Source of the DNA: Candidatus Omnitrophota bacterium
GTDB lineage: Bacteria > Omnitrophota > Gorgyraeia > Zapsychrales > Fredricksoniimonadaceae
Assembly (NCBI GenBank): GCA_044225175.1
Contig: JBGAJA010000002.1
Location: forward strand, 280,991-344,990
Reading direction: 5' to 3'
Length of the DNA: 64,000 nucleotides
Shown here: piece after piece, positions 1-64,000 of the stretch
How the letters are laid out: each line of letters opens with the position of its first letter
How positions within the stretch are numbered: position 1 is the first letter of the stretch
Made by a program: the position numbers and the translations under genes
Notes under the pieces: generated by a model
Databases searched by the model: none
Told to the model about the DNA's origin: nothing
Seen by the model: only the letters and a program-made list of their open reading frames with translations

Positions 1-310
1 ACCCTGCTGATATCGATATTGTTGCTATCATCAATGATAATTATTCAGGAAAGAAACGATTGAAACTTAAAGGAGAAGAAATCTCCAAAAAGATATTTCA
101 TTCTCATTATGCCAGATTTACCGATTTTGTGGATGTGTCTTTCATGACGCAAAGACAGTTAATGGAGGATTGGGGCGTTAAAACAACACTTGCTAACTTT
201 GGAATTGTATTGAAGGCACAAGACCTTTGGGATGAACCTTTGACCCATGCACGCAAAAGCCATATCAACCGTTTGGAGAAGGCACAGGATCTATTATCTG
301 AGTCTCAAAG
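1..310 (+). other. Domain: C-terminal part of a minimal (Pol beta-like) nucleotidyltransferase fold, copy 1 (inside the giant CDS)
   Basis: The translation DIDIVAII...FTDFVDVSFMTQRQLMEDWGVKTTLANFGIVLKAQDLWDEPLTHARKSHINRL aligns at about 43 percent identity with copy 2 near nt 5150-5345. Confidence 0.5.
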
Positions 311-3300
311 AATACTTGATCTTAATAAACCCTACATTACTGAAGGAGAAGAGGCTTTAGGACGAGTATATAGTCGTTTTGACCAGGCCAACCTATTTCT
401 TTTGAAAGATTATCCACAGTTAGCCTTATCTGAAAACAAAATGAGGAAATTGGCTGTTGAAATCAGACATTATTTAGATAGATCCACTAGATTTGCTGAA
501 AAGCATGCAATGCTTCAATCTATCCAGAATGAATTAATAGAGAGCATCTATTTGGCAAGGCGGGAACTAGTACGAAGGGAATTGGCAAACTTGAATATCA
601 AGGCATTTCAACCTTCTGTAAATATCCGTGCTGGACCTAGAGCCAATCTAGTTCCTATTTCTATTCCTGCAGCAGTTATGCTGGCCTCTATTGGCCTTAA
701 CCCAGACCCTGCCTTAGCAAAGGCATTCATTATTCTAGCAATGATTTTCTTCTTGTTCCTTATTGGAAAGATAATCATCAGTTTTAAGAATTTTTCATGG
801 AGACTTCACCTACGACTGCCATGGACACGTGTTCGAACATTGACTCCCAAAGAGATGCTAGAGACCCTCGAAGACATTGCCATGTCTTATCAGAAGCAAT
901 GGAGCAGAGTTTCTAATCAAAAATTGTTCTTTCAAAGAAAGACAAGAGCATTAGCTAAATCCATTGTCAGAAATACCATCCGAGTAATTTCTCATACCCA
1001 AGCCCCTCAGAATAATTTAAAGTCGGCGATTGTCTTTATTCAGAGACAATTTGAACCTAAAGAAGCAGGACATAATAAAAGCCAAATAATGTATGAAACA
1101 TTACTATTGGCCTTTTGGAAGACAGTTTCTCAAAAGACTTCGATGAAAGACCAAGGAACAAATTTGATTGTCTGGTTGGATAAGTATATAAGCATGGGAC
1201 TGTTGTACTATGCCATTATTGTCCAGATGAAACTGCTTCCGATTGCGATTTTCTCCAGGTATGTGTTATCAAGATGGCGTATTTATATTGAATACAAGAA
1301 AGAAATGAATAGTCATTTTAGAGACGACCCAGAACTCCAAAAGTGGGTCGTTACTATGCAAACCATGATTCAAGAAGGCAAGAAGAATATAGACATAGTT
1401 AATGCTATTAAGAAAGCACCTTTTGCCCACATATCTATTGATCTTTACAAAGACTTGCTGACCTCTTCTTATATGAATTCAAGATCGTTCTATCTTTATA
1501 GTTATTTATACATCTTTGAGGAAATCCAAAGATCATCCTCGAGCGCCAACAGAGAATTTAATATGCGGCAGACCATTGGCATGGTTTTAGGAGATGAGGG
1601 ACTAGAGCTTTTTGACTACGTTACGAAAAGGATGGGTGTCCAAATTCTATTTATTGAGAGAAAAGACGAGGATTTAAATGATCCGAACTTTATTAATCTA
1701 AGAGAAAGAAAAGTTTATCTTAATCAAGGTTCTTCTTTTGTGATGAATGCATTTAGGTTTTTATCACTGGCACGTTTCTTTTTAAACCATAAGTCTTTGG
1801 GTCCTTATCATTTCTTAGTTGATGTTAAAGCGGATAAACTACCGCTGAAATTTCTCTGGAAGTTATTTAGAAATCGATTTAAAGATCCCACAATCAAGGA
1901 CTTATTTAACAAACTGACGGTCAAAGAACGTAGACATTACTTTTTTGTATTATGGCATGCCATGGGTATGGGAACGGCTGTTTCTTGGATCAAATGGGAC
2001 TACACCTATTTAGTTGTCAGAAAATTAAAATTATTAGAACAGACCTCAATATTCTTAAGTGAAATTCATCTTTCCAAACAAAGAATCCAAAATATTAATA
2101 GCGATTATTCGTTGAGTAGCCCTGCTCCACCTAAGCGTCTGGCCTCTAAAGCCATGATATTACCAGCCATCAGACTATTCATTCGACGCATTCATTATCT
2201 ACCCTATCTAGCATTCATCTCTGTTATTTATGTTCCAATTATTGCAGCCATTGATTGGAGCAGATTAAGATTTCTAGCGGATCCTTTTATATGGTTATTC
2301 AATAAGCTCATTGAACTAGCAGAATTCTTGAATCTAAAGGAGTTAGCTCGAATATTGAAAAAAATCGCCCATCAAATCAATGAGGCCCTTCAAGGTGTTT
2401 GGCATATGGTGGAGAATTGGGCAATGAACGTTTGGGAAGTAATAGGTCCATACATTATGAATGTCGCCCATGCTGCTGAAGGATTACTGCACTATTTGAT
2501 TTCCCCTGCAGCTTTCATGTTGGGTGCTGTAGTTATAATCCTCACATACTTCGTCACCAAGCTCATGTTTAAATTTATTCTAAGAAAATCCAGCGAGAGA
2601 ATCGTATGGGTAGGGGCAACAGTAAATATTCTAAAGAAGTTAAACAATGATCCTATTCTAAAAATCATCGGGATCGTTGCAAATAAAATTAGTGTCTGGG
2701 TTGGAGGGCTGTTTTTTATTGGGGGAGCGATTGCGATAACCACTGAGGCTCTTGCTTTCATAGGAAAACACCTTTTGTTAAGGTGGGATTATCTTCGCGG
2801 GTTTAAATATAAAATTTCACTAAGCGATGATTCGTACAAAGCATTTTTCAAAATGATTCATGAAATGTTTTCTCGTATCCAATCACATCTGCCTAAAGAT
2901 TTAAATGAAGACTACAGAAAATTAGTCGTAGAACAAATTCTTAAGAAAGAAGAAGAAATCAAGGAACTCATGACGCAGCTTATTACTTCTGGCATGCGAA
3001 GTATGGAAGAAAATATCACTTCTGCTGCGCCGGTAGCTTCATTAAGAAATGACCACTGGATCAATTTAATACTGGCACCGATGGATTTATTATCGAAGGA
3101 CATCAATGCGCGTTTAGAGACATGGCACTCTATGGGGATTCCTTTTACGCATGTTCATTTTTATTTTACATGCGGATCGTTCTTTGGCATGGCGCTTCTT
3201 ATTTTGATCTTTCTTCCCAGAGAATTCATTAAAATTTATGTCGAAGACATTAAAAGACTTTTCAGGTTTATCTTTACTAAACGAATCAACAGCTTATCCA

Positions 3301-6300
3301 GTGAGTTAAAGAAATTGAGAGGTTTACAAGACATTGACTTTACATTAGAAATTGCCGAGAAAAGATTAGGGCGCTTCACGTATGTTATTAAAGCTTACGG
3401 CCAAGAATTTAATACACGATTAGGGGTTTTTACAAGTGTGTCTAAACTATTTATAAGAACATTCTTTAATAAACCAAGGCCATACCTCTTGCCTGCACCG
3501 CATATAAGCAAGGCTTTTAGTCCAGGGGAAGATGCAAAGAATATAGAAGAAGGTTCTCCTAGTCAAAGTCGAGATGTTGATTCAAGAGATAAGATTCAGA
3601 CGACAACTGTTTTCATGGGTAGTCTGAGTGTTATGCGTGCAGGACCAGAAATACATTCCGTTGATAGCATTAATTGGACGTATGAATTGGCCCATCGCTA
3701 TGGTCCAGTTCTTTCACACGATTTAGTATTAATCCTTGGAGCTTTTGTCTTAATAGTAATGTTGTTTTTTAACAGAATTATTACAGAGTGGATCTTTAAG
3801 TTTATATCGAAAAGTAATGCAAGAATTCTTAATAAGGATAGCAATCCCTTGAAGATCAGAATGACCTCCATTGAAAACCACACCATAGTCATCCAATACT
3901 CCAGAAACAAATTCACAAATATCTATCGCAGCACAGACAATGATGTTTTGCTGATGGATTCCCAGAGACGATCAAAAGATATTTTTGTATATAAGGCTGC
4001 CCAGGCAATTTCAATTAAAGAAGATCAAAAGTTGAGACATGGAGACATAGAGATATTGGTTGAACCAGGCAGTATGGTTACGATTAAGAATTTCGGGAAA
4101 AAGCCAATTAAGATTATGACTGAGTCCGAACTCTCATTAGATGACCAGGACTATTTTAGAAGAGGTACAGCGGTAGTATTAGGTGGCGGTTATTTGTTGC
4201 TTGTATTTAATCGTATTTTGTTTGATTTTAACCTCATAGAAGTTGCTGGATTAACTCTGGCCCTCATCTTATTTCTAGTAAAAAGAACAGACGATGATAA
4301 ACCCACAAAGTTAAATTATTTAATTTATCGCATCCTTAATAGAACAGAAAACATCATTAATTACATTGATGATTTCTTTAGAAGGACAAACAAGAAGCGC
4401 TTCTTCCTTATTCCTCAATTTTTCAGGTCATGGAAACCATCTACTCAGTCTTTTAATGATGATCAAATTGATTTTGTGGTTTCTTATTTGCATGGTTTAG
4501 TCGCATCTCGTAAGATTTTCTCAGAGAATGATTTAATATGGACGTATCGACTAGCTAAGAGCTGCATTCAAGTTAGACAAATCGATCGTTTTGTTCAGGA
4601 ACATTTGGAAAAATGGGCTAGGGAGAGCCGGGATTTACGTGTTCTTTCGGCTATTATTACCGGATGGATCCAAGCTCCCCAAAGCAGAGGAGGCATTGAT
4701 AGATTAACGCAGATATTGATTAAAACCCACGGATTTTCTAAGAAAACAGTTACATCCTCTCTTTTAATGAAAATTGCCAAGCAAGGTGCGGACCAGGCGA
4801 GGTATGAATCGGTAGATGATGATGTCTCAGATGATAGGGTCCCTTCTTATAGAAAACAACTGAGGGACCGCTCGATCTACAAGCATCAACGTTTCGGTCT
4901 TCAAAAGAAAATTTTAAGACGCGTAGCATCTATCGATGTCACGCGACTAAAAGCATTCTTAGAAGAAGAGTTGTCCAACATCTCATCACAGAAAAATTCA
5001 ACTCAAGGGTGCGTTAAAACAATCATAGTCTTTGGAAGTTTTCTTTATGGAACTCGTCGAGAACCAACTGATTTGGATGTTTATGTCATTGTTGAAGGGG
5101 TTGAAGTTAAACAACTCGTTAAGAAGACAGTAAACATTCCTAGATATGTGTTCTCAGATGAATACTCACGATTAACACGATTTGCAGATTTGCATTTTAT
5201 GAATCGAGAAGAGTTAATAAGAGACATAGGTTTTCGAACATCAGCAGCGAATGTCGGAATTGTGTTAAGAGGAGAAGGATTAAGAGATGAGCCTTTGACC
5301 AATGCTAGATCCTCCGATTTTAATCGTCTTGTCCGTGCCTCAACGGCCATGAAACATGGCATGAAAATGATAGAAAGCACTGTCGAACATGATCGTCGTT
5401 ATCCTGATGCCATTCCTGTATGGAGGGCCAAAGCATGGAGACGTATTACGGAATCCCATTTATTTATCCAAGAGGTAGATTCTTCTGTGACAGCGCACGA
5501 GGATTTTATTGAGGAACTATTATATGGGATGGAGCGTTACAATGAAGATCCTCATAAGAACCATGATGATTTTCAGTGGCAGCTTAAGCGCACTCACGCC
5601 TTAGTAATAGCATCATTACATTATGCCCGCATGTCATTAGTTTGGCGTTATTTAAGAAGTGTTCGTCCTCCTCAAGTTCCGACAATAAGACATAAGAGGG
5701 CCTTTGGCATAACGGTTTTGCCTGTTGTGTTGTCTGGTTTATTTACCGCAGCATGCTCCATCATCTTTATTGTAAGACACCAGTTATCGATGGAATACGA
5801 GTCTCTAGTGAACATAGGAGCGCGCCTAGAAATTTTAATACCAATTCTCTTGCTGTCAGGGATCTTTGCAGTACCTTTCCGCAGAAATTCTAAGAAATCT
5901 GCTGTGATTAAAATTCAAGGCAAGCCAGAGGAAGAATATTTGTTAATGCTGAGGTTTTTCTTTGTCAATTTATTGTCTATCAATTTTCGGCTTATGCAAA
6001 TTACAACTCAGGAGAGCCCAGATCGAAGAAAGTTCAGACCCATTATTAAAGACTTAGTGAACATTAGCCGTAATTTTAAGGAACGGTTGAGCGCTACACA
6101 GAAAGCTTATGATCAAGAATCAATTCCTTATAAACGAAATTTACTTTCTTCCCGCATCGAGTGGATGACAATTATGAATACTAAACTGATCAGGGCTTGG
6201 GGTTTATTGACAGATAAAGCTAATGGCCCCGCGGTCAGCCAAATTCTTTTATTTCAAGCCGATTCTTTGTTTAAGAGATACACCCAAGCCCATTTAAAGA

Positions 6301-9300
6301 AAGTAGAAAGAGACCGCATTCGATTAAGAAGCAGGCACTTGGATTATCCTACAGGCAAAGGGCGTATTTGGACAAACGTGAAAGAGAATGTGGATAAGCT
6401 TACCCGATGGGCCCACACTTCAACTAAAATTTCTAAAGGAATGGAAATCACAAGCCCTCAAGTCATTGAAATTAGTTTTAAAAGCCGGTGGCAGATGAAT
6501 CGTTCCAATGGTCATGCGCTGAATTCTGTGATGGCAAATCAAAAGAAATTCCAATTGATTGTTGAGACGCTTCAAGAATTAGAAAAGCAATTAATCACCT
6601 ATAAAGAAAAAGGATCCATAGACCCTCCTTTATTAATGCAATTATTTGATCCGATCGTCAGATTACTAGATCAATTTATCGGTCGAGATACGAAGACAAT
6701 TATTGAAGAGCTTGAGTTAGCTGCATCAGCATGGCAAACCGCTGAAATGCTTCTTAAAAGCAAGAATTGGAAATGGGGAATGACAACGATCAGTTGGGCC
6801 AAAAGATTTTTCGAAGGACGATTAAAAGAATTGCAACAGCAAAGGATTTATTATGAACAGAACAAACTCCTTCCTACATTTGGCATGACATTTGAACGGA
6901 ATGCCTCTATTTTTCAGCGAGTCGTAGAAATCGAAACAGACGGAAAGTGGAATACAACTGTCATCACAAGACTCATCAAAGACCTAGAACCCAATCAAGA
7001 TCCAGATATTGTACTTATCTTAAATTCTTTGATGGACGCTCAAAAGCATTACGTACAAGGAAAACGAGTACGTGCAAGCAAATATCTGGCTGAGGCCAAG
7101 CTAAGGGTGGGAAATTCGAACCTGCTCTATGAATTCTTAATGATTTATAGAGACCATGTTAAAGGCTTTATTTTAGATGGATATCTTTTAAAAGATGCTC
7201 ACCACACGGGTTTTATTAAAGCTTTTGAACAATTTTTACTAGACCACCCTCAAGAAGTGAGATTCAAAGCAGTATGGACATACCGTTTCTTCCAGGCTGT
7301 TTTTGTCAGATTTAAAGTCGAAGCACCTAAGCAAAAAGGAAAAAGGGTCATAAAAATTCCTAATCCTTTATTTATTTGGTTCTCAAAATTAATTGAAACG
7401 ATTGAATCCAAAGGGTTCTTTCAATTACCTAAAGCTGAACGTGAAAAAATCCCCTATCAAATTGCGCAGGAATTAGAACTTGATCTGCCACCAACGAAGG
7501 TTGAAGAAACGATCAAAGCAGTGACGTCTTACATTCCAAACACCCAACATCTTCCAATAGCAGCTAATAGTGTGGACCAATGGCTGATCGATTTAGGATT
7601 ACAGGCCTTAAATTATTCACGCAATACACTCTTTAATAGACGAGGAACTCGTATTTTTATCAGAGCCCTTAATTTACATGTGCAGCAAATGCAGGATGTG
7701 ATTGAATGGATTGCAGAACAAAGCAAACTCAGAGGTAGAATCGTCTATGCTAAGCCCACCCCCAATAAAACTCCCGAAGGCGAAGAAATTTGGCACTTAA
7801 TTTCTTCTAAAACTTACGCCAGACTTGACCCAAAAGACAGAAAAGTTTACCACAAACTTGAAAATATTCCTGATCCTCATCTCAAATGGCTTGGTATTGA
7901 TCGCGAAGATCTGAGAAGAACATTTACTTTAGAGATAGCTAGGCAAGCGGTTGAGTTAGGTAAGGAAACAGGTAATCAAACCATGGTTGATATTTATCAA
8001 CCGTTCTTGGATTGGTTGCAGCAATCCTATAGACCAGATCCTAATGAGTCTTCTATCTCCATGCAGGAGCCATTTGCTTATATCGAAGGTAATGCCATAG
8101 TGATGGCATCTATTTATTCCAAACTTTCCCCGCATCTAGAAAGGCGAGTCCAAGAACATGAACGCCTTCATTTGAAACACCCCACGATCACTGATGAAAT
8201 GGTCATTTGTCAAAAACATGCTCAAGCTGTCCTCATGGATCAAATCAAAACAATCAGCACCTTCAAAGGCACAAGTTTTTCAAGCCGTGACTTTCAAAAT
8301 AAAATCAAGGCTATTTTAGCCTATGAAGGAAAATCTAAGGAAAAAGTCCAGAAATTCATAAGAGTGGCCATCAAAACCATGGCCCAGCTTGTCCAAGATA
8401 ATGATCAATTGCAAATATTTTATGGTTTATTAGGAGAAATTATAGGCGTATATCAGGTGCTTTTTAGCCAGAATACCGTGCTGGAAGGTCTTGATTTGGG
8501 AGACATTAAAGAAATCAATTTAGAATTGGCTATTAATGGCAAACCCCGAGAAATGGACTGCGTTACTTCTCGTGCCCTCATTGAAATCAAATTTCAACTG
8601 ACATGGTACAAATTGCTTGAACAAATCATTAATAACCGTAAGGATGGAGGGAGTTCATATTTAGCATCTTTGGAATGGGAATCACTTGGATTTGGACACA
8701 TTCGTAAAATTATCTATTTTGGATACAAAGATTATGGTTCTATGGCGCAAGGCCTTATTGAGTACTTAAAGAATCATCCTGCAGATCTAAGTCATTTGAA
8801 ATTCACAGAAGAAGGCTTCCGTTTTGAGATTTCTTTCCAAAAGTTGTTTGATTTTCTTTTTTCTAAAGAAATCCAAAAAGCAGTGCAAGAAGAGAACCGG
8901 CGACGATCTCTAGTGAGCTATTGGCAGGAAAGATCTCAAGCTGTATTTGAATTGATCCAACGCCTTGCCCATCGTTTGAGCGAAGAGCCTAAAACATTAG
9001 TCATTGCTGTCCATCAAGCAAGGAAAAAGGACTTAGCCATTTTAAGAAATCTAGGAAAAGGAGTTACGAGCCAAAGTGATTCTAAGGAAGAGTTCTTGAG
9101 CTATAGGACCTCCAAATACATGCAATTCTTTTACACTATTTGGCCTAAGACTTTAGGCCATCTTAAAGGAATTGGAATGATTCCAAGTGAACATGAAAGT
9201 CATGTGATTATCCGCAATGGTGACAATCAACCTAAATGGACAATTTCACTAGAAGACCTAAGGAGGGCTTTAGAAGACATATATTCCTTAGACACATCTT

Positions 9301-12300
9301 CAGAGTCCGTTTTATCTACCGAGGAAGTCATAGACCTCGTTTGGGTCAAATATTCAGAACCTACTGAAACTCTCGGGCTGGAAGCTCAGAGAACTTGGCT
9401 GTTAGAAAATAAGATCCAAAATCAAGAGTGGTCCCTGGAAGAGATTGATTATCGCCTAGAAAAACTCTTTGAGGCCATCCAAATGGATGAACTTTTTAAC
9501 CTGGAGATAGATCAACTCAATATTAAGAAATCTATTGAGCAGAATGGTTTTCTTAACCTTCCTGAAGACAAGTTAATTGCACTAGCTTCAAAAATCAAAG
9601 AATACCATGCCCACTTGCAGGAGTTCTTTGATCTTCTTTATCAAGCCTGTGAGCGATTCAATCAAATGGCTCAGAAAGAACGTGAACGTCACAATAGATT
9701 GGGCATTTATGATCGTCAGAGAATATTATTGCAAGTGCTTTTAACATGGAACCCCACAGACCGATATTTAAGGAGAAAACTGGCTTTTATCAGTAATTTA
9801 CTCGGTCAGCAGGATCAAGCCGAAGCAATCCTCTTGGGCGTAAGACCGCGGGCTGAAGATGATGTGATTGAGGCTGCTAATGTGAAATTAGACATGGCCA
9901 GGCATTTGTATGGACAATTGAAAATAGACTTAATGTACCGCCGTTCTGCTCTAGGCGAGATATTAGAAGAAATATTATCTAAGTCCCGTCAAGGCAGAGA
10001 CATCTTAAGAACTTTTATTTTATCGCACAAAAAGGGCTCACCTATCCATAAGTTGTCAATGGTCTACTCCAAATTAGCTTCATTCCATGAATTAATTGGA
10101 ACAATTTACAACCGGCTTTCAATGACAGCCTATTTACGCAAATCTCAAGAGTATAATTTAATGGCTTTTCAATCCATGGTTCATGCCGTGTCATTAACTG
10201 TTCAGGCCCTTAAAATGGATTCTAATAACTGGCATGCCATTCGTAAGCTACCCATGATTCTTTCGCTTACTCAGCGAACGATTCAGAATCTCAAGATCAC
10301 CATTCAAAACTCTGAAAATATCTATAAATCATTGGAAGAATTAAAAAAAGCCTTAGGAGATTTAAATATACCTTCATTTCAATCACACAAAGCAAGGATT
10401 GATGAAATTATTCAGGAAAAGCTTGAGATATGTTTGTTTTATGAAAACCTGAGCGGACGTTTTGTTGCAGTGACAATAGAAATGCTCAAAAAGGATCTCT
10501 ATACCACTCAGGAAGATTTAATAAAAGCGATCTTAGCTAACAGTGAATTAGGGAAAGAAGATGAGATTCGCAGATTAGAGGAAGTCTTCAGACATAGAAT
10601 GCGAGAACTCGATCTTATTGCTTTAGACATGGCCATTATTTATTTCTATTTTGAACTTGAGGAAGAGCTGCGTGATTTAGAGAAGCTTCCTGCTTATCTA
10701 CAAATGGTCACAGGCCTTGAGAAAATTCAGATCCGAGATATTAAAGACAGGGTAGTTAATAAAAAAGATTTTTATGCTTTGTTAGGGATAGAAGTGACTG
10801 AGAAAACAACTACGGAGGAGGAACCTCAAAACATTCTTTATAATAAAACTAATATCCGACATTTCTTGATCCAAGATCCCTTAAGATTGGAACAGCTATA
10901 TGAACGTTTACAACAACTTCGAGGATGGATGAAATATAAAGAATTTCAGTCCTTGTATGATCTTTATCAACAGGTCAAAGATAAAGTGACAGACTTCTTG
11001 AACCAGGGGAATGATGTCATTGAGTCATCTAAGAAAGAGGTGACTCCTCAATTAGCCAAGTTAAGAAATTTACGTGTAGGTCCACAAGGATATGTAACAC
11101 AGCGTCAGCAATTAGAGCAAAAAATTGAGAATGTTGTCAGAAAAGTTAAAGAGCAATTAAGTCAGGGAAAAGACCAATTAATGCAGTATTTTAAAATTAT
11201 CCAAGAAGTAGAGGCTATTTATAAGTCTAAATGGATTAAGGAAGTTAAAGCCAGGATCGAATCAGCCATTAAGGAAATGGAATTACTGCAACACAGCCAG
11301 AATAAGAACTATTTGTCCAGATGGCGTTACCAAGAGCTTTTAAATCAAAGAACCCATTACGATGTTATCTTGGCACCTTTATTTGAGCATAGAGGTCTTC
11401 TTAAAGAAATCCACCAGATCATACAAGAAGTTGAAGGAATGCTGGCTCAGAAAGATATTCTCAATGGCCATATGTCAACATGGGCATTAATGTGGCAAGC
11501 GATCAAAGAATCTTATGAGGATGTCGCTTTTGAAGATCAAGCTTTTGTACAAATCTCTATGAGTAAATTTGAAATGATGATCTTTGCTAAGAAATTAAGA
11601 AAAACAGTAAAGACCAACCAGGATTTCGATACTCTTAGGAAGAGGCATGGGGAGTTGGAGAAAACTTACATGCTACATAACGGCATTTATTTAAATCCAT
11701 CCACAGAATACTCTTTCAAGGAAAAAGAGATCAAAGATCTTTTGAGTCAATGGCAACAGAAGTATGAAGAGTGGATGGCCTTGCCATTTGATTCGAAGAA
11801 TTTCATCCCCTATGCATTGAGAGTAAAGGTTATTTATAAAGAACTGCTTGAGTCGATCAAGGACATTCAAGAAAAGATCAGGATTTTAGTCAATGAAAAG
11901 AACTCAGTACTGCTTGTCCAAATAGAAGATCTTGAGAAGTTTGTCAATGAGTTCTTTGTATGGATCGAAGGGGAAATCCTACCTACATATAAAGGTCATA
12001 CAAGATCTAAGACGAATTTACATCAATTTATGAAAATATTTAGAAATTACATTCATTCTTTAAAAGGGATATTAGCCACTGATGTCGACGATAAGAATTA
12101 TCTGCGATTAGTCGCGCAGGGTACAGAGAAACTGAACTGTTTAGCATCTTTAGCGGTATCTTTACAAGTTATTTATAACGAGGAACTTGGTTGTATAAAA
12201 AATACTCTGTTAAAATATGTTCCCCGCTTTGAGACACGTTCCAATGAATACGATCTCGCAGAATCTTTTTCTGCAAGTATATTCGGTGTTAAACAAAACC

Positions 12301-15300
12301 ATCCAAGCTCTCTTACATACAGAATAAGTCAAGCTCAATCAGAATTAAGAAAATGGTTAAATTATAAAGATGGTCCTATGCCTTACTGGGAGTGGTCTAA
12401 TGTAAATTTTATAACTTTAAATGTATACCTTTTTTTATGGTCCAATAATAATTCTTTGCCAATCCCACCTTTATATGAGGTAGTTCAAAAAGCATACAAA
12501 GATATTGTATCTAGAAGGTTAGAAGTATTCCAAAAGAACCCTAATCCTCTAAGAAAACCTATGACTACGATTAGTATTCTTAAGGGGTGGAGGACCATAC
12601 AAGGCGTTCTCAATCGGGTCTTAACTAATCACATAGAAGGATGGTCTTTCTTGCTAATAAAGAGAAAATTTGGCGACGTATTTAATAAAGCCCAATCGAT
12701 CAAGGAGAATAATGCAAAGAAATTATCTGTTCATATTTGGCCTTTGATGTTGATTGGGATGGGATTAACCATAGGGCAGCAGTACGGTATCTATGGAATC
12801 CGTGCAGGGGCTCAGTCGCAATATGTTCTTGGTTCGCAACAGATTTTATTTTCTGTGCTGGGCGTATTAAGTGGCATTTTGGCTTTGCTAGTAGTTGGCC
12901 TTATCCTCATATTCCTTTCGGATATCTGGAGAGCTTTTAAAGATCCCAATTCAAAAATTTATAGGATTTTAGATGTTGTTTTAACTGTCCTCATGATCCC
13001 TTTATGGATTCCTGTGAGCTTCTTAATGGGATTATATGTATTTGTTCTTTTGAAACACCATGGTTCATCTCAATCGGTCCTTTTTAAACAAGAAAGAATC
13101 GGACATCAAGATCAACCATTTATGATCTACAAATTCTGCTCCATAATTAATACTTCCAACGGAAAAGAGATTGTTCTCAAGCATTTACGTAAATCTGGTT
13201 TAGATGAAATTCCTCAAGTCATCAATATTTTCAAACGACAAATGTCATTATGGGGGCCGCGGCCTGTTCGACAGGAAGACATTGATAATGGCCGTTATCC
13301 AGACTATTCATTAGAAATACGAAGAAGATTACCAGGATACCTAAGCCTTTTCGTTCTTGACCGAGGCGCCGGTGATGGACATTCTCCCAAGGACCAGAAA
13401 ACGATTGAAGCACAAGGCAAGCGATTCCAAGAATTGTCACAGCGGGAATATGAGCATTGGAGCCCTATCCTTGCAATTAGTCTTATACTTGAATTTGGAT
13501 TTTATCTTTTGAAATTTATAGTAAGACTATTTGGTTTTGGAAATAAACTCAGAGGGCCGCCTTCTTTAATTATAAATGATGTAAAAATCCTGCCTACGCT
13601 GACCCCAGAAGATACTCTCGAGCTTCCTCCTCCATCAGATTTAAAAGACAAAGGTTTTCTTACAAAGTCGATATTCATTAAAGATCAGATCCAACAAGGC
13701 CAATTGAGTACGATTGTTCTTCCAGATTTCCCATATAACTCTCCAATATTAATCCGTATATTTGAATGGCTCGATGGGGATGAATCCATCCGAGAATTGA
13801 TGGACATAGTCTACGGGTATATCCCGTCTTTAAAATTGTTTAACCATGTGTCTTTGATCACGCTTTTAGATGAAGTCAGAACATGGAAACCAAAGAACCT
13901 GATTGCAACTATTGGTGCACAAACTAATACACGAGAAGAGATTCAACGACGATTATTCGATGCTATTAATCATGGCGCAACAGGTGTTTTGGTGGTCTCT
14001 GGCGGAGGAGCATGGCGACGAATATTCACGGGTATTGTCTCTATATTAAATATCCTCTCACCGCTTCTTATCACAGTATTTATCGCAAGGATCATTCAGC
14101 GTAAATATCTTTCTATGGATTCAATGAAAATCCTGGAACTTATCAGTGAAATGAAACAACGAGGACAGATCGCTCAAACAATTACTGTATGGGCTGTAGC
14201 TAATCCTTATCGAGATTCTATTAAAAGGATTGAACATAAGATTGAGTGTGGGGCACAGAGAATATTGATCCAACCGCCAATTCTTTGGGAATTATTTACA
14301 TCGTGGTGGAGAGAAGCCCAGACAAGCAAGCTTAAAGAAAAAATCATTGTAGGCATTCCTTATATTGCATCATTGAAGTCGTTGGAATTTTGGTTTTTCT
14401 TAATGAATATTAAGACTTCAAACTGGCCATTCTTTAGAAATCGATTGACCCAAGATGCTTATAATTTGCAACAGCAATTTATTCAGGTCCAGAAGTTAGG
14501 GAAAAAAGCTGAAGAAACATTCATTGAACAATGGAATGCCGATTTCAAATCTCGAGTGCATCATTTGTCAGGATTTATAGGGGGCCATCACATGCCTGTT
14601 ATGGCATGGGGACGGGTGGGCCGCAAAGAAATCAATGAGATGAGAGATAAGCTGCAGACCCTATTAGGAACAGTGATTGAATGGGGAGGGAATTCTTATA
14701 GCGTAGATGCCAACATGGTTGTGTTACATCGAGTCTTAAGTGTTTTACTTCGGATGATTGATGAAAAGAAGATCGATCTTAAAGGTACCTCTGCGTTGAT
14801 CGAGAGGATCTTTTTTATTCATACCATTGCCCCCAATAGTTCTCAGCTTATGATTGATCCAAGGCCTCTGTATAGAAATAAGAAGTTTATTGGACGCTTT
14901 GATATTCTTTTTGATTTAAGGCAGCTGGGCAAATTATCTGTATCGGCACTCGAGAAAAACATAGTCATGGTATTAAATATCAACTCTCAAGAAGTTCCCT
15001 CGAAGGCCCTTATGCTTTCGGATCCAGCCCCCATTAGCCAAAGCAGAATCCTCTGGCAATTTAACTACGCCTTTTGGAGAAATCTAAAAGGTCATTTGGA
15101 TGCCACAGGTCAAGACTTCGATGCATCCATTGCAGGCTCTCCGGATTCTAACGATCAATATGTCGAATATTTAGCCAAAAGATTTTTAATCAAGCTCATT
15201 GCTGCCATTAAACAGGAGCCTTCCCAAAGATATTTCTTTCTTGAGATAGGAAGCGCAGGGGCGAAATTCGTTCAACTGTTCTTAACTAAGCTCATGGCAT

Positions 15301-27300: not shown

Positions 27301-28430
27301 ACAGGATTGAGAGCATCACACATTTTATTGAAAGAAAAAAGACTAAAGCCGGTTTTCAGGGTTTATGGCATGGACGCGATGATCTTATGGCAGATAAGAT
27401 TCACGATGAATTATGGTCAATCGAAGAGTTCATTTCTGAATATGGATTACGTATGCTACGAGTAGTTTTCATAATATATTGGATAGGGAAAATGGTAACC
27501 TGGCCTCCGAGTAGATATCTCTGGTGGTGCTTTGGCTTGGTTCTTATTGTTGGTACCGTTTTAATGATAATTGAAAAGATAATCAAATTAAGAATCTTAA
27601 ACAAACGGTTCCATGAGATTACAACTGATGTTTCTCCAATTGCAGCCATTGAATCTGGCTGGCCCAAATGGGTAGAGGCATTCATTGGTCTAATAAATAA
27701 AAAATTTGGTCTTCGTAAAACAGGCATGCAGCAGTATCAAGAAGCAGTTGAAATTCTTTCAATGAAATTTGAATCAATTTTAAGAAATCTTCCAGATCAA
27801 ACCAATTTCACAGTGGAGCAATTGCAGGAATCTTTTGCCCAACAAGATTTAAATAGTGATTTCGCGTCTCTATCTATTTTGTTAAAAGAGAATCTACTTC
27901 ATTTTCTTGATGAAGAAGGCCCCATTGATATGGTCGCTACGAAGACTTTCATCGAAGCCTGCCAGTTAGTTGGAATACGAGCTGAACTGGATTCTTTCTA
28001 TGCACAGCATGCAATACTGATAGGTCAGAATAATCAAAAGATGGTCGTTAAATTTGTCTTTGATGTGATTAATCACATCATGATTTGTTCTTTAACAGAG
28101 CACGAAGTGATTAGCATGAGAAATTCTGTTGCAGATATTGTTCGCTCAGAGACAGCCTTAGAATTGCGCAGGAAACTTTATGATTTAGGTGAAGGTGTGG
28201 GTTTCAGAATAGTCTATAGCCAGCTTTTTCAATATAAGATTCTTCAATTTAATGTCCAGGCTGTCATAGGTAATCTTGATCCAGAGAAACTTGCCGAAAT
28301 TTTTTTTGTACAGTACCCGGACGATTCTCGGGACTCTTGGCACGCGATTTCTAAGAAGGATGCTCAAGGGCAGAGAATAACGAAACCCATAAAAGATATC
28401 TCCAATCCTCAAGAGGCTTGGATCAGTTAG
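1..28430 (+). CDS. Giant multidomain polytopic membrane protein, 5-prime partial, more than 9,470 aa. It contains nucleotidyltransferase, phosphoglycosyl transferase, GT9, SAM methyltransferase, GHKL-like, CPBP protease and HExxH modules plus internal repeats.
   Basis: There is no stop codon in this frame from nt 3 to nt 28430 (stop TAG at 28428-28430). The ORF-track start at 60 is a TTG, and the frame upstream translates ...PADIDIVAIINDNYS..., which continues a nucleotidyltransferase motif. The gene therefore begins upstream of the window. Many hydrophobic helices and recognisable catalytic motifs support a real gene (see the domain features below). Confidence 0.85.
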   Translation, partial: PADIDIVAIINDNYSGKKRLKLKGEEISKKIFHSHYARFTDFVDVSFMTQRQLMEDWGVKTTLANFGIVLKAQDLWDEPLTHARKSHINRLEKAQDLLSESQRILDLNKPYITEGEEALGRVYSRFDQANLFLLKDYPQLALSENKMRKLAVEIRHYLDRSTRFAEKHAMLQSIQNELIESIYLARRELVRRELANLNIKAFQPSVNIRAGPRANLVPISIPAAVMLASIGLNPDPALAKAFIILAMIFFLFLIGKIIISFKNFSWRLHLRLPWTRVRTLTPKEMLETLEDIAMSYQKQWSRVSNQKLFFQRKTRALAKSIVRNTIRVISHTQAPQNNLKSAIVFIQRQFEPKEAGHNKSQIMYETLLLAFWKTVSQKTSMKDQGTNLIVWLDKYISMGLLYYAIIVQMKLLPIAIFSRYVLSRWRIYIEYKKEMNSHFRDDPELQKWVVTMQTMIQEGKKNIDIVNAIKKAPFAHISIDLYKDLLTSSYMNSRSFYLYSYLYIFEEIQRSSSSANREFNMRQTIGMVLGDEGLELFDYVTKRMGVQILFIERKDEDLNDPNFINLRERKVYLNQGSSFVMNAFRFLSLARFFLNHKSLGPYHFLVDVKADKLPLKFLWKLFRNRFKDPTIKDLFNKLTVKERRHYFFVLWHAMGMGTAVSWIKWDYTYLVVRKLKLLEQTSIFLSEIHLSKQRIQNINSDYSLSSPAPPKRLASKAMILPAIRLFIRRIHYLPYLAFISVIYVPIIAAIDWSRLRFLADPFIWLFNKLIELAEFLNLKELARILKKIAHQINEALQGVWHMVENWAMNVWEVIGPYIMNVAHAAEGLLHYLISPAAFMLGAVVIILTYFVTKLMFKFILRKSSERIVWVGATVNILKKLNNDPILKIIGIVANKISVWVGGLFFIGGAIAITTEALAFIGKHLLLRWDYLRGFKYKISLSDDSYKAFFKMIHEMFSRIQSHLPKDLNEDYRKLVVEQILKKEEEIKELMTQLITSGMRSMEENITSAAPVASLRNDHWINLILAPMDLLSKDINARLETWHSMGIPFTHVHFYFTCGSFFGMALLILIFLPREFIKIYVEDIKRLFRFIFTKRINSLSSELKKLRGLQDIDFTLEIAEKRLGRFTYVIKAYGQEFNTRLGVFTSVSKLFIRTFFNKPRPYLLPAPHISKAFSPGEDAKNIEEGSPSQSRDVDSRDKIQTTTVFMGSLSVMRAGPEIHSVDSINWTYELAHRYGPVLSHDLVLILGAFVLIVMLFFNRIITEWIFKFISKSNARILNKDSNPLKIRMTSIENHTIVIQYSRNKFTNIYRSTDNDVLLMDSQRRSKDIFVYKAAQAISIKEDQKLRHGDIEILVEPGSMVTIKNFGKKPIKIMTESELSLDDQDYFRRGTAVVLGGGYLLLVFNRILFDFNLIEVAGLTLALILFLVKRTDDDKPTKLNYLIYRILNRTENIINYIDDFFRRTNKKRFFLIPQFFRSWKPSTQSFNDDQIDFVVSYLHGLVASRKIFSENDLIWTYRLAKSCIQVRQIDRFVQEHLEKWARESRDLRVLSAIITGWIQAPQSRGGIDRLTQILIKTHGFSKKTVTSSLLMKIAKQGADQARYESVDDDVSDDRVPSYRKQLRDRSIYKHQRFGLQKKILRRVASIDVTRLKAFLEEELSNISSQKNSTQGCVKTIIVFGSFLYGTRREPTDLDVYVIVEGVEVKQLVKKTVNIPRYVFSDEYSRLTRFADLHFMNREELIRDIGFRTSAANVGIVLRGEGLRDEPLTNARSSDFNRLVRASTAMKHGMKMIESTVEHDRRYPDAIPVWRAKAWRRITESHLFIQEVDSSVTAHEDFIEELLYGMERYNEDPHKNHDDFQWQLKRTHALVIASLHYARMSLVWRYLRSVRPPQVPTIRHKRAFGITVLPVVLSGLFTAACSIIFIVRHQLSMEYESLVNIGARLEILIPILLLSGIFAVPFRRNSKKSAVIKIQGKPEEEYLLMLRFFFVNLLSINFRLMQITTQESPDRRKFRPIIKDLVNISRNFKERLSATQKAYDQESIPYKRNLLSSRIEWMTIMNTKLIRAWGLLTDKANGPAVSQILLFQADSLFKRYTQAHLKKVERDRIRLRSRHLDYPTGKGRIWTNVKENVDKLTRWAHTSTKISKGMEITSPQVIEISFKSRWQMNRSNGHALNSVMANQKKFQLIVETLQELEKQLITYKEKGSIDPPLLMQLFDPIVRLLDQFIGRDTKTIIEELELAASAWQTAEMLLKSKNWKWGMTTISWAKRFFEGRLKELQQQRIYYEQNKLLPTFGMTFERNASIFQRVVEIETDGKWNTTVITRLIKDLEPNQDPDIVLILNSLMDAQKHYVQGKRVRASKYLAEAKLRVGNSNLLYEFLMIYRDHVKGFILDGYLLKDAHHTGFIKAFEQFLLDHPQEVRFKAVWTYRFFQAVFVRFKVEAPKQKGKRVIKIPNPLFIWFSKLIETIESKGFFQLPKAEREKIPYQIAQELELDLPPTKVEETIKAVTSYIPNTQHLPIAANSVDQWLIDLGLQALNYSRNTLFNRRGTRIFIRALNLHVQQMQDVIEWIAEQSKLRGRIVYAKPTPNKTPEGEEIWHLISSKTYARLDPKDRKVYHKLENIPDPHLKWLGIDREDLRRTFTLEIARQAVELGKETGNQTMVDIYQPFLDWLQQSYRPDPNESSISMQEPFAYIEGNAIVMASIYSKLSPHLERRVQEHERLHLKHPTITDEMVICQKHAQAVLMDQIKTISTFKGTSFSSRDFQNKIKAILAYEGKSKEKVQKFIRVAIKTMAQLVQDNDQLQIFYGLLGEIIGVYQVLFSQNTVLEGLDLGDIKEINLELAINGKPREMDCVTSRALIEIKFQLTWYKLLEQIINNRKDGGSSYLASLEWESLGFGHIRKIIYFGYKDYGSMAQGLIEYLKNHPADLSHLKFTEEGFRFEISFQKLFDFLFSKEIQKAVQEENRRRSLVSYWQERSQAVFELIQRLAHRLSEEPKTLVIAVHQARKKDLAILRNLGKGVTSQSDSKEEFLSYRTSKYMQFFYTIWPKTLGHLKGIGMIPSEHESHVIIRNGDNQPKWTISLEDLRRALEDIYSLDTSSESVLSTEEVIDLVWVKYSEPTETLGLEAQRTWLLENKIQNQEWSLEEIDYRLEKLFEAIQMDELFNLEIDQLNIKKSIEQNGFLNLPEDKLIALASKIKEYHAHLQEFFDLLYQACERFNQMAQKERERHNRLGIYDRQRILLQVLLTWNPTDRYLRRKLAFISNLLGQQDQAEAILLGVRPRAEDDVIEAANVKLDMARHLYGQLKIDLMYRRSALGEILEEILSKSRQGRDILRTFILSHKKGSPIHKLSMVYSKLASFHELIGTIYNRLSMTAYLRKSQEYNLMAFQSMVHAVSLTVQALKMDSNNWHAIRKLPMILSLTQRTIQNLKITIQNSENIYKSLEELKKALGDLNIPSFQSHKARIDEIIQEKLEICLFYENLSGRFVAVTIEMLKKDLYTTQEDLIKAILANSELGKEDEIRRLEEVFRHRMRELDLIALDMAIIYFYFELEEELRDLEKLPAYLQMVTGLEKIQIRDIKDRVVNKKDFYALLGIEVTEKTTTEEEPQNILYNKTNIRHFLIQDPLRLEQLYERLQQLRGWMKYKEFQSLYDLYQQVKDKVTDFLNQGNDVIESSKKEVTPQLAKLRNLRVGPQGYVTQRQQLEQKIENVVRKVKEQLSQGKDQLMQYFKIIQEVEAIYKSKWIKEVKARIESAIKEMELLQHSQNKNYLSRWRYQELLNQRTHYDVILAPLFEHRGLLKEIHQIIQEVEGMLAQKDILNGHMSTWALMWQAIKESYEDVAFEDQAFVQISMSKFEMMIFAKKLRKTVKTNQDFDTLRKRHGELEKTYMLHNGIYLNPSTEYSFKEKEIKDLLSQWQQKYEEWMALPFDSKNFIPYALRVKVIYKELLESIKDIQEKIRILVNEKNSVLLVQIEDLEKFVNEFFVWIEGEILPTYKGHTRSKTNLHQFMKIFRNYIHSLKGILATDVDDKNYLRLVAQGTEKLNCLASLAVSLQVIYNEELGCIKNTLLKYVPRFETRSNEYDLAESFSASIFGVKQNHPSSLTYRISQAQSELRKWLNYKDGPMPYWEWSNVNFITLNVYLFLWSNNNSLPIPPLYEVVQKAYKDIVSRRLEVFQKNPNPLRKPMTTISILKGWRTIQGVLNRVLTNHIEGWSFLLIKRKFGDVFNKAQSIKENNAKKLSVHIWPLMLIGMGLTIGQQYGIYGIRAGAQSQYVLGSQQILFSVLGVLSGILALLVVGLILIFLSDIWRAFKDPNSKIYRILDVVLTVLMIPLWIPVSFLMGLYVFVLLKHHGSSQSVLFKQERIGHQDQPFMIYKFCSIINTSNGKEIVLKHLRKSGLDEIPQVINIFKRQMSLWGPRPVRQEDIDNGRYPDYSLEIRRRLPGYLSLFVLDRGAGDGHSPKDQKTIEAQGKRFQELSQREYEHWSPILAISLILEFGFYLLKFIVRLFGFGNKLRGPPSLIINDVKILPTLTPEDTLELPPPSDLKDKGFLTKSIFIKDQIQQGQLSTIVLPDFPYNSPILIRIFEWLDGDESIRELMDIVYGYIPSLKLFNHVSLITLLDEVRTWKPKNLIATIGAQTNTREEIQRRLFDAINHGATGVLVVSGGGAWRRIFTGIVSILNILSPLLITVFIARIIQRKYLSMDSMKILELISEMKQRGQIAQTITVWAVANPYRDSIKRIEHKIECGAQRILIQPPILWELFTSWWREAQTSKLKEKIIVGIPYIASLKSLEFWFFLMNIKTSNWPFFRNRLTQDAYNLQQQFIQVQKLGKKAEETFIEQWNADFKSRVHHLSGFIGGHHMPVMAWGRVGRKEINEMRDKLQTLLGTVIEWGGNSYSVDANMVVLHRVLSVLLRMIDEKKIDLKGTSALIERIFFIHTIAPNSSQLMIDPRPLYRNKKFIGRFDILFDLRQLGKLSVSALEKNIVMVLNINSQEVPSKALMLSDPAPISQSRILWQFNYAFWRNLKGHLDATGQDFDASIAGSPDSNDQYVEYLAKRFLIKLIAAIKQEPSQRYFFLEIGSAGAKFVQLFLTKLMAYVPQYGLSLKDIQEHFTYILADYSPQIIKKTQQEIGLQFKGVAIEYELLSTTNTIPQLKSKYGQRVLCAHSTNVYDNLYGDKVGKLNGRNYMVEVMVTLPEEGMVRIVKEFNLDKDAFQRDLREYLLVRKNVDEFLLVYQMLFIQREQPLQFCLFWQALWREIKLPARLVMMDDLRNDMTINTIPESGRIIHEALSKYKGNIEIFVPSQAIESGLNVLDLLHPEGIFEVTDIAVTRIEEYALDPRKAVPLFFDGSIVFWFNAALFAEFAKSHYQNFSMDVQSLKAFDKNKAHMSLTTMTVNCPPIAISLVGFIASIAFGITNFENFSYGFIGIVVIMGCLGALFSGSEKIKTNPNKIDLEVEQTTMIDTKGNIVKTSKRLKAQELRALPIGYRVTVIKKLDGFKAGFNFAGVNPWFYLGNCRGFTIKVEFEIRTQGPVIVDVKPIKDAKGHIIQEQDQLINGSSIEYDAKGNLVEFRANMSVSEFKRIPKDHRVVVVKKLCRLSGEFNFVRMNPRFIMGKYKNHMVRVHFEIRKDKAFIVNVELIRDAQGNVIKHQIINGSSIEYDAKGKLVQFRVNMSLKDFKKIPQGHRVIAFKKLEKTDGRFIFARTIWFYLIKYKQYTAKVEFFTHAKGNQTIQNVVLIRNTDGEVIPEIIPLKFQSKYRPMIREANWSVGRKGRAHKTTVMGTQREQDGYQTVSEREMIGVIETHIKTHFRNMNVPRVMRFLRELSEVPIQDRSEFIKRKAQAAHITIKNFEKVLRELRKHLSGLITGFDPPPATKAKRRGHVTFELLSVLTGALLSVLYLSVPLSRTTYVFNVFSAPSLFTLVLGLFFIRLIFPQRQDYSETIEEKVTVLNGAGDIIKIMKVIRNKELQALPEGYCIVVIKKLSKGLGCFSLAQSNLFYLSNYERFTVEVKIEKKGQELVLMDVKLLKDDQGNNIQKAEQFIEGSLIEYNKDGQVVRFWPMMRLKEFQKITPGHQMVVHRQLDALGGFTFAKPQRWFFLAEVAGYIVKVRFVMREHGAVIIDVKVIKDAEGNLLEDKDTILDGTAVEYDELSQIVQFWPNMDSTEFKSISNGHRLIVVKKLDSSDGGFSFAGVNSWFYLIGYEGYTVQVEFKIAQEGALIINVIPIRNAGGEFVEAKDRLIKGGVFEYDEQGELIKFWNSMTNKHFKNIPKGHRLFVTKNISKSNGQFRFAHVIWFTSTKHRNYTAKVCFYIDQNGNCRIESVNLIRDGKGNVIDEQAFPVATGLIYQHFSIEEQWTEDHKGRKHKTRIAGSPREENSYCIIAGRETTGIIEDYIRQHVDTIRIKVFMNFLRELGELSLKERRIAIQRRTRDWGITVEAFNLVLKGLRKHLLDIMSLAVVIINSKHLFSLHLSSGSSVHINHTIVDALGLKIHAGLVNFSCSLFATVDVMMSSLLGFMSPIRAGPTILGSFVGVDTIGLSVGIGLVALIVCLICVIHTGRVVTKRFKITSMIVSTLFLAVINFWFIAPAISKDSSIVLQLFINSIFFMIFRANTDFFMQSLSQRGFILKQTLFVLPAGFVMGILSGISLLFFNTALTLHESVGWLNVLLGLGWMTGFVFLTYFGVAVLPLLLGKEFKWKDLIQFKDMKAGAPIVATGTAIFSIIFTGFVFITKKVDNPIAYGIINALHIIGLLSIFRWRSMIYRTVVKWVQDGHSKDPPEIIWQTKGSLIVRAALLTFPVLEHYAAEIDSFINNIKIGTIVRYLRNLKKKAGSLSAEEENRFKKFLSTYGQSNTTLQTPLADSLLRTQIRRVIYIEYKDKLGNKTIQSSVMLHAIRRSFPHLKEIVVITEYPGLYDGQERLKTIEVDLVFLNHQTKLAQELAQLAKNASQNDLFISDSEGYLQYLHPRITRSFFCQADNFWDPRSEIFSKIRGADKKQNVIDNQARLRALGLEFEERFDYFYQDSRKLKGKGQVILTRAKGQWRYKFSKPVLIINPHAVFYGIQNWQPRWAALIKRLVQSNDYEIFLTSGTPDNAWDQRRLEEIKTLLARADINNRTYHILPPMTVGPLKAVLSAADAVITVQTGVAHLAEALGKPVIVWTDSPNGVGFLHEETALLRLVLDVDRNEKQPFRFKSIEEIVEETLRKCLELTDSPPSSVKILKSLAWPSMLFAGASGFTAVVLKAEGINFLFNAGFAMMSSLLGFMSPIRAGPVSNSNPFTNPYCQLLLVSLFLIAVLRAGIPCQNLIKFLLSAFFRKRITGLSWIKIGQFKKAIHLGKAVEYLKEQALYEEVKRTTKKGQRTSARWFALKAFPFAIFNKDGEPQLKLMGLSDYVKLYNLAWSMDYVYRLRGLVETVDARIRYDLGEYGFTDRVLDREDYTCKSITLQPLQDGTQDYEEQIIRLRCFISSIQDFVRSKIQNFDHITNMDHILMQLGQNIIQHSRIGILNVSAAFVDGQITMDITQCDVGRGIDLKEESQLRSQNIHQLASDIFNRYFNTRITLFSQGQKFKITGIDALGNLEGPIESFSEAKKGMKAEISFVVLKGGRRQARAHPTAPIIHRPPSGRRPVRSQTALSNVTGLIIIGILGLTATYARAGPVNVPKLSHQFPLNLAVGPNVWPIVIGLIFVVIFAVLIIVFLNRRKEIKHLSGLQEKLSPGRVDRGWAYMNLEVQTFIQETMAKASVQMGKPKILIIGVGGGRILYDMMYLFPGAEFSFINKHPIRISKEEFGEPFKGATSIREFLKYFARNETVHDVDQGLPYSSNSFDLVLVAQHTSMYFKDKLKVLSEIKRVLKKDAVGMVWGWLNSSKFKDEQGSDLLEKDVIESFNSQGDRYYILSYFYFIMVNLRPKNSFPALELIAQGRYQEWPGMAFRYYDTYQTNSKPQPSQTIAIDEKGVVLVHVLGSLPKEGTLYPNSYFDPLFYARKTPLPFLFRCPREIVEFSWNDALKFFHSDDSMAVLIPLSAYKGKDLINLWYTATSHFGPFEIPAGSSLVLPMKHKGNPNLEAIREKGIKIVFFEESMTFTRQTSLDLHVQNNGIYDAITQEIQQMGYKSYELLTRSVTGGLGYDTTFLDASSGIDYLDENTQEATTKIKEQMAQTLGIPSSKSTLEYPVGLITFMMEKMHRDFTDAGYLGTVKIQYKEFLNLARQAYQSLSPEQQSSPTGQRFLQYLSFYSLLLRINDQLKKNPLMPIEPMYDYSSPKRRTSKEIQRSKKRFISFVNKTYRLHFKADHLKTLEDYAQIFESILAKDESIKLAISGERESVANPLAEKDLKSRQISWLWTIGLISAASIFGLQLFIGSSIKDNTTILAIIYMVLIAPILEEVVFRIILFQRLFRPYFGVIVSTVISSLLFALVHLIVERLNVLDFITFFAFGTVYALAYEKTKKFWVPIMAHVINDGLINLCIFYGILDGTAGGISFVAFRGLILVIFVSWLMAGRGNFSKLFDKTSKVDSKLLRWYEQWDDSVKRKIRLFRKKVNIEDVIQERWLGKLESWQKKEILASLKQERKVLSKILGFMAVASAIVILLFVLSKVAISFDLPPMPLTPVFILVLYLTLITHELGHWLAGRWIQYHVKPSPYKKISIHLIPNPPYVAYVDFLPKTEFSPTPAQHILTFQGGPFANLILAMLCSPALAYLVYHGSLFSQLTIGLLLASNLVFFSMYLIKYPSISDGAIVKQTRGILKIVNSMMMLYENIGPLESIEDNDDNQFYLKMGGSIYALVKEDGKQSHADPSIELIYWANSLGIQEPIAVPFRIHGELIKTKTQEPCFVYQGKRYFLYKISNFPQELLIPEDDSLSETRNPLDQRSLNTYKLANVFKDLFIKLWRKFLRKKRSVEYPLDEAVSREHPVICFVLNFLREKDRDEMIMSLESRLTQRQVFLKENIVTADEFISQATVVIESVFELEQLIGHRHENLIGLLKRAYEDLKKGQKIKDWRTSLNQFIDWGFPIEFIQEIVTNREVKDYFVNYRKPFPISRHQGGYSCLEIVFSGMVGGFLCYLGKWWVFAAHLILFWIDGRIIHYFTVKIMSDRWNNRIESITHFIERKKTKAGFQGLWHGRDDLMADKIHDELWSIEEFISEYGLRMLRVVFIIYWIGKMVTWPPSRYLWWCFGLVLIVGTVLMIIEKIIKLRILNKRFHEITTDVSPIAAIESGWPKWVEAFIGLINKKFGLRKTGMQQYQEAVEILSMKFESILRNLPDQTNFTVEQLQESFAQQDLNSDFASLSILLKENLLHFLDEEGPIDMVATKTFIEACQLVGIRAELDSFYAQHAILIGQNNQKMVVKFVFDVINHIMICSLTEHEVISMRNSVADIVRSETALELRRKLYDLGEGVGFRIVYSQLFQYKILQFNVQAVIGNLDPEKLAEIFFVQYPDDSRDSWHAISKKDAQGQRITKPIKDISNPQEAWIS
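4930..5350 (+). other. Domain: minimal nucleotidyltransferase (Pol beta superfamily), copy 2 (inside the giant CDS)
   Basis: The motif IIVFGSFLYGTRREPTDLDVYVIVEG matches the GS-x10-DxD nucleotidyltransferase signature. It is followed by ...ANVGIVLRGEGLRDEPLTNAR..., which is homologous to copy 1. Confidence 0.6.
12735..13385 (+). other. Domain: polyprenyl-phosphate phosphoglycosyl transferase (bacterial sugar transferase, WbaP/PglC-like), TM helices plus catalytic core (inside the giant CDS)
   Basis: Hydrophobic helices come first (nt 12735-13060). The catalytic motifs follow: KQERIGHQDQPFMIYKF, then LDEIPQVINIFKRQMSLWGPRPV, then RRLPGYLSLFVLDRG. These match the conserved Bac_transf blocks (G-x-G-x-F-x-xxKFRTM, DELPQLxNVLxGxMSxVGPRP, PGxTGxxQ). 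Confidence 0.7.
16432..19380 (+). repeat. Array of seven roughly 100-aa (about 300-nt) beta-rich repeats arranged as two super-repeats (3 then 4 units), each ending in a homologous tail of about 110 aa (inside the giant CDS)
   Basis: Unit anchors (P-x-G-H-R-[VL]-x-V-x-K-K-L... then NGSSIEYDAKG-x-LV-x-FR-x-NMS) lie at nt 16463, 16764, 17059, 17930, 18230, 18529 and 18826. Spacing is 295-301 nt. The tails KGRAHKTTVMGTQRE...FLRELSEVP and KGRKHKTRIAGSPRE...FLRELGELS are homologous. Confidence 0.7.
19544..19591 (+). repeat. 48-nt segment encoding MMSSLLGFMSPIRAGP, copy 1 of a near-identical pair
   Basis: The sequence gatgatgtcatctttattgggcttcatgagtcccatccgtgctggacc matches nt 21785-21832 at 46 of 48 positions. 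Confidence 0.8.
20870..21520 (+). other. Domain: GT9-family glycosyltransferase (ADP-heptose:LPS heptosyltransferase-like) (inside the giant CDS)
   Basis: The translation ...VLIINPHAVFYGIQNWQPRWAALIKRL...YEIFLTSGTPDN...VITVQTGVAHLAEALGKPVIVWTDSPN matches the conserved GT9 C-terminal blocks (D-S-G-P-M-H-L-A-A-A-L-G-x-P-x-V-x-L-F-G-P-T). Confidence 0.6.
21785..21832 (+). repeat. 48-nt segment encoding MMSSLLGFMSPIRAGP, copy 2
   Basis: The sequence gatgatgtcatctttattgggcttcatgagtcctatccgcgctggacc is a direct repeat lying 2.2 kb downstream of copy 1. The two copies bracket a multi-TM block and the GT9 domain. Confidence 0.8.
22480..22640 (+). other. Domain: possible GHKL (histidine-kinase-like ATPase, RsbW/SpoIIAB-type) segment (inside the giant CDS)
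   Basis: ILMQLGQNIIQHSRIGILNVSAAFVDGQITMDITQCDVGRGIDL resembles the N-box through G1-box of anti-sigma-factor-type GHKL kinases. Confidence 0.3.
23200..23640 (+). other. Domain: class I SAM-dependent methyltransferase (inside the giant CDS)
   Basis: Motif I is PKILIIGVGGGRILYDM. An acidic post-I residue is present. Later come SNSFDLVLVAQHTSMYF (motif II region) and LKKDAVGMVWGW (motif III). Confidence 0.6.
25030..25440 (+). other. Domain: CPBP / CAAX-protease (Abi) family intramembrane metalloprotease (inside the giant CDS)
   Basis: All three CPBP motifs sit within hydrophobic helices: APILEEVVFR (EExxxR), SLLFALVHL (FxxxH) and MAHVINDGL (HxxxN/D). Confidence 0.65.
25790..26230 (+). other. 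Domain: membrane-embedded HExxH segment, possible M50/S2P-like metalloprotease (inside the giant CDS)
   Basis: LTLITHELGHWLAGRW (HELGH) lies in a TM helix, with further TM helices downstream. This is motif-level evidence only. Confidence 0.3.
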
Positions 28431-28462
28431 TAAAAGGGCATTGCCCAGAAAGGACATTAGCC

Positions 28463-28831
28463 ATGTCAGAATTACGTCAAATCCCCCGATGGCAAATTGG
28501 TGAGAGAGCAAAGGTAACACTTAAAGAGCATGAGTGGGAGGGTAAGTGTTTGCTTGAAGACTTGAATCTTAAAGGATTCAAGATATCTTCGAAAGAAAAA
28601 CTGCCTGCAGACACAGTCTTTGAGATTAATCTAGATCTTAAAAGTTATTTAATTCTTGATGCTATTGTGAAGGTCTGTTGGAAGATGGAGCGTGAAGGTC
28701 GTTATCATTATGGGATGGAGTTTCTTAGAATCAAGGACCAGGACAAGCAGGATATTAGTCAGTATTTATTTAAGAATCATGCAGAACAAGTCAAAAATAT
28801 CTGGTGGTCTAGAGATGGGATTAAGGAATGA
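28463..28831 (+). CDS. PilZ-domain-like small protein, a putative c-di-GMP receptor
   Basis: An ATG at 28463 follows AGGA at 28451-54. The translation has RQIPR (RxxxR), then about 25 aa later DLNLKG (D/N-x-S/N-x-x-G), and a C-terminal YGMEFLRI block, matching PilZ layout. The ORF-track start at 28418 overlaps the giant gene's last codons. Confidence 0.45.
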   Translation: MSELRQIPRWQIGERAKVTLKEHEWEGKCLLEDLNLKGFKISSKEKLPADTVFEINLDLKSYLILDAIVKVCWKMEREGRYHYGMEFLRIKDQDKQDISQYLFKNHAEQVKNIWWSRDGIKE

Positions 28832-29011
28832 GAGAGGTTCTTCTTTAATGTTTTTTAGGCGGATTCTTTCGATCTCCTAATCTGACAAGAAGTTCCCGCA
28901 AAAATATTCCCTAGATTAAATAAAGCCTTGCTAGTAATGGAAATCTATAGAGGTTTGATTCATCAAAACCACTTAAAGGACATGATGAATCATACCCCTA
29001 CAAAAGTGTAT

Positions 29012-30811
29012 TTACGTCCTCAAGAATTGTTTATCCAAGAAGCTTTCTTTGATTTCAACAACTGTAGGACGTCCGTGGGGGCAGGTGAAGGGGTCGTGGC
29101 AAGCTAAGAGTTGCTTGCGTTGATAGTCAGCTTGGGAAATGTCCATTTTGTCACCAGTGACGATCGAGGCTTTGCAGGCACGTCGGGCGATTGTGGTGCG
29201 ATCACAGCGGGCAACAGAGTCACCTGATAAAAGCATTCGAACGGAATTTTCAATATTCTTAAGAAGCACGGGTTGTGTTTGAATGGCCAGAGTATCTTCA
29301 TCAAATAGTGACGTTTCAATCCCTACATCTTTCAAATTTTCCTGTGAATTTTCCCATGCGATTTTTTCTGAAGCATTCATTTTAAGCAAAACAGGCGTCA
29401 ACAAAGGCTGAACTTCGATCTTGCCTTGCTTAATTTGATTGTCAAACTTCTCAAACATAATTCTTTCTTGAGCAGCATGTTGATCCACCAAAAACAAGGA
29501 TTGTTCAGATTCGAATAAAAGATATTTACTGATAAAGCTCCCAATAAACCTGGCTTTAGTAAATTTGCTTCGCAGATTATCTTCCGATTTAAAAAAATCT
29601 TCGGAGGCTGTCTTCCAATGACTTGTTTCAAAGCTGCGGCCAATAGCGGACTTTAAAAAACCAGGATTCTGAGAGATCGCAGGAGACGAAGTAGAGAATA
29701 AGGACGCAGGCTCGTCCTTTAAGAAATTGGATTGAGCTTTGTTGATAAAGGTTGCACCCGTTTCCTGGGGACCGATTCCTTCAATGGACTTGGCTTGTCC
29801 TTGCTGCAAAAGCGTATATTCCGTCATATGACGAACAAATGAAATCAAACGACTTTCCTGACGAAGTCGGACTTCACGTTTAGTGGGATGAATATTAGCG
29901 TCCACCTCAGAGGGATCAATTTGAATGTCTAATACAAAAGCAGGATAAACTCCCGGAGGCAAAATCAATCGATAGACATCATTCATATTAAAGCTTAAGT
30001 TTTTGTTTTCCACAGGACGGTTATTCACAAAGATGAATTGCAGATCACGACGGGGACGCTGAACATTGATGCTGCTGACAAGCATGCGTACTGTGGCATT
30101 AAGTTCTGCAAATTCCTGGCTGGCTTCAAATAAATCCTTGTTTGCTAAGTTTAAAGCATGTGACATGCGATCAATGGCAGAAGTGCTGGGGGTCAAATCA
30201 ATGAGGATCTTTCCCGCATGGCTTAACAAAAAACGCTTGGCAGGATAAAGAAGCGTATAAGGCAGAAAAACATTAATGATTTGCTGCATTTCAGAGGCAT
30301 TGTTCTTAAGAAATTTTCGACGAGCTGGCGTATTAAAGAATAATTGGGTGATTTTGATCTCTGTGCCTTGAGAGGACAGGGCTGCGGGTTTTAATTCCAA
30401 GCGTTTGCTTGCCTGCAAATGGATTTCCCAACCATCTTTCCAGCCAGAGGCTGGTCCGCCTTTGGCGGATGTTTTACTTCGAAGAATAATGTCTGAAACA
30501 GCAGCTAATGAATATAAAGCTTCCCCACGAAAGCCCATGGAAGAAAGCTTCTGTAGATCTTCAATGGATTGCAGCTTGCTTGTTGCATGACGCTGAAAGA
30601 TCTGGTCCATGTCGCCTTTGGCAATGCCGCAGCCATCGTCTTTGATGTGAATAAGTTCCTTGCCAGCATCTTTGAGATGGACTTCAATCGAATTTGCCCC
30701 TGCATCGATAGAGTTTTCAACCAATTCTTTGACGACAGACGCAGGACGTTCCACTACCTCACCGGCAGCGATTTTGGCAATGACATCAGAAGAAAGAATT
30801 TTTACAGGCAT
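29012..30811 (-). CDS. mutL: DNA mismatch repair protein MutL
   Basis: The N-terminal GHKL ATPase motifs are present: KELVENSIDAG and DDGCGI. The length is 599 aa. Confidence 0.93.
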   Translation of the reverse strand: MPVKILSSDVIAKIAAGEVVERPASVVKELVENSIDAGANSIEVHLKDAGKELIHIKDDGCGIAKGDMDQIFQRHATSKLQSIEDLQKLSSMGFRGEALYSLAAVSDIILRSKTSAKGGPASGWKDGWEIHLQASKRLELKPAALSSQGTEIKITQLFFNTPARRKFLKNNASEMQQIINVFLPYTLLYPAKRFLLSHAGKILIDLTPSTSAIDRMSHALNLANKDLFEASQEFAELNATVRMLVSSINVQRPRRDLQFIFVNNRPVENKNLSFNMNDVYRLILPPGVYPAFVLDIQIDPSEVDANIHPTKREVRLRQESRLISFVRHMTEYTLLQQGQAKSIEGIGPQETGATFINKAQSNFLKDEPASLFSTSSPAISQNPGFLKSAIGRSFETSHWKTASEDFFKSEDNLRSKFTKARFIGSFISKYLLFESEQSLFLVDQHAAQERIMFEKFDNQIKQGKIEVQPLLTPVLLKMNASEKIAWENSQENLKDVGIETSLFDEDTLAIQTQPVLLKNIENSVRMLLSGDSVARCDRTTIARRACKASIVTGDKMDISQADYQRKQLLACHDPFTCPHGRPTVVEIKESFLDKQFLRT

Positions 30812-30813
30812 AA

Positions 30814-33330
30814 TCAGGTCAATTTTCTTTTAATTTCATCCAATTTCTTCAAGGCATCTAATGGTGTCATGTTATCGATATCAACCGATTCTAACGATGA
30901 ACGCAATTCTTCAACTAAAGGGTCTGATGTGGGTGCAAATAAATCAATTTGTTTCTCATGACGTTTAATGGGTGTTGTTGAACCTAACTCTAATTCGCAA
31001 AGAATTTCTTTGGAACGTTTAATGACATTCTGAGGGATACCTGCTAATTGGGCAACATAGATTCCGTAGGAATCATCACAGCCGCCTTCCACAATTTTGT
31101 GCATGAAGATGATTTGGTCTTTCCATTCCTTAATAGCTACGTTGTAGTTCTTGACTCCAGAGAATTTATCCGCCAAGGCAATCAGTTCATGGAAATGGGT
31201 GGCAAAGAGTGTACGCACTTTTTGCTGTTCTAGATGCTCTGCCAAAGCCCACGCTAAAGATAATCCGTCGCTAGTTGAGGTGCCGCGGCCAATTTCATCT
31301 AAGATAACCAGCGATCGTGGTGTTAGGTTATTGAGAATATCAGCAGCTTCTGTCATCTCAACCATAAATGTGCTTTGATTTTTGGAAATATCGTCATGAG
31401 CGCCAATGCGAGTGAAAATCTTGTCCACTAATCCTATGGAAGCAGAACCCGCGGGAATAGGCGCGCCCATTTGGGCCATTAAAACAAGAATAGCCGTTTG
31501 GCGAATGTACGTGCTTTTGCCTGCCATATTAGGGCCTGTCAAAATGATTAATTGATTGTCTTTTGTATCTAGAAAGGTATCGTTGGCAATAAAGTTTTCC
31601 GTCACTGTATGTTCAACCACAGGATGACGACCGTCTTTAATATCGATTGTCATGGAATCATTGAGGCTAGGGAAGATATATCCACGGCTTTTACTTAAAG
31701 AGGATAAAGACAGGATGCAATCTAAGAAAGCAATCTGAGTCGAATAGTTATGGAGATGGGGAACTTCATCCAAAATAGCTTTCTCAACCGACTGCAGAAT
31801 CTTTTTTTCGATGGAAAGGATTCTATCTTGTGCTGTTAAGAATTTCTCTTCATAGTCTTTGAGTTCTTGGGTAATGTAACGCTCACCATTGGCCAAAGTC
31901 TGTTTTCGGATGTAATGGGAGGGGGCTGATTTTTGATGGGTTTTGGAAATTTCAATGTAGTAGCCAAAGACATTATTAAAGCCTACCTTCAAAGAATTAA
32001 TTCCACTTTTCTTGATTTCTTCTGCTTGATAATTGGCAAGCCACTGACGTGCATTGTCCTGCAATCCGCGAAGATCATCTAATTCTTTGTCTATTCCTAG
32101 TTGAATGATTTTTCCTTCAGGTTTTGCTAAAGGAACATCAGGGTTAATGGTTTGAGTAAGAAGTTCACGCAGTTTCTCTAAATCACTAACAACTAATAAA
32201 GGATGACTAATTGTGGAGAGGGTTTCGGCAATCAAAGGTCCTCTCAAAAGACCGTTTCGCAGGGCCAGAATATCTTTAATGCTGCAGCAGCCGCAACTGA
32301 TTCTTGAAAGCGCCTTTTCTAGATCAGGCATATTCTGTAAGCATTCAATTAATCGTGTTTCTGTTTTTGAGTTTTCAGATAAATGTTTAACAGCTAATTG
32401 TCTCTCTTGAATGGCTTGAGCATTTTTTAAAGAATGAAACATCCAAAATCGAAAAAGTCTATGTCCCATGGGGGTATGAGTGTGGTCAAGCGTCTTAAGC
32501 AATTCCTCAAGTTCAAGTCCATAGTGGGCGGCGGGTGAAATGAACATAAAATCATTTGCTGTATAGAGAGACAGACGATGAATATGTTTGAGAGATGTTT
32601 TATTCGCTAAGCGTAAGTATTCGAGCAAAGCCCCAGAAGCACTGATCGCTAGCGGCTTCTGGTCTAACCCAAAACCATTTAAGTTAAGGACCCCAAAGTG
32701 GGAGCAAAGATTTTTATTAGAAACGTCCCAATGGAAATGCCAATCATCCATAGGGCTTAAAGAAATATTTTTGATTTTTAAAAGGGGATGGGCAAATAAA
32801 GCACGAATTTGTTCTTCCTGGGAAGATGGATAAATGCATTCGTAAACGGCCAGCTTAGAAATAATTTCAAGGGCACTTTTTAAAGAGCATTCATTGGACT
32901 GCAAGATACCCCCTGTATTGTCACAGAAGCAAAATCCTAGGCGATCTTTAGATATATAAAGAGAAAGAAGGGAGCGGGCCTGTGTTTCTTCATCGAGGAA
33001 TGTCCCGGCGCTAATGACCCGGATCACATCTCGCTTGACCAATCCCTTTGCAAGGGCAGGATCTTCGACCTGTTCACAGATGGCCACTTTTCGTCCAGCC
33101 TTAATCAATTTAGCAATATAGTTTTCCGATGAATGATAGGGCACCCCACACATAGGAATTTTGCCACTGTCTTGGCCGCGGGAGGTCAGTACTAGATCTA
33201 ATAGAGAAGAGGCATCTTTAGCATCATCAAAAAACATTTCATAGAAATCCCCTAAGCGGAAAAATACAATCGAGTCTTTATGGCGGGATTTGATTTCGTG
33301 ATACTGCTTAATCATGGGAGTTGTTTCCAT
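30814..33330 (-). CDS. mutS: DNA mismatch repair protein MutS
   Basis: The N-terminus is TPMIKQYHEIKSRHKDSIVFFRLGDFYEMFFDDA. The Walker A motif GPNMAGKST is present. The length is 838 aa. It lies immediately upstream of mutL on the same strand. Confidence 0.95.
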   Translation of the reverse strand: METTPMIKQYHEIKSRHKDSIVFFRLGDFYEMFFDDAKDASSLLDLVLTSRGQDSGKIPMCGVPYHSSENYIAKLIKAGRKVAICEQVEDPALAKGLVKRDVIRVISAGTFLDEETQARSLLSLYISKDRLGFCFCDNTGGILQSNECSLKSALEIISKLAVYECIYPSSQEEQIRALFAHPLLKIKNISLSPMDDWHFHWDVSNKNLCSHFGVLNLNGFGLDQKPLAISASGALLEYLRLANKTSLKHIHRLSLYTANDFMFISPAAHYGLELEELLKTLDHTHTPMGHRLFRFWMFHSLKNAQAIQERQLAVKHLSENSKTETRLIECLQNMPDLEKALSRISCGCCSIKDILALRNGLLRGPLIAETLSTISHPLLVVSDLEKLRELLTQTINPDVPLAKPEGKIIQLGIDKELDDLRGLQDNARQWLANYQAEEIKKSGINSLKVGFNNVFGYYIEISKTHQKSAPSHYIRKQTLANGERYITQELKDYEEKFLTAQDRILSIEKKILQSVEKAILDEVPHLHNYSTQIAFLDCILSLSSLSKSRGYIFPSLNDSMTIDIKDGRHPVVEHTVTENFIANDTFLDTKDNQLIILTGPNMAGKSTYIRQTAILVLMAQMGAPIPAGSASIGLVDKIFTRIGAHDDISKNQSTFMVEMTEAADILNNLTPRSLVILDEIGRGTSTSDGLSLAWALAEHLEQQKVRTLFATHFHELIALADKFSGVKNYNVAIKEWKDQIIFMHKIVEGGCDDSYGIYVAQLAGIPQNVIKRSKEILCELELGSTTPIKRHEKQIDLFAPTSDPLVEELRSSLESVDIDNMTPLDALKKLDEIKRKLT

Positions 33331-33387
33331 AGGGCAATTTTATAGCACACATTTGAATAATGGTAAATAGGCAAAAATTTGGTCAGC

Positions 33388-33416
33388 TTGACGACGAGCA
33401 TATAGGGTGTTATACT
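33388..33416 (+). promoter_or_regulatory. Sigma70-like promoter candidate (TTGACG, 17-nt spacer, TATACT) about 80 nt upstream of the 33497 CDS
   Basis: The hexamers and spacing were read directly from the sequence. The promoter sits in the divergent intergenic region between mutS and the secreted-protein gene. Confidence 0.4.
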
Positions 33417-33496
33417 TCGATATCTTAGTCGCTATTGCAGTAAAAAAGGACAAAGATTTTTTGATGTAAACCATTTGATACCAAGGATTTTAGTTC

Positions 33497-33955
33497 ATGA
33501 AGAAAACCCTCCTTATCCTGGCCTTTTTAACCACTATTTTTTCTATGAATGTTTATGCACAATCCAATGTGTCCATGCGCACAATAGCGGCAGATCAGCT
33601 TTATCAATATGGCCAAGCTATTTACGATCGTGGAAACTATAGCGAAGCTGCAGTCATTGTCTCAAGAGTGCTTAAGTTGGCGCCACAGCATGAAGGAGCA
33701 AGGCAAATAGCTGAAAAACTCAATAAAAAAGGTGCACGTATTACTATTCCGCCCGCACCCGTGCAACCTGAGGTGAAAGCAGTGGTTCCTCAAGTTAAGA
33801 AAACAATTACAAATCCACCACCACAACAATCTATGACCAATCAAGATTTGCATCAAGATATTCAATCTGCTAACCAAGCCATTGATACGCTTAAAAGCGA
33901 GGTGGCTGACCTAAGAAGTCAATTATCCCAAGGACAAGACGCTACTCTAAAATAA
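33497..33955 (+). CDS. Small secreted protein with a TPR-like/coiled-coil region and a signal peptide
   Basis: MKKTLLILAFLTTIFSMNVYAQ is a signal-peptide-like N-terminus. A proline-rich linker and a C-terminal coiled-coil heptad region follow. Confidence 0.6.
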   Translation: MKKTLLILAFLTTIFSMNVYAQSNVSMRTIAADQLYQYGQAIYDRGNYSEAAVIVSRVLKLAPQHEGARQIAEKLNKKGARITIPPAPVQPEVKAVVPQVKKTITNPPPQQSMTNQDLHQDIQSANQAIDTLKSEVADLRSQLSQGQDATLK

Positions 33956-33980
33956 CATTTCAAATGAAGGATTTAATCTC

Positions 33981-36900
33981 ATGAAGAAAACTTTTCATAT
34001 TTGTCTCTCAACCCTGTTTCTTTTAAGCACCATTCCAAGCCAAATATGGGCTGCCCCCGTCATAGATGCGCCGCCTATTTATGTCAGAGTAGTTGACTTA
34101 AACAATCAGGTGACAGAGCTCAAGCGCGATGTTCTTAATCAAGAACGGGTGAATCGTGATGAAGAGATTGCAGCTAGAGAATTGGCCCAAGAAAATGCAT
34201 TGTTGATTCGAAAAATTGAAGAGTCTCAGAAAAATGCCCTACATAATGCCCCAACCAGCGACTTATTTACAACCATTGACACCATGAAGCAGTTAAAAGA
34301 GGTCATGGAAGATTATGGCCGTAAGTTGGATAATCGCAATCAAACGATGATTGCCCGCAATGAAGAGATTTCTTCCCTACGTGCCAGGATCGATAAACTC
34401 GAACATCTTTTCGATGAAGTCATCAAGCTTTATAACAATACGCAAGCAATGAAAAATCCTCCCCTTGCGCAGGAAATTCCAGCAAATTCCTTGGTGGCCA
34501 GCTTAGAAGAACAAAAAGAAGAGTTGTTATCAAAAAACAAATTCCTCTCCGAGAAATATAAACAATTGATGGAGTATAAACAGGAATTGGCCAATACCAA
34601 AGATCAGCTACGTAAGCTGCAGGCAGAGAAAATACAACCACCTTTAGCTGTTGTGGTTCAAAAAGAACCTGGCGTAAACAATAATGAAGAAATACAAGAC
34701 TATAAACAGCAATTAGCGGATGCAAAAGACCAGATTAATAAACTTCAGAGAGAAAAAACACAATCACCCTTAGCGGTTGCTGTAGTTGAAAAAGAAGCCA
34801 AAGCAAATAATAAGCAAGAAACGCTTATGTATAAACAGCAATTAGCAGATGCTAAAGACCAAGTTACTCAATTGCAGTCAGAGCACAAAGATCTTTTAGA
34901 AAGTGTAGATCAATTAAAGTCTCAAATTAAGAAAATCAGAGATATGCAGTCTTCTCTTGAGGAGAAAGACCAGCGATTAGGTCAAATGAATGAGATGATG
35001 TTTCAAAAAGACCGACAAATTGCAGAGCTTAAGAATGATTTGTCCCAAGCCAATGAGAATTTGAATAAAGCCAAAGCAGAAATTGCCCTAAAAGACAATA
35101 CAATCAAGGGCCAGCAAGCAGCCTTAAGTAAACAACAGCAAACTCTAGCAAATCTCCAGCAGGAAGTTTTAGATGTTAGAGCAAATATTAAGAAAGTTCA
35201 GTCTAATTATAGTGAGGATCAAGGCGGTTTTGAACGCATTCGTCAAAACATTGTAGCTTTGAAGTCTAAGTTAAATGAAGCTCAAGGCCGTGCTGCATTG
35301 GCTAGTACCCAAGAAGTTGAAATGATTAAACTGAAAGGTGATATTGCAGCTTTGACATACCAGCTTCAAAATGCCCAAGAAGATTTAGTTGAATATAAAA
35401 ACACAGTGGCCCAACAAAAGAAGATCGTTGCTGAACAAAAGACTCTCATTGATCAGCAAAAAGCTGCTATTGAAGAACATAAAGCCATCATTGAGCAAGA
35501 ACGAGTGATCATTGAGAAAGAAAAACAAACGATCCATGAACATAAAAATGCTATTGATTTGCTTAACAGTCAATCTCTCCAGAAGGAACAAGGATTAAAA
35601 GATAAGGATGTGAAAATTGAAGGGTTGAATTTGCTGGTGCGTTCACAAGATCAAGATTTGAAGAATAAAGAGCTCCAGATGGCTCAAATTGAGCAACAGA
35701 AAGTTCAAGAGATTTCCACATATAAGAACATGGTAGGAAATCTGAAAGAAAATCTGCAATCTTTGATACAGCAAATCAACGCATTAAAAGATGATGTGGC
35801 TAATTCTTTTAATATTCAAGCTCAGATGAAAGAACGCGTGGGGCTGCAGGATATTTTGCTTTCTAAATATCGAGTTTTAGAAGATTTAGCCTCACAAAAA
35901 TGTGAACTGCTCATGCAGCTAGCTATCAAATTTAAGGACCGAAGAGAATATTACAAAGATCAGCTTAAGAAAACAGTAGTGTACTGGCAGGATTTGAATT
36001 CACAAAGCGAAGGGCAAATGGAAGGCTTAAAAAAAGAAATCTCTTCCAAGCAAGAACAGTTAGATGAAATCCAGAAACAATTTGAAGCCAATAAGGCTAA
36101 GAGCGCTCAATTAGAGGGCATGTTAGATGTGTATCAAAAGAAAATTGATGAGGGTGATGTTCAGGCCAAAGAGAAGACCAAACAAATCGATCAACTTCAA
36201 GGAGATTTACAAACCGCTTTAGATGCCGTTGATCAACGACAAAAAGACATTGTAAAGGTCAGAGACTATTTTTATGAACTCGAGAAGAAATCTTCAGAGA
36301 AAAGCAAGGAATTGCGAGAGAAGAATCAGGAACTTGCTTTACTTAATGCAAGTTTAGAAGGCAAAAAAGAAAGCATCTCCCAATTAAATGCTAGACTTGC
36401 CTCCATTGAAGCAAAATTAAAAACGTCAATTGATTCAAGTGCTTTGGATCAACACAAAGAACAGATGACGGCCTTGCAGGAGAAATTGACTGTTGCTGAA
36501 GAAAAACTCAAGACAACTGTCGATCAAGCAGAATTGAATCAAACTAAAGAATTCCTTAAATCATCTACAGATGAAATGACGGAACTCAAGAATTCTTTAA
36601 AAGATAAAGAAATGCAAATTGAACAAATCAAGAAAGATAATGTAGATAATGTTTCGCTTCAAAAAAGTTTATCGGAAGCTAAAGAGAAAATAACCAAACT
36701 AATGGAGGATTCTTACTACAAAGATAAGCAAATCCAGCGTCTGAACATGCTCGTTTCGCAAAAAGACAAAACGAAGAACAAGGATGCAAAGATTAAGGAA
36801 TTGACCAAACAAATCGATGAGCGTAATCAACAAATTAGTTCACTCAAACAGCAGATAGAAAATTTGCAAAAGCCAACACCCATGACCAAAGAGGACAGAG

Positions 36901-37079
36901 ACATAGGTGTTTTAAAGAAGCAGCTAGAACTCGCTCAAAAAGAAACTGCACAAGCCAGAGCAACGGCCAGAGATAAAAATAAACAAGCTAAAGAATTAAA
37001 TGACCAAATCGTCATTCTCCACAAACAAATCCAAGAGCTTCAAAAGAACATCGATTCCTTACGAAATATTTCAAAATAA
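33981..37079 (+). CDS. Large secreted coiled-coil protein (1032 aa)
   Basis: The protein has a signal peptide (MKKTFHICLSTLFLLSTIPSQIWA). Almost all of it is Q/E/K-rich heptad-repeat sequence. Confidence 0.75.
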   Translation: MKKTFHICLSTLFLLSTIPSQIWAAPVIDAPPIYVRVVDLNNQVTELKRDVLNQERVNRDEEIAARELAQENALLIRKIEESQKNALHNAPTSDLFTTIDTMKQLKEVMEDYGRKLDNRNQTMIARNEEISSLRARIDKLEHLFDEVIKLYNNTQAMKNPPLAQEIPANSLVASLEEQKEELLSKNKFLSEKYKQLMEYKQELANTKDQLRKLQAEKIQPPLAVVVQKEPGVNNNEEIQDYKQQLADAKDQINKLQREKTQSPLAVAVVEKEAKANNKQETLMYKQQLADAKDQVTQLQSEHKDLLESVDQLKSQIKKIRDMQSSLEEKDQRLGQMNEMMFQKDRQIAELKNDLSQANENLNKAKAEIALKDNTIKGQQAALSKQQQTLANLQQEVLDVRANIKKVQSNYSEDQGGFERIRQNIVALKSKLNEAQGRAALASTQEVEMIKLKGDIAALTYQLQNAQEDLVEYKNTVAQQKKIVAEQKTLIDQQKAAIEEHKAIIEQERVIIEKEKQTIHEHKNAIDLLNSQSLQKEQGLKDKDVKIEGLNLLVRSQDQDLKNKELQMAQIEQQKVQEISTYKNMVGNLKENLQSLIQQINALKDDVANSFNIQAQMKERVGLQDILLSKYRVLEDLASQKCELLMQLAIKFKDRREYYKDQLKKTVVYWQDLNSQSEGQMEGLKKEISSKQEQLDEIQKQFEANKAKSAQLEGMLDVYQKKIDEGDVQAKEKTKQIDQLQGDLQTALDAVDQRQKDIVKVRDYFYELEKKSSEKSKELREKNQELALLNASLEGKKESISQLNARLASIEAKLKTSIDSSALDQHKEQMTALQEKLTVAEEKLKTTVDQAELNQTKEFLKSSTDEMTELKNSLKDKEMQIEQIKKDNVDNVSLQKSLSEAKEKITKLMEDSYYKDKQIQRLNMLVSQKDKTKNKDAKIKELTKQIDERNQQISSLKQQIENLQKPTPMTKEDRDIGVLKKQLELAQKETAQARATARDKNKQAKELNDQIVILHKQIQELQKNIDSLRNISK
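34575..34960 (+). repeat. Three tandem units of about 126-129 nt (about 43 aa) inside the coiled-coil gene
   Basis: Units start at 34575, 34701 and 34830 with tataaacag(g/c)aattagc. They encode YKQ(E/Q)LA(N/D)(T/A)KDQ...LQ..K.Q.PLAV.VV.KE. Confidence 0.6.
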
Positions 37080-37082
37080 TAT

Positions 37083-37118
37083 GTAGGGAGCAGGCTTGCC
37101 TGTTCCCTACTTTACCTA
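37083..37118. terminator. Bidirectional rho-independent terminator between convergent genes
   Basis: gtagggagcagg-cttg-cctgttccctac forms a 12-bp stem with one mismatch. A T-rich tract (tttacctattttatt) follows. The hairpin lies between the stop at 37079 (+ strand) and the stop at 37121 (- strand). Confidence 0.55.
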
Positions 37119-37120
37119 TT

Positions 37121-38659
37121 TTATTGGGTAATCCTGTCTAATGCTCTATAACCAATGGCTTCGGCAATATGGTGAGATAGGATGTTGTCACAGTCTCCTA
37201 AATCGGCGATTGTTCGCGCCACTTTAAGAATTTTATCGTGGGCACGAGCAGAGAGACCTAATGTATCAATGGCTTTTTTAAGTAGTTCTTTTGATTGTTC
37301 ATCCAATATGCAGAATTTTTTTAGGTCTTCTGTCGTCATATGGGCATTGGTATGGACAGATGGATTAGAGAAGCGTTGGGACTGAATAGATCTGGCCTTG
37401 ACCGTACGTTTTTTTATTTCATTAGACGTAGAAACGCAAGATTTTGCGTCTCTATCTAATATTTCATGTGTCTTCAATGCCGGAACCTGCAAATGCAAAT
37501 CAATACGATCCAGCATAGGTCCTGAAATCTTGGTGAAATATTTCTGGATTTCTATGGAGGAACATTGACAAGGTTTTACGTGACTTAAAAGCCAGCCACA
37601 CGGGCATGGATTCATCGCTGCAATCAACATGAAGCCCGCTGGAAAACGAAGGGATTTGCTGGCACGTGCGACGGTGACATGAAGGTCTTCCATGGGTTGA
37701 CGAAGAACCTCCAGGACATGCCTGGAAAATTCACCAAGCTCATCTAAGAACAACACACCATTATGAGCAAGAGTAACTTCACCTGGCCTTGGATTTGATC
37801 CGCCGCCGATTAAGGCAATGTCGGAGGCTGTATGATGAGGACAGCGAAAAGGTCTAGAGGTCACAATACCCTGTTGGTTTTTGATAAGACCCATGACGGA
37901 GTAAATCTTGGTTGTTTCTAAGGCTTCTTCTAATGTCATATCTGGAAGGATAGATGGCAGGCGTTTAGCAAGCATGGTTTTGCCGCTTCCTGGAGGGCCA
38001 ATCATTAAACAGTTGTGACCCCCCGCAGCAGCAATTTCAAGCCCCCGCTTGACGTGATTTTGACCTTTTACGTCAGAGAAATCGATGGAATAGATCTGTT
38101 CATTGGCTAAAGGAGTAATTCCCTCAGAAACTATCTGTGAAAGGCTATCTGGAGCGCTTAAGAAATGAATGACCTCTTTTAAGTGAGAAGCGGGATAAAT
38201 TTTGACAGTATTAGCCAGGGCTGCTTCCTTGGCGTTTTGGGTTGGCACGATTAATCCTTTATAAAGCTTAGGATCACAGGCCAGCGCTATAGGCAGGGCG
38301 CCATTAATAGGCCGAATCCGGCCATCCAGGGCCAGTTCACCTAAAAAGGCATATCCATTGAGACTTTCAGCTGGAATTTGTTCTGAGCTAGCCAGAATGC
38401 TCAAAGCAATGGCCACATCAAAAGATGGTCCAGCTTTTTTGATATCAGCAGGTGCCAGATTGACTGTCAGTCTCCCATTGGGGAATGTCAAACCGCTGTT
38501 TTTGATAGCCAAACGCACACGTTCACGGCTTTCTTTAAGGGCATTGTCCGGCAAGCCTACAATGGTCATTAAAGGCAGGCCGCTTGTAATATCTGATTCG
38601 ATGGTGACACAAAACGCCTCAAGTCCACTTAAGGAAAAACTACTAGTTTTGGCAAGCAT
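37121..38659 (-). CDS. YifB/ComM family Mg-chelatase-like AAA+ ATPase
   Basis: The Walker A motif GPPGSGKTML is present. The length is 512 aa and the architecture is characteristic of YifB. Confidence 0.88.
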   Translation of the reverse strand: MLAKTSSFSLSGLEAFCVTIESDITSGLPLMTIVGLPDNALKESRERVRLAIKNSGLTFPNGRLTVNLAPADIKKAGPSFDVAIALSILASSEQIPAESLNGYAFLGELALDGRIRPINGALPIALACDPKLYKGLIVPTQNAKEAALANTVKIYPASHLKEVIHFLSAPDSLSQIVSEGITPLANEQIYSIDFSDVKGQNHVKRGLEIAAAGGHNCLMIGPPGSGKTMLAKRLPSILPDMTLEEALETTKIYSVMGLIKNQQGIVTSRPFRCPHHTASDIALIGGGSNPRPGEVTLAHNGVLFLDELGEFSRHVLEVLRQPMEDLHVTVARASKSLRFPAGFMLIAAMNPCPCGWLLSHVKPCQCSSIEIQKYFTKISGPMLDRIDLHLQVPALKTHEILDRDAKSCVSTSNEIKKRTVKARSIQSQRFSNPSVHTNAHMTTEDLKKFCILDEQSKELLKKAIDTLGLSARAHDKILKVARTIADLGDCDNILSHHIAEAIGYRALDRITQ

Positions 38660-38742
38660 GATGGATGTTCCTAATTGGGGAAGTTAAATGATAGGTATCA
38701 ATTTACAGCAATTTTGACGCTGGGGAAGCATCAAAGCAACGC

Positions 38743-38770
38743 TTGCTTTTTGAGGAAGCAAAGTTATAAT
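38743..38770 (+). promoter_or_regulatory. Sigma70-like promoter candidate (TTGCTT, 16-nt spacer, TATAAT) upstream of the DUF212 gene
   Basis: The hexamers were read from the sequence at 38743-48 and 38765-70. Confidence 0.35.
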
Positions 38771-38821
38771 ACAGGCTAACAAATTCGAGTTTTTTCGTCA
38801 ATAATTAATTAATAAGGCTGC

Positions 38822-39283
38822 ATGGATCTCCCACACACACATTCCTTTGGGCCAGAAATCTGGCACAATAAAATCTTTTTAGTGACTCTTTTGGTTTGGA
38901 TATTAGCCCAAACGACTAAGGTGATTATTGGTGTTTTTCAAGAGAGGAAGTTTAACTTCCGCTGGTTTATTGGGACAGGTGGAATGCCTTCTTCTCATGC
39001 GGCTGGGGTAACTGCTTTGGCATGTTCTATGGGAATTGAATATGGTTTTGATGGTCCTCTTTTTGCCATTGCAGCAGCATTTGCCCTTGTCACCATGTTT
39101 GATGCTCAAGGGGTACGACGATCAGCTGGCCAGCAGGCATCTGTTCTTAATAAAATGATGGAAGACATTTATTGGAAGGGTCAGATTGAAGAGAAAAGGC
39201 TTTTGGAACTTGTTGGACACACTCCCATCCAAGTTTTAGCAGGGTTTGTTTTTGGCATTATTTGTACATTATTTTTATATTAA
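38822..39283 (+). CDS. DUF212 / divergent PAP2 (acid phosphatase-vanadium haloperoxidase related) membrane protein
   Basis: GGMPSSHAAGVTALA is the hallmark DUF212 motif. The length is 153 aa. Confidence 0.75.
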   Translation: MDLPHTHSFGPEIWHNKIFLVTLLVWILAQTTKVIIGVFQERKFNFRWFIGTGGMPSSHAAGVTALACSMGIEYGFDGPLFAIAAAFALVTMFDAQGVRRSAGQQASVLNKMMEDIYWKGQIEEKRLLELVGHTPIQVLAGFVFGIICTLFLY

Positions 39284-39288
39284 GGAGA

Positions 39289-40119
39289 ATGATTGTGAAT
39301 AAACGTTGGATTGTCATTGGTATCGTAGTTATTTTGCTTGCAACTGTCGGTATTGTGATTGCGAAGGTCAAAAAAAGCGCACCTTCGTCTGAAAAAGCCC
39401 CTATTCCTGTTCAGAAACTTTTAGATGAAGCCTCTCAATATGAATCCCAAGGCGATCAGCTTAAGGCCAAAGAATCCTTGGCTCAAATTGTAGCAGACCA
39501 CCCCGACTATGATAAAGTCGAAGACATTCAGAAAAAATTAGGGGATTTAAACATTCAAATCATCGGCTCTAAAATTCAAACTCCTCAGACGGAAATGTAC
39601 CAAGTCCAGCCAGGAGATTCTTTGGGAAAACTTTCAAAAATGTTTGGAACAACCAAGGAACTCATCAAAAAAAGTAACAATAAAAAAAGTGATGTGATCA
39701 GAGTCGGAGAAAACTTAAGAATTTGGAAAGCTCCTTTCTCCGTTAGCGTCAGCAAATCACAAAAGACATTGACCTTAAGAAGTAATGATGAAGTGATTAA
39801 GATTTATAGAATCGCCACAGGACGGGATACTTCAGATAATGCTACTCCTGTTGGTACATTTAAGATTTCTTCCAAAATCGCTAATCCCGTATGGTTTAAA
39901 GCTGGAGGTAAGCCCATCCCCCCAGAAAGCCCTGAAAATGAGCTTGGTTCAAGATGGATGGGGTTTGATACCGATCCTCATTATGGGATTCATGGGACCA
40001 TTCATCCAGAAGCCATTGGTGAGAATGCCACGGCCGGATGTGTGCGGATGATTAACAGTGATGTCGAGGAATTATTTGATCTGCTGCCCGTTGGAACAAA
40101 AGTGACTATTCAGGAATAA
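39289..40119 (+). CDS. LysM-domain L,D-transpeptidase (YkuD family)
   Basis: The protein has an N-terminal TM helix. A LysM domain follows (VQPGDSLGKLSKMFGTTKELI...RVGENLRI). The YkuD catalytic HGT...GCVRM motif is present. The start may instead be the GTG at 39295, which follows AGGAGA. Confidence 0.8.
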   Translation: MIVNKRWIVIGIVVILLATVGIVIAKVKKSAPSSEKAPIPVQKLLDEASQYESQGDQLKAKESLAQIVADHPDYDKVEDIQKKLGDLNIQIIGSKIQTPQTEMYQVQPGDSLGKLSKMFGTTKELIKKSNNKKSDVIRVGENLRIWKAPFSVSVSKSQKTLTLRSNDEVIKIYRIATGRDTSDNATPVGTFKISSKIANPVWFKAGGKPIPPESPENELGSRWMGFDTDPHYGIHGTIHPEAIGENATAGCVRMINSDVEELFDLLPVGTKVTIQE

Positions 40120-40121
40120 TT

Positions 40122-41075
40122 ATGAGCAAACTCGAATTCGAAAAACCGATCGTTGAACTTGAAAATAAGATTGAAGATCTTCGTAAAATGGGATCCAAAA
40201 AAGTGACTTTGGAACCAGAGATCAAGCGTCTGGAAGCCAAGCTTGATAAGTTAAAGCATGATATTTATGACAATCTTTCTGCCTGGCAGAGAGTCCAGAT
40301 TGCCCGCCACCCGCAGCGTCCATACACCCTAGATTACATCAAAATGATGACCGATGAATTTTTGGAATTGCATGGAGATCGTTTGTTTGCGGATGATCTC
40401 TCTATCGTCGGAGGGTTCGCGAAGATTGATGGCCAGAAGGTCATGATTTTTGGACACCAAAAGGGGCGGGACACCAAAGAAAATTTGCATCGTAATTTTG
40501 GCTGTGCTCATCCGGAAGGGTACCGTAAGGCCATGCGTTTAATGAAGCTTGCCGCTAAGTTTCAAGTTCCTGTGGTATGTCTGATTGATACTCCAGGGGC
40601 TTACCCAGGAATAGGCGCAGAAGAACGCGGTCAGGCTCAGGCCATTGCTGAGAACCTACGCGATATGTCCACTGTGGAAACTCCTATTATTTCTGTGGTC
40701 ATTGGTGAAGGTGGAAGCGGTGGAGCTCTTGGAATTGGTGTGGCAGATTGCATTCTTATTCTACAACATGCCTATTATTCTGTAATTTCACCAGAAGGAT
40801 GTGCATCTATCCTTTGGCGAAGTTCCTTGAAAGCGCCGGAAGCTGCTAAAGCACTCAAACTTCACGGTGAGGATCTAATGGAATTTGGGATTGTTGATGA
40901 AATCATTCCCGAACCTTTAGGTGGTGCCCATCGCAACCACGAAGAAACTGCCAGCAATTTAAAGCAAAGTCTTTTAAAAAACATTAAAAAACTCTCTGCT
41001 CTTTCCCATGAGGACCTCCTAGAGAAGCGATATGAGAAATTTCGCTCCATAGGTGAGGTTATCGAAAAAAAATGA
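40122..41075 (+). CDS. accA: Acetyl-CoA carboxylase carboxyltransferase subunit alpha
   Basis: The protein is full length and has the AccA-like sequence ...IGEGGSGGALGIGVAD. Confidence 0.93.
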   Translation: MSKLEFEKPIVELENKIEDLRKMGSKKVTLEPEIKRLEAKLDKLKHDIYDNLSAWQRVQIARHPQRPYTLDYIKMMTDEFLELHGDRLFADDLSIVGGFAKIDGQKVMIFGHQKGRDTKENLHRNFGCAHPEGYRKAMRLMKLAAKFQVPVVCLIDTPGAYPGIGAEERGQAQAIAENLRDMSTVETPIISVVIGEGGSGGALGIGVADCILILQHAYYSVISPEGCASILWRSSLKAPEAAKALKLHGEDLMEFGIVDEIIPEPLGGAHRNHEETASNLKQSLLKNIKKLSALSHEDLLEKRYEKFRSIGEVIEKK

Positions 41076-42109
41076 AGCGCAATATCTTAGACCTTTCTTT
41101 CGACGAATTATCTCAGTATTTTCAATCGATAGATGAAAAGTCTTTTCGTGCCAAGCAGGTTACGGAGTGGATTTATCATAAAGGGGTGTGGTCTTTGGAT
41201 GACATGCCAAATATTCCAAAACCTCTCCGAGAGAAAATTAAGAAAGATTTCGACCTAAAGCCGACGAAGATCGTTGATAAACAGATTTCTCAGGAAGGGA
41301 CGACCAAGTTCTTGTTTGATTTGGATGACCGAGAGAAAATCGAAAGCGTATTAATCCCAACACCAACACGGACAACAGCCTGCATTTCAACCCAGGCAGG
41401 CTGCAAGTTTGGATGCAAGTTTTGTGCCAGTGGAATTGGAGGATGGTCGAGAAACTTAACGAGCGGCGAGATTGTAGCCCAAGTTCTGCATGTGAGAGAA
41501 GAATCGCTTAAGCATAAGCGGCCATTAACAAACATTGTTTTTATGGGAACAGGCGAGCCTCTAGACAATTTTGAGAATCTAATGAAGGCCATTCGCATCA
41601 TCAATTCAGATCAGGGCATAAATATTGGAGCTAGGCACATAACAGTATCAACGGTAGGATTGGTTCCTAAGATTAAAGAATTGGCTCAAGAAGGTTTGCA
41701 AATTGAGTTAGCAATTTCTTTGCATGGCTACGACAATGAATCTAGAAATGTTCTCATGCCGGTCAATCGCAAATATCCTTTTGATGAGCTGATTGCTGCT
41801 TGCCGTGAATACATTAAGTTGACCAAGCGTCAGATCACATTCGAGTATATTTTAATTAAAGACATTACATGCACAGATCACGCCGTGCAAAGTCTGCGCA
41901 AAGCTTTTCGAGGCTTAATCTGCAAGATGAACTTGATTCCATACAATCCTGTTTCAGAGTTCGATCATAAAACACCGTCTAAAGAAGAGATGTTTGCATT
42001 TAAAAATCGTCTGGAAGAATATGGGATTCACTCAACAATTCGTATGCCTCGTGGACGTGATGTGGGAGCTGCATGCGGACAATTAAGACATCAGCATCAA
42101 AAAGTTTAG
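41072..42109 (+). CDS. rlmN: 23S rRNA/tRNA m2A methyltransferase RlmN (radical SAM)
   Basis: CKFGCKFCASG is the CxxxCxxC radical-SAM cluster motif. The C-terminal RlmN blocks are present. The start overlaps the accA stop (ATGA). Confidence 0.9.
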   Translation: MKRNILDLSFDELSQYFQSIDEKSFRAKQVTEWIYHKGVWSLDDMPNIPKPLREKIKKDFDLKPTKIVDKQISQEGTTKFLFDLDDREKIESVLIPTPTRTTACISTQAGCKFGCKFCASGIGGWSRNLTSGEIVAQVLHVREESLKHKRPLTNIVFMGTGEPLDNFENLMKAIRIINSDQGINIGARHITVSTVGLVPKIKELAQEGLQIELAISLHGYDNESRNVLMPVNRKYPFDELIAACREYIKLTKRQITFEYILIKDITCTDHAVQSLRKAFRGLICKMNLIPYNPVSEFDHKTPSKEEMFAFKNRLEEYGIHSTIRMPRGRDVGAACGQLRHQHQKV

Positions 42110-42137
42110 AAATTCTTAATAATCAAGGGAGATGGAT

Positions 42138-42662
42138 ATGAATAAAAAAGTAAGCGTAATAGAAACTCTGATTGAGACCGCGTTATGGAAAAGCCGCCTC
42201 ATTGTGATCCTGCCTGTCATTTTTGGCATTATTGCAGCGGCCGCTCTTTTTGTGACAGCAAGCATAGAAATCTATCAGGCCGTTAAGTACATGCATCTTT
42301 TCTCAGAGCAGCCAAGCGGAGAGCACACAGCATTAATCATTCACATTATTACAGCCATTGATCAGTATTTGATCGGTATTGTGCTGTTGATCTTTGCTTT
42401 TGGTATTTATGAATTATTTATCTCTAAGATTGATGCAGCCCGTCAAGCTGAGGGAGATAGTATTTTAGACATCGGATCCTTGGATGAACTTAAGAATAAA
42501 ATCCTTAAAGTCGTTGTCATGGTGTTGATTGTCAGTCTTTCTAAATCTTTACTTACTGCAACAGTAGGCTCAGTTTTAGATTTACTGTTCTTGTCATTAG
42601 CCATTTTAGCGTTGTCGGGATGTGTGTTTTTGGTTAGGAATATCGAAGGGGATAAGAAATAG
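42138..42662 (+). CDS. UPF0114/YqhA family inner-membrane protein
   Basis: The ATG at 42138 is preceded by GGGAGA. The protein has four TM helices and YqhA-like sequence. Confidence 0.7.
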   Translation: MNKKVSVIETLIETALWKSRLIVILPVIFGIIAAAALFVTASIEIYQAVKYMHLFSEQPSGEHTALIIHIITAIDQYLIGIVLLIFAFGIYELFISKIDAARQAEGDSILDIGSLDELKNKILKVVVMVLIVSLSKSLLTATVGSVLDLLFLSLAILALSGCVFLVRNIEGDKK

Positions 42663-42679
42663 ATTTTTAAGAAACTATT

Positions 42680-43186
42680 TTATTTCGAAGAGAGACTTTC
42701 CATAAGTTTTCTTACCTTAGGGTCTTTCATTAATTCTCGTGCTTTAGGATTGTTTTCTAAGGCTTTAACGTCTCTTGCTGCAGCTGCTTGTGTAATACTA
42801 GGGTCGCTCAATAATTTCATTAATTCAGGATCTTTGGTCATTTCCATGATTTGATTTAAAGCTTGTGGATCATTCATGAGCTTGTTTTGAGTCTCAGTGA
42901 TTCGCTGGTTAAAGTCATCAGATCCTTGAACTGAAGGAGAGCTTGTGAATCCAACTCCAGATTGAGCTTGCACACCCTGACTTGAAATGCTAACAACCTG
43001 AGCCGTATCCACATCCACTTTTCCCATCGTAGAAGTCTGAACATTATATTTTCCATTTCCCACACCCACTAATTCACCCTTGATTTGAGAACCATCTTTG
43101 AGAGTAATAATTTGTTGTTCGCTGTGGGCGATGTTTGGGATCAGAAAAGTGACTAATAGGAATGTGAAAAGAAGAGAATTTTTCAT
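42680..43186 (-). CDS. Periplasmic protein with a signal peptide and C-terminal STI1-like DP-repeat helices
   Basis: The ATG at 43186 (minus strand) lies downstream of GAGG. The signal peptide is MKNSLLFTFLLVTFLIPNIAHS. The C-terminus has DPQALNQIMEMTKDPELMKLLSDP... repeats. Confidence 0.55.
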   Translation of the reverse strand: MKNSLLFTFLLVTFLIPNIAHSEQQIITLKDGSQIKGELVGVGNGKYNVQTSTMGKVDVDTAQVVSISSQGVQAQSGVGFTSSPSVQGSDDFNQRITETQNKLMNDPQALNQIMEMTKDPELMKLLSDPSITQAAAARDVKALENNPKARELMKDPKVRKLMESLSSK

Positions 43187-43234
43187 ATTTACCTCAAGTG
43201 TACCATATGGTTTCTTAGAAGGCAAAAATCAAAG

Positions 43235-43318
43235 TGCTGGGAGAGGGAATCGAACCCTCACAGCCGTGAAGCTACTGGTTTTTGAGACCAGCGCGTATAC
43301 CAGTTCCGCCATCCCAGC
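43235..43318 (-). tRNA. tRNA-Leu (anticodon CAA)
   Basis: The sequence was folded by hand. The acceptor stem is GCTGGGA/TCCCAGC. The anticodon stem is CTGGT/ACCAG with loop CTCAAAA. A long variable arm is present. The T-arm is GAGGG-TTCGATT-CCCTC. The discriminator is A. Confidence 0.85.
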
Positions 43319-43324
43319 AAAATT

Positions 43325-43402
43325 TGGTGGAGTTGAGGGGGGTTGAACCCCTGACCTCCTGCATGCCATGCAGGCGCTCTACCAAAACTGAGCTACAACC
43401 CC
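43325..43402 (-). tRNA. tRNA-Ala (anticodon GGC), CCA encoded
   Basis: The acceptor stem GGGGTTG/CAACTCC carries the G3:U70 Ala identity pair. The anticodon loop is ATGGCAT. The T-arm is AGGGG-TTCAACC-CCCCT. Confidence 0.85.
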
Positions 43403-43414
43403 AAAGAAGACGCC

Positions 43415-43443
43415 AATATAACATTGAGCCTATCTTTTGTCAA
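43415..43443 (-). promoter_or_regulatory. Consensus sigma70 promoter for the tRNA-Ala/tRNA-Leu transcript (TTGACA, 17-nt spacer, TATATT on the minus strand)
   Basis: On the minus strand the sequence reads ttgacaaaagataggctcaatgttatatt. The -10 element ends about 12 nt before the tRNA-Ala 5-prime end. Confidence 0.5.
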
Positions 43444-43480
43444 TCATTGGGCATATGTAAACCAATAGGCTCTAAGGAAG

Positions 43481-43509
43481 TTGACAATGGGCTTTTGGGT
43501 ATTTATGAT
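43481..43509 (+). promoter_or_regulatory. Sigma70-like promoter (TTGACA, 17-nt spacer, TATGAT) ending 8 nt before the cysteine desulfurase ATG, implying a leaderless or near-leaderless mRNA
   Basis: The hexamers were read directly from the sequence. No Shine-Dalgarno sequence lies between the -10 element and the ATG at 43518. Confidence 0.4.
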
Positions 43510-43517
43510 AAGGCCCT

Positions 43518-44657
43518 ATGAAAGACATTTATCTCGATTATGCGGCCACCACACCGACTGATCCTGTTGTCCTGGAAGCTATGAAACCCTTTTTCTTTGA
43601 GCGTTTCGGCAATGCTTCCAGCCCGCACAGCTTTGGCCGCAGAGCCCATAGTGCAATAGAAGATTCCCGCAAAATTCTAGCTGATTTTATTGGAGCCAAG
43701 CCTTCTGAAATTGTCTTTACCTCAGGTGCAACGGAATCTAACAATCAAGCTATTCTAACTTTAGCTTTAGGGCTATTCACTAAAGGTCGTCATGTCATTG
43801 TTGGATCGATTGAACACTCAAGTGTCTATGAACCTGCCAAACGCCTTTCTAAGCTGGGATTTGAAGTCAGTTTTGTTGATCCAGACCCTTATGGAATCAT
43901 GGATCCCAAAGCTTTTAAGAATTTAATGCGAGAAGATACTATCTTGGTTATTTTACATCATGCCAACAATGAAATAGGAGTGATTGAACCTGTGGAGGAG
44001 ATTGGCGCTATTACTCGGGAGAGAGGAATTTGCTTTTTGGTTGATGCCACCCAAACGGTTGGCCATATCCCGGTCGATGTTCAGAAAATTTCCTGTGACT
44101 TGTTATCTTTGTCAGCCCATAAATTCTATGGTCCAAGTGGTATTGGAGCTTTGTATGTTAGAGAAGGGCTTACAATCGAACCAAGGCTTTATGGCGGTGA
44201 CCAGGAAAGTTCCCGACGGGCAGGCACACATAATCTGCCTGGGATTGTAGGTTTAGGTAAGGCAATCGAATTGTGCGCTCATCACATGGACCAAGAAGCA
44301 AAAAATCAAATCGCCCTGCGTGATCACATTATTCAATATGTCTTAGAAAATATTAAAGATGCCAGACTCAATGGCCATAGGTCTCAAAGACTTCCCAACA
44401 ATGCTCATTTTTGTTTTGAGGGAATCAATGGGGAAGAACTCGTGGTGGCCCTTGATATGGCAGGTATTGGGGTTTCCCAAGGCTCTGCATGCACCCGTGG
44501 AATATTAGAAGCATCTCATGTTCTTAAAGCGATCGGACTTTCCTCTGAATTAGCTTTAGGAAGCTTGCGTGTCAGTTTAGGCCGCTGGACCAAACAAGAA
44601 GACGTAGATTATTTTCTGCAGCAACTGAGTTTAATCGTAGGAAAGATGCGCAGATAA
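43518..44657 (+). CDS. Cysteine desulfurase (NifS/IscS class V aminotransferase)
   Basis: The PLP-lysine motif SLSAHKFYGP is present. The active-site Cys loop is GSACT. The length is 379 aa. Confidence 0.88.
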   Translation: MKDIYLDYAATTPTDPVVLEAMKPFFFERFGNASSPHSFGRRAHSAIEDSRKILADFIGAKPSEIVFTSGATESNNQAILTLALGLFTKGRHVIVGSIEHSSVYEPAKRLSKLGFEVSFVDPDPYGIMDPKAFKNLMREDTILVILHHANNEIGVIEPVEEIGAITRERGICFLVDATQTVGHIPVDVQKISCDLLSLSAHKFYGPSGIGALYVREGLTIEPRLYGGDQESSRRAGTHNLPGIVGLGKAIELCAHHMDQEAKNQIALRDHIIQYVLENIKDARLNGHRSQRLPNNAHFCFEGINGEELVVALDMAGIGVSQGSACTRGILEASHVLKAIGLSSELALGSLRVSLGRWTKQEDVDYFLQQLSLIVGKMRR

Positions 44658-44730
44658 ATATATAAAATACTTTTTGTGAGGGGTGGCCGATGGGGATACC
44701 TGAGGACAGGACCCCCCAGTAGAAAATACT

Positions 44731-45687
44731 ATGCAAGAGCGGATCATTCAATTTTTAAAACAAACAGACGGCTATGTTTCTTGTGAAGAAATCAGCCAGC
44801 AGCTTAATATGTCGCGGGCGGCCATTTGGAAGCATATGCAGGATTTGCGTGGCTTAGGTTATGAAATTGCCGCCGTTCCTCATTTGGGATATCAACTGGT
44901 CTCGAGTCCCGACGCACTCTTGCCCCACGAAATTCAAAGCGGGTTAAAAACTAAACTGATGGGCCAAAACGTATTTTCCTTTGATACCCTTCCCTCTACC
45001 ATGGATGAAGCATTTCGACTGGGAATGTTAGGAGCTGCAGAGGGTACGGTTATTTGTGCGGAAGCACAAACCAAGGGTCGTGGACGTCTTGGCCGTACAT
45101 GGGCTTCTCCTAAGGGAAAAGGCATTTACTGTTCCATCATTCTTCGTCCTAAGTTATCCCCATCTCAGATGTCGCAGCTTACGTTGATGACAGCGGTTGC
45201 CGTTTGTGAAGCTATCAAGAAAGTCACAAATCTTGAGCCAACGATCAAATGGCCTAACGATCTCATTTTAGGTTCTAAGAAAATCGCCGGCATTCTAACC
45301 GAGTTGCGGGCCGAGATTGATGCGCTCACATTTGTCGTCGTGGGACTAGGCCTTAATGTGAATTCAAGTGCCAGCCAATTGATTGAGAGCGCCACATCAC
45401 TCAAACTTGAAGGTCAAAGCAATGTGAATCGTGTTGAACTCTTACAAGAAATCCTCCTTTCGATTGAGAAATGGTGCGGCAAGATTTTAAAAGGTCAATT
45501 TGATGAAGTTTTAGATTATTGCCGCAAGAATTCTGCGACATTAAAGAAACGTGTTCGCATTGCGGATGCCACAGGTGTTCAAGAGGGCAAAGCCATTGAT
45601 ATAGATAAGGACGGGGGCTTAATGATCCGTCTGAATAATGGCAAGGTTATTAAGAAAATTGCAGGGGACGCTCAAATTTTAAAATGA
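44731..45687 (+). CDS. birA: Bifunctional biotin-[acetyl-CoA-carboxylase] ligase and bio operon repressor BirA (class II, with N-terminal HTH)
   Basis: An N-terminal wHTH is present (ISQQLNMSRAAIWKHMQDLR). The biotin-binding motif is GRGRLGRTW. Confidence 0.9.
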   Translation: MQERIIQFLKQTDGYVSCEEISQQLNMSRAAIWKHMQDLRGLGYEIAAVPHLGYQLVSSPDALLPHEIQSGLKTKLMGQNVFSFDTLPSTMDEAFRLGMLGAAEGTVICAEAQTKGRGRLGRTWASPKGKGIYCSIILRPKLSPSQMSQLTLMTAVAVCEAIKKVTNLEPTIKWPNDLILGSKKIAGILTELRAEIDALTFVVVGLGLNVNSSASQLIESATSLKLEGQSNVNRVELLQEILLSIEKWCGKILKGQFDEVLDYCRKNSATLKKRVRIADATGVQEGKAIDIDKDGGLMIRLNNGKVIKKIAGDAQILK

Positions 45688-46838
45688 TTACCAATGCTTT
45701 TTTAAAAAACAATCTCCAAGAACTAGAATCCCAATCCATGCTTCGTCGTTTGCGGCAGGTGCAAAGCACGCAAGCCAGAGAGATTGTGATTGATGGCATA
45801 AGAGTCTTAAATTTTTGTTCCAATAATTATTTGGGCCTTGCAGATGATCCTCGTATTGTTGAGGCTGGCAGGCGCTCCTTAGACACAAGAGGGTTTGGAA
45901 GCGGCGCTTCCCGATTGGTTTGTGGCAATATGGATGAACATGAAGCGTTAGAAAAGAAGATTGCCGATTTAAAGAAAACCCAGCGAGCGCTTCTTTTTAA
46001 TAGCGGTTATGCTGCAAATACAGGAACCATACCAGCCTTGTTTGATCGAGAAGATATCATTTTTTCTGATCGTTTAAACCATGCATCGATTATTGATGGC
46101 ATTCTCTTAAGCAGGGCTGAACTCAAACGATATCAGCACAATGATATGAAATCTTTGGAAGAGCTTCTCAAAGGGTCAGGGGGTTTCAAAAAGAAGCTTA
46201 TAGTTACTGATAGTGTCTTTAGCATGGATGGAGACAGGGCTAATTTAAAAGAAATTGTTCGTCTAGCCAAACGTTATGAAGCCTCTGTTATGGTTGATGA
46301 AGCACATGGCTTTGGAGTCTTAGGGGAGCATGGCGGAGGATTGGTCGAAGAAGAGGGATTAAGCAAAGAGATTGATATTCAAATGGGGACCCTTTCAAAG
46401 GCCGCAGGGTGTTTTGGTGCTTATGTGGCTGGATCAAGCCTTTTGTGTGAGTATCTGATTAATCATAGCCGCAGTTTTATTTATACCACAGCACTTCCCC
46501 CAAGCCTGGCAGCAGCAGCATCGAAAGCTATAGATATTTTAAGTGAAGACAAAGCAAGACGAACAAAGCTCTTAGAGAATGCCGCTTATCTTCGCCAAGG
46601 CCTTAAAGAGTTAGGGTTTGATACACTTAATTCATCGACACCCATTATTCCCATTGTTTTAAAAGATGCTAAAAAAGCATTAGCAGCGTCTAAGTATTTG
46701 ATGGAACAAGGCATCTTTGTCCAAGCCATACGTCCACCAACGGTGCCTATCAATACGGCGCGATTACGTGTAACAGTGATGGCAACGCATACAAAGGAAG
46801 ATTTGGAGCGACTTTTGAAGGGTATGAGGTCTTTGTAA
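45684..46838 (+). CDS. bioF: 8-amino-7-oxononanoate synthase
   Basis: The protein is an AONS family PLP enzyme with GTLSKA containing the PLP-Lys. The ATGA start overlaps birA. Confidence 0.9.
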   Translation: MITNAFLKNNLQELESQSMLRRLRQVQSTQAREIVIDGIRVLNFCSNNYLGLADDPRIVEAGRRSLDTRGFGSGASRLVCGNMDEHEALEKKIADLKKTQRALLFNSGYAANTGTIPALFDREDIIFSDRLNHASIIDGILLSRAELKRYQHNDMKSLEELLKGSGGFKKKLIVTDSVFSMDGDRANLKEIVRLAKRYEASVMVDEAHGFGVLGEHGGGLVEEEGLSKEIDIQMGTLSKAAGCFGAYVAGSSLLCEYLINHSRSFIYTTALPPSLAAAASKAIDILSEDKARRTKLLENAAYLRQGLKELGFDTLNSSTPIIPIVLKDAKKALAASKYLMEQGIFVQAIRPPTVPINTARLRVTVMATHTKEDLERLLKGMRSL

Positions 46839-46839
46839 A

Positions 46840-47640
46840 ATGCCAAATTTAACAACTAAATCAGGAATTAATTGGAATTACGAACTCTCTGGCCAGGGAG
46901 AGCCCTTGGTGTTTATTCATGGATTTGGCGGGTCTCTTCGCTGGTGGGGAAGCCAAGTTTCTTCTTTTGAAAAAGACTTTCATGTGCTTCGTTTGGATTT
47001 ACCAGGACATGGACAAAGCTCGTGGAAGCCTTGCACCTTGCTTTCCATGGCGCAAGACATTAAACAAATTCTGGAACACTTAAATATGCTGCGTGTGAAC
47101 GTGGTGGCCAGTTCTTTTGGGGGTTTGATTGCGATTGAATTATTTCGCATCATGCATGAGGATGTGTCTCGAATTAGCTTTGTAGGTTCTTTACCTAAGT
47201 TTGCTAGAAGTAACGAATACCCAGCAGGTCTTGATATTGAACACATTAGAACGATGAGTCATCAGTTTGAAGGGGATTATGGGGCGATCTTAGACATCTT
47301 TTTCCGATCCTTGTTTACTATGGAAGAGCGACAATCGGAAGAGTTTAAAAAGTTGAAAGACTTGCGCCAAAGTGAACCTTTGCCTCAAAAGGAAGCTTTA
47401 AATGCTTTTTTAGAAATTTTAGAAAAAACAGATTTGCGTGATCGCCTCGCTTCGCTTATTTGTCCAACTCAATTCATTACAGGTGCTCATGATTATCTTT
47501 GTCCTAAAGAAGTGATGGAGTGGATCCAGGACCACATGCTAAACGCCCGTTTAGATTTTATCGATGGCAGCGGACACCTGCCTTTTTTAACTAAAGTGAA
47601 ACAATACAATGACTTACTCGAAAACTTCCTTATCAATTAA
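46840..47640 (+). CDS. bioH: Alpha/beta hydrolase, probable pimeloyl-ACP methyl ester esterase (BioH-like)
   Basis: HGFGGS and ASSFGG nucleophile-elbow motifs are present. The gene sits between bioF and bioC. Confidence 0.7.
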   Translation: MPNLTTKSGINWNYELSGQGEPLVFIHGFGGSLRWWGSQVSSFEKDFHVLRLDLPGHGQSSWKPCTLLSMAQDIKQILEHLNMLRVNVVASSFGGLIAIELFRIMHEDVSRISFVGSLPKFARSNEYPAGLDIEHIRTMSHQFEGDYGAILDIFFRSLFTMEERQSEEFKKLKDLRQSEPLPQKEALNAFLEILEKTDLRDRLASLICPTQFITGAHDYLCPKEVMEWIQDHMLNARLDFIDGSGHLPFLTKVKQYNDLLENFLIN

Positions 47641-48397
47641 GGACATTCAAAAATCATTTAGCCAGGCTGCCAAACAGTACGATGAACTTTCCCAAGTTCA
47701 TCAAAAATATGCCCTGCGAATGGTAGAAGAGATTTCGGTGTTAAACGCCAATCTATCAAATGTATTGGATGTTGGCTGTGGCACAGGTTATTTGTCTTCT
47801 AAGCTTAAAGCAAGATTTCCTCGGGCCAAAATTACCGGCTTAGATTTTGCCTCCGGCATGATTACTCAGGCCCAAGAAAATTACGCTGGTATTGATTTTA
47901 AGTTGGCCGATGCCTCTCACATGCCTTTCGAAGGCAACAGTTTTGATTTGGTATTGTCTAATTTTGCTTATCAGTGGATGGCTGATCTAACCCAAGCCTT
48001 TGGGGAAGCTCACAGGGTCTTGATGCCTCGCGGACAATTCACCGCGACATTATTTGGATATAGGACATGCGAAGAACTTTTTTTAAGTTTAGAACATGCG
48101 GGCGTTAATATGGCCTCGTTCAATCGTTTTGCCACTATTTCTGAAGTCCAAGAGCATCTTGAGAAGGCGGGATTTGCTTCTTTAGAAGTTCAAGAGGAAG
48201 TCATCAAGATTGGCTTCAAAGACCTGTTTCATCTCTTGAGTTGGTTAAAAGCTATTGGCGCTAATCAATTATCGTCTGGAAAATTCTTAGGCCCCAAGGC
48301 CCTTGAGAAGGCCAGCAACTTTTGTTTCAAAAATTTCGCTAATCAGAACCATATTTTGATTTCTTTCGAAGTGATTAAAATTCATGCGACTAAATAG
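47609..48397 (+). CDS. bioC: Malonyl-ACP O-methyltransferase
   Basis: The SAM motif is VLDVGCGTGYLS. The protein is BioC-like and about 260 aa long. The start codon is uncertain because it overlaps the bioH end by about 30 nt. Confidence 0.8.
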   Translation: MTYSKTSLSIKDIQKSFSQAAKQYDELSQVHQKYALRMVEEISVLNANLSNVLDVGCGTGYLSSKLKARFPRAKITGLDFASGMITQAQENYAGIDFKLADASHMPFEGNSFDLVLSNFAYQWMADLTQAFGEAHRVLMPRGQFTATLFGYRTCEELFLSLEHAGVNMASFNRFATISEVQEHLEKAGFASLEVQEEVIKIGFKDLFHLLSWLKAIGANQLSSGKFLGPKALEKASNFCFKNFANQNHILISFEVIKIHATK

Positions 48398-48407
48398 GAA
48401 TATATGT

Positions 48408-48780
48408 GTCATTGCGAGGAGCAAAGCGACGAAGCAATCTTAAATTATGTTGACAAAACAATATTACGTTTATTTTTTAACGAATTAGAATAATAAAGTT
48501 CTGTATGTAGGAGTAACGAACGATTTAAAGCGCAGAACCTATGAGCACAAGAGTGGATTGGTCGATGGATTCACTAAGAAATATCGTGTGAATAAATTAG
48601 TCTACTATGAAGTTGCCGAACTGATTGAAAGTGCGATTTTAAGAGAAAAACAGATTAAAGCTGGTTCGAGGAAAAAGAAAACGGACTTAATAACAAGTTT
48701 TAATCCTAATTGGGAAGACCTAGCTGACAAACTATAAAAAGATTGCTTCCTCAGTCGCTTCGCTTCTTCCTCGCAATGAC
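48408..48780. mobile_element. Small GIY-YIG (COG2827-type) cassette bounded by imperfect inverted repeats, inserted in the bioC-bioD spacer
   Basis: The left IR at 48408-48439 is gtcattgcgaggagcaaagcgacgaagcaatc. The right IR at 48741-48780 reads, as its reverse complement, gtcattgcgaggaagaagcgaagcgactgaggaagcaatc. The pair encloses a roughly 96-codon GIY-YIG ORF. Confidence 0.55.
48447..48737 (+). pseudogene. GIY-YIG nuclease-superfamily ORF (URI domain) with an in-frame TAG at codon 14
   Basis: The translation is MLTKQYYVYFLTN*NNKVLYVGVTNDLKRRTYEHKSGLVDGFTKKYRVNKLVYYEVAELIESAILREKQIKAGS... The GIY (YVYFL) and YIG (LYVGVT), R and E motifs are present. The TAG at 48486-48488 interrupts the frame. 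Neighbouring genes in this window (bioC, the giant gene) use TAG as a stop. Confidence 0.5.
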
Positions 48781-48813
48781 AAAATAAGTCTCTATATTTA
48801 GGAGAATCTTTAT

Positions 48814-49485
48814 ATGAAGCCTTATGAAACAAAGATAATCTTTATCACAGCAACAGATACAGGGGTTGGTAAGACTGTTGCAACAGCTGTGCTTGGAGTG
48901 CTCTTGCAATCTCAAGGTTTTAGGGTGGGGGTGCTTAAACCTGTTCAGTGTTCGGGGGATGATGCGGCATTTTTAAAGAGAATACTGAAAGTCGCGGATC
49001 CGCTTGCTGTCATCAATCCGATTTATGCCCCTGAAGCTTTGTCACCTCATTTGGCACTCAAACGGGCTGGACTTACATTTGATCTAAAGAAAATCAAACA
49101 ATCGTTATTAATAATGCGTCGCTGCTATGATGTTGTTTTGATTGAGGGGGCAGGGGGATTGATGGTGCCTTTAAGGCCAAATTACTATGTGGCAGACTTA
49201 ATTGGTGAGCTTAAAGCTGAGGTGGTGATTGTTTCCCGCTTAGGGTTGGGGACCATCAACCACACGTTGCTTACGATTAATGAAGCAAAGGCGCGTAAGA
49301 TTAAGATCAAAGGAGTTTTGTTTTCAGATAGTCGTCCTGGCAAAAAGACCCTTCCTGAACAAACAAACCCCCAAGAAATTGCTAAGTTATCTAAAATCAA
49401 AGTGCTTGGAACCATTCCCTATTTGAAATCATTAACTCCAAAGAACATTCTAAAAACATGCCAACACTTAAAACTCAACGTTTAA
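48814..49485 (+). CDS. bioD: Dethiobiotin synthetase
   Basis: The P-loop is ITATDTGVGKTV. GGAG lies upstream of the ATG. Confidence 0.9.
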   Translation: MKPYETKIIFITATDTGVGKTVATAVLGVLLQSQGFRVGVLKPVQCSGDDAAFLKRILKVADPLAVINPIYAPEALSPHLALKRAGLTFDLKKIKQSLLIMRRCYDVVLIEGAGGLMVPLRPNYYVADLIGELKAEVVIVSRLGLGTINHTLLTINEAKARKIKIKGVLFSDSRPGKKTLPEQTNPQEIAKLSKIKVLGTIPYLKSLTPKNILKTCQHLKLNV

Positions 49486-50765
49486 AAGCTATCGATAAGA
49501 AATACCTCTGGCATCCTTTCACCCAAATGAAGGATTGGCTGGCTGATTCCAATCAGCCACTTGTCATTGATCGGGCCCAAGGAGTTTATCTGTATGACAC
49601 AGACGGCCGAAAATACATAGATGGCGTCTCGTCTTTATGGGTCAATGTCCATGGGCATAGACATCCAGTCATTGATCGAGCCATCAAACAACAAATTGAC
49701 CGCCTAAGTCATTCCACATTACTAGGTTTGGCAAATACCCCTGCTGTTGAGCTGTCTAAGAAGTTAATCGACATTGCTCCCAAAGGTTTATCTAAGGTCT
49801 TTTATTCTGACAATGGATCAACCGCGGTTGAAATCGCCCTCAAACAAGCTTATCAATATTGGCAGAATGTAGGACAGACAAAGAAGCGAACGCTCGTGCA
49901 TTTATCTAACTCTTATCATGGAGACACATTAGGGTCAGTCAGCGTCGGGGGCATAGACTTATTTCATACGGTGTATGGGGGGCTTATATTTAAGACGATT
50001 GGACTTAAAGCACAGGGCCCGGGGGCGACCCAGGAATTTGAACATCTTCTTAAGACCAAAGCATCTTCTATGGCTGCCTTAGTTGTGGAACCTTTGGTAC
50101 AGGGAGCAGCAGGGATGATTATGTGGCCTAAAGGGGTGCTCAAGGAATTTAGAAGATTATGCACAAAGTACGATGTCTTTCTAATTGTCGATGAAGTAGC
50201 CACCGGATTTGGCCGTACAGGTAAGATGTTTGCCTGTGAGCATGAGAATGTGACCCCAGATTTTTTATGCCTAGCCAAAGGTCTAACCGGCGGCTACCTG
50301 CCGCTTGCCGCCACACTTACAACTGAGAAAGTCTACAATGGATTTCTGGTTCAAAAAGGTGTCAGACACCTTTTTTCTACGTTCTTTCATGGACATACGT
50401 ATACCGGTAATCCTTTGGCTTGTGCGGCCGCCTTGGCAAACTTGGAAATTTTTCAAAAAGAGCGTACTTTAGACAAGCTGGCCCCAAAAATTAAATTCCT
50501 AGCCCAGGAATTGAAAATGTTTTATAATCTGCCCTCTGTTTTGGATGTCCGCCAATGCGGCTTTATGGGTGGAATTGAGATCAAAGGACGCCCCGAAGAC
50601 CGCCTAGGTGCCAAGATTTGTCAGGAACTTCGAGCTAAGGGAGTCCTATTAAGACCTTTAGGCAATGTGATTGTCATTATGCCGCCTTTGGTCATCACGA
50701 TTAAAGAATTGAAATATTTATTGGAATGTGTTTATCAAACAATTAAAGATCATGGAACAAAATAA
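49458..50765 (+). CDS. bioA: Adenosylmethionine-8-amino-7-oxononanoate aminotransferase
   Basis: The protein is a class III aminotransferase with DEVATGFGRTG. It carries one 23-bp palindromic element in frame (QKGVRHLFS). Confidence 0.93.
   Translation: MPTLKTQRLKAIDKKYLWHPFTQMKDWLADSNQPLVIDRAQGVYLYDTDGRKYIDGVSSLWVNVHGHRHPVIDRAIKQQIDRLSHSTLLGLANTPAVELSKKLIDIAPKGLSKVFYSDNGSTAVEIALKQAYQYWQNVGQTKKRTLVHLSNSYHGDTLGSVSVGGIDLFHTVYGGLIFKTIGLKAQGPGATQEFEHLLKTKASSMAALVVEPLVQGAAGMIMWPKGVLKEFRRLCTKYDVFLIVDEVATGFGRTGKMFACEHENVTPDFLCLAKGLTGGYLPLAATLTTEKVYNGFLVQKGVRHLFSTFFHGHTYTGNPLACAAALANLEIFQKERTLDKLAPKIKFLAQELKMFYNLPSVLDVRQCGFMGGIEIKGRPEDRLGAKICQELRAKGVLLRPLGNVIVIMPPLVITIKELKYLLECVYQTIKDHGTK
50353..50375. 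repeat. 23-bp palindromic element, copy 1: aaaaaggtgtcagacaccttttt
   Basis: It lies inside bioA and is read as K-G-V-R-H-L-F. Confidence 0.85.
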
Positions 50766-51834
50766 AGACAAAACAGTATTTGTGGCTATGTCAGGCGGAG
50801 TTGATTCTTCCGTTGTGGCAGGATTAATTAAAGAGGCTGGCTACAAGACCGTTGGTGTTACCATGTGCTTTAATATCACCCACAGTGATGGGAAAGCTTC
50901 CTGTTGTGGGATTGAAGGCATTGCGGATGCTAAGCGTGCTGCAGAAATCATCGGTATTCCCCATTACGTCTTTAATTTTGCGGCTGATATTAATGACTTT
51001 ATCATCGATAACTTCGTCGATGAGTACTTAAAAGGCCGCACCCCGAACCCTTGTGTGCGCTGCAATCAACATCTCAAATTTGGAACTCTCTACGATAAAG
51101 TTAAATCCTTAGGTGCGGATTATATTGCAACGGGACATTATGGAATCATTGACCGCAATGACGGGCAGTATGAGCTAAAGAAATCCGTCGATGAACGTAA
51201 GGACCAGTCTTATTTTCTTTACAGTATGAAAAAAGAAACTCTGCCGTCTGTTCTTTTTCCTTTAGGAGGATTAACTAAAGGAGAGGTACGTGATTTAGCA
51301 CGTAAATTCCATCTTAATACGGCAGACAAACCCGAAAGCCAAGACATTTGTTTTGTACCAGCTGCCGGGTATAAAAAATTTATTGAAGATCGCGTGGGAA
51401 AAGAAGTGATGGTTCCAGGAGATTTTATGGATGAGAATGGAAAGGTCGTAGGTCAACACAAGGGAATTGCTAATTATACGATTGGTCAGCGGGATAAATT
51501 GGGGATTGCCTTAGGTTATCCTGTGTATGTTTATAAGATTGATTCTCAAACCAACACTGTTCATGTAGGGAATCTTGAAAAACTCTATTCCAAAGGATTA
51601 GTGGCTTCCCAGGCCAATTGGGTGAGCATGGAAATTCCCAAAGAAAGCATAGAAGTATGGGCAAGAATTCGTTATAATTCTCCTGAAGTTAAAGCCAAAC
51701 TTACAGCGACGGATGAGAACACAATTCGGCTTGATTTTTATGAGCCGCAAAAATCCGTCACACCAGGACAGTCAGTCGTTTTTTATAAAGACGATGTGGT
51801 TTTAGGTGGAGCAATTATAGAGAATTCTATTTAA
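50752..51834 (+). CDS. mnmA: tRNA 2-thiouridine(34) synthase MnmA
   Basis: The PP-loop is VAMSGGVDSS. The ATG at 50752 overlaps the last codons of bioA. The ORF-track start at 50728 is probably upstream of the true start. Confidence 0.88.
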   Translation: MEQNKDKTVFVAMSGGVDSSVVAGLIKEAGYKTVGVTMCFNITHSDGKASCCGIEGIADAKRAAEIIGIPHYVFNFAADINDFIIDNFVDEYLKGRTPNPCVRCNQHLKFGTLYDKVKSLGADYIATGHYGIIDRNDGQYELKKSVDERKDQSYFLYSMKKETLPSVLFPLGGLTKGEVRDLARKFHLNTADKPESQDICFVPAAGYKKFIEDRVGKEVMVPGDFMDENGKVVGQHKGIANYTIGQRDKLGIALGYPVYVYKIDSQTNTVHVGNLEKLYSKGLVASQANWVSMEIPKESIEVWARIRYNSPEVKAKLTATDENTIRLDFYEPQKSVTPGQSVVFYKDDVVLGGAIIENSI

Positions 51835-51849
51835 TCCGAGGATAAACCT

Positions 51850-52494
51850 ATGTTAAGAATTTTTTCCATGCTCGTTGTTTTGATGTTAGTGTCCAGCCTT
51901 GTCTTTGCTCAAGCAGTAAATCCAGCCCGCGAATATGAACGAAGAAGAAATTCTGAAGCCCCTGCCGATGGCGTTTGGTATGTCTATGATCGTGAAGGAA
52001 ATCTTTCCAAAGAAGAACATTACAAAACATATCGTTTAGATGGTGAAGTTAAAAGTTTTTATAAAAGTGGTGCTATTAAAGCTATTACTCCTTATGTGGA
52101 TGGTTTTCGTGAAGGTTTAGAGAGAACATATTTTGAAAAGGGCGGTTTAATGGGTGAGAATACTTACTCCAGAAATAATCTCAATGGAACAAGCCATCAA
52201 TATTACGACGACGGTTCTCTTCAGCAAGAATCAAATTACCTTAATGGCCAGCTCAACGGCGTTACAAAGATTTATTATAGAAATGGAAATTTAAAACAAG
52301 TTTGGAACTACAAGCTTGGTGTGATTAATGGGACAGTCCTTAATTATGGTGAGGATGGACAAATTAAATCAGAAGATATTTATTCCAAAGGCGAAATAGC
52401 TTCCCATAAAGATTATGTGAATGATGTTTCTACGCTTGTAGCTGGTGAAAAAGCTCCAGCACCAGCAAGTAAGACCCCTGCCGCTAAACCATAA
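51850..52494 (+). CDS. MORN-repeat protein with a signal peptide
   Basis: The signal peptide is MLRIFSMLVVLMLVSSLVFA. Repeated YxDGxLxxExxYxNGxxxG (MORN variant) units follow. Confidence 0.7.
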   Translation: MLRIFSMLVVLMLVSSLVFAQAVNPAREYERRRNSEAPADGVWYVYDREGNLSKEEHYKTYRLDGEVKSFYKSGAIKAITPYVDGFREGLERTYFEKGGLMGENTYSRNNLNGTSHQYYDDGSLQQESNYLNGQLNGVTKIYYRNGNLKQVWNYKLGVINGTVLNYGEDGQIKSEDIYSKGEIASHKDYVNDVSTLVAGEKAPAPASKTPAAKP

Positions 52495-52512
52495 TAGATA
52501 GAAAGCCGCGCC

Positions 52513-53781
52513 ATGATTTCTTTAAACACGGATTATCTCAAAGGCTTCGTTAATAACGAAGACATTCAAAAAACTTTACCTGAAATTAAAACTGCCCACG
52601 AGGCTTTGCATTCGGGAACCGGCAAGGGTTCTGAATTTACTGGCTGGCTGGATTTGCCCTCTCGCATCTCTGATGATTTGATCAAAGAACTTCAAACATT
52701 GGCCCAGGATGTTCAGAGAGATTGCGATTGTTTGGTTTCCATCGGTATCGGTGGTTCGTATTTAGGGATTCGTGCGACGGTGGAATTTTTAGGTGGGAGC
52801 AAACTTCCTATTTATTATGCTGGGCATAATATCAGCAGCGACTATTTGCATGGACTTTTGGAAACGCTTAAAGATAAACGACCTGCGGTTGTTGTGATTT
52901 CCAAGTCAGGTACAACGACGGAACCTGCCATCGCTTTTCGTGCCATTAAAAAATTATTAGAATCAAAATATACACCTGTAGAATTAAAGAAACGTATCAT
53001 TTGTGTGACGGATGAAAAGAAAGGTGCTTTGCGCCAAATCGTCAACAAGAACGGCTATCGTTCATTTGTGATTCCTGATGATGTGGGCGGACGGTTTTCT
53101 ATTTTGACGCCAGTTGGTTTGGTTCCTTTAGCTTTAGCTGGTGTCGATATCAAATCTTTAGTTGATGGGGCTAAAAAGGCCCAAGCTGAATACGCTCAAA
53201 TGGATTTAGAGAAGAATAATTGTTATCGCTATGCCGCCATCCGTAATGTTCTTTATCGCAAGGCCAAGAAGATTGAAGTGGTTTCCTCATTTTATCCGCA
53301 AGTGCAGTTTGTAGCCGAATGGTTTAAGCAATTGTTTGGTGAGAGTGAAGGTAAGGATGGGAAAGGGATTTTTCCTGCATCCATGATTTTCTCGACGGAC
53401 CTACACTCTATGGGGCAACAAATGCAAGACGGAGAACGTAATATCTTTGAAACATTTATTGCCATTGATAAACCAGCGCACGATGTCATTGTTCCTCATG
53501 ATGAAGATGATTTAGATGGTTTTAATTATGTGGCGGGAAAGACATTTGACTTCGTCAACAAAAAGGCTTATGAAGCAACGTCAGCGGCACACTTTGAAGG
53601 TGGTGTTCCTAATATGACACTCACCTTGTGTAAGGCAGATGCCTTTCATCTAGGTCATTTATTTTTCTTCTATGAGAAGGCGGTTGCAATCTCGGGGTAT
53701 GTCTTGGATGTAAATCCCTTTGATCAGCCGGGTGTTGAAGCCTACAAGAAAAAAATGTTTGCCCTTCTTGGCAAAAAATAA
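52513..53781 (+). CDS. pgi: Glucose-6-phosphate isomerase
   Basis: SIGIGGSYLG and GGRFSILTPVGLVPLALAG are PGI signature blocks. The length is 422 aa. Confidence 0.9.
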   Translation: MISLNTDYLKGFVNNEDIQKTLPEIKTAHEALHSGTGKGSEFTGWLDLPSRISDDLIKELQTLAQDVQRDCDCLVSIGIGGSYLGIRATVEFLGGSKLPIYYAGHNISSDYLHGLLETLKDKRPAVVVISKSGTTTEPAIAFRAIKKLLESKYTPVELKKRIICVTDEKKGALRQIVNKNGYRSFVIPDDVGGRFSILTPVGLVPLALAGVDIKSLVDGAKKAQAEYAQMDLEKNNCYRYAAIRNVLYRKAKKIEVVSSFYPQVQFVAEWFKQLFGESEGKDGKGIFPASMIFSTDLHSMGQQMQDGERNIFETFIAIDKPAHDVIVPHDEDDLDGFNYVAGKTFDFVNKKAYEATSAAHFEGGVPNMTLTLCKADAFHLGHLFFFYEKAVAISGYVLDVNPFDQPGVEAYKKKMFALLGKK

Positions 53782-53784
53782 TTT

Positions 53785-55407
53785 ATGCCTTCGGTCATTG
53801 AAGTCCGTAATCTTAAGAAAACCTTCCGATCTCGCAGGGAAATCATTGAGGCTATTAAAGACACCGATTTAGACGTGGAACAAGGAGAAGTTCTTGGGAT
53901 CCTTGGTCCCAATGGTGCAGGAAAAACCACATTTCTAAACACTCTTTCTACCCTTCTTTTGCCTGATAGTGGTTCCATTAAGATCCTGGGAATCGAATCC
54001 ACCCCTAGAAATTTCTCTTCCATCCGCAGACTCATCAATATGTCTTCGGGTTATCCTAACTATGCGTTTAGTCTAACTGTGAAAGAGAATCTGGAATTCT
54101 ACGGCAGGCTTTATGGATTAATGGGTAAGCCTCTTGAGAAAAAGATCGATGAGGTGATGGAGCTCTTTTTATTGACGACATATGCCAATCGCAGGTTTGA
54201 TGAATTATCCTCGGGGACTAAGCAGCGTTTATCTTTGGCCAAATCATTGCTGAATGATCCAAAGATTCTTTTCTTAGATGAGCCTACGATTGGATTAGAT
54301 CCAGATGTAGCCATTCAAACGAGGGAAGTCGTTAAACGCATCCTTAAAGAACGCCAAATGACTGTCCTTTTTACCAGCCACAATATGGCTGAGATTGAAG
54401 AAATGTGTGAACGTGTGGCGTTTATTCAAAAAGGGACGATTGTAAAGCTTGCGGCTATAGATGAGCTCAAGCGCCTACATAAAACCGACAATTTAGAGCA
54501 AGTCTTCATTCAACTCTCCCGAGAGACCCAAACTACCCAAATTAAACAAAAAGGTGCCCAAAAAGGTGTCAGACACCTTTTTGAAGAATCGCAACCTCAA
54601 AAAAGGTGTCAGACACCTTTTTCACTATCCCAGTGGTTCAATCGTTGCTATGCCTTTACATTTCGCAGTTGTATATTTGCCATCCGCAATCTCTTTGTCA
54701 TGACAGATGTTTTTTTCTGGCCCATGATCAGTTTGATTTCTATGGGGCTTATGTTTAAGTTTGTCCATCTTGAAAATCATGTGCTGGAATTTGTCATGAC
54801 AGGAACTTTAGCTGCAGGTGTCCTGCAAATTGTCCAGTTGGATGTAGGCTATACGATTCTTTATGAGCTGTGGTCCAAAAGTCTTAAGCACACCATGTTA
54901 ACTCCAGTTGGAACAACCGAAGGGGTGGTTGGAACTTTGCTTTCTGGTATATTTCGTGGAACTATTAGTTTTATTATTCTAGCCATTGCAGCAGTTTGGT
55001 GGTTTGGCTTTGAACTTCCGCCTTTTGGGGTAACGCTGGCATTTTTATTAGGAATTTTTGGATGCGCTTTAATTTTGGGAATTATTGTAAACATTCTCAT
55101 TTTATCTTTTGGCCAAAAAGTCGAAATCACCGCTTGGATGTTTGCCCATTTATTCCTCATTTTATGCGGAATTTATTACCCCATAGATGTTTTGCCAGAC
55201 GTTTTCCAAAAAATAGCATTAGTGGTTCCAATTACCCACTTTTTAGAGTATTTTAGGCAATATTATGGATTTAAAGCCCACACAAACAATCCATTGATAT
55301 ATGGATATGGTTTAACAATGATTTACATTTTTGTCTTTTTACACTTCCTTTCCCAATCCTACATTCGCGCCCGCCAAAAAGGCATCATCATCCGCCTTTC
55401 GGAATAA
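53785..55407 (+). CDS. ABC-2 type exporter with the ATP-binding domain fused to a 6-TM permease domain
   Basis: Walker A GPNGAGKTT is present. The ABC signature is LSSGTKQRLSLA. Walker B is ILFLDEP. Six hydrophobic helices of ABC-2 type follow. Two palindromic elements lie exactly at the domain junction. Confidence 0.85.
   Translation: MPSVIEVRNLKKTFRSRREIIEAIKDTDLDVEQGEVLGILGPNGAGKTTFLNTLSTLLLPDSGSIKILGIESTPRNFSSIRRLINMSSGYPNYAFSLTVKENLEFYGRLYGLMGKPLEKKIDEVMELFLLTTYANRRFDELSSGTKQRLSLAKSLLNDPKILFLDEPTIGLDPDVAIQTREVVKRILKERQMTVLFTSHNMAEIEEMCERVAFIQKGTIVKLAAIDELKRLHKTDNLEQVFIQLSRETQTTQIKQKGAQKGVRHLFEESQPQKRCQTPFSLSQWFNRCYAFTFRSCIFAIRNLFVMTDVFFWPMISLISMGLMFKFVHLENHVLEFVMTGTLAAGVLQIVQLDVGYTILYELWSKSLKHTMLTPVGTTEGVVGTLLSGIFRGTISFIILAIAAVWWFGFELPPFGVTLAFLLGIFGCALILGIIVNILILSFGQKVEITAWMFAHLFLILCGIYYPIDVLPDVFQKIALVVPITHFLEYFRQYYGFKAHTNNPLIYGYGLTMIYIFVFLHFLSQSYIRARQKGIIIRLSE
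54560..54582. repeat. 23-bp palindromic element, copy 2: aaaaaggtgtcagacaccttttt
   Basis: It lies in the ABC gene linker and is read as K-G-V-R-H-L-F. Confidence 0.85.
54600..54622. repeat. 23-bp palindromic element, copy 3: aaaaaggtgtcagacaccttttt
   Basis: It lies 40 nt after copy 2 and is read in a different frame as K-R-C-Q-T-P-F. Confidence 0.85.
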
Positions 55408-55563
55408 TCCAATAAAAAATAGGGTGAACTCACATTTTTAGAAGAAACAGGAAGTTGCCCCTATTTTTGAGAAAGCGTTATCTCAAAGAGGGGTTCTAAG
55501 CCTTGTTTTCGTCAACTTTAGGTGTAATACTTTAGGTATATTAATAAGCAGTATATAAAGTAT

Positions 55564-58500
55564 ATGAGAACCCCCATATCTATCCTAACTTTGATGTGTT
55601 TCTTTTTCACAAGCATATGTGGCCCTATGCCTGTGAATGCCCAGGAAATTCATTTAACAAAACCTGGGGTAATGGTCCATTTAAGCACTCCTGTAACCCC
55701 ACCTCTACTCAAAGGAATCAAGGTCCATCCAGACAACCCATTTAGGTTCGATTTTATCCTGGATACAGGGTCACGTTCCGTCGATGATGCACATAAATTG
55801 AAGGAAGAGTCCAACCGACTAATCAAGTACTTTTTAGCCTCTTTAACCATTCCCGAAGCGGACCTTTGGGTGAACCTAAGCCCCTATGAAAAAAACCGCA
55901 TTGTCCCCGAAAGCTTTGGCCAAACCGAGATGGGACGTGACCTATTAGCCCAGGACTACATGCTAAAGCAGATCACAGCCAGCCTTATGTACCCAGAAGA
56001 TGAGATAGGAAAGAGATTCTGGAGAAGAATCTATGAAGAATCAGCCAAAAGGTATGGAACAACCAACATTCCAGTCAACACATTCAACAAGGTATGGATA
56101 GTCCCCGAGAAAGCCGTAGTCTATGAGAATGCAAAGGCCGGAACAGCCTATGTAGTGGAATCCAGGCTGAAAGTGATGTTAGAAGAAGACTACGTAGCCT
56201 CCAAAAAGGTGTCAGACACCTTTTTGAAGGGGCAGAGTGATAAAAAGGTGTCTGACACCATTTTGCACAGTCAGATCATACGGGAGGTTGTTATTCCTGA
56301 ATTGACCAAAGAAATCAATGAAGGATCCAATTTTGTGCAGCTTAGGCAGGTTTATAGTTCCTTGATTTTAGCTACTTGGTACAAGAAGAAGATCAAGGAT
56401 TCACTATTGGCGCAGGTGTATGCGGATAAGAATAAGGTCATGGGTCTTGGGTATATGGGAGGCGGATCGGAACAGATTTACCAACGATACCTCCAAGCTT
56501 TTAAAAAAGGCGTTTATAACTACATCAAAGAAGAACCCGATCCCATAACCCAACAATCTGTCCCTCGAAAATATTTCTCTGGTGGAATGGCATTTGATCA
56601 TGCCATGAATGTAACGATTAAATATACGGGTGAAATTGCAGGTCCAATTAATTCTGCCATGCAAGTGACTGTTGATATGTCAATAGCAAATCATGTAGAG
56701 TTAGAGCATTCTACCGACCAAGCTATGAGCGCAGTCCTCCATCAAAGCGATTTGCCCAGGCTATATTGGGGAAATATTGTTCAGCGTTTAATCTTTTCTT
56801 TAGTGGATCGCTTTAGAACCGGCGAGAACATTCAAAGAGAGGATCTTGTTACATCCGCACAGGCGCTCACACAACAATTTACCCCTGAAGCTACTGCTTC
56901 TGAAAAGCAATTATTCGAAGATGTTATGAAAGGGGCAGATCTAAAAGGGTTAGGTAAGACAAGGTTAAATGTCGCTACCATTATGGCTGCTTTTATTGCT
57001 CAACAAGCTATTGGGGCAGATACAGATTCTCAAGAATTCACTAATGTTTATCTGCCAAGAGATATGGGCTTAGGATACACCATTGAAAAAACGTTAGCAT
57101 CATTAAAAGATGAGACAAGAGAACCTGGCATATATTATCTTAGTCGAGATAGTTTGGAAGAAGGAGTTTATTCAAGAGTCAGCAACATTATTGAGAATGT
57201 AAAAGCCAAACAAAAATTAATTAATGCCTTAGCAGAGACTCCTAAAGAGCGAAGACGGATATTTATTCAATACGTAGGTCGAGAGATCATGGAAGATGAT
57301 CTTTGCAGACCAGCCGCAAAAAGGATTCTTAAAGAATTAAAAGAGTTGGGCATTATTAAGAACAACGCCAAATTAAGATTCGTGGATACAGGATATAAAA
57401 CTTTTCCTATCATGCTTCAAGCCATCATCGCTGCAGCGAGTGAATTAGATGCTTTTCATATTCAAACGGAAGGCCTCGTCATTAACAGTTCCATTGAAGC
57501 TTATCTTGATCAAATTGATCCTAAGAAGTGGGACGCGCCATCTCAAAGACTTGCTTCATTCAATCCTTTTTCAAAATTAGCAAGACCGGGAATTTTGGGA
57601 TTTATGGAGGATGACAATGCCTTACCTCACCCATTTCGGTTTAGCAAAACTCATAAAGGAATGGTTGCAACAGACGCCAAAACACAAAGAGAAGCGTACG
57701 CAACTCAGATTATGTTTGGTTTTGGTGCGATTGAATATCAGAGGTTAATTGATGAATTAGCTAAAAATTTGCTCGCTCAAGGGGTTTCAAAATTAGATTC
57801 TAAAGAGATATCTCAAGAATTAATTGCCCAGTTGGTAGGCCTCACTAAAGCAGACCAGAGTGATGATTATGTGCGAGAGCTAGATATAAAAACCGACCTA
57901 TATTTTACTGAGTTCAAAACAGTCTTTGCAGGTCGTATGAATTCAATGCAAAACAACATTCATGACGTCTATGGTTATAAGGATTTTAAAATAAAAGAAA
58001 TGAACCCGGATATTTTATCAACTATCCTGAAAATATCAGAAGAGAAATACAAGATAGATGTCAGTTTTCACAGATCGATTAAAGAATTTTATCCAAGAAA
58101 AGAACACATGAATTTTCTAAGTGCTAATTTTAAAATAAAAAACGAATTAATTTTCGATACAATCTCACAATTTAAAAAGGCTCCACATGAATCAAAACTA
58201 AAATCTTTGCTTTTTTATTTTAAAAAATTTGGAAAATTAATTAATACTCCAAGAAATCTTTTCAAAGACTCACAAGAAAAAGAAGATACTGACCCTGCCA
58301 TGAAATCCTCTAAAACCATAAAAAATGGAATCATCGGCGCAATTGCAGCAGCTATTACAAGTAGTTTGAGCGGTTGTTATACATCTGAGGCGGGGAAGAA
58401 TTATCAAAATACCTTGGAACGTAGAAAAGAAGTCATTCCCGCCAAAGAGGGAGACCACACTCCCTTATCAAGTGCAATTTGGGATTCATCTATTGAAAGA

Positions 58501-60237
58501 ACAGATGATGGACACAGTTCAGAAAAAATAAGAACTGCGCAAAGACCTATCGAAGAAAAAATATCTGACAAAGCGCAAATACCACCAGACTACGCCGCCC
58601 AAGGTATAAATAACCGAAGAATTTTAACAAATTTCTTTAGACAATTTCCCCAAGGAGCAAAGGGTTTGGATGAGGAAGTGGCATCCAGATTTGATCACCT
58701 TCCTCCAGAAGCCCTCCAGGCAGGATTGGAAGTACTAAAAGAACTTCTGGGAGAGGAAGGGCTTAGCGAACTTTTCTCAACAAAACAAGGTTTTTATACT
58801 GGCGGAATTTCGTTTATGTATCTATTTATAAAAGAACCGACAGAACTTAAAGAGTCATTGCTCACGGTGAAAGCAGGATTGAAACAATATAGATACAAAG
58901 GAATAAATCTAGTCAGTGAGCTTATCAACATCTTGAACCTATCTAGTAAATCGAGACTAAACGAAAAGATTCAGAAGCTCGAGATGATCTGGCCTGGCGT
59001 TGCTAACGAAAGTGTGGTTAAAGATCCATTAATATTTTTTAATGAATTAAAAGATATAAACTTGGATGATTTAGATAAGGTTGAAGCGCTCGAATTGAAG
59101 TATCCAGGAATCAAAGCAATTATGAGAAAGTTTATAAAGGACCATACAGATTTCTTTCCTGAAGCTCTCAATAGATTGGTTAATGATGTTTTAAAAGACC
59201 ATGATTCGCAGTTGACAGAAGCGTTCTTAAGCCTGGACGTTGATAAAATCAAAATGATTGTAAAGGCCAAGATGCCTGAAGCCCATCAGAGAGTCATGGA
59301 TTTTGAAAGAAAATATTCCAAATGGAAAGATATGGAAGATTCAAGCCTCAAACATTCTTTGATGGTACAAGCCATTATGGATGCATTTGTCGTCACGCTG
59401 CATAATTTCTTTGAAGCAGATATTCCAGCCATGCCTGCTGAGATCATGGCAGAGACATATCTCTTAATTTTGGGATATTCAAAATTGGGAAATTTGACTA
59501 CTTCAAAGTTTGAAATTAATCCGAATGACTTGGGCGGAGGTTTCCAATGGAAAAGTACCATGACACATGAGATATGGCACCATTTCATTAGTCCTTATTT
59601 AAAGGCAGGAGGTAGAGCTTCCTTTAAAGAAGCAGCCATGAGTGAATTAGGTGCAGATTTAAGCTGGTTGGCTTTATACCAAATCATGAATGAGCAGGCG
59701 CCAATTGTGGAAGCAATCAAGTCTTTCTTGAAATATGACGAGTCATTGAAGTTCATTGAAGAACGTTGGCCATTTTTGAATTATCATGGCGTAGGACGGG
59801 GAGCTCTGACTGCGCTTATCAAAGCCATTGAGAAACAAAAAGGTAAAGTTGATTATGTGGCATTATTGAAATCATACATGAATTACATTCAAGCCAATGG
59901 TCACAATTCCCGCGTAGGAGTGTTCATTCAACATGCATCAATACAATTAGGTCTTCACGAAGACCCCTATTTAAGAAGAATTGCTAAGCAAGCCGATCAG
60001 ATGGACCGTGCTATGAAGGCTGAAACTGTGGGTGGTATTGATTTGACCGTGGGCAATTTGAACTTGCAAACACAAAGCTCTAATGGTGAAATATCATTCA
60101 AAATTGATCCAGCTATGTTAGAACAATTGCAAAATGCTTCTGGTTTTTCACCTGTGATCATTCAAATGCAGCCGCTGACTGATGTAAAGGGATTTTTAGG
60201 AATGAAAGACAGAGAAAAGGAAACGATCAGCGTATGA
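55564..60237 (+). CDS. Very large secreted protein P1 (1557 aa) of unknown function, with a signal peptide, a conserved N-terminal domain shared with P2, and an HEIWH motif near the C-terminus
   Basis: The signal-peptide-like N-terminus is MRTPISILTLMCFFFTSICGPMPVNA. The N-terminal roughly 330 aa are homologous to the next gene. TMTHEIWHH is an HExxH motif. Two palindromic elements are embedded in the gene. Confidence 0.75.
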   Translation: MRTPISILTLMCFFFTSICGPMPVNAQEIHLTKPGVMVHLSTPVTPPLLKGIKVHPDNPFRFDFILDTGSRSVDDAHKLKEESNRLIKYFLASLTIPEADLWVNLSPYEKNRIVPESFGQTEMGRDLLAQDYMLKQITASLMYPEDEIGKRFWRRIYEESAKRYGTTNIPVNTFNKVWIVPEKAVVYENAKAGTAYVVESRLKVMLEEDYVASKKVSDTFLKGQSDKKVSDTILHSQIIREVVIPELTKEINEGSNFVQLRQVYSSLILATWYKKKIKDSLLAQVYADKNKVMGLGYMGGGSEQIYQRYLQAFKKGVYNYIKEEPDPITQQSVPRKYFSGGMAFDHAMNVTIKYTGEIAGPINSAMQVTVDMSIANHVELEHSTDQAMSAVLHQSDLPRLYWGNIVQRLIFSLVDRFRTGENIQREDLVTSAQALTQQFTPEATASEKQLFEDVMKGADLKGLGKTRLNVATIMAAFIAQQAIGADTDSQEFTNVYLPRDMGLGYTIEKTLASLKDETREPGIYYLSRDSLEEGVYSRVSNIIENVKAKQKLINALAETPKERRRIFIQYVGREIMEDDLCRPAAKRILKELKELGIIKNNAKLRFVDTGYKTFPIMLQAIIAAASELDAFHIQTEGLVINSSIEAYLDQIDPKKWDAPSQRLASFNPFSKLARPGILGFMEDDNALPHPFRFSKTHKGMVATDAKTQREAYATQIMFGFGAIEYQRLIDELAKNLLAQGVSKLDSKEISQELIAQLVGLTKADQSDDYVRELDIKTDLYFTEFKTVFAGRMNSMQNNIHDVYGYKDFKIKEMNPDILSTILKISEEKYKIDVSFHRSIKEFYPRKEHMNFLSANFKIKNELIFDTISQFKKAPHESKLKSLLFYFKKFGKLINTPRNLFKDSQEKEDTDPAMKSSKTIKNGIIGAIAAAITSSLSGCYTSEAGKNYQNTLERRKEVIPAKEGDHTPLSSAIWDSSIERTDDGHSSEKIRTAQRPIEEKISDKAQIPPDYAAQGINNRRILTNFFRQFPQGAKGLDEEVASRFDHLPPEALQAGLEVLKELLGEEGLSELFSTKQGFYTGGISFMYLFIKEPTELKESLLTVKAGLKQYRYKGINLVSELINILNLSSKSRLNEKIQKLEMIWPGVANESVVKDPLIFFNELKDINLDDLDKVEALELKYPGIKAIMRKFIKDHTDFFPEALNRLVNDVLKDHDSQLTEAFLSLDVDKIKMIVKAKMPEAHQRVMDFERKYSKWKDMEDSSLKHSLMVQAIMDAFVVTLHNFFEADIPAMPAEIMAETYLLILGYSKLGNLTTSKFEINPNDLGGGFQWKSTMTHEIWHHFISPYLKAGGRASFKEAAMSELGADLSWLALYQIMNEQAPIVEAIKSFLKYDESLKFIEERWPFLNYHGVGRGALTALIKAIEKQKGKVDYVALLKSYMNYIQANGHNSRVGVFIQHASIQLGLHEDPYLRRIAKQADQMDRAMKAETVGGIDLTVGNLNLQTQSSNGEISFKIDPAMLEQLQNASGFSPVIIQMQPLTDVKGFLGMKDREKETISV
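56203..56225. repeat. 23-bp palindromic element, copy 4: aaaaaggtgtcagacaccttttt
   Basis: It lies inside P1 and is read as K-K-V-S-D-T-F-L. Confidence 0.85.
56242..56264. repeat. 23-bp palindromic element, copy 5 (degenerate): aaaaaggtgtctgacaccatttt
   Basis: It lies 39 nt after copy 4, is read as K-K-V-S-D-T-I-L, and has the central T variant. Confidence 0.75.
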
Positions 60238-63200
60238 GGATTTTAAGAATACTGATCCTTATAGCATTCTTTGTTAATTGCCTGGGGCCTATGCCTGTGT
60301 CTGCCGACGTAGGGGCAGGGCTTGCCCCTGCCCAAAAAGGGCAATCGCAAGGATTGCCCCTACAGTTGCCTAAACCTGGTGTGATGGTCCATCTCAGCTC
60401 AGAATTTACCCCAGCGCATTTGAGCGGCCTTGTGATCCACCCAGAAGATCCCTTAAAGTTCGACTTTTTGATTCATCGTGGCGATGGTTCTGTGGATAAA
60501 AATGCAGAATACACCAAATTAATCAAATACTTCCTAGCTTCACTAACCGTCCCCGATGAAGACCAATGGGTAAATTTATCTCCCTATGAGAAGGATCGTA
60601 TCATTAATGAGAACTTTGGTAAAACAGAGATGGGCCGAGATCTGTTGGCCCAGGACTATCTATTAAAACAGATCACCGCTTCCATGATTTATCCGCAGGA
60701 TAAGCTAGGTGAGAAGTTCTGGAATAAGATATATCAAAGAGCCTGGGAAGAATACCACACTACAAATATTCCAGTGAATACGTTTAACAAAGTCTGGATT
60801 ATCCCCGATGAAGCAGCTGTGTATGAGTCAGGAAATACAGTCTATGTGTTAAAGAACCATTTGAAGGTGATGTTGGAAGAAGATTATTTATCGTTAAATA
60901 AACACAAAAAGGTGTCTGACACCTTTTTGACAAGCCAGATCATCCGAGAAATTATCCTGCCGGAACTAGAACGTGAAGTCAATGGGGGAGAGAATTTTGC
61001 TCCTTTACGTCAAATTTACAGCGCTATGATCTTGGCCACATGGTACAAGCGAAGCCTCAAAGAATCTTTATTAACTAAAGCCTATGCCGATAAATCCAAG
61101 ATCCAAGGCGTCAATCTGGAAGACCCAAAAGCCAATCAAGAAATCTATCAGCAGTACTTGAAGGCCTTCAAGAAAGGTGTGTTTAATTACATTAAAGAAG
61201 ATATAGACAAGTACTCCAAACAAGTGATTCCAAGGAAATACTTCTCAGGGGGTATGACTAAGGGTTATGCAGATGGAAGTATGATCAAAAGATATGATTC
61301 ACACCATGCCATGCCTGCTACATATTATCAAGATGCGGCACTATTATCTCGGCTTGATTTGGCCCAAGTGGCTTTGAATACCTCTTCTCCTGTGGGTCTC
61401 AAAAAAGACCAAGCTATGAAAGCAGCAAAAGAAGAAGAGAATTTTCTGGATAAAACAGAGGCTTTTTCGTGGGTCATTTTTAATCGCTTCACAACGGCTG
61501 GTTTCTTATTGATAGCCATGAGCCTTGGTGGATTTTTCGGCTCGCCAGCCCTCGTTTTATCTGCTGCCGGCCCTTTTTTGGGTTTAGGTATAAGTAGCGT
61601 GGTATTGATCTATAAAAAGGACTCTCAAGGTAAAAAAGACCCTTGGGGGGTTTATAAAAAAGGCAAACGTCTAAGACGTTTAAGTGTTTTTACAGGGATG
61701 GTCGGTTTATCTATCGGAGGATATTTAGCTTATAAGCCGGTCTTAGACCATGGCCAACAGTTCAATCAATTCATCAAAGTTTACAATGACCTTGCAACAG
61801 ATGAAAGAAATGGCCAGCCACATACAGGCGTTGCCCTAGATCAATTTAAAGTTTTGATCAAAAATGCCTATCAGGTCAAGATGGAACATTTTTATGACAA
61901 TTGGTGGGCAGAGACTATTCTTCGTATGGCTAGCGAGCATCCTTCCAAAAAAGTCCGTGATATTTTTGTCGAGCATATGGCCCAAACCAATTTGACGCTT
62001 TCGGGCAGACATGACCTTCAAAAAGCTTTCAGAGAAAATGTTGGTGTTAAAGAAGTCGAACGCTGGTTGATAGACCATAAAGACTATCCTATAGAGCGAT
62101 GGGAAATTTTTTCAGCTGTAGCCTATCTTTATACCGACATGATGGAAGAGCATCCTAAGCAAGCAGCTACTTTTCTTTGGGAGCTGGCTAAATACAGGGG
62201 AGACCCATTTACTCTTAAAACACTGATGAAACTTTTTCCCATCAATTATTTTGATGTCCTTCAAGAATGGTTAAATACTTTCAATGAAGAAGAGCGCTGG
62301 GACATCATATCTCTCATCATGCGTGAAGAAATGGAAAATGAAGAATTCATTGTCAAAGACACAGTATGGTCAACTCACGTGGGCAATTGGACATTTTATG
62401 AATTATTTGATGCTCTTTCACCACAAGAGAGACATCAACAATTAGACAGGCTACTGAGAGAAGGGGTTTATTTCACCCGGGACGATTTTAAACAAGGAAA
62501 CATCGACAGTTGGCAAGAGGTGACCCAAAGCTTGATTGACCATCAGTGGGCTAAAGCAGTGAATGCCGATGAGATCATAGTGACAGGCACAATGGGTCAT
62601 GAGCGAAAAGAAATGGCCGAAACTTTAGGAGAAAAGACCTATCGGAAATTGCAGAAGATTTGGAGAAAAGGATTTGGTCATTTTGGAGATGACAACTTTT
62701 ATGCCATGGTCCATAAACTAGCGATTTTTGTCTATCTTAAAGAAAAGCTTCCCCATTTGTGGGACCCGCGTGATCCCGAGGTTCTGGATTTCTGGCAAAA
62801 AGTCATGACCAATATTTCCTATGAATCGCCGCAACCGCAAGGGTCCCAAGTGCAAGATCCTCACAAGGTTGTCATCTATTTTGGCCAAGACATTCACCAA
62901 GCAATCGATGAGATAGCCACACGAATTCAGGCCAGGTACCCCGACATTACAAGCGCTAAACACGCAGCTACTGAAGGAGATGTAGATTTGGGACCTATTT
63001 CTAAGAATGATAATGCCATGTCAACGCAAGGTACAACCCAATCTCTTAGCTCCTTGAGAAGCTTAGAGGATTATTTAAAGTCCCAAGAATTTCAAGACCA
63101 CAAAGAGGTTACGAAAGCCATGGTAATTTTAAAGACATATCCCCAGACTCTCCTAGAGATTGGCGGGGGAAGCTTTGAGCGGGCAGACCAAATTGCACGG

Positions 63201-64000
63201 CATGACAGAAGAATGGGAGTGGTTTCTACAGATCAGTTTGAAGAAGATGGATACTATAGTTTTAATGAGCAGCGATGGAAAAATAGATTATTAAGGACCC
63301 AAAAAAATCCACCAGAAAATTTGGCCCTTTTAAAGGCAGATGTGAGAATGATTACAGGAAAACTGCCAAATCATTCCCTAGACTATATCCTCGTCGAAAA
63401 CCCAGATGATCCCGCATGGGTTTATATCAGAGAAAACGTTGAGATTGTTAAAAGGAAGTTGAAACCGGGCGGTGTATTAATTATGAAACCTCACTATGGT
63501 GATCACATCAAAGATTTGACTAGACTTGGATTTACACCCTGGAGAGAAGATTTAACTCCTGGAATCGATATGAACTATCGTGTTCCTGAATACGACAATA
63601 ATTTCCCCCCTATGATTTTAACAACTTCAATGACTAATAACGATAAGGCAATGGCAGTACAGAAGACAAGCCAAGCCCTTAGCACATGGAAAGGCTTAGA
63701 AGAGTATTTGGAAAGAGGCAATGTTCAAAAGGAAAACGAAGTAAGAAAAGCAATTGATCTTCTTAGTACAGGACGAAAGACCATATGGAAAATTGGTATC
63801 AAAGAACCTAGGTGGACCCAAGACATTGTGGCGAAAAGAAATCAAAATTTTAGAATGGTGGTGAGTGATGATTTCAGTCCTGAAAGAACATATAGCCAAG
63901 GAGAGTCCTATGAAAAGTGGCAGAAGGGCACTCTTACTATTCAGCAAGCTCAACCCAATGAATTAGCCATTGTTAACGCGAAAGTCCAAGAGATGCTCCC
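60234..64000 (+). CDS. Very large secreted protein P2, a paralog of P1 (3-prime partial, more than 1250 aa), with tandem methyltransferase-like modules in its C-terminal part
   Basis: The ATG overlaps the P1 stop (ATGA). The signal-peptide-like N-terminus is MRILRILILIAFFVNCLGPMPVSA. The N-terminal domain aligns with P1 (LPKPGVMVHLS...NIPVNTFNKVWIIP...). The frame stays open to the window end. LLEIGGGSFERADQIA, DYILVENPDDP and LKPGGVLIM resemble SAM-MTase motifs, and a second degenerate module follows. Confidence 0.7.
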   Translation, partial: MRILRILILIAFFVNCLGPMPVSADVGAGLAPAQKGQSQGLPLQLPKPGVMVHLSSEFTPAHLSGLVIHPEDPLKFDFLIHRGDGSVDKNAEYTKLIKYFLASLTVPDEDQWVNLSPYEKDRIINENFGKTEMGRDLLAQDYLLKQITASMIYPQDKLGEKFWNKIYQRAWEEYHTTNIPVNTFNKVWIIPDEAAVYESGNTVYVLKNHLKVMLEEDYLSLNKHKKVSDTFLTSQIIREIILPELEREVNGGENFAPLRQIYSAMILATWYKRSLKESLLTKAYADKSKIQGVNLEDPKANQEIYQQYLKAFKKGVFNYIKEDIDKYSKQVIPRKYFSGGMTKGYADGSMIKRYDSHHAMPATYYQDAALLSRLDLAQVALNTSSPVGLKKDQAMKAAKEEENFLDKTEAFSWVIFNRFTTAGFLLIAMSLGGFFGSPALVLSAAGPFLGLGISSVVLIYKKDSQGKKDPWGVYKKGKRLRRLSVFTGMVGLSIGGYLAYKPVLDHGQQFNQFIKVYNDLATDERNGQPHTGVALDQFKVLIKNAYQVKMEHFYDNWWAETILRMASEHPSKKVRDIFVEHMAQTNLTLSGRHDLQKAFRENVGVKEVERWLIDHKDYPIERWEIFSAVAYLYTDMMEEHPKQAATFLWELAKYRGDPFTLKTLMKLFPINYFDVLQEWLNTFNEEERWDIISLIMREEMENEEFIVKDTVWSTHVGNWTFYELFDALSPQERHQQLDRLLREGVYFTRDDFKQGNIDSWQEVTQSLIDHQWAKAVNADEIIVTGTMGHERKEMAETLGEKTYRKLQKIWRKGFGHFGDDNFYAMVHKLAIFVYLKEKLPHLWDPRDPEVLDFWQKVMTNISYESPQPQGSQVQDPHKVVIYFGQDIHQAIDEIATRIQARYPDITSAKHAATEGDVDLGPISKNDNAMSTQGTTQSLSSLRSLEDYLKSQEFQDHKEVTKAMVILKTYPQTLLEIGGGSFERADQIARHDRRMGVVSTDQFEEDGYYSFNEQRWKNRLLRTQKNPPENLALLKADVRMITGKLPNHSLDYILVENPDDPAWVYIRENVEIVKRKLKPGGVLIMKPHYGDHIKDLTRLGFTPWREDLTPGIDMNYRVPEYDNNFPPMILTTSMTNNDKAMAVQKTSQALSTWKGLEEYLERGNVQKENEVRKAIDLLSTGRKTIWKIGIKEPRWTQDIVAKRNQNFRMVVSDDFSPERTYSQGESYEKWQKGTLTIQQAQPNELAIVNAKVQEML
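60906..60928. repeat. 23-bp palindromic element, copy 6: aaaaaggtgtctgacaccttttt
   Basis: It lies inside P2 at the position homologous to copy 4 in P1 and is read as K-K-V-S-D-T-F-L. Confidence 0.85.

What the first reader, a model, noticed from the sequence alone, without database searches (positions are those of the whole stretch)
50353..60928. A 23-bp near-perfect palindrome inserted inside coding sequences six times, read in all three frames and stop-free in all six frames
AAAAAGGTGTC(A/T)GACACCTTTTT occurs in bioA (50353), twice in the ABC gene (54560, 54600), twice in P1 (56203, 56242) and once in P2 (60906). It is translated as KGVRHLF in bioA and the first ABC copy, as KRCQTPF in the second ABC copy, and as KKVSDTFL in P1 and P2. 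It is therefore a DNA-level element and not a conserved peptide. Neither strand contains a stop codon in any frame, which would let it persist inside genes. This is reminiscent of Rickettsia palindromic elements, which insert in frame into genes, but is far shorter. As RNA it would form a 10-bp hairpin followed by U5 in either orientation.
Basis: seen in the sequence. Interest (0 to 1): 0.8.

Follow-up and report, generated by a model that had tools for sequence, protein, structure and literature searches.

The report
In-frame REP-type palindromes inside genes
A 23-base DNA palindrome sits in frame inside four genes of an Omnitrophota bacterium; it is a miniature mobile repeat of the kind spread by a REP-associated tyrosine transposase, a known class of element, here in a newly recognised family found across many phyla.

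Summary
Six copies of AAAAAGGTGTC(A/T)GACACCTTTTT lie at the stated coordinates. All six are inside long ORFs and are read in three different frames. The element is a DNA-level, lineage-specific feature: 119/119 BioA orthologues, 120/120 P1/P2 homologues and a fully syntenic relative all lack it. It always sits in a variable loop or an inter-domain linker.

The same core (AAAGGTGTC-N-GACACCTTT) is dispersed in genomes of at least five phyla. In 5 of 118 genome loci and 3 of 120 metagenome loci, all fetched only because they contain the palindrome, copies bracket a Y1 HUH transposase gene. The only curated-family match for these transposases is "REP-associated tyrosine transposase", and the only solved-structure match is E. 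coli TnpA-REP. Close doublets are preferentially inverted, as in REPINs and BIMEs.

The element is therefore a REP/TIR-type miniature palindrome of a RAYT/TIRYT clade, not a new kind of element. In-frame intragenic REPs, including the short Rickettsia RPEs, are already published (Di Nocera 2013). "Stop-free in six frames" is not special, since 16% of random palindromes share it.

New here are the family itself, its conservation across phyla and its presence in Omnitrophota. No transposase gene lies in the window.

The parts
50353..50375 (.). Copy 1 (centre A), inside bioA, translated QKGVRHLFS. It replaces the conserved loop FDY(K/Q)xQK.
54548..54556 (.). Partial left half-site AAAAAGGTG, 3 nt upstream of copy 2 (a half-site duplicate).
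   Evidence: The same pattern recurs in other genomes.
54560..54582 (.). Copy 2 (centre A), in the ATPase-permease linker of the ABC fusion, translated QKGVRHLF.
54600..54622 (.). Copy 3 (centre A), same linker, frame shifted by one, translated KRCQTPF. With copy 2 it forms a doublet with a 17-nt spacer.
56203..56225 (.). Copy 4 (centre A), in the hypervariable loop of P1, translated KKVSDTFL.
56242..56264 (.). Copy 5 (centre T, 1 mismatch), same P1 loop, translated KKVSDTIL. With copy 4 it forms an inverted (A,T) doublet with a 16-nt spacer.
60906..60928 (.). Copy 6 (centre T), in the homologous loop of the paralogue P2. Here the element makes up the whole loop.
49458..50765 (+). Host gene bioA (class-III aminotransferase, 435 aa).
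53785..55407 (+). Host gene: ABC ATPase + ABC-2 permease fusion (540 aa).
55564..60237 (+). Host gene P1 (1557 aa, Omnitrophota-specific secreted protein family with no significant Pfam domain).
60234..64000 (+). Host gene P2 (paralogue of P1, runs off the window end).

Best explanation
The 23-mer is a miniature, non-autonomous palindromic repeat of the REP/TIR type. It belongs to a family whose partner is a RAYT/TIRYT-like Y1 (HUH) tyrosine transposase. By analogy with E. coli TnpA-REP and IS200/IS605 TnpA, the enzyme is inferred to recognise the hairpin that the palindrome forms in single-stranded DNA, and to cut and rejoin it, seeding copies around the genome. In this gene-dense Omnitrophota genome most landing sites are coding. 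The copies that survive keep the reading frame, bring no stop codon, and sit in a structurally permissive loop or linker, so the hairpin is simply translated. Shown here: the copies are DNA-level and lineage-specific; they occupy variable loops and linkers; in other genomes the same palindrome brackets RAYT-like genes; and doublets are preferentially inverted. Inferred: the catalytic mechanism, and that such a transposase is or recently was active in this genome. No such gene lies in the 64-kb window.
For: (1) DNA-level and recent. The copies are read in three frames. They are absent from 119/119 BioA orthologues and 120/120 P1/P2 homologues. A syntenic relative (BioA 80%, ABC 73% identical) has no copy and no 8-nt half-site in 16.9 kb. 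Five of the six copies are still perfect. (2) Dispersed family. The core AAAGGTGTCNGACACCTTT occurs in more than 118 genome stretches (my estimate of the chance expectation is about 9 for 596 Gb), several per genome, in Planctomycetota, Actinomycetota, Bacteroidota, Bacillota, Pseudomonadota and others. The outer stems are lineage-specific but still complementary. The exact 23-mer occurs in at least 120 metagenome stretches. (3) Transposase link. Among loci chosen only for the palindrome, a Y1_Tnp gene is bracketed by copies in L018, L081, L023, L106 and L073 and in L166, L170 and L186. Roughly 0.2 would be expected per 118 loci for a single-copy gene. In the reverse direction, four RAYT homologues chosen by protein similarity alone carry AAAGGTGTC(A/C)GGTAC...TTTT upstream, and three of them carry its inverse at the stop codon, giving 21-32 nt terminal inverted repeats. 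(4) Family identity. Pfam Y1_Tnp scores above threshold. The only NCBIfam hit is REP-associated tyrosine transposase at 55-76 bits. The only PDB hit is 4ER8, TnpA-REP. The HUH and Y...NP motifs are present. (5) Dimer polarity. Doublets are (A,T) 31 times against (T,A) 2 times, matching the A...gene...T arrangement of the transposase-flanking copies. (6) Permissive sites. The hosts are the ABC inter-domain linker and a P1-family loop that varies by 0 to about 70 residues and holds other palindromic repeats in frame in other Omnitrophota. (7) Precedent. Intragenic in-frame REPs and TIRYT repeat families are published (PMC3733652).
Against: No RAYT gene is present in the 64-kb window, and the rest of the source genome could not be read. 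No Omnitrophota genome appeared among the 118 listed genome hits, although that list was truncated. The element lacks the GTAG or CGTC tag of classical REPs. The net length gains (+9 nt, and +24 nt for two copies) are smaller than the element, and no target-site signature is visible, so a simple insertion is not demonstrated. Doublet spacers are not conserved, unlike classical REPINs. Transposition by this enzyme clade has never been shown experimentally. By motif and length the clade most resembles the published subclass 2.1, which was reported to have no REPs (PMC6006769).
Confidence: 0.78

Rival explanations
1. The palindromes are primarily functional RNA or DNA signals, such as bidirectional intrinsic terminators, attenuators or mRNA-stabilising hairpins. 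On this view they are kept by selection inside these genes, and the transposase association is incidental to their role here.
For: Each copy is a hairpin followed by U5 on both strands, and some are picked up by the terminator scan. In lower-GC genomes most copies sit at ORF ends or in short intergenic intervals, as published for REPs (PMC3733652). Five of six copies are perfect.
Against: Terminators in the middle of bioA or of a transporter gene would truncate the transcripts. The closest relative manages without any copy at the same sites. The positions follow protein-structural permissiveness (loops and linkers), not operon structure. This rival also does not explain how the copies arose, so it complements the best explanation more than it competes with it.
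Confidence: 0.1
2. The palindromes are generated or spread by a process other than a RAYT. Candidates are template-switch or hairpin-mediated repair that perfects quasi-palindromes, gene conversion between copies, or mobilisation by an unrelated transposase.
For: Each copy partly replaces native sequence rather than adding its full length. No target-site duplication is seen. In bioA the ancestral CAAAAR...ACGTTYTTT already offers an A-run and a T-run. Half-site duplicates are common (47 against 17 controls). No RAYT lies in the window.
Against: An identical 23-mer at four unrelated sites cannot arise independently by local template switching. The palindrome brackets Y1 transposase genes in eight independent palindrome-selected loci, and related inverted repeats flank the four protein-selected homologues. 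The length of 23 bp and the absence of a duplication do not fit a DDE-type MITE.
Confidence: 0.08
3. It is a protein-level motif: a conserved peptide that happens to be encoded by similar DNA.
For: P1 and P2 carry the same peptide KKVSDTF at homologous positions.
Against: The copies give three different peptides from three frames. None of 119 BioA orthologues or 120 P1/P2 homologues has the peptide. The DNA is identical while the flanking codons have diverged.
Confidence: 0.01
4. It is an assembly or sequencing artefact, such as an adapter or chimeric junction.
For: It is a short perfect palindrome found in many metagenome-assembled genomes.
Against: A separate Logan assembly encodes the identical bioA and ABC proteins. 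The reading frame is kept in 6/6 copies. The palindrome is present in isolate genomes, including a complete Novipirellula chromosome. It occurs in assemblies from different assemblers and studies and has a specific gene association.
Confidence: 0.01

Closest known systems
REP / REPIN elements with their RAYT (TnpA-REP) transposase, arranged as REPtrons (Nunvar 2010, PMC2817692; Bertels & Rainey 2011, PMC3116915; Messing 2012, PMC3479197)
   Same: A 20-40 bp palindromic repeat dispersed in the genome. Copies bracket a single Y1 HUH transposase gene whose nearest curated family and nearest solved structure are TnpA-REP. Inverted doublets are preferred. Hairpin formation is predicted.
   Different: There is no GTAG tag. 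The hairpin core is conserved across phyla, whereas REPs are usually species-specific. Doublet spacers are not conserved. In this window all copies are intragenic. The transposases score just below the NCBIfam equivalog cutoff.
TIRYT / TIRtron elements and their TIR repeat families (Di Nocera et al. 2013, PMC3733652); subclass 2.1 of TnpA-Y1 (Quentin et al. 2018, PMC6006769)
   Same: The RAYT-like gene is flanked by 21-32 nt terminal inverted repeats that overlap the gene ends. The repeat is partly or wholly self-complementary and occurs as singles and dimers elsewhere in the genome. The protein is about 225-240 aa with a C-terminal extension. Its HUH, FQ/YQ and Y..NP motifs resemble subclass 2.1.
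   Different: The published TIR motif is GGGGWSAS, and here it is GGTGTCAG (7 of 8 positions). Subclass 2.1 was reported to lack REP-like sequences nearby, whereas here dispersed palindromic copies are abundant. Subclass membership was judged from motifs and length only, not with the authors' profiles.
Rickettsia palindromic elements (RPEs) and intragenic REPs of Opitutus terrae (Di Nocera et al. 2013, PMC3733652)
   Same: Palindromic repeats inserted in frame in protein-coding genes, as singles or dimers, sometimes twice in one gene, and translated as extra loop residues.
   Different: RPE-1 is 100-150 bp. The short RPE-4 and RPE-6 are CGTC-tagged and have no dedicated transposase. This element has a different sequence family and host phylum. 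Here the element partly replaces native residues.
Bidirectional intrinsic terminators
   Same: An A-tract, a G+C-containing stem and a T-tract, symmetric on both strands.
   Different: Identical sequence at unrelated sites, location inside ORFs, and association with a transposase gene.

Membership tests
REP/RAYT (REPtron) | Short (about 20-40 bp) imperfect or perfect palindrome repeated in the genome | tested here: met
   A 23-nt palindrome with 6 copies in the window and multiple copies per genome elsewhere.
REP/RAYT (REPtron) | Copies flank a RAYT (Y1 HUH transposase) gene | tested here: met
   Met in other genomes: L018, L081, L023, L106, L073, L166, L170 and L186. Not met in the window itself, where no RAYT homologue was found. 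The rest of the source genome could not be examined.
REP/RAYT (REPtron) | Conserved GTAG (or CGTC) tetranucleotide at one end | tested here: not met
   The flanks of the six window copies and of the 134 genome copies show no conserved GTAG or CGTC.
REP/RAYT (REPtron) | Inverted dimers (REPIN/BIME organisation) | tested here: met
   Doublets are (A,T) 31 times against (T,A) 2 times. However, 17 doublets are same-orientation and the spacers are not conserved. In the window one of the two doublets is (A,T).
REP/RAYT (REPtron) | Predominantly extragenic location | tested here: not met
   In the window 6/6 copies are intragenic. In lower-GC genomes elsewhere the copies are mostly intergenic or at gene ends.
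REP/RAYT (REPtron) | Transposase belongs to the TnpA-REP family | tested here: inconclusive
   The only NCBIfam hit is NF047646 at 55-76 bits, below the cutoff of 80. The only PDB hit is 4ER8 at E = 4e-7. Pfam Y1_Tnp scores above its threshold.
TIRYT/TIRtron | Y1 transposase gene flanked by terminal inverted repeats | tested here: met
   TIRs of 21-32 nt with at most 2 mismatches in L240, L242, L243, L244, L023 and L073.
TIRYT/TIRtron | GGGGWSAS motif in the TIR | tested here: not met
   The motif here is GGTGTCAG or GGTGTCCG, matching 7 of 8 positions (motif from PMC3733652).
Rickettsia palindromic elements | In-frame insertion in ORFs | tested here: met
Rickettsia palindromic elements | Length of 100-150 bp (RPE-1), or a CGTC tag (RPE-4 and RPE-6) | tested here: not met
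   The element is 23 nt and has no CGTC tag.
DDE-type MITE | Length of 70-300 bp with TIRs and a target-site duplication | tested here: not met
   The element is 23 nt, and no duplication of flanking sequence is seen at bioA or ABC when compared with the empty sites.
Intrinsic terminator | Stable stem-loop followed by a U-tract, and terminates transcription | not testable with these tools
   The structure and U5 are present. Termination would need RNA 3'-end data.
IS200/IS605 | Multicopy autonomous IS with a TnpA of about 150 aa and distinct subterminal hairpins, often with tnpB | tested here: not met
   The proteins are 222-371 aa and match TnpA-REP rather than IS200 models or structures. No tnpB lies next to them. 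Many homologues sit on contigs of about 1 kb, which hints at multiple copies per genome.

The most novel reading that the evidence does not exclude
The GGTGTC-N-GACACC hairpin and its Y1 transposase form one ancient or widely transferred REP-RAYT lineage. Its DNA recognition element has stayed fixed across at least five phyla, while the transposases diverged to about 30% identity and the host G+C content ranges from 38% to 77%. This lineage would correspond to the large 'subclass 2.1 / TIRYT' group that the literature describes as lacking REPs. In Omnitrophota it, together with other palindromic repeats, would actively rewrite protein loops by replacement rather than simple insertion.
Probability: 0.25. 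Interest if true: 0.6.

Novelty: new member of a known kind. Interest (0 to 1): 0.4.

Why it matters
This gives the Omnitrophota annotation a concrete explanation for odd, non-homologous peptide segments such as KGVRHLF, KRCQTPF and KKVSDTF in otherwise conserved proteins. More generally, it flags a REP-type repeat whose hairpin core is shared across phyla and across a wide range of host G+C content. That is unusual for REPs, which are normally species-specific. It also suggests that a large group of RAYT-like transposases thought to lack cognate repeats may in fact have one. If confirmed, the family would be a convenient system for studying how Y1 transposases recognise their hairpins, and how miniature palindromes remodel protein loops in gene-dense genomes.

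Tried and rejected
- Rfam scan of 50000-61500 at E <= 1 gave only two chance miRNA-model hits.
- A full-text literature search for the 13-nt core in its four centre variants found no paper.
- A CRISPR-like mini-array was considered because of the 39-40 nt spacing. I rejected it on sight because there are only two units per site, the spacers are 16-17 nt, and the copies lie in frame in ORFs.
- A transcription-factor operator (for example a biotin regulator near bioA) was considered. I rejected it because the identical sequence occurs in unrelated genes and phyla and brackets transposase genes.
- Viral carriage was tested: 0 hits for the core in viral contigs.
- Attempts to read the source genome beyond the window failed. 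The bioA look-up returned only a 7.3-kb Logan contig, the cluster look-up gave no name or accession, and P1 is not on record. Whether this genome has a RAYT therefore remains open.
- The top 120 homologues of the Planctomycetota RAYT carried no Omnitrophota names.
- The 'stop-free in all six frames' argument was tested and found weak, at 16% under the null.
- One RAYT-like hit, L110, lies 2.9 kb from its palindrome and was not counted as bracketed.


Full report
**1. The observation**

A pattern search for AAAAAGGTGTCWGACACCTTTTT, allowing up to three mismatches, finds exactly six sites: 50353, 54560, 54600, 56203, 56242 (one mismatch) and 60906. None is expected in shuffled sequence.

All six lie inside long ORFs on the + strand:
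- bioA, 49458-50765. Pfam Aminotran_3, E = 1e-105.
- A fused ABC ATPase + ABC-2 permease, 53785-55407.
- P1, 55564-60237, a large protein with no significant Pfam domain.
- P2, from 60234 to beyond the window end. It is a paralogue of P1 with no Pfam hit.

The copies are read in three different frames. The peptides are QKGVRHLF (bioA and ABC copy 1), KRCQTPF (ABC copy 2) and KKVSDT(F/I)L (P1 twice, P2 once).

As RNA, a single copy forms a 10-11 bp hairpin with a 3-nt loop followed by U5. Each of the two doublets can fold into one long hairpin of about -33 kcal/mol. These palindromes are the strongest inverted repeats in the window.

Sixteen percent of random palindromes of this size and composition are stop-free in all six frames. 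The window is also about 91.5% coding, so landing in genes is the default outcome.

**2. It is a lineage-specific DNA event in permissive protein segments**

The nearest BioA proteins come from Candidatus Omnitrophica/Omnitrophota.

*bioA.* In an alignment of 119 orthologues (68-83% identity), every one has GF(x)FDYKxQ-KTFFHGH. Only the window protein has GFLVQKGVRHLFSTFFHGH.

*Syntenic relative.* A locus with the same gene order (bioD-bioA-mnmA-MORN-pgi-ABC fusion-start of a P1-like gene) was recovered from a relative, GCA_964583975.1. Its BioA is 80% and its ABC protein 73% identical to the window's. It contains no copy and not a single 8-nt half-site in 16.9 kb.

*Nucleotide boundaries in bioA.* The conserved flanks CAA AAR and ACG TTY TTT CAY surround a 21-nt gain (GGTGTCAGACACCTTTTTTCT). 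A 12-nt loss lies just upstream, giving a net change of +9 nt. No flanking duplication is present.

*ABC protein.* Both copies lie in the unconserved linker between the ATPase and the permease. In some relatives these two domains are separate genes. The window's linker is only 24 nt longer than the orthologue's, although it holds two 23-nt copies.

*P1/P2.* The site is a loop that varies from 0 to about 70 residues among 120 homologues, none of which has KVSDTF. In P2 the loop consists of the element alone.

However, the events are replacements or insertion-plus-deletion, not clean insertions.

**3. The same palindrome is a dispersed repeat in many phyla**

The core AAAGGTGTCNGACACCTTT was scanned against one genome per GTDB species.

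The hits come from Pirellulaceae and other Planctomycetota, Solirubrobacteraceae, Thermoleophilia and Iamiaceae, Prevotellaceae and Bacteroidales, Syntrophomonadaceae, several Pseudomonadota and others. Many genomes have several loci. Isolate genomes are included (Stieleria, Novipirellula), among them a complete Novipirellula chromosome.

Outside the core, the palindrome continues with lineage-specific but still complementary sequence. Examples are TTACAC...GTGTAA in Prevotellaceae, GCGCAAG...CTTGCGC in Solirubrobacteraceae and CAATAAGTTAA...TTAACTTATTG in Syntrophomonadaceae.

The exact 23-mer occurs in at least 120 metagenome stretches. Most of these are 65-72% G+C, so the AT-rich element stands out sharply against the host composition. 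No viral contig carries the core.

**4. The partner gene**

In L018 (Bacteroidales), copies flank a 371-codon ORF (360 aa from its first ATG) and also sit in frame within it. The ORF is a Y1_Tnp protein (Pfam, E = 1e-11). Its only NCBIfam match is REP-associated tyrosine transposase.

A tblastn search with its N-terminal 200 residues against all palindrome-selected loci found homologues bracketed on both sides by the palindrome in L081 (Syntrophomonadaceae), L023 (Pirellulaceae), L106 (Phycisphaerae, doublets on both sides) and L073 (a Planctomycetota single-cell genome). The metagenome set added L166, L170 and L186. Roughly 0.2 such loci would be expected by chance for a single-copy gene.

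The reciprocal test used four homologues chosen only by protein similarity. All four have AAAGGTGTC(A/C)GGTAC...TTTT in their upstream region: 55-70 nt upstream in three, and overlapping the annotated start in L243. In several loci this is followed by TTGAC. Three of the four (L240, L243, L244) have the inverse copy overlapping the end of the gene. Together these form 21-32 nt terminal inverted repeats.

The proteins carry the HUH and Y..NP motifs. They hit only NF047646 in NCBIfam (55-76 bits, cutoff 80). The L073 protein hits only E. coli TnpA-REP (4ER8) among solved structures. The family is very large, with at least 7,988 clusters at E <= 1e-10. Its members are often on contigs of about 1 kb, as expected for repeats that break assemblies.

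**5. Internal organisation**

The centre base gives each copy a polarity. Among 54 close doublets, (A,T) occurs 31 times and (T,A) twice, with 17 in the same orientation and 4 involving G or C centres. The preferred order matches the A...gene...T arrangement seen around the transposase genes.

The dispersed perfect palindrome equals the outer 9 nt of the left terminal repeat joined to the outer 9 nt of the right one. Equivalently, it is a perfected form of the imperfect terminal hairpin, with GGTACC changed to GACACC by two substitutions.

Same-orientation half-site duplicates next to full copies are enriched, 47 against 17 controls in 285 copies. The window has one, at 54548-54556. Some loci look like one copy nested in the loop of another (L019).

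**6. Comparison with what is known**

REPs and their RAYT/TnpA-REP transposases, REPtrons and REPINs are well described.

Di Nocera et al. 2013 (PMC3733652) report the following:
- REPs inside genes, most of them in Opitutus terrae (PVC group) and Rickettsia conorii, as singles and dimers encoding 20-30 residues.
- 'TIRtrons': RAYT-like 'TIRYT' genes flanked by inverted repeats. Some of these repeats are self-complementary and form dispersed families arranged as dimers, with a shared GGGGWSAS motif.
- Rhodopirellula baltica has many such transposases and repeats.

Quentin et al. 2018 (PMC6006769) place most TIRYTs in subclass 2.1 and state that no REP-like sequences were found near subclass 2.1 genes. 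They also note REP insertions inside the tnpA-REP genes of subclass 2.4.

The present element fits this landscape as a REP/TIR-type repeat of a RAYT/TIRYT clade. It fails two classical criteria, the GTAG/CGTC tag and (in this window) extragenic location. Its motif matches GGGGWSAS at 7 of 8 positions. I judged subclass membership from motifs and length only.

**7. Mechanism and its limits**

The most likely mechanism has three steps:
1. The transposase recognises the hairpin in single-stranded DNA and disseminates copies.
2. Selection removes copies that break frames or hit structured parts of proteins.
3. Copies in loops and linkers persist and are translated.

The near-perfect state of the copies, together with their absence from a relative at about 75-80% protein identity, points to recent activity.

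Not shown: any transposase gene in this genome, the catalytic steps, and why each copy displaces neighbouring codons. An additional RNA-level role (termination or stabilisation) cannot be excluded.

**8. Verdict**

The finding is real and correctly seen as a DNA-level palindromic element, but it belongs to a known class. New are the specific family, the conservation of its core across phyla and across host G+C contents, and its occurrence in Omnitrophota. In Omnitrophota the same P1-family loop also hosts other palindromic repeats in frame: a GTAG-REP dimer in L250 and a GGGGACA...TGTCCCC hairpin in L249. I rate it as a new member of a known kind, of moderate interest.

Noticed in passing
window 60309-60363: A different repeat lies in frame near the N-terminus of P2. 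It is a GTAG-tagged inverted dimer (GTAGGGGCAGGGCTTGCCCCTGCCC AAAAA GGGCAATCGCAAGGATTGCCCCTAC), translated as VGAGLAPAQKGQSQGLPLQ. It occurs only once in the window. As DNA it folds into two hairpins (-20 kcal/mol, z = -3.7).
   Followed up: partly
L250 (GCA_015233165.1) and L249, in the loop homologous to window 56190-56270: In other Omnitrophota, the same hypervariable loop of the P1 protein family carries other palindromic repeats in frame. L250 has a classical GTAG-REP dimer (GTAGGGGTGGGTTCCAAACCCACCC...GGGCAGGTTTAGAACCTGCCCCTAC). L249 has a GGGGACATGGC...GCCGTGTCCCC hairpin. Recurrent peptides such as RPGDMALAVSPSRLPSE...KAPQGNN, SERSEESQ and VILSAAKDL appear in several homologues. The loop seems to be a general sink for repeat insertions.
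   Followed up: partly
L018 1129-2244 (Bacteroidales MAG): This RAYT-like gene carries two in-frame copies of its own palindrome inside its C-terminal extension (at about 1409 and 1733, translated QWCQTLLC and QRCQTPLC). This resembles the 'REP inserted in tnpA-REP' feature published for subclass 2.4.
   Followed up: partly
Doublets in 65-72% G+C metagenome contigs, e.g. L137, L140, L156, L162, L165, L197, L228: The 25-70 nt spacers between the two palindromes of a doublet are AT-rich and differ in sequence from locus to locus, even within one sample. This differs from classical REPINs, where the spacer is part of the conserved unit. The origin of these spacers is unexplained.
   Followed up: no
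window 60927-60955; also the 5' flanks of RAYT genes in L073, L186, L240 and L023: The right end of the palindrome runs into TTGAC(A). In P2 this gives the best sigma-70-like match in the region (TTGACA-17-AATTAT, 10 of 12). Upstream of the RAYT genes the repeat is likewise followed by TTGAC. The element may carry an outward-facing -35-like box.
   Followed up: no
L019 about 3245-3300; L028, L055, L117, L170, L193; window 54548-54556: Partial half-sites (AAAGGTG... upstream or ...CACCTTT downstream) lie next to full copies, sometimes as a full copy nested between the two halves of another. This may be a footprint of insertion into the loop of an existing hairpin. They are enriched 47 against 17 relative to opposite-half controls.
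   Followed up: partly
L247 16097-16870: The contig of the syntenic relative ends inside the same hypervariable loop of its P1-like gene (...LKVMLEADYLAEAKNGVRAGSPSPNKGEETSPVRS). A repeat there may have broken the assembly.
   Followed up: no

What the first reader, a model, noticed from the sequence alone, without database searches (positions are those of the whole stretch)
53785..64000. ABC exporter followed by two paralogous very large secreted proteins, a candidate export-plus-cargo module
P1 (1557 aa) and P2 (more than 1250 aa, continues beyond the window) share a roughly 330-aa N-terminal domain after cleavable-looking signal peptides. P1 has an HEIWH (HExxH) motif near its C-terminus. 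P2 carries tandem SAM-methyltransferase-like modules (LLEIGGGSF / DYILVENPDDP / LKPGGVLIM, repeated about every 620 nt from about 63030). The fused ABC-2 exporter directly upstream could export a substrate related to these proteins. I do not recognise the shared N-terminal domain.
Basis: partly seen in the sequence, partly recalled or inferred. Interest (0 to 1): 0.6.

Follow-up and report, generated by a model that had tools for sequence, protein, structure and literature searches.

The report
Omnitrophota capped modular exported-protein family
The two big genes belong to a very large protein family of Omnitrophota bacteria, not catalogued in the databases and papers I could search, whose members keep the same head and tail but swap enzyme-like middle parts; the neighbouring ABC transporter is an unrelated housekeeping gene.

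Summary
This includes the fused ABC-2 transporter, P1 (1557 aa), P2 (full length 2568 aa), the shared N-domain behind signal peptides, HEIWH in P1, and two MTase-like modules in P2.

The 'exporter plus cargo' reading fails. In about 20 related metagenome loci the ABC gene sits in a conserved housekeeping backbone: MnmA-MORN-PGI-ABC-TatC-like-HemN-like. A P1/P2-type gene follows the ABC gene in only 6 loci and is absent in at least 10. In 80 genomic loci that hold family genes, no ABC orthologue is nearby.

P1 and P2 belong to a multigene family with more than 4,400 database hits and several copies per genome. Named sources are almost all Omnitrophota.

Members share four features:
- a canonical A-x-A signal peptide;
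- a ~315-aa N-domain, 60-77% identical across members;
- a ~65-aa C-domain (GGIDL...DPAML...PVIINIQP);
- a shuffled middle holding kinases, methyltransferases, helicases, HExxH modules and others.

Modules are joined by the tetrapeptide D-x-A-M, which is 25-fold enriched. Neither cap has a Pfam or NCBIfam relative, and the N-domain has no PDB relative.

The likeliest function is that constant caps sort or anchor a Sec-exported, variable payload. That payload may be released at D-x-A-M and used on hosts or prey. This function is inferred, not shown.

The parts
53785..55407 (+). Fused ABC-2 transporter (ATPase plus 6-TM permease). It is a neighbour, not part of the system.
   Evidence: Pfam ABC_tran and ABC2_membrane; drrA-like in NCBIfam. 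It lies in a conserved MnmA-MORN-PGI-ABC-TatC-like backbone whether or not family genes are present.
55564..60237 (+). P1, 1557 aa, a complete family member: signal peptide, N-cap, cargo modules, C-cap.
   Evidence: It is identical to database protein P0001, from an NCBI contig of 793 kb.
55564..55641 (+). P1 signal peptide (aa 1-26, ...GPMPVNA|QE).
   Evidence: It fits the family consensus of K/R n-region, L/I h-region, GPxP, and A/V-x-A followed by Q/D-E/D.
55642..56586 (+). P1 conserved N-terminal cap domain (aa 27-341, ends YFSGG).
   Evidence: 50% identical to P2 and 58-73% to the members in alignment A1. No Pfam, NCBIfam or PDB relative.
56596..56607 (+). D-x-A-M junction motif (DHAM, aa 345).
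56716..58116 (+). P1 cargo module 1 (aa 385-851), starting at DQAM.
   Evidence: It is homologous to P0002 aa 741-1207 (E 8e-114), P0041 and P0003. The P0002 copy also starts at a DQAM.
58291..58377 (+). DPAM motif followed by an internal lipoprotein-signal-like segment (MKSSKTIKNGIIGAIAAAITSSLSGC).
   Evidence: Read directly from the sequence.
58378..60003 (+). P1 cargo module 2 (aa 939-1480), an orphan module with HEIWH at 59566-59580.
   Evidence: No relative in Pfam, PDB or the local sets. HExxH occurs in 33 of 120 family members against 3.4 expected.
60004..60234 (+). DRAM motif plus the conserved C-terminal cap (GGIDL...FKIDPAML...SPVIIQMQP...FLGM).
   Evidence: C-termini of the 60 members listed align, as does the consensus of 43 members. 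tblastn finds the cap downstream of the N-cap in most complete loci.
60234..64000 (+). P2, first 1255 of 2568 aa, a family member that runs off the window.
   Evidence: Full-length P0121 ends in a divergent C-cap (GGVDFNSSNLNLQIK...FIPVILEIKPVRDLPIF).
60306..61253 (+). P2 N-terminal cap domain (aa 25-340), after signal peptide 60234-60305.
61407..63008 (+). DQAM motif plus a ~530-aa module with hydrophobic segments at its start. A second copy lies at aa 1997-2490, outside the window.
   Evidence: The two copies are 24% identical, E 7e-32. Hydrophobic stretches at aa 419-460 and 483-500.
63009..63641 (+). DNAM motif plus class I SAM-methyltransferase-like module 1 (LEIGGGSF, DYILVENP, LKPGG).
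   Evidence: Methyltransf_24 at E 0.027 across the full profile. 62 relatives found, and the small ones hit Methyltransf_4 or NpmA. A profile search of PDB gives weak hits: 28 at E<=1, nearly all methyltransferases, and only one at E<0.001.
63642..64000 (+). DKAM motif plus methyltransferase-like module 2. The glycine loop is degenerate (IWKIGIKEPRW) and the module is cut by the window end.
   Evidence: It matches module 1 at E 1.8e-26. The rest is seen in P0121.

Best explanation
P1 and P2 are two members of a large family of modular proteins, found so far almost only in Omnitrophota. The family is absent from the databases and papers I could search.

Shown:
- Each member has a canonical Sec/signal-peptidase-I signal peptide.
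- Each has a strongly conserved ~315-aa N-terminal cap and a conserved ~65-aa C-terminal cap.
- The middle is hypervariable and built from interchangeable modules. These are mostly enzyme types normally found in the cytoplasm.
- Modules are joined by a peptide-level D-x-A-M motif.
- The genes are scattered through the chromosome and are gained, lost and re-cargoed at the same site. The ABC gene is backbone.

Inferred:
- The two constant caps are the sorting, anchoring or delivery parts. A common machinery or envelope structure would recognise them after Sec export.
- The variable middle is the payload.
- D-x-A-M is a processing or docking site that lets modules be released or handled one by one.
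- Many payload domains need ATP, SAM or acetyl-CoA, so they most likely act in or on another cell. That would make them an effector arsenal for the host- or prey-dependent lifestyle proposed for this phylum.
For: Family size and caps:
- More than 4,467 hits at E<=0.001 among the 8,000 candidates scored. Of the top 120 hits, 116 cover only the first 21-31% of P1, at 51-73% identity.
- The C-cap consensus is seen in the listed C-termini and in a 43-member alignment.
51 loci are labelled Omnitrophota, 28 carry the label 'uncultured Planctomycetales' and 1 is labelled Elulimicrobium. One MAG contributes at least 8 loci.

Export:
- The signal-peptide consensus is A/V-x-A followed by Q/D-E/D, four residues before LPxPG. 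A K/R n-region is present in 101 of 120 members.

Cargo diversity:
- Pkinase, HATPase_c, SNF2, methyltransferases, GNAT, MutS_V, guanylate kinase, GGDEF, PLD, HEAT, WD40, M48 and others.
- HExxH is about 10-fold enriched.

Junction motif:
- D.AM occurs 344 times against 14.0 expected, the top gapped 4-mer.
- Its codons vary and there is no upstream RNA signal.
- It is absent from non-capped relatives.
- The same module starts at DQAM in both P1 and P0002.

Variable slot:
- Six related loci carry a family gene between ABC and the TatC-like gene. The five that could be compared as ORFs share only the caps with P1/P2 and are 833 to 1743 aa long. At least 10 loci carry none.
- No recurrent neighbour gene was found.

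Cap co-variation:
- N-cap and C-cap identities co-vary, with Spearman 0.54 against a permutation maximum of 0.23.
Against: - There is no direct evidence of secretion beyond the signal peptide. No dedicated signal-peptide or topology predictor was available.
- The N-cap fold is unresolved. The AF2 model has pLDDT 64, and there is no structural match.
- The full-length model of a short member failed at pLDDT 49, so N-C contact could not be tested.
- No protease or receptor for D-x-A-M was identified, so the motif could be purely structural.
- P2 and some other members contain hydrophobic segments that could re-span the membrane. That would place the enzyme modules in the cell's own cytoplasm.
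- Several cargo modules look degenerate, for example P2 MTase copy 2, and may not be enzymes.
- The N-C co-variation can be explained by shared ancestry alone.
- The apparent restriction to Omnitrophota rests on the best 80 of at least 579 genomic matches.
Confidence: 0.5

Rival explanations
1. One reading: the fused ABC-2 transporter exports P1 and P2, or a product they make, so ABC-P1-P2 is a functional module.
For: The genes are adjacent on one strand. The ABC-P1 gap is 156 nt with no terminator-like site. A family gene follows the ABC orthologue in 6 related loci.
Against: - The ABC gene keeps its place in a housekeeping backbone, whereas the family gene is absent in at least 10 related loci. 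Where present, it has different cargo.
- 77 of 80 family loci have no ABC-like gene within 10 kb, and the other 3 hits are 24-29% identical.
- ABC-2 type, not a type I secretion ABC.
- P1 and P2 have Sec signal peptides.
Confidence: 0.03
2. Envelope-resident scaffold proteins. After Sec export the N-cap, and perhaps the C-cap, anchor the protein to the cell's own envelope or surface coat. The variable modules then serve the cell's own surface chemistry, adhesion or signalling. This would resemble SLH- or CWB2-anchored surface protein families, or be a small format of the Omnitrophota giant proteins. No delivery into other cells would be involved.
For: - One constant anchor-like domain is combined with many variable domains, in many copies per genome.
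- The domain repertoire overlaps that reported for Omnitrophota giant membrane proteins: HEAT, HATPase_c, PPDK_N, GGDEF, methyltransferase and GNAT (10.1101/2023.11.21.568195; 10.64898/2026.06.07.730766).
- Some members carry extra hydrophobic segments.
Against: - ATP-, SAM- and acetyl-CoA-dependent enzymes, SNF2 helicases and MutS-like ATPases have no obvious substrate or cofactor supply outside the cytoplasm.
- This model does not explain the D-x-A-M junction motif.
- No known anchoring domain (SLH, LysM, OmpA-like and so on) is detected in the caps.
Confidence: 0.27
3. Membrane-tethered cytoplasmic proteins. The N-terminal hydrophobic stretch is an uncleaved anchor, or internal hydrophobic hairpins return the chain to the cytoplasm. 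The enzyme modules then work inside the producer as regulatory or metabolic scaffolds.
For: The cargo is of cytoplasmic type. In P2 two homologous modules that begin with hydrophobic segments flank the methyltransferase-like part. The 2026 preprint reads many long Omnitrophota proteins as inner-membrane anchored.
Against: - The h-region is short (about 12-15 aa). It is followed by GPxP and a conserved A-x-A site, with K/R before it. That is the signature of a cleaved signal peptide oriented N-in/C-out.
- About half of the members have no further hydrophobic segment apart from the C-cap itself.
- The two P2 modules are homologous, so an odd number of spans would put homologous domains on opposite sides of the membrane.
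Confidence: 0.12
4. Polymorphic toxin system for competition between bacteria, with a conserved trafficking domain and variable toxins neutralised by immunity proteins.
For: The N-terminal part is conserved, the payload is recombining and variable, there are many copies, and genes come and go at one site.
Against: - The variable part is internal, and a conserved C-cap follows it.
- The cargo is kinases, methyltransferases, helicases and HEAT or WD40 repeats rather than nucleases, deaminases or pore formers.
- No recurrent small downstream gene that could be an immunity gene was found.
- No known trafficking domain (RHS, LXG, PT-TG, MAFB and so on) was detected.
Confidence: 0.05

Closest known systems
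MARTX (multifunctional autoprocessing RTX) toxins of Vibrio
   Same: Conserved N- and C-terminal regions flank a variable array of enzyme 'effector' modules. Modules are shuffled between strains and separated by short processing sites (from my own knowledge of the family).
   Different: - MARTX toxins have no Sec signal peptide and use a dedicated type I system (ABC, MFP, TolC).
- They carry glycine-rich RTX-type repeats and an internal cysteine protease domain that cuts after Leu.
- None of these is found here.
- The caps are unrelated in sequence.
Polymorphic toxin systems (PMC3482391)
   Same: A conserved trafficking part is joined to recombining payload cassettes, with multi-copy, locus-level variability.
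   Different: Here the payload is internal and bounded by a second conserved domain. There are no immunity genes, no known trafficking domain, and the cargo is not of toxin type.
Type IX secretion cargo with a C-terminal sorting domain (PMC10202324)
   Same: Sec signal peptide, variable functional part, and a small conserved C-terminal domain of about 70-100 aa shared by many unrelated cargo proteins in one phylum.
   Different: No match to the T9SS C-terminal domain models (NCBIfam and Pfam give no hit). T9SS is a Bacteroidota system. A large conserved N-domain is an additional feature here.
Giant 'Archaeovorin'-type and other very long proteins of Omnitrophota (10.1101/2023.11.21.568195; 10.64898/2026.06.07.730766)
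   Same: Same phylum. Overlapping repertoire of embedded domains: HEAT, HATPase_c, PPDK_N, GGDEF, methyltransferase and GNAT. Signal peptides or TM segments are frequent. Roles in interaction with other cells are suspected.
   Different: - Those proteins are 10,000 to over 100,000 aa long with many TM helices.
- Giant relatives found through the MTase module lack the N-cap, the C-cap and D-x-A-M.
- The >=9456-aa ORF in this window has one D-x-A-M, as chance predicts, and no C-cap at its end. Its N-terminus lies outside the window.
- The capped family is 750-2,650 aa long and has many copies per genome.
Anchor-plus-variable-domain surface protein families (SLH-domain proteins, CWB2 cell-wall proteins of Clostridioides)
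   Same: One conserved module is shared by dozens of paralogues that differ in their functional domains (own knowledge).
   Different: Those anchors are known repeats that bind cell-wall polymers of monoderm bacteria. No such domain is detected here, and the cargo here is of cytoplasmic enzyme type.

Membership tests
Type I secretion ABC exporter with RTX/MARTX-type cargo | ABC protein with a type I exporter membrane domain (ABC_membrane), often a C39 domain, plus adjacent MFP and TolC-like partners | tested here: not met
   The membrane part is ABC2_membrane (PF01061), fused to the ATPase. The neighbours are PGI upstream and P1 downstream, or a TatC-like gene in related loci.
Type I secretion ABC exporter with RTX/MARTX-type cargo | Cargo lacks an N-terminal signal peptide and carries RTX repeats plus a C-terminal secretion signal | tested here: not met
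   P1 and P2 have canonical A-x-A signal peptides. No RTX or HemolysinCabind hit.
ABC-2 type transporter (DrrAB/NodIJ-like) | ABC_tran ATPase plus ABC-2 permease | tested here: met
   PF00005 at E 7e-30, PF01061 at E 7e-9, drrA subfamily at E 3e-65 but below the curated cut-off. The substrate is unknown.
Sec/signal peptidase I substrates | Positively charged n-region, hydrophobic h-region of about 10-15 aa, helix breaker, small residues at -3 and -1 | tested here: met
   Consensus of 101 aligned members: -3 is A/V in 82% and -1 is A in 84%. K/R precedes the h-region in 101 of 120. No dedicated predictor such as SignalP was available.
Class I SAM-dependent methyltransferase (P2 modules) | Rossmann-fold homology with a glycine-rich motif I (E/DxGxGxG) and an acidic residue after strand 2 | tested here: inconclusive
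   - Copy 1 has LEIGGGSF.
- Methyltransf_24 at E 0.027, below the cut-off.
- Relatives of 280-330 aa hit Methyltransf_4 at up to 31.7 bits, above that model's cut-off of 24.
- The profile search of PDB gives only weak hits: 28 at E<=1, nearly all methyltransferases, best E 5e-4.
- Copy 2 lacks motif I.
- No structure model was made.
Zincin metallopeptidase (P1 HEIWH module) | HExxH in a helix plus a third zinc ligand, and homology to a peptidase family | tested here: inconclusive
   - HEIWH is present, with Glu 17 and 22 residues downstream.
- No Pfam, PDB or local homologue.
- HExxH is about 10-fold enriched in the family, and two members carry Peptidase_M48.
Polymorphic toxin systems | Known N-terminal trafficking domain, C-terminal toxin domain, and a downstream immunity gene | tested here: not met
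   No known trafficking domain. The C-terminus is a conserved cap. No recurrent downstream gene.
Type IX secretion cargo | C-terminal sorting domain matching T9SS CTD models | tested here: not met
   NCBIfam and Pfam give no hit for P1 or for its last 86 aa.
Autotransporter (type V) | C-terminal beta-barrel of about 250-300 aa | tested here: not met
   The conserved C-terminal part is only about 65 aa, and there is no Autotransporter hit.
The N/C-capped family described here (no database name) | Signal peptide, N-cap (LPxPG...WVNLSPYE...LKVMLEEDY...YFSGG), D-x-A-M junctions, C-cap (GGIDL...DPAML...PVIINIQP) | tested here: met
   P1 has all features. P2 has all of them, with a divergent C-cap in the part outside the window.

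The most novel reading that the evidence does not exclude
The capped family is a phylum-wide protein-delivery platform that has gone unrecognised. In this reading the members are Sec-exported polyprotein carriers whose constant N- and C-caps engage a common secretion or translocation route. They are cut at D-x-A-M to release many different cytoplasmic-type enzymes into or onto host or prey cells. That would make them the main effector arsenal of parasitic or predatory Omnitrophota.
Probability: 0.2. Interest if true: 0.85.

Novelty: new variant of a known kind. Interest (0 to 1): 0.62.

Why it matters
Omnitrophota are widespread, uncultivated nanobacteria thought to live on other cells. So far attention has gone to their giant genes. 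This family is far more numerous: thousands of members, several per genome.

It is built on two domains and a junction motif that have no Pfam or NCBIfam model. The N-domain also has no PDB relative.

If the caps are sorting or delivery modules, they give a simple sequence handle for listing the whole exported payload of any Omnitrophota genome. The handle is one HMM for each cap plus D-x-A-M. The motif also gives metaproteomics a concrete prediction to test, namely cleavage at D-x-A-M.

If the family turns out to be envelope-resident only, it is still a major piece of unexplained cell biology for the phylum.

For annotation, the result is a warning against reading the adjacent ABC gene as a dedicated exporter.

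Tried and rejected
1. Looking up P1 and P0008 in the contig index found nothing on record.
2. Word-index homology searches with internal parts of P2 (aa 381-1255) and P1 (aa 911-1481) returned nothing. They did not return the proteins themselves either, although both are in that collection. I treat this as a tool limitation, not as absence of relatives.
3. A scan of species-representative genomes with the end of P2 found nothing, so this genome is not a representative.
4. The AF2 model of the N-cap is only moderately confident (pLDDT 64). Foldseek against PDB gave no match at E<=0.001 and TM-scores around 0.1. The weak hits to colicin Ia, NheA and MakA are not evidence.
5. The AF2 model of a whole short member (P0068, 875 aa) failed at pLDDT 49, so docking of the C-cap on the N-cap could not be tested.
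7. I tested whether D-x-A-M is a nucleotide signal, such as an internal start with a ribosome-binding site or a recombination site. This is rejected: synonymous codons vary and there is no upstream purine-rich signal.
8. I tested whether modules generally begin with a signal- or TM-like segment after D-x-A-M. This holds only for a minority (3-5% against about 1% at random positions) and there is no overall shift (p 0.48).
9. I looked for a recurrent neighbour gene, such as a protease, secretion component or immunity gene, in 80 loci. None was found.
10. An FHA-like stretch in the off-window part of P2 has no Pfam hit.
11. Full-text searches found papers on Omnitrophota giant ORFs but no description of this capped family.

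Full report
**1. What is in the sequence**

The region holds three same-strand ORFs:
- a 540-aa ABC protein (53785-55407);
- P1 (55564-60237, 1557 aa);
- P2, whose ATG at 60234 overlaps the P1 stop (ATGA) and which runs off the window after 1255 aa.

The ABC protein is an ATPase fused to an ABC-2 type permease. It is drrA/NodI-like in NCBIfam but scores below every curated cut-off.

P1 and P2 are 50% identical over their first ~400 aa (E 2e-119) and not significantly similar elsewhere. HEIWH is at P1 aa 1335-1339.

P2 carries two ~210-aa repeats, starting at nt 63009 and 63642. The first has LEIGGGSF, DYILVENP and LKPGG. The second has lost the glycine loop.

The rest of P2 was recovered from a protein library as P0121 (2568 aa). 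Its first 1255 aa are identical to the window translation.

The window is ordinary chromosome. Upstream lie MutL, MutS, ComM-like, a YkuD transpeptidase, AccA, RlmN, an IscS-like gene, BirA, BioF/H/C/D/A, MnmA, a MORN protein and PGI.

**2. The shared domain defines a very large family with two caps**

A search with P1 gave more than 4,467 hits at E<=0.001 among the 8,000 candidates scored. Of the top 120 hits, 116 match only the first 21-31% of P1, at 51-73% identity. Lengths of the 120 range from 875 to 2646 aa. Every source name given for these proteins is Candidatus Omnitrophica.

Their precomputed Pfam content differs from protein to protein. It includes protein kinase, HATPase_c, SNF2 helicase, several methyltransferase families, GNAT, MutS_V, guanylate kinase, GGDEF, PLD, metallophosphoesterase, HEAT, WD40, PPDK_N, response regulator, M48 peptidase, glycosyltransferase and others.

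The listed members also share a ~65-aa C-terminal domain, with consensus GGIDLTPANMNLQTQNxGxEIKFHLDPAMLQQLQNAPGFVPVIINIQPMxDLxxFLGL. P1 has it at aa 1490-1550. Full-length P2 ends in a divergent version.

Neither cap matches any Pfam-A or NCBIfam model, even at E<=10 for Pfam. A profile of the N-cap finds nothing among PDB sequences.

An AF2 model of the N-cap (25 sequences) reached only pLDDT 64 and pTM 0.54. It shows a mixed alpha/beta domain and has no Foldseek match in PDB.

**3. Signal peptide**

I aligned 101 members on the invariant LPxPG. This gives a K/R-containing n-region, an L/I-rich h-region of about 12-15 aa and a GPxP breaker. Position -3 is A/V in 82% and position -1 is A in 84%, followed by Q/D-E/D-F-x-LPxPG.

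P1 (PVNA|QE) and P2 (PVSA|DV) fit this pattern. It is the textbook signature of a cleaved Sec signal peptide, but no dedicated predictor was available to score it.

**4. A junction motif**

The tetrapeptide D-x-A-M recurs at module borders. In the variable middles of 118 members it occurs 344 times against 14.0 expected. That is 24.6-fold, the most enriched gapped 4-mer; the next is N-x-A-M at 5.4-fold.

Other properties of the motif:
- There are about 2.9 copies per protein.
- The first copy lies a median of 24 aa after the end of the N-cap (YFSGG). The last lies a median of 21 aa before the C-cap (GGID).
- The flanks are not conserved.
- Synonymous codons vary (GAT/GAC; all four GCN) and there is no upstream purine-rich signal. 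The constraint therefore acts on the peptide.
- Relatives of the P2 methyltransferase module that lack the caps, including 5,000-6,900-aa giants, essentially lack the motif.

In P1 the motif is at aa 345, 385, 910 and 1481. In P2 it is at aa 392, 926, 1137, 1993 and 2494. Each P2 methyltransferase-like repeat, and each copy of a ~500-aa duplicated module, starts at one.

P1's module at aa 385-851 is homologous to aa 741-1207 of another member, P0002, and that copy also begins at DQAM. Modules therefore appear to move as cassettes together with the motif that leads them.

**5. The cargo of P1 and P2**

P2's repeats are distant class I SAM-methyltransferase-like modules:
- A full-length but sub-threshold match to Methyltransf_24.
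- 62 relatives in a 1.8-billion-protein library, of which the free-standing ~300-aa ones hit Methyltransf_4 or NpmA.
- A profile search of PDB that gives weak hits, nearly all methyltransferases: 28 at E<=1, only one below 0.001.

P1's HEIWH module has no detectable relative. HExxH in a hydrophobic context occurs in 33 of 120 members against 3.4 expected, and two members carry M48 domains. A zincin-like module is therefore plausible but unproven.

Right after DPAM at aa 910, P1 has MKSSKTIKNGIIGAIAAAITSSLSGC, which reads like a lipoprotein signal peptide. A minority of other junctions are also followed by signal- or TM-like segments, but this is not general.

**6. The ABC gene is backbone, not partner**

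Two independent tests were made.

(a) In 80 loci from species-representative genomes found through the N-cap, only 3 have an ABC-like hit within 10 kb. Those hits are 24-29% identical, and no other gene recurs next to family genes.

(b) A metagenome scan with the ABC protein found 25 loci with ABC relatives at 60-71% identity, 23 of them at 63-69%. Where flanks exist, the order is MnmA-(MORN)-PGI-ABC-c0-c1-c2-c3-c4... Here c0 looks TatC-like, c1 HemN-like, c2 like a polyprenyl synthase and c4 like adenylosuccinate lyase. I read these from the sequences and did not test them.

Between ABC and c0 the loci differ:
- A family gene is present in 6 loci: L083, L086, L087, L092, L097 and L098.
- No family gene follows ABC in at least 10. 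In L082, L084, L085, L088, L089, L090, L093, L102 and L103, c0 follows ABC directly. L094 has a different insert.
- L087 and L085 carry a further family gene, or a fragment of one, after c1.

The five inserted genes that could be compared as ORFs (all but L097) are 833 to 1743 aa long. They share only the caps with each other and with P1/P2.

The position after the ABC gene is therefore a variable slot in a housekeeping backbone. The ABC gene stays whether or not the slot is filled.

**7. How it most likely works**

Shown: Sec-type signal peptide; two conserved caps; shuffled cassettes joined by a peptide motif; many dispersed copies; turnover at a fixed site.

Inferred: the caps are the constant sorting, anchoring or delivery parts. 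The middle is the payload. D-x-A-M is a processing or docking site.

Many payload domains need ATP, SAM, acetyl-CoA or nucleic acids, yet the proteins carry export signals. The simplest reading is that they act in or on another cell. This fits the host- or prey-dependent lifestyle proposed for Omnitrophota (PMC10066038; 10.1101/2023.11.21.568195) and the T2SS/Tad-like loci reported as widespread in the phylum.

I put this at about 0.5. The main rivals are an envelope-resident scaffold (0.27) and a membrane-tethered cytoplasmic topology (0.12).

N-cap and C-cap identities co-vary (Spearman 0.54; permutation maximum 0.23). This is compatible with joint function but is also expected from shared ancestry.

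**8. Comparison with what is known**

The organisation resembles MARTX toxins: conserved ends, a shuffled effector array and inter-module processing. It also resembles polymorphic toxins and T9SS cargo with a small C-terminal sorting domain. It fails the defining features of each:
- no type I system or RTX repeats;
- no known trafficking domain or immunity gene;
- no T9SS C-terminal domain.

It shares its phylum and domain repertoire with the Omnitrophota giant proteins but is a distinct, much more numerous class. The >=9456-aa ORF in this same window has one D-x-A-M, as chance predicts, and no C-cap at its end. Its N-terminus lies outside the window, so an N-cap cannot be excluded there.

I found no description of the capped family in the searchable literature. 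That library is incomplete.

**9. Verdict**

The export-plus-cargo interpretation is not supported. The object underneath is more interesting than proposed: an apparently undescribed, phylum-scale family of exported modular proteins.

Its function is inferred only. The weakest points are the unresolved fold of the caps, the untested topology and the lack of any evidence for cleavage.

Noticed in passing
window 60-28430 (+): A giant ORF of at least 9456 aa runs off the window start. It contains Bac_transf, Glyco_transf_9, Rce1-like CAAX protease and Peptidase_M50 domains. It has only one D-x-A-M, as chance predicts, and no C-cap at its end. Its N-terminus lies outside the window, so an N-cap could not be checked. 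On the visible evidence it is a different class from P1 and P2.
   Followed up: partly
window 58300-58377 (P1 aa 913-938): Directly after the DPAM junction, P1 has an internal segment that reads like a lipoprotein signal peptide with a lipobox: MKSSKTIK-NGIIGAIAAAITSS-LSGC. A few other members have signal- or TM-like segments right after a junction motif.
   Followed up: partly
P0125, P0156, P0161; not in the window: A divergent subfamily of the N-cap exists (...FWVNLRPD...LKVMLEEDYL...). It has a different C-terminal region and no D-x-A-M motifs. The N-domain superfamily is therefore broader than the GGIDL-capped family. Its taxonomic range is unknown.
   Followed up: no
L081-L105 compared with window 50728-55407: The block MnmA-(MORN)-PGI-ABC-TatC-like-HemN-like-polyprenyl synthase-like is strongly syntenic in related metagenome contigs. 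The gap after the ABC gene, and a second gap after the HemN-like gene, are recurrent insertion slots for family genes. L094 has an unrelated ~2.9-kb insert at the same place.
   Followed up: partly
P2 aa 393-925 (window 61410-63008) and aa 1997-2490 (outside the window): P2 contains two copies of a ~500-aa module (24% identity, E 7e-32). Each begins with hydrophobic segments and each is preceded by D-x-A-M. Together they flank the methyltransferase-like part. The topological consequence is unresolved.
   Followed up: partly
L001-L080 record titles: 28 of the 80 genomic loci carry the label 'uncultured Planctomycetales' (binchicken co-assemblies). One is labelled Candidatus Elulimicrobium, which NCBI places in the Patescibacteria group. 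Either these labels are placeholders or the family reaches beyond Omnitrophota.
   Followed up: no
window 33981-37079 (+): A 1032-aa ORF whose only Pfam hit is a weak coiled-coil-type match (TMF_TATA_bd, below cut-off). It lies between mutS and a ComM-like gene.
   Followed up: no
(tool behaviour): The word-index homology search returned no hit, not even the protein itself, for internal fragments of P1 and P2. Both full proteins are in that collection. Negative results from that tool with sub-fragments should not be trusted.
   Followed up: partly
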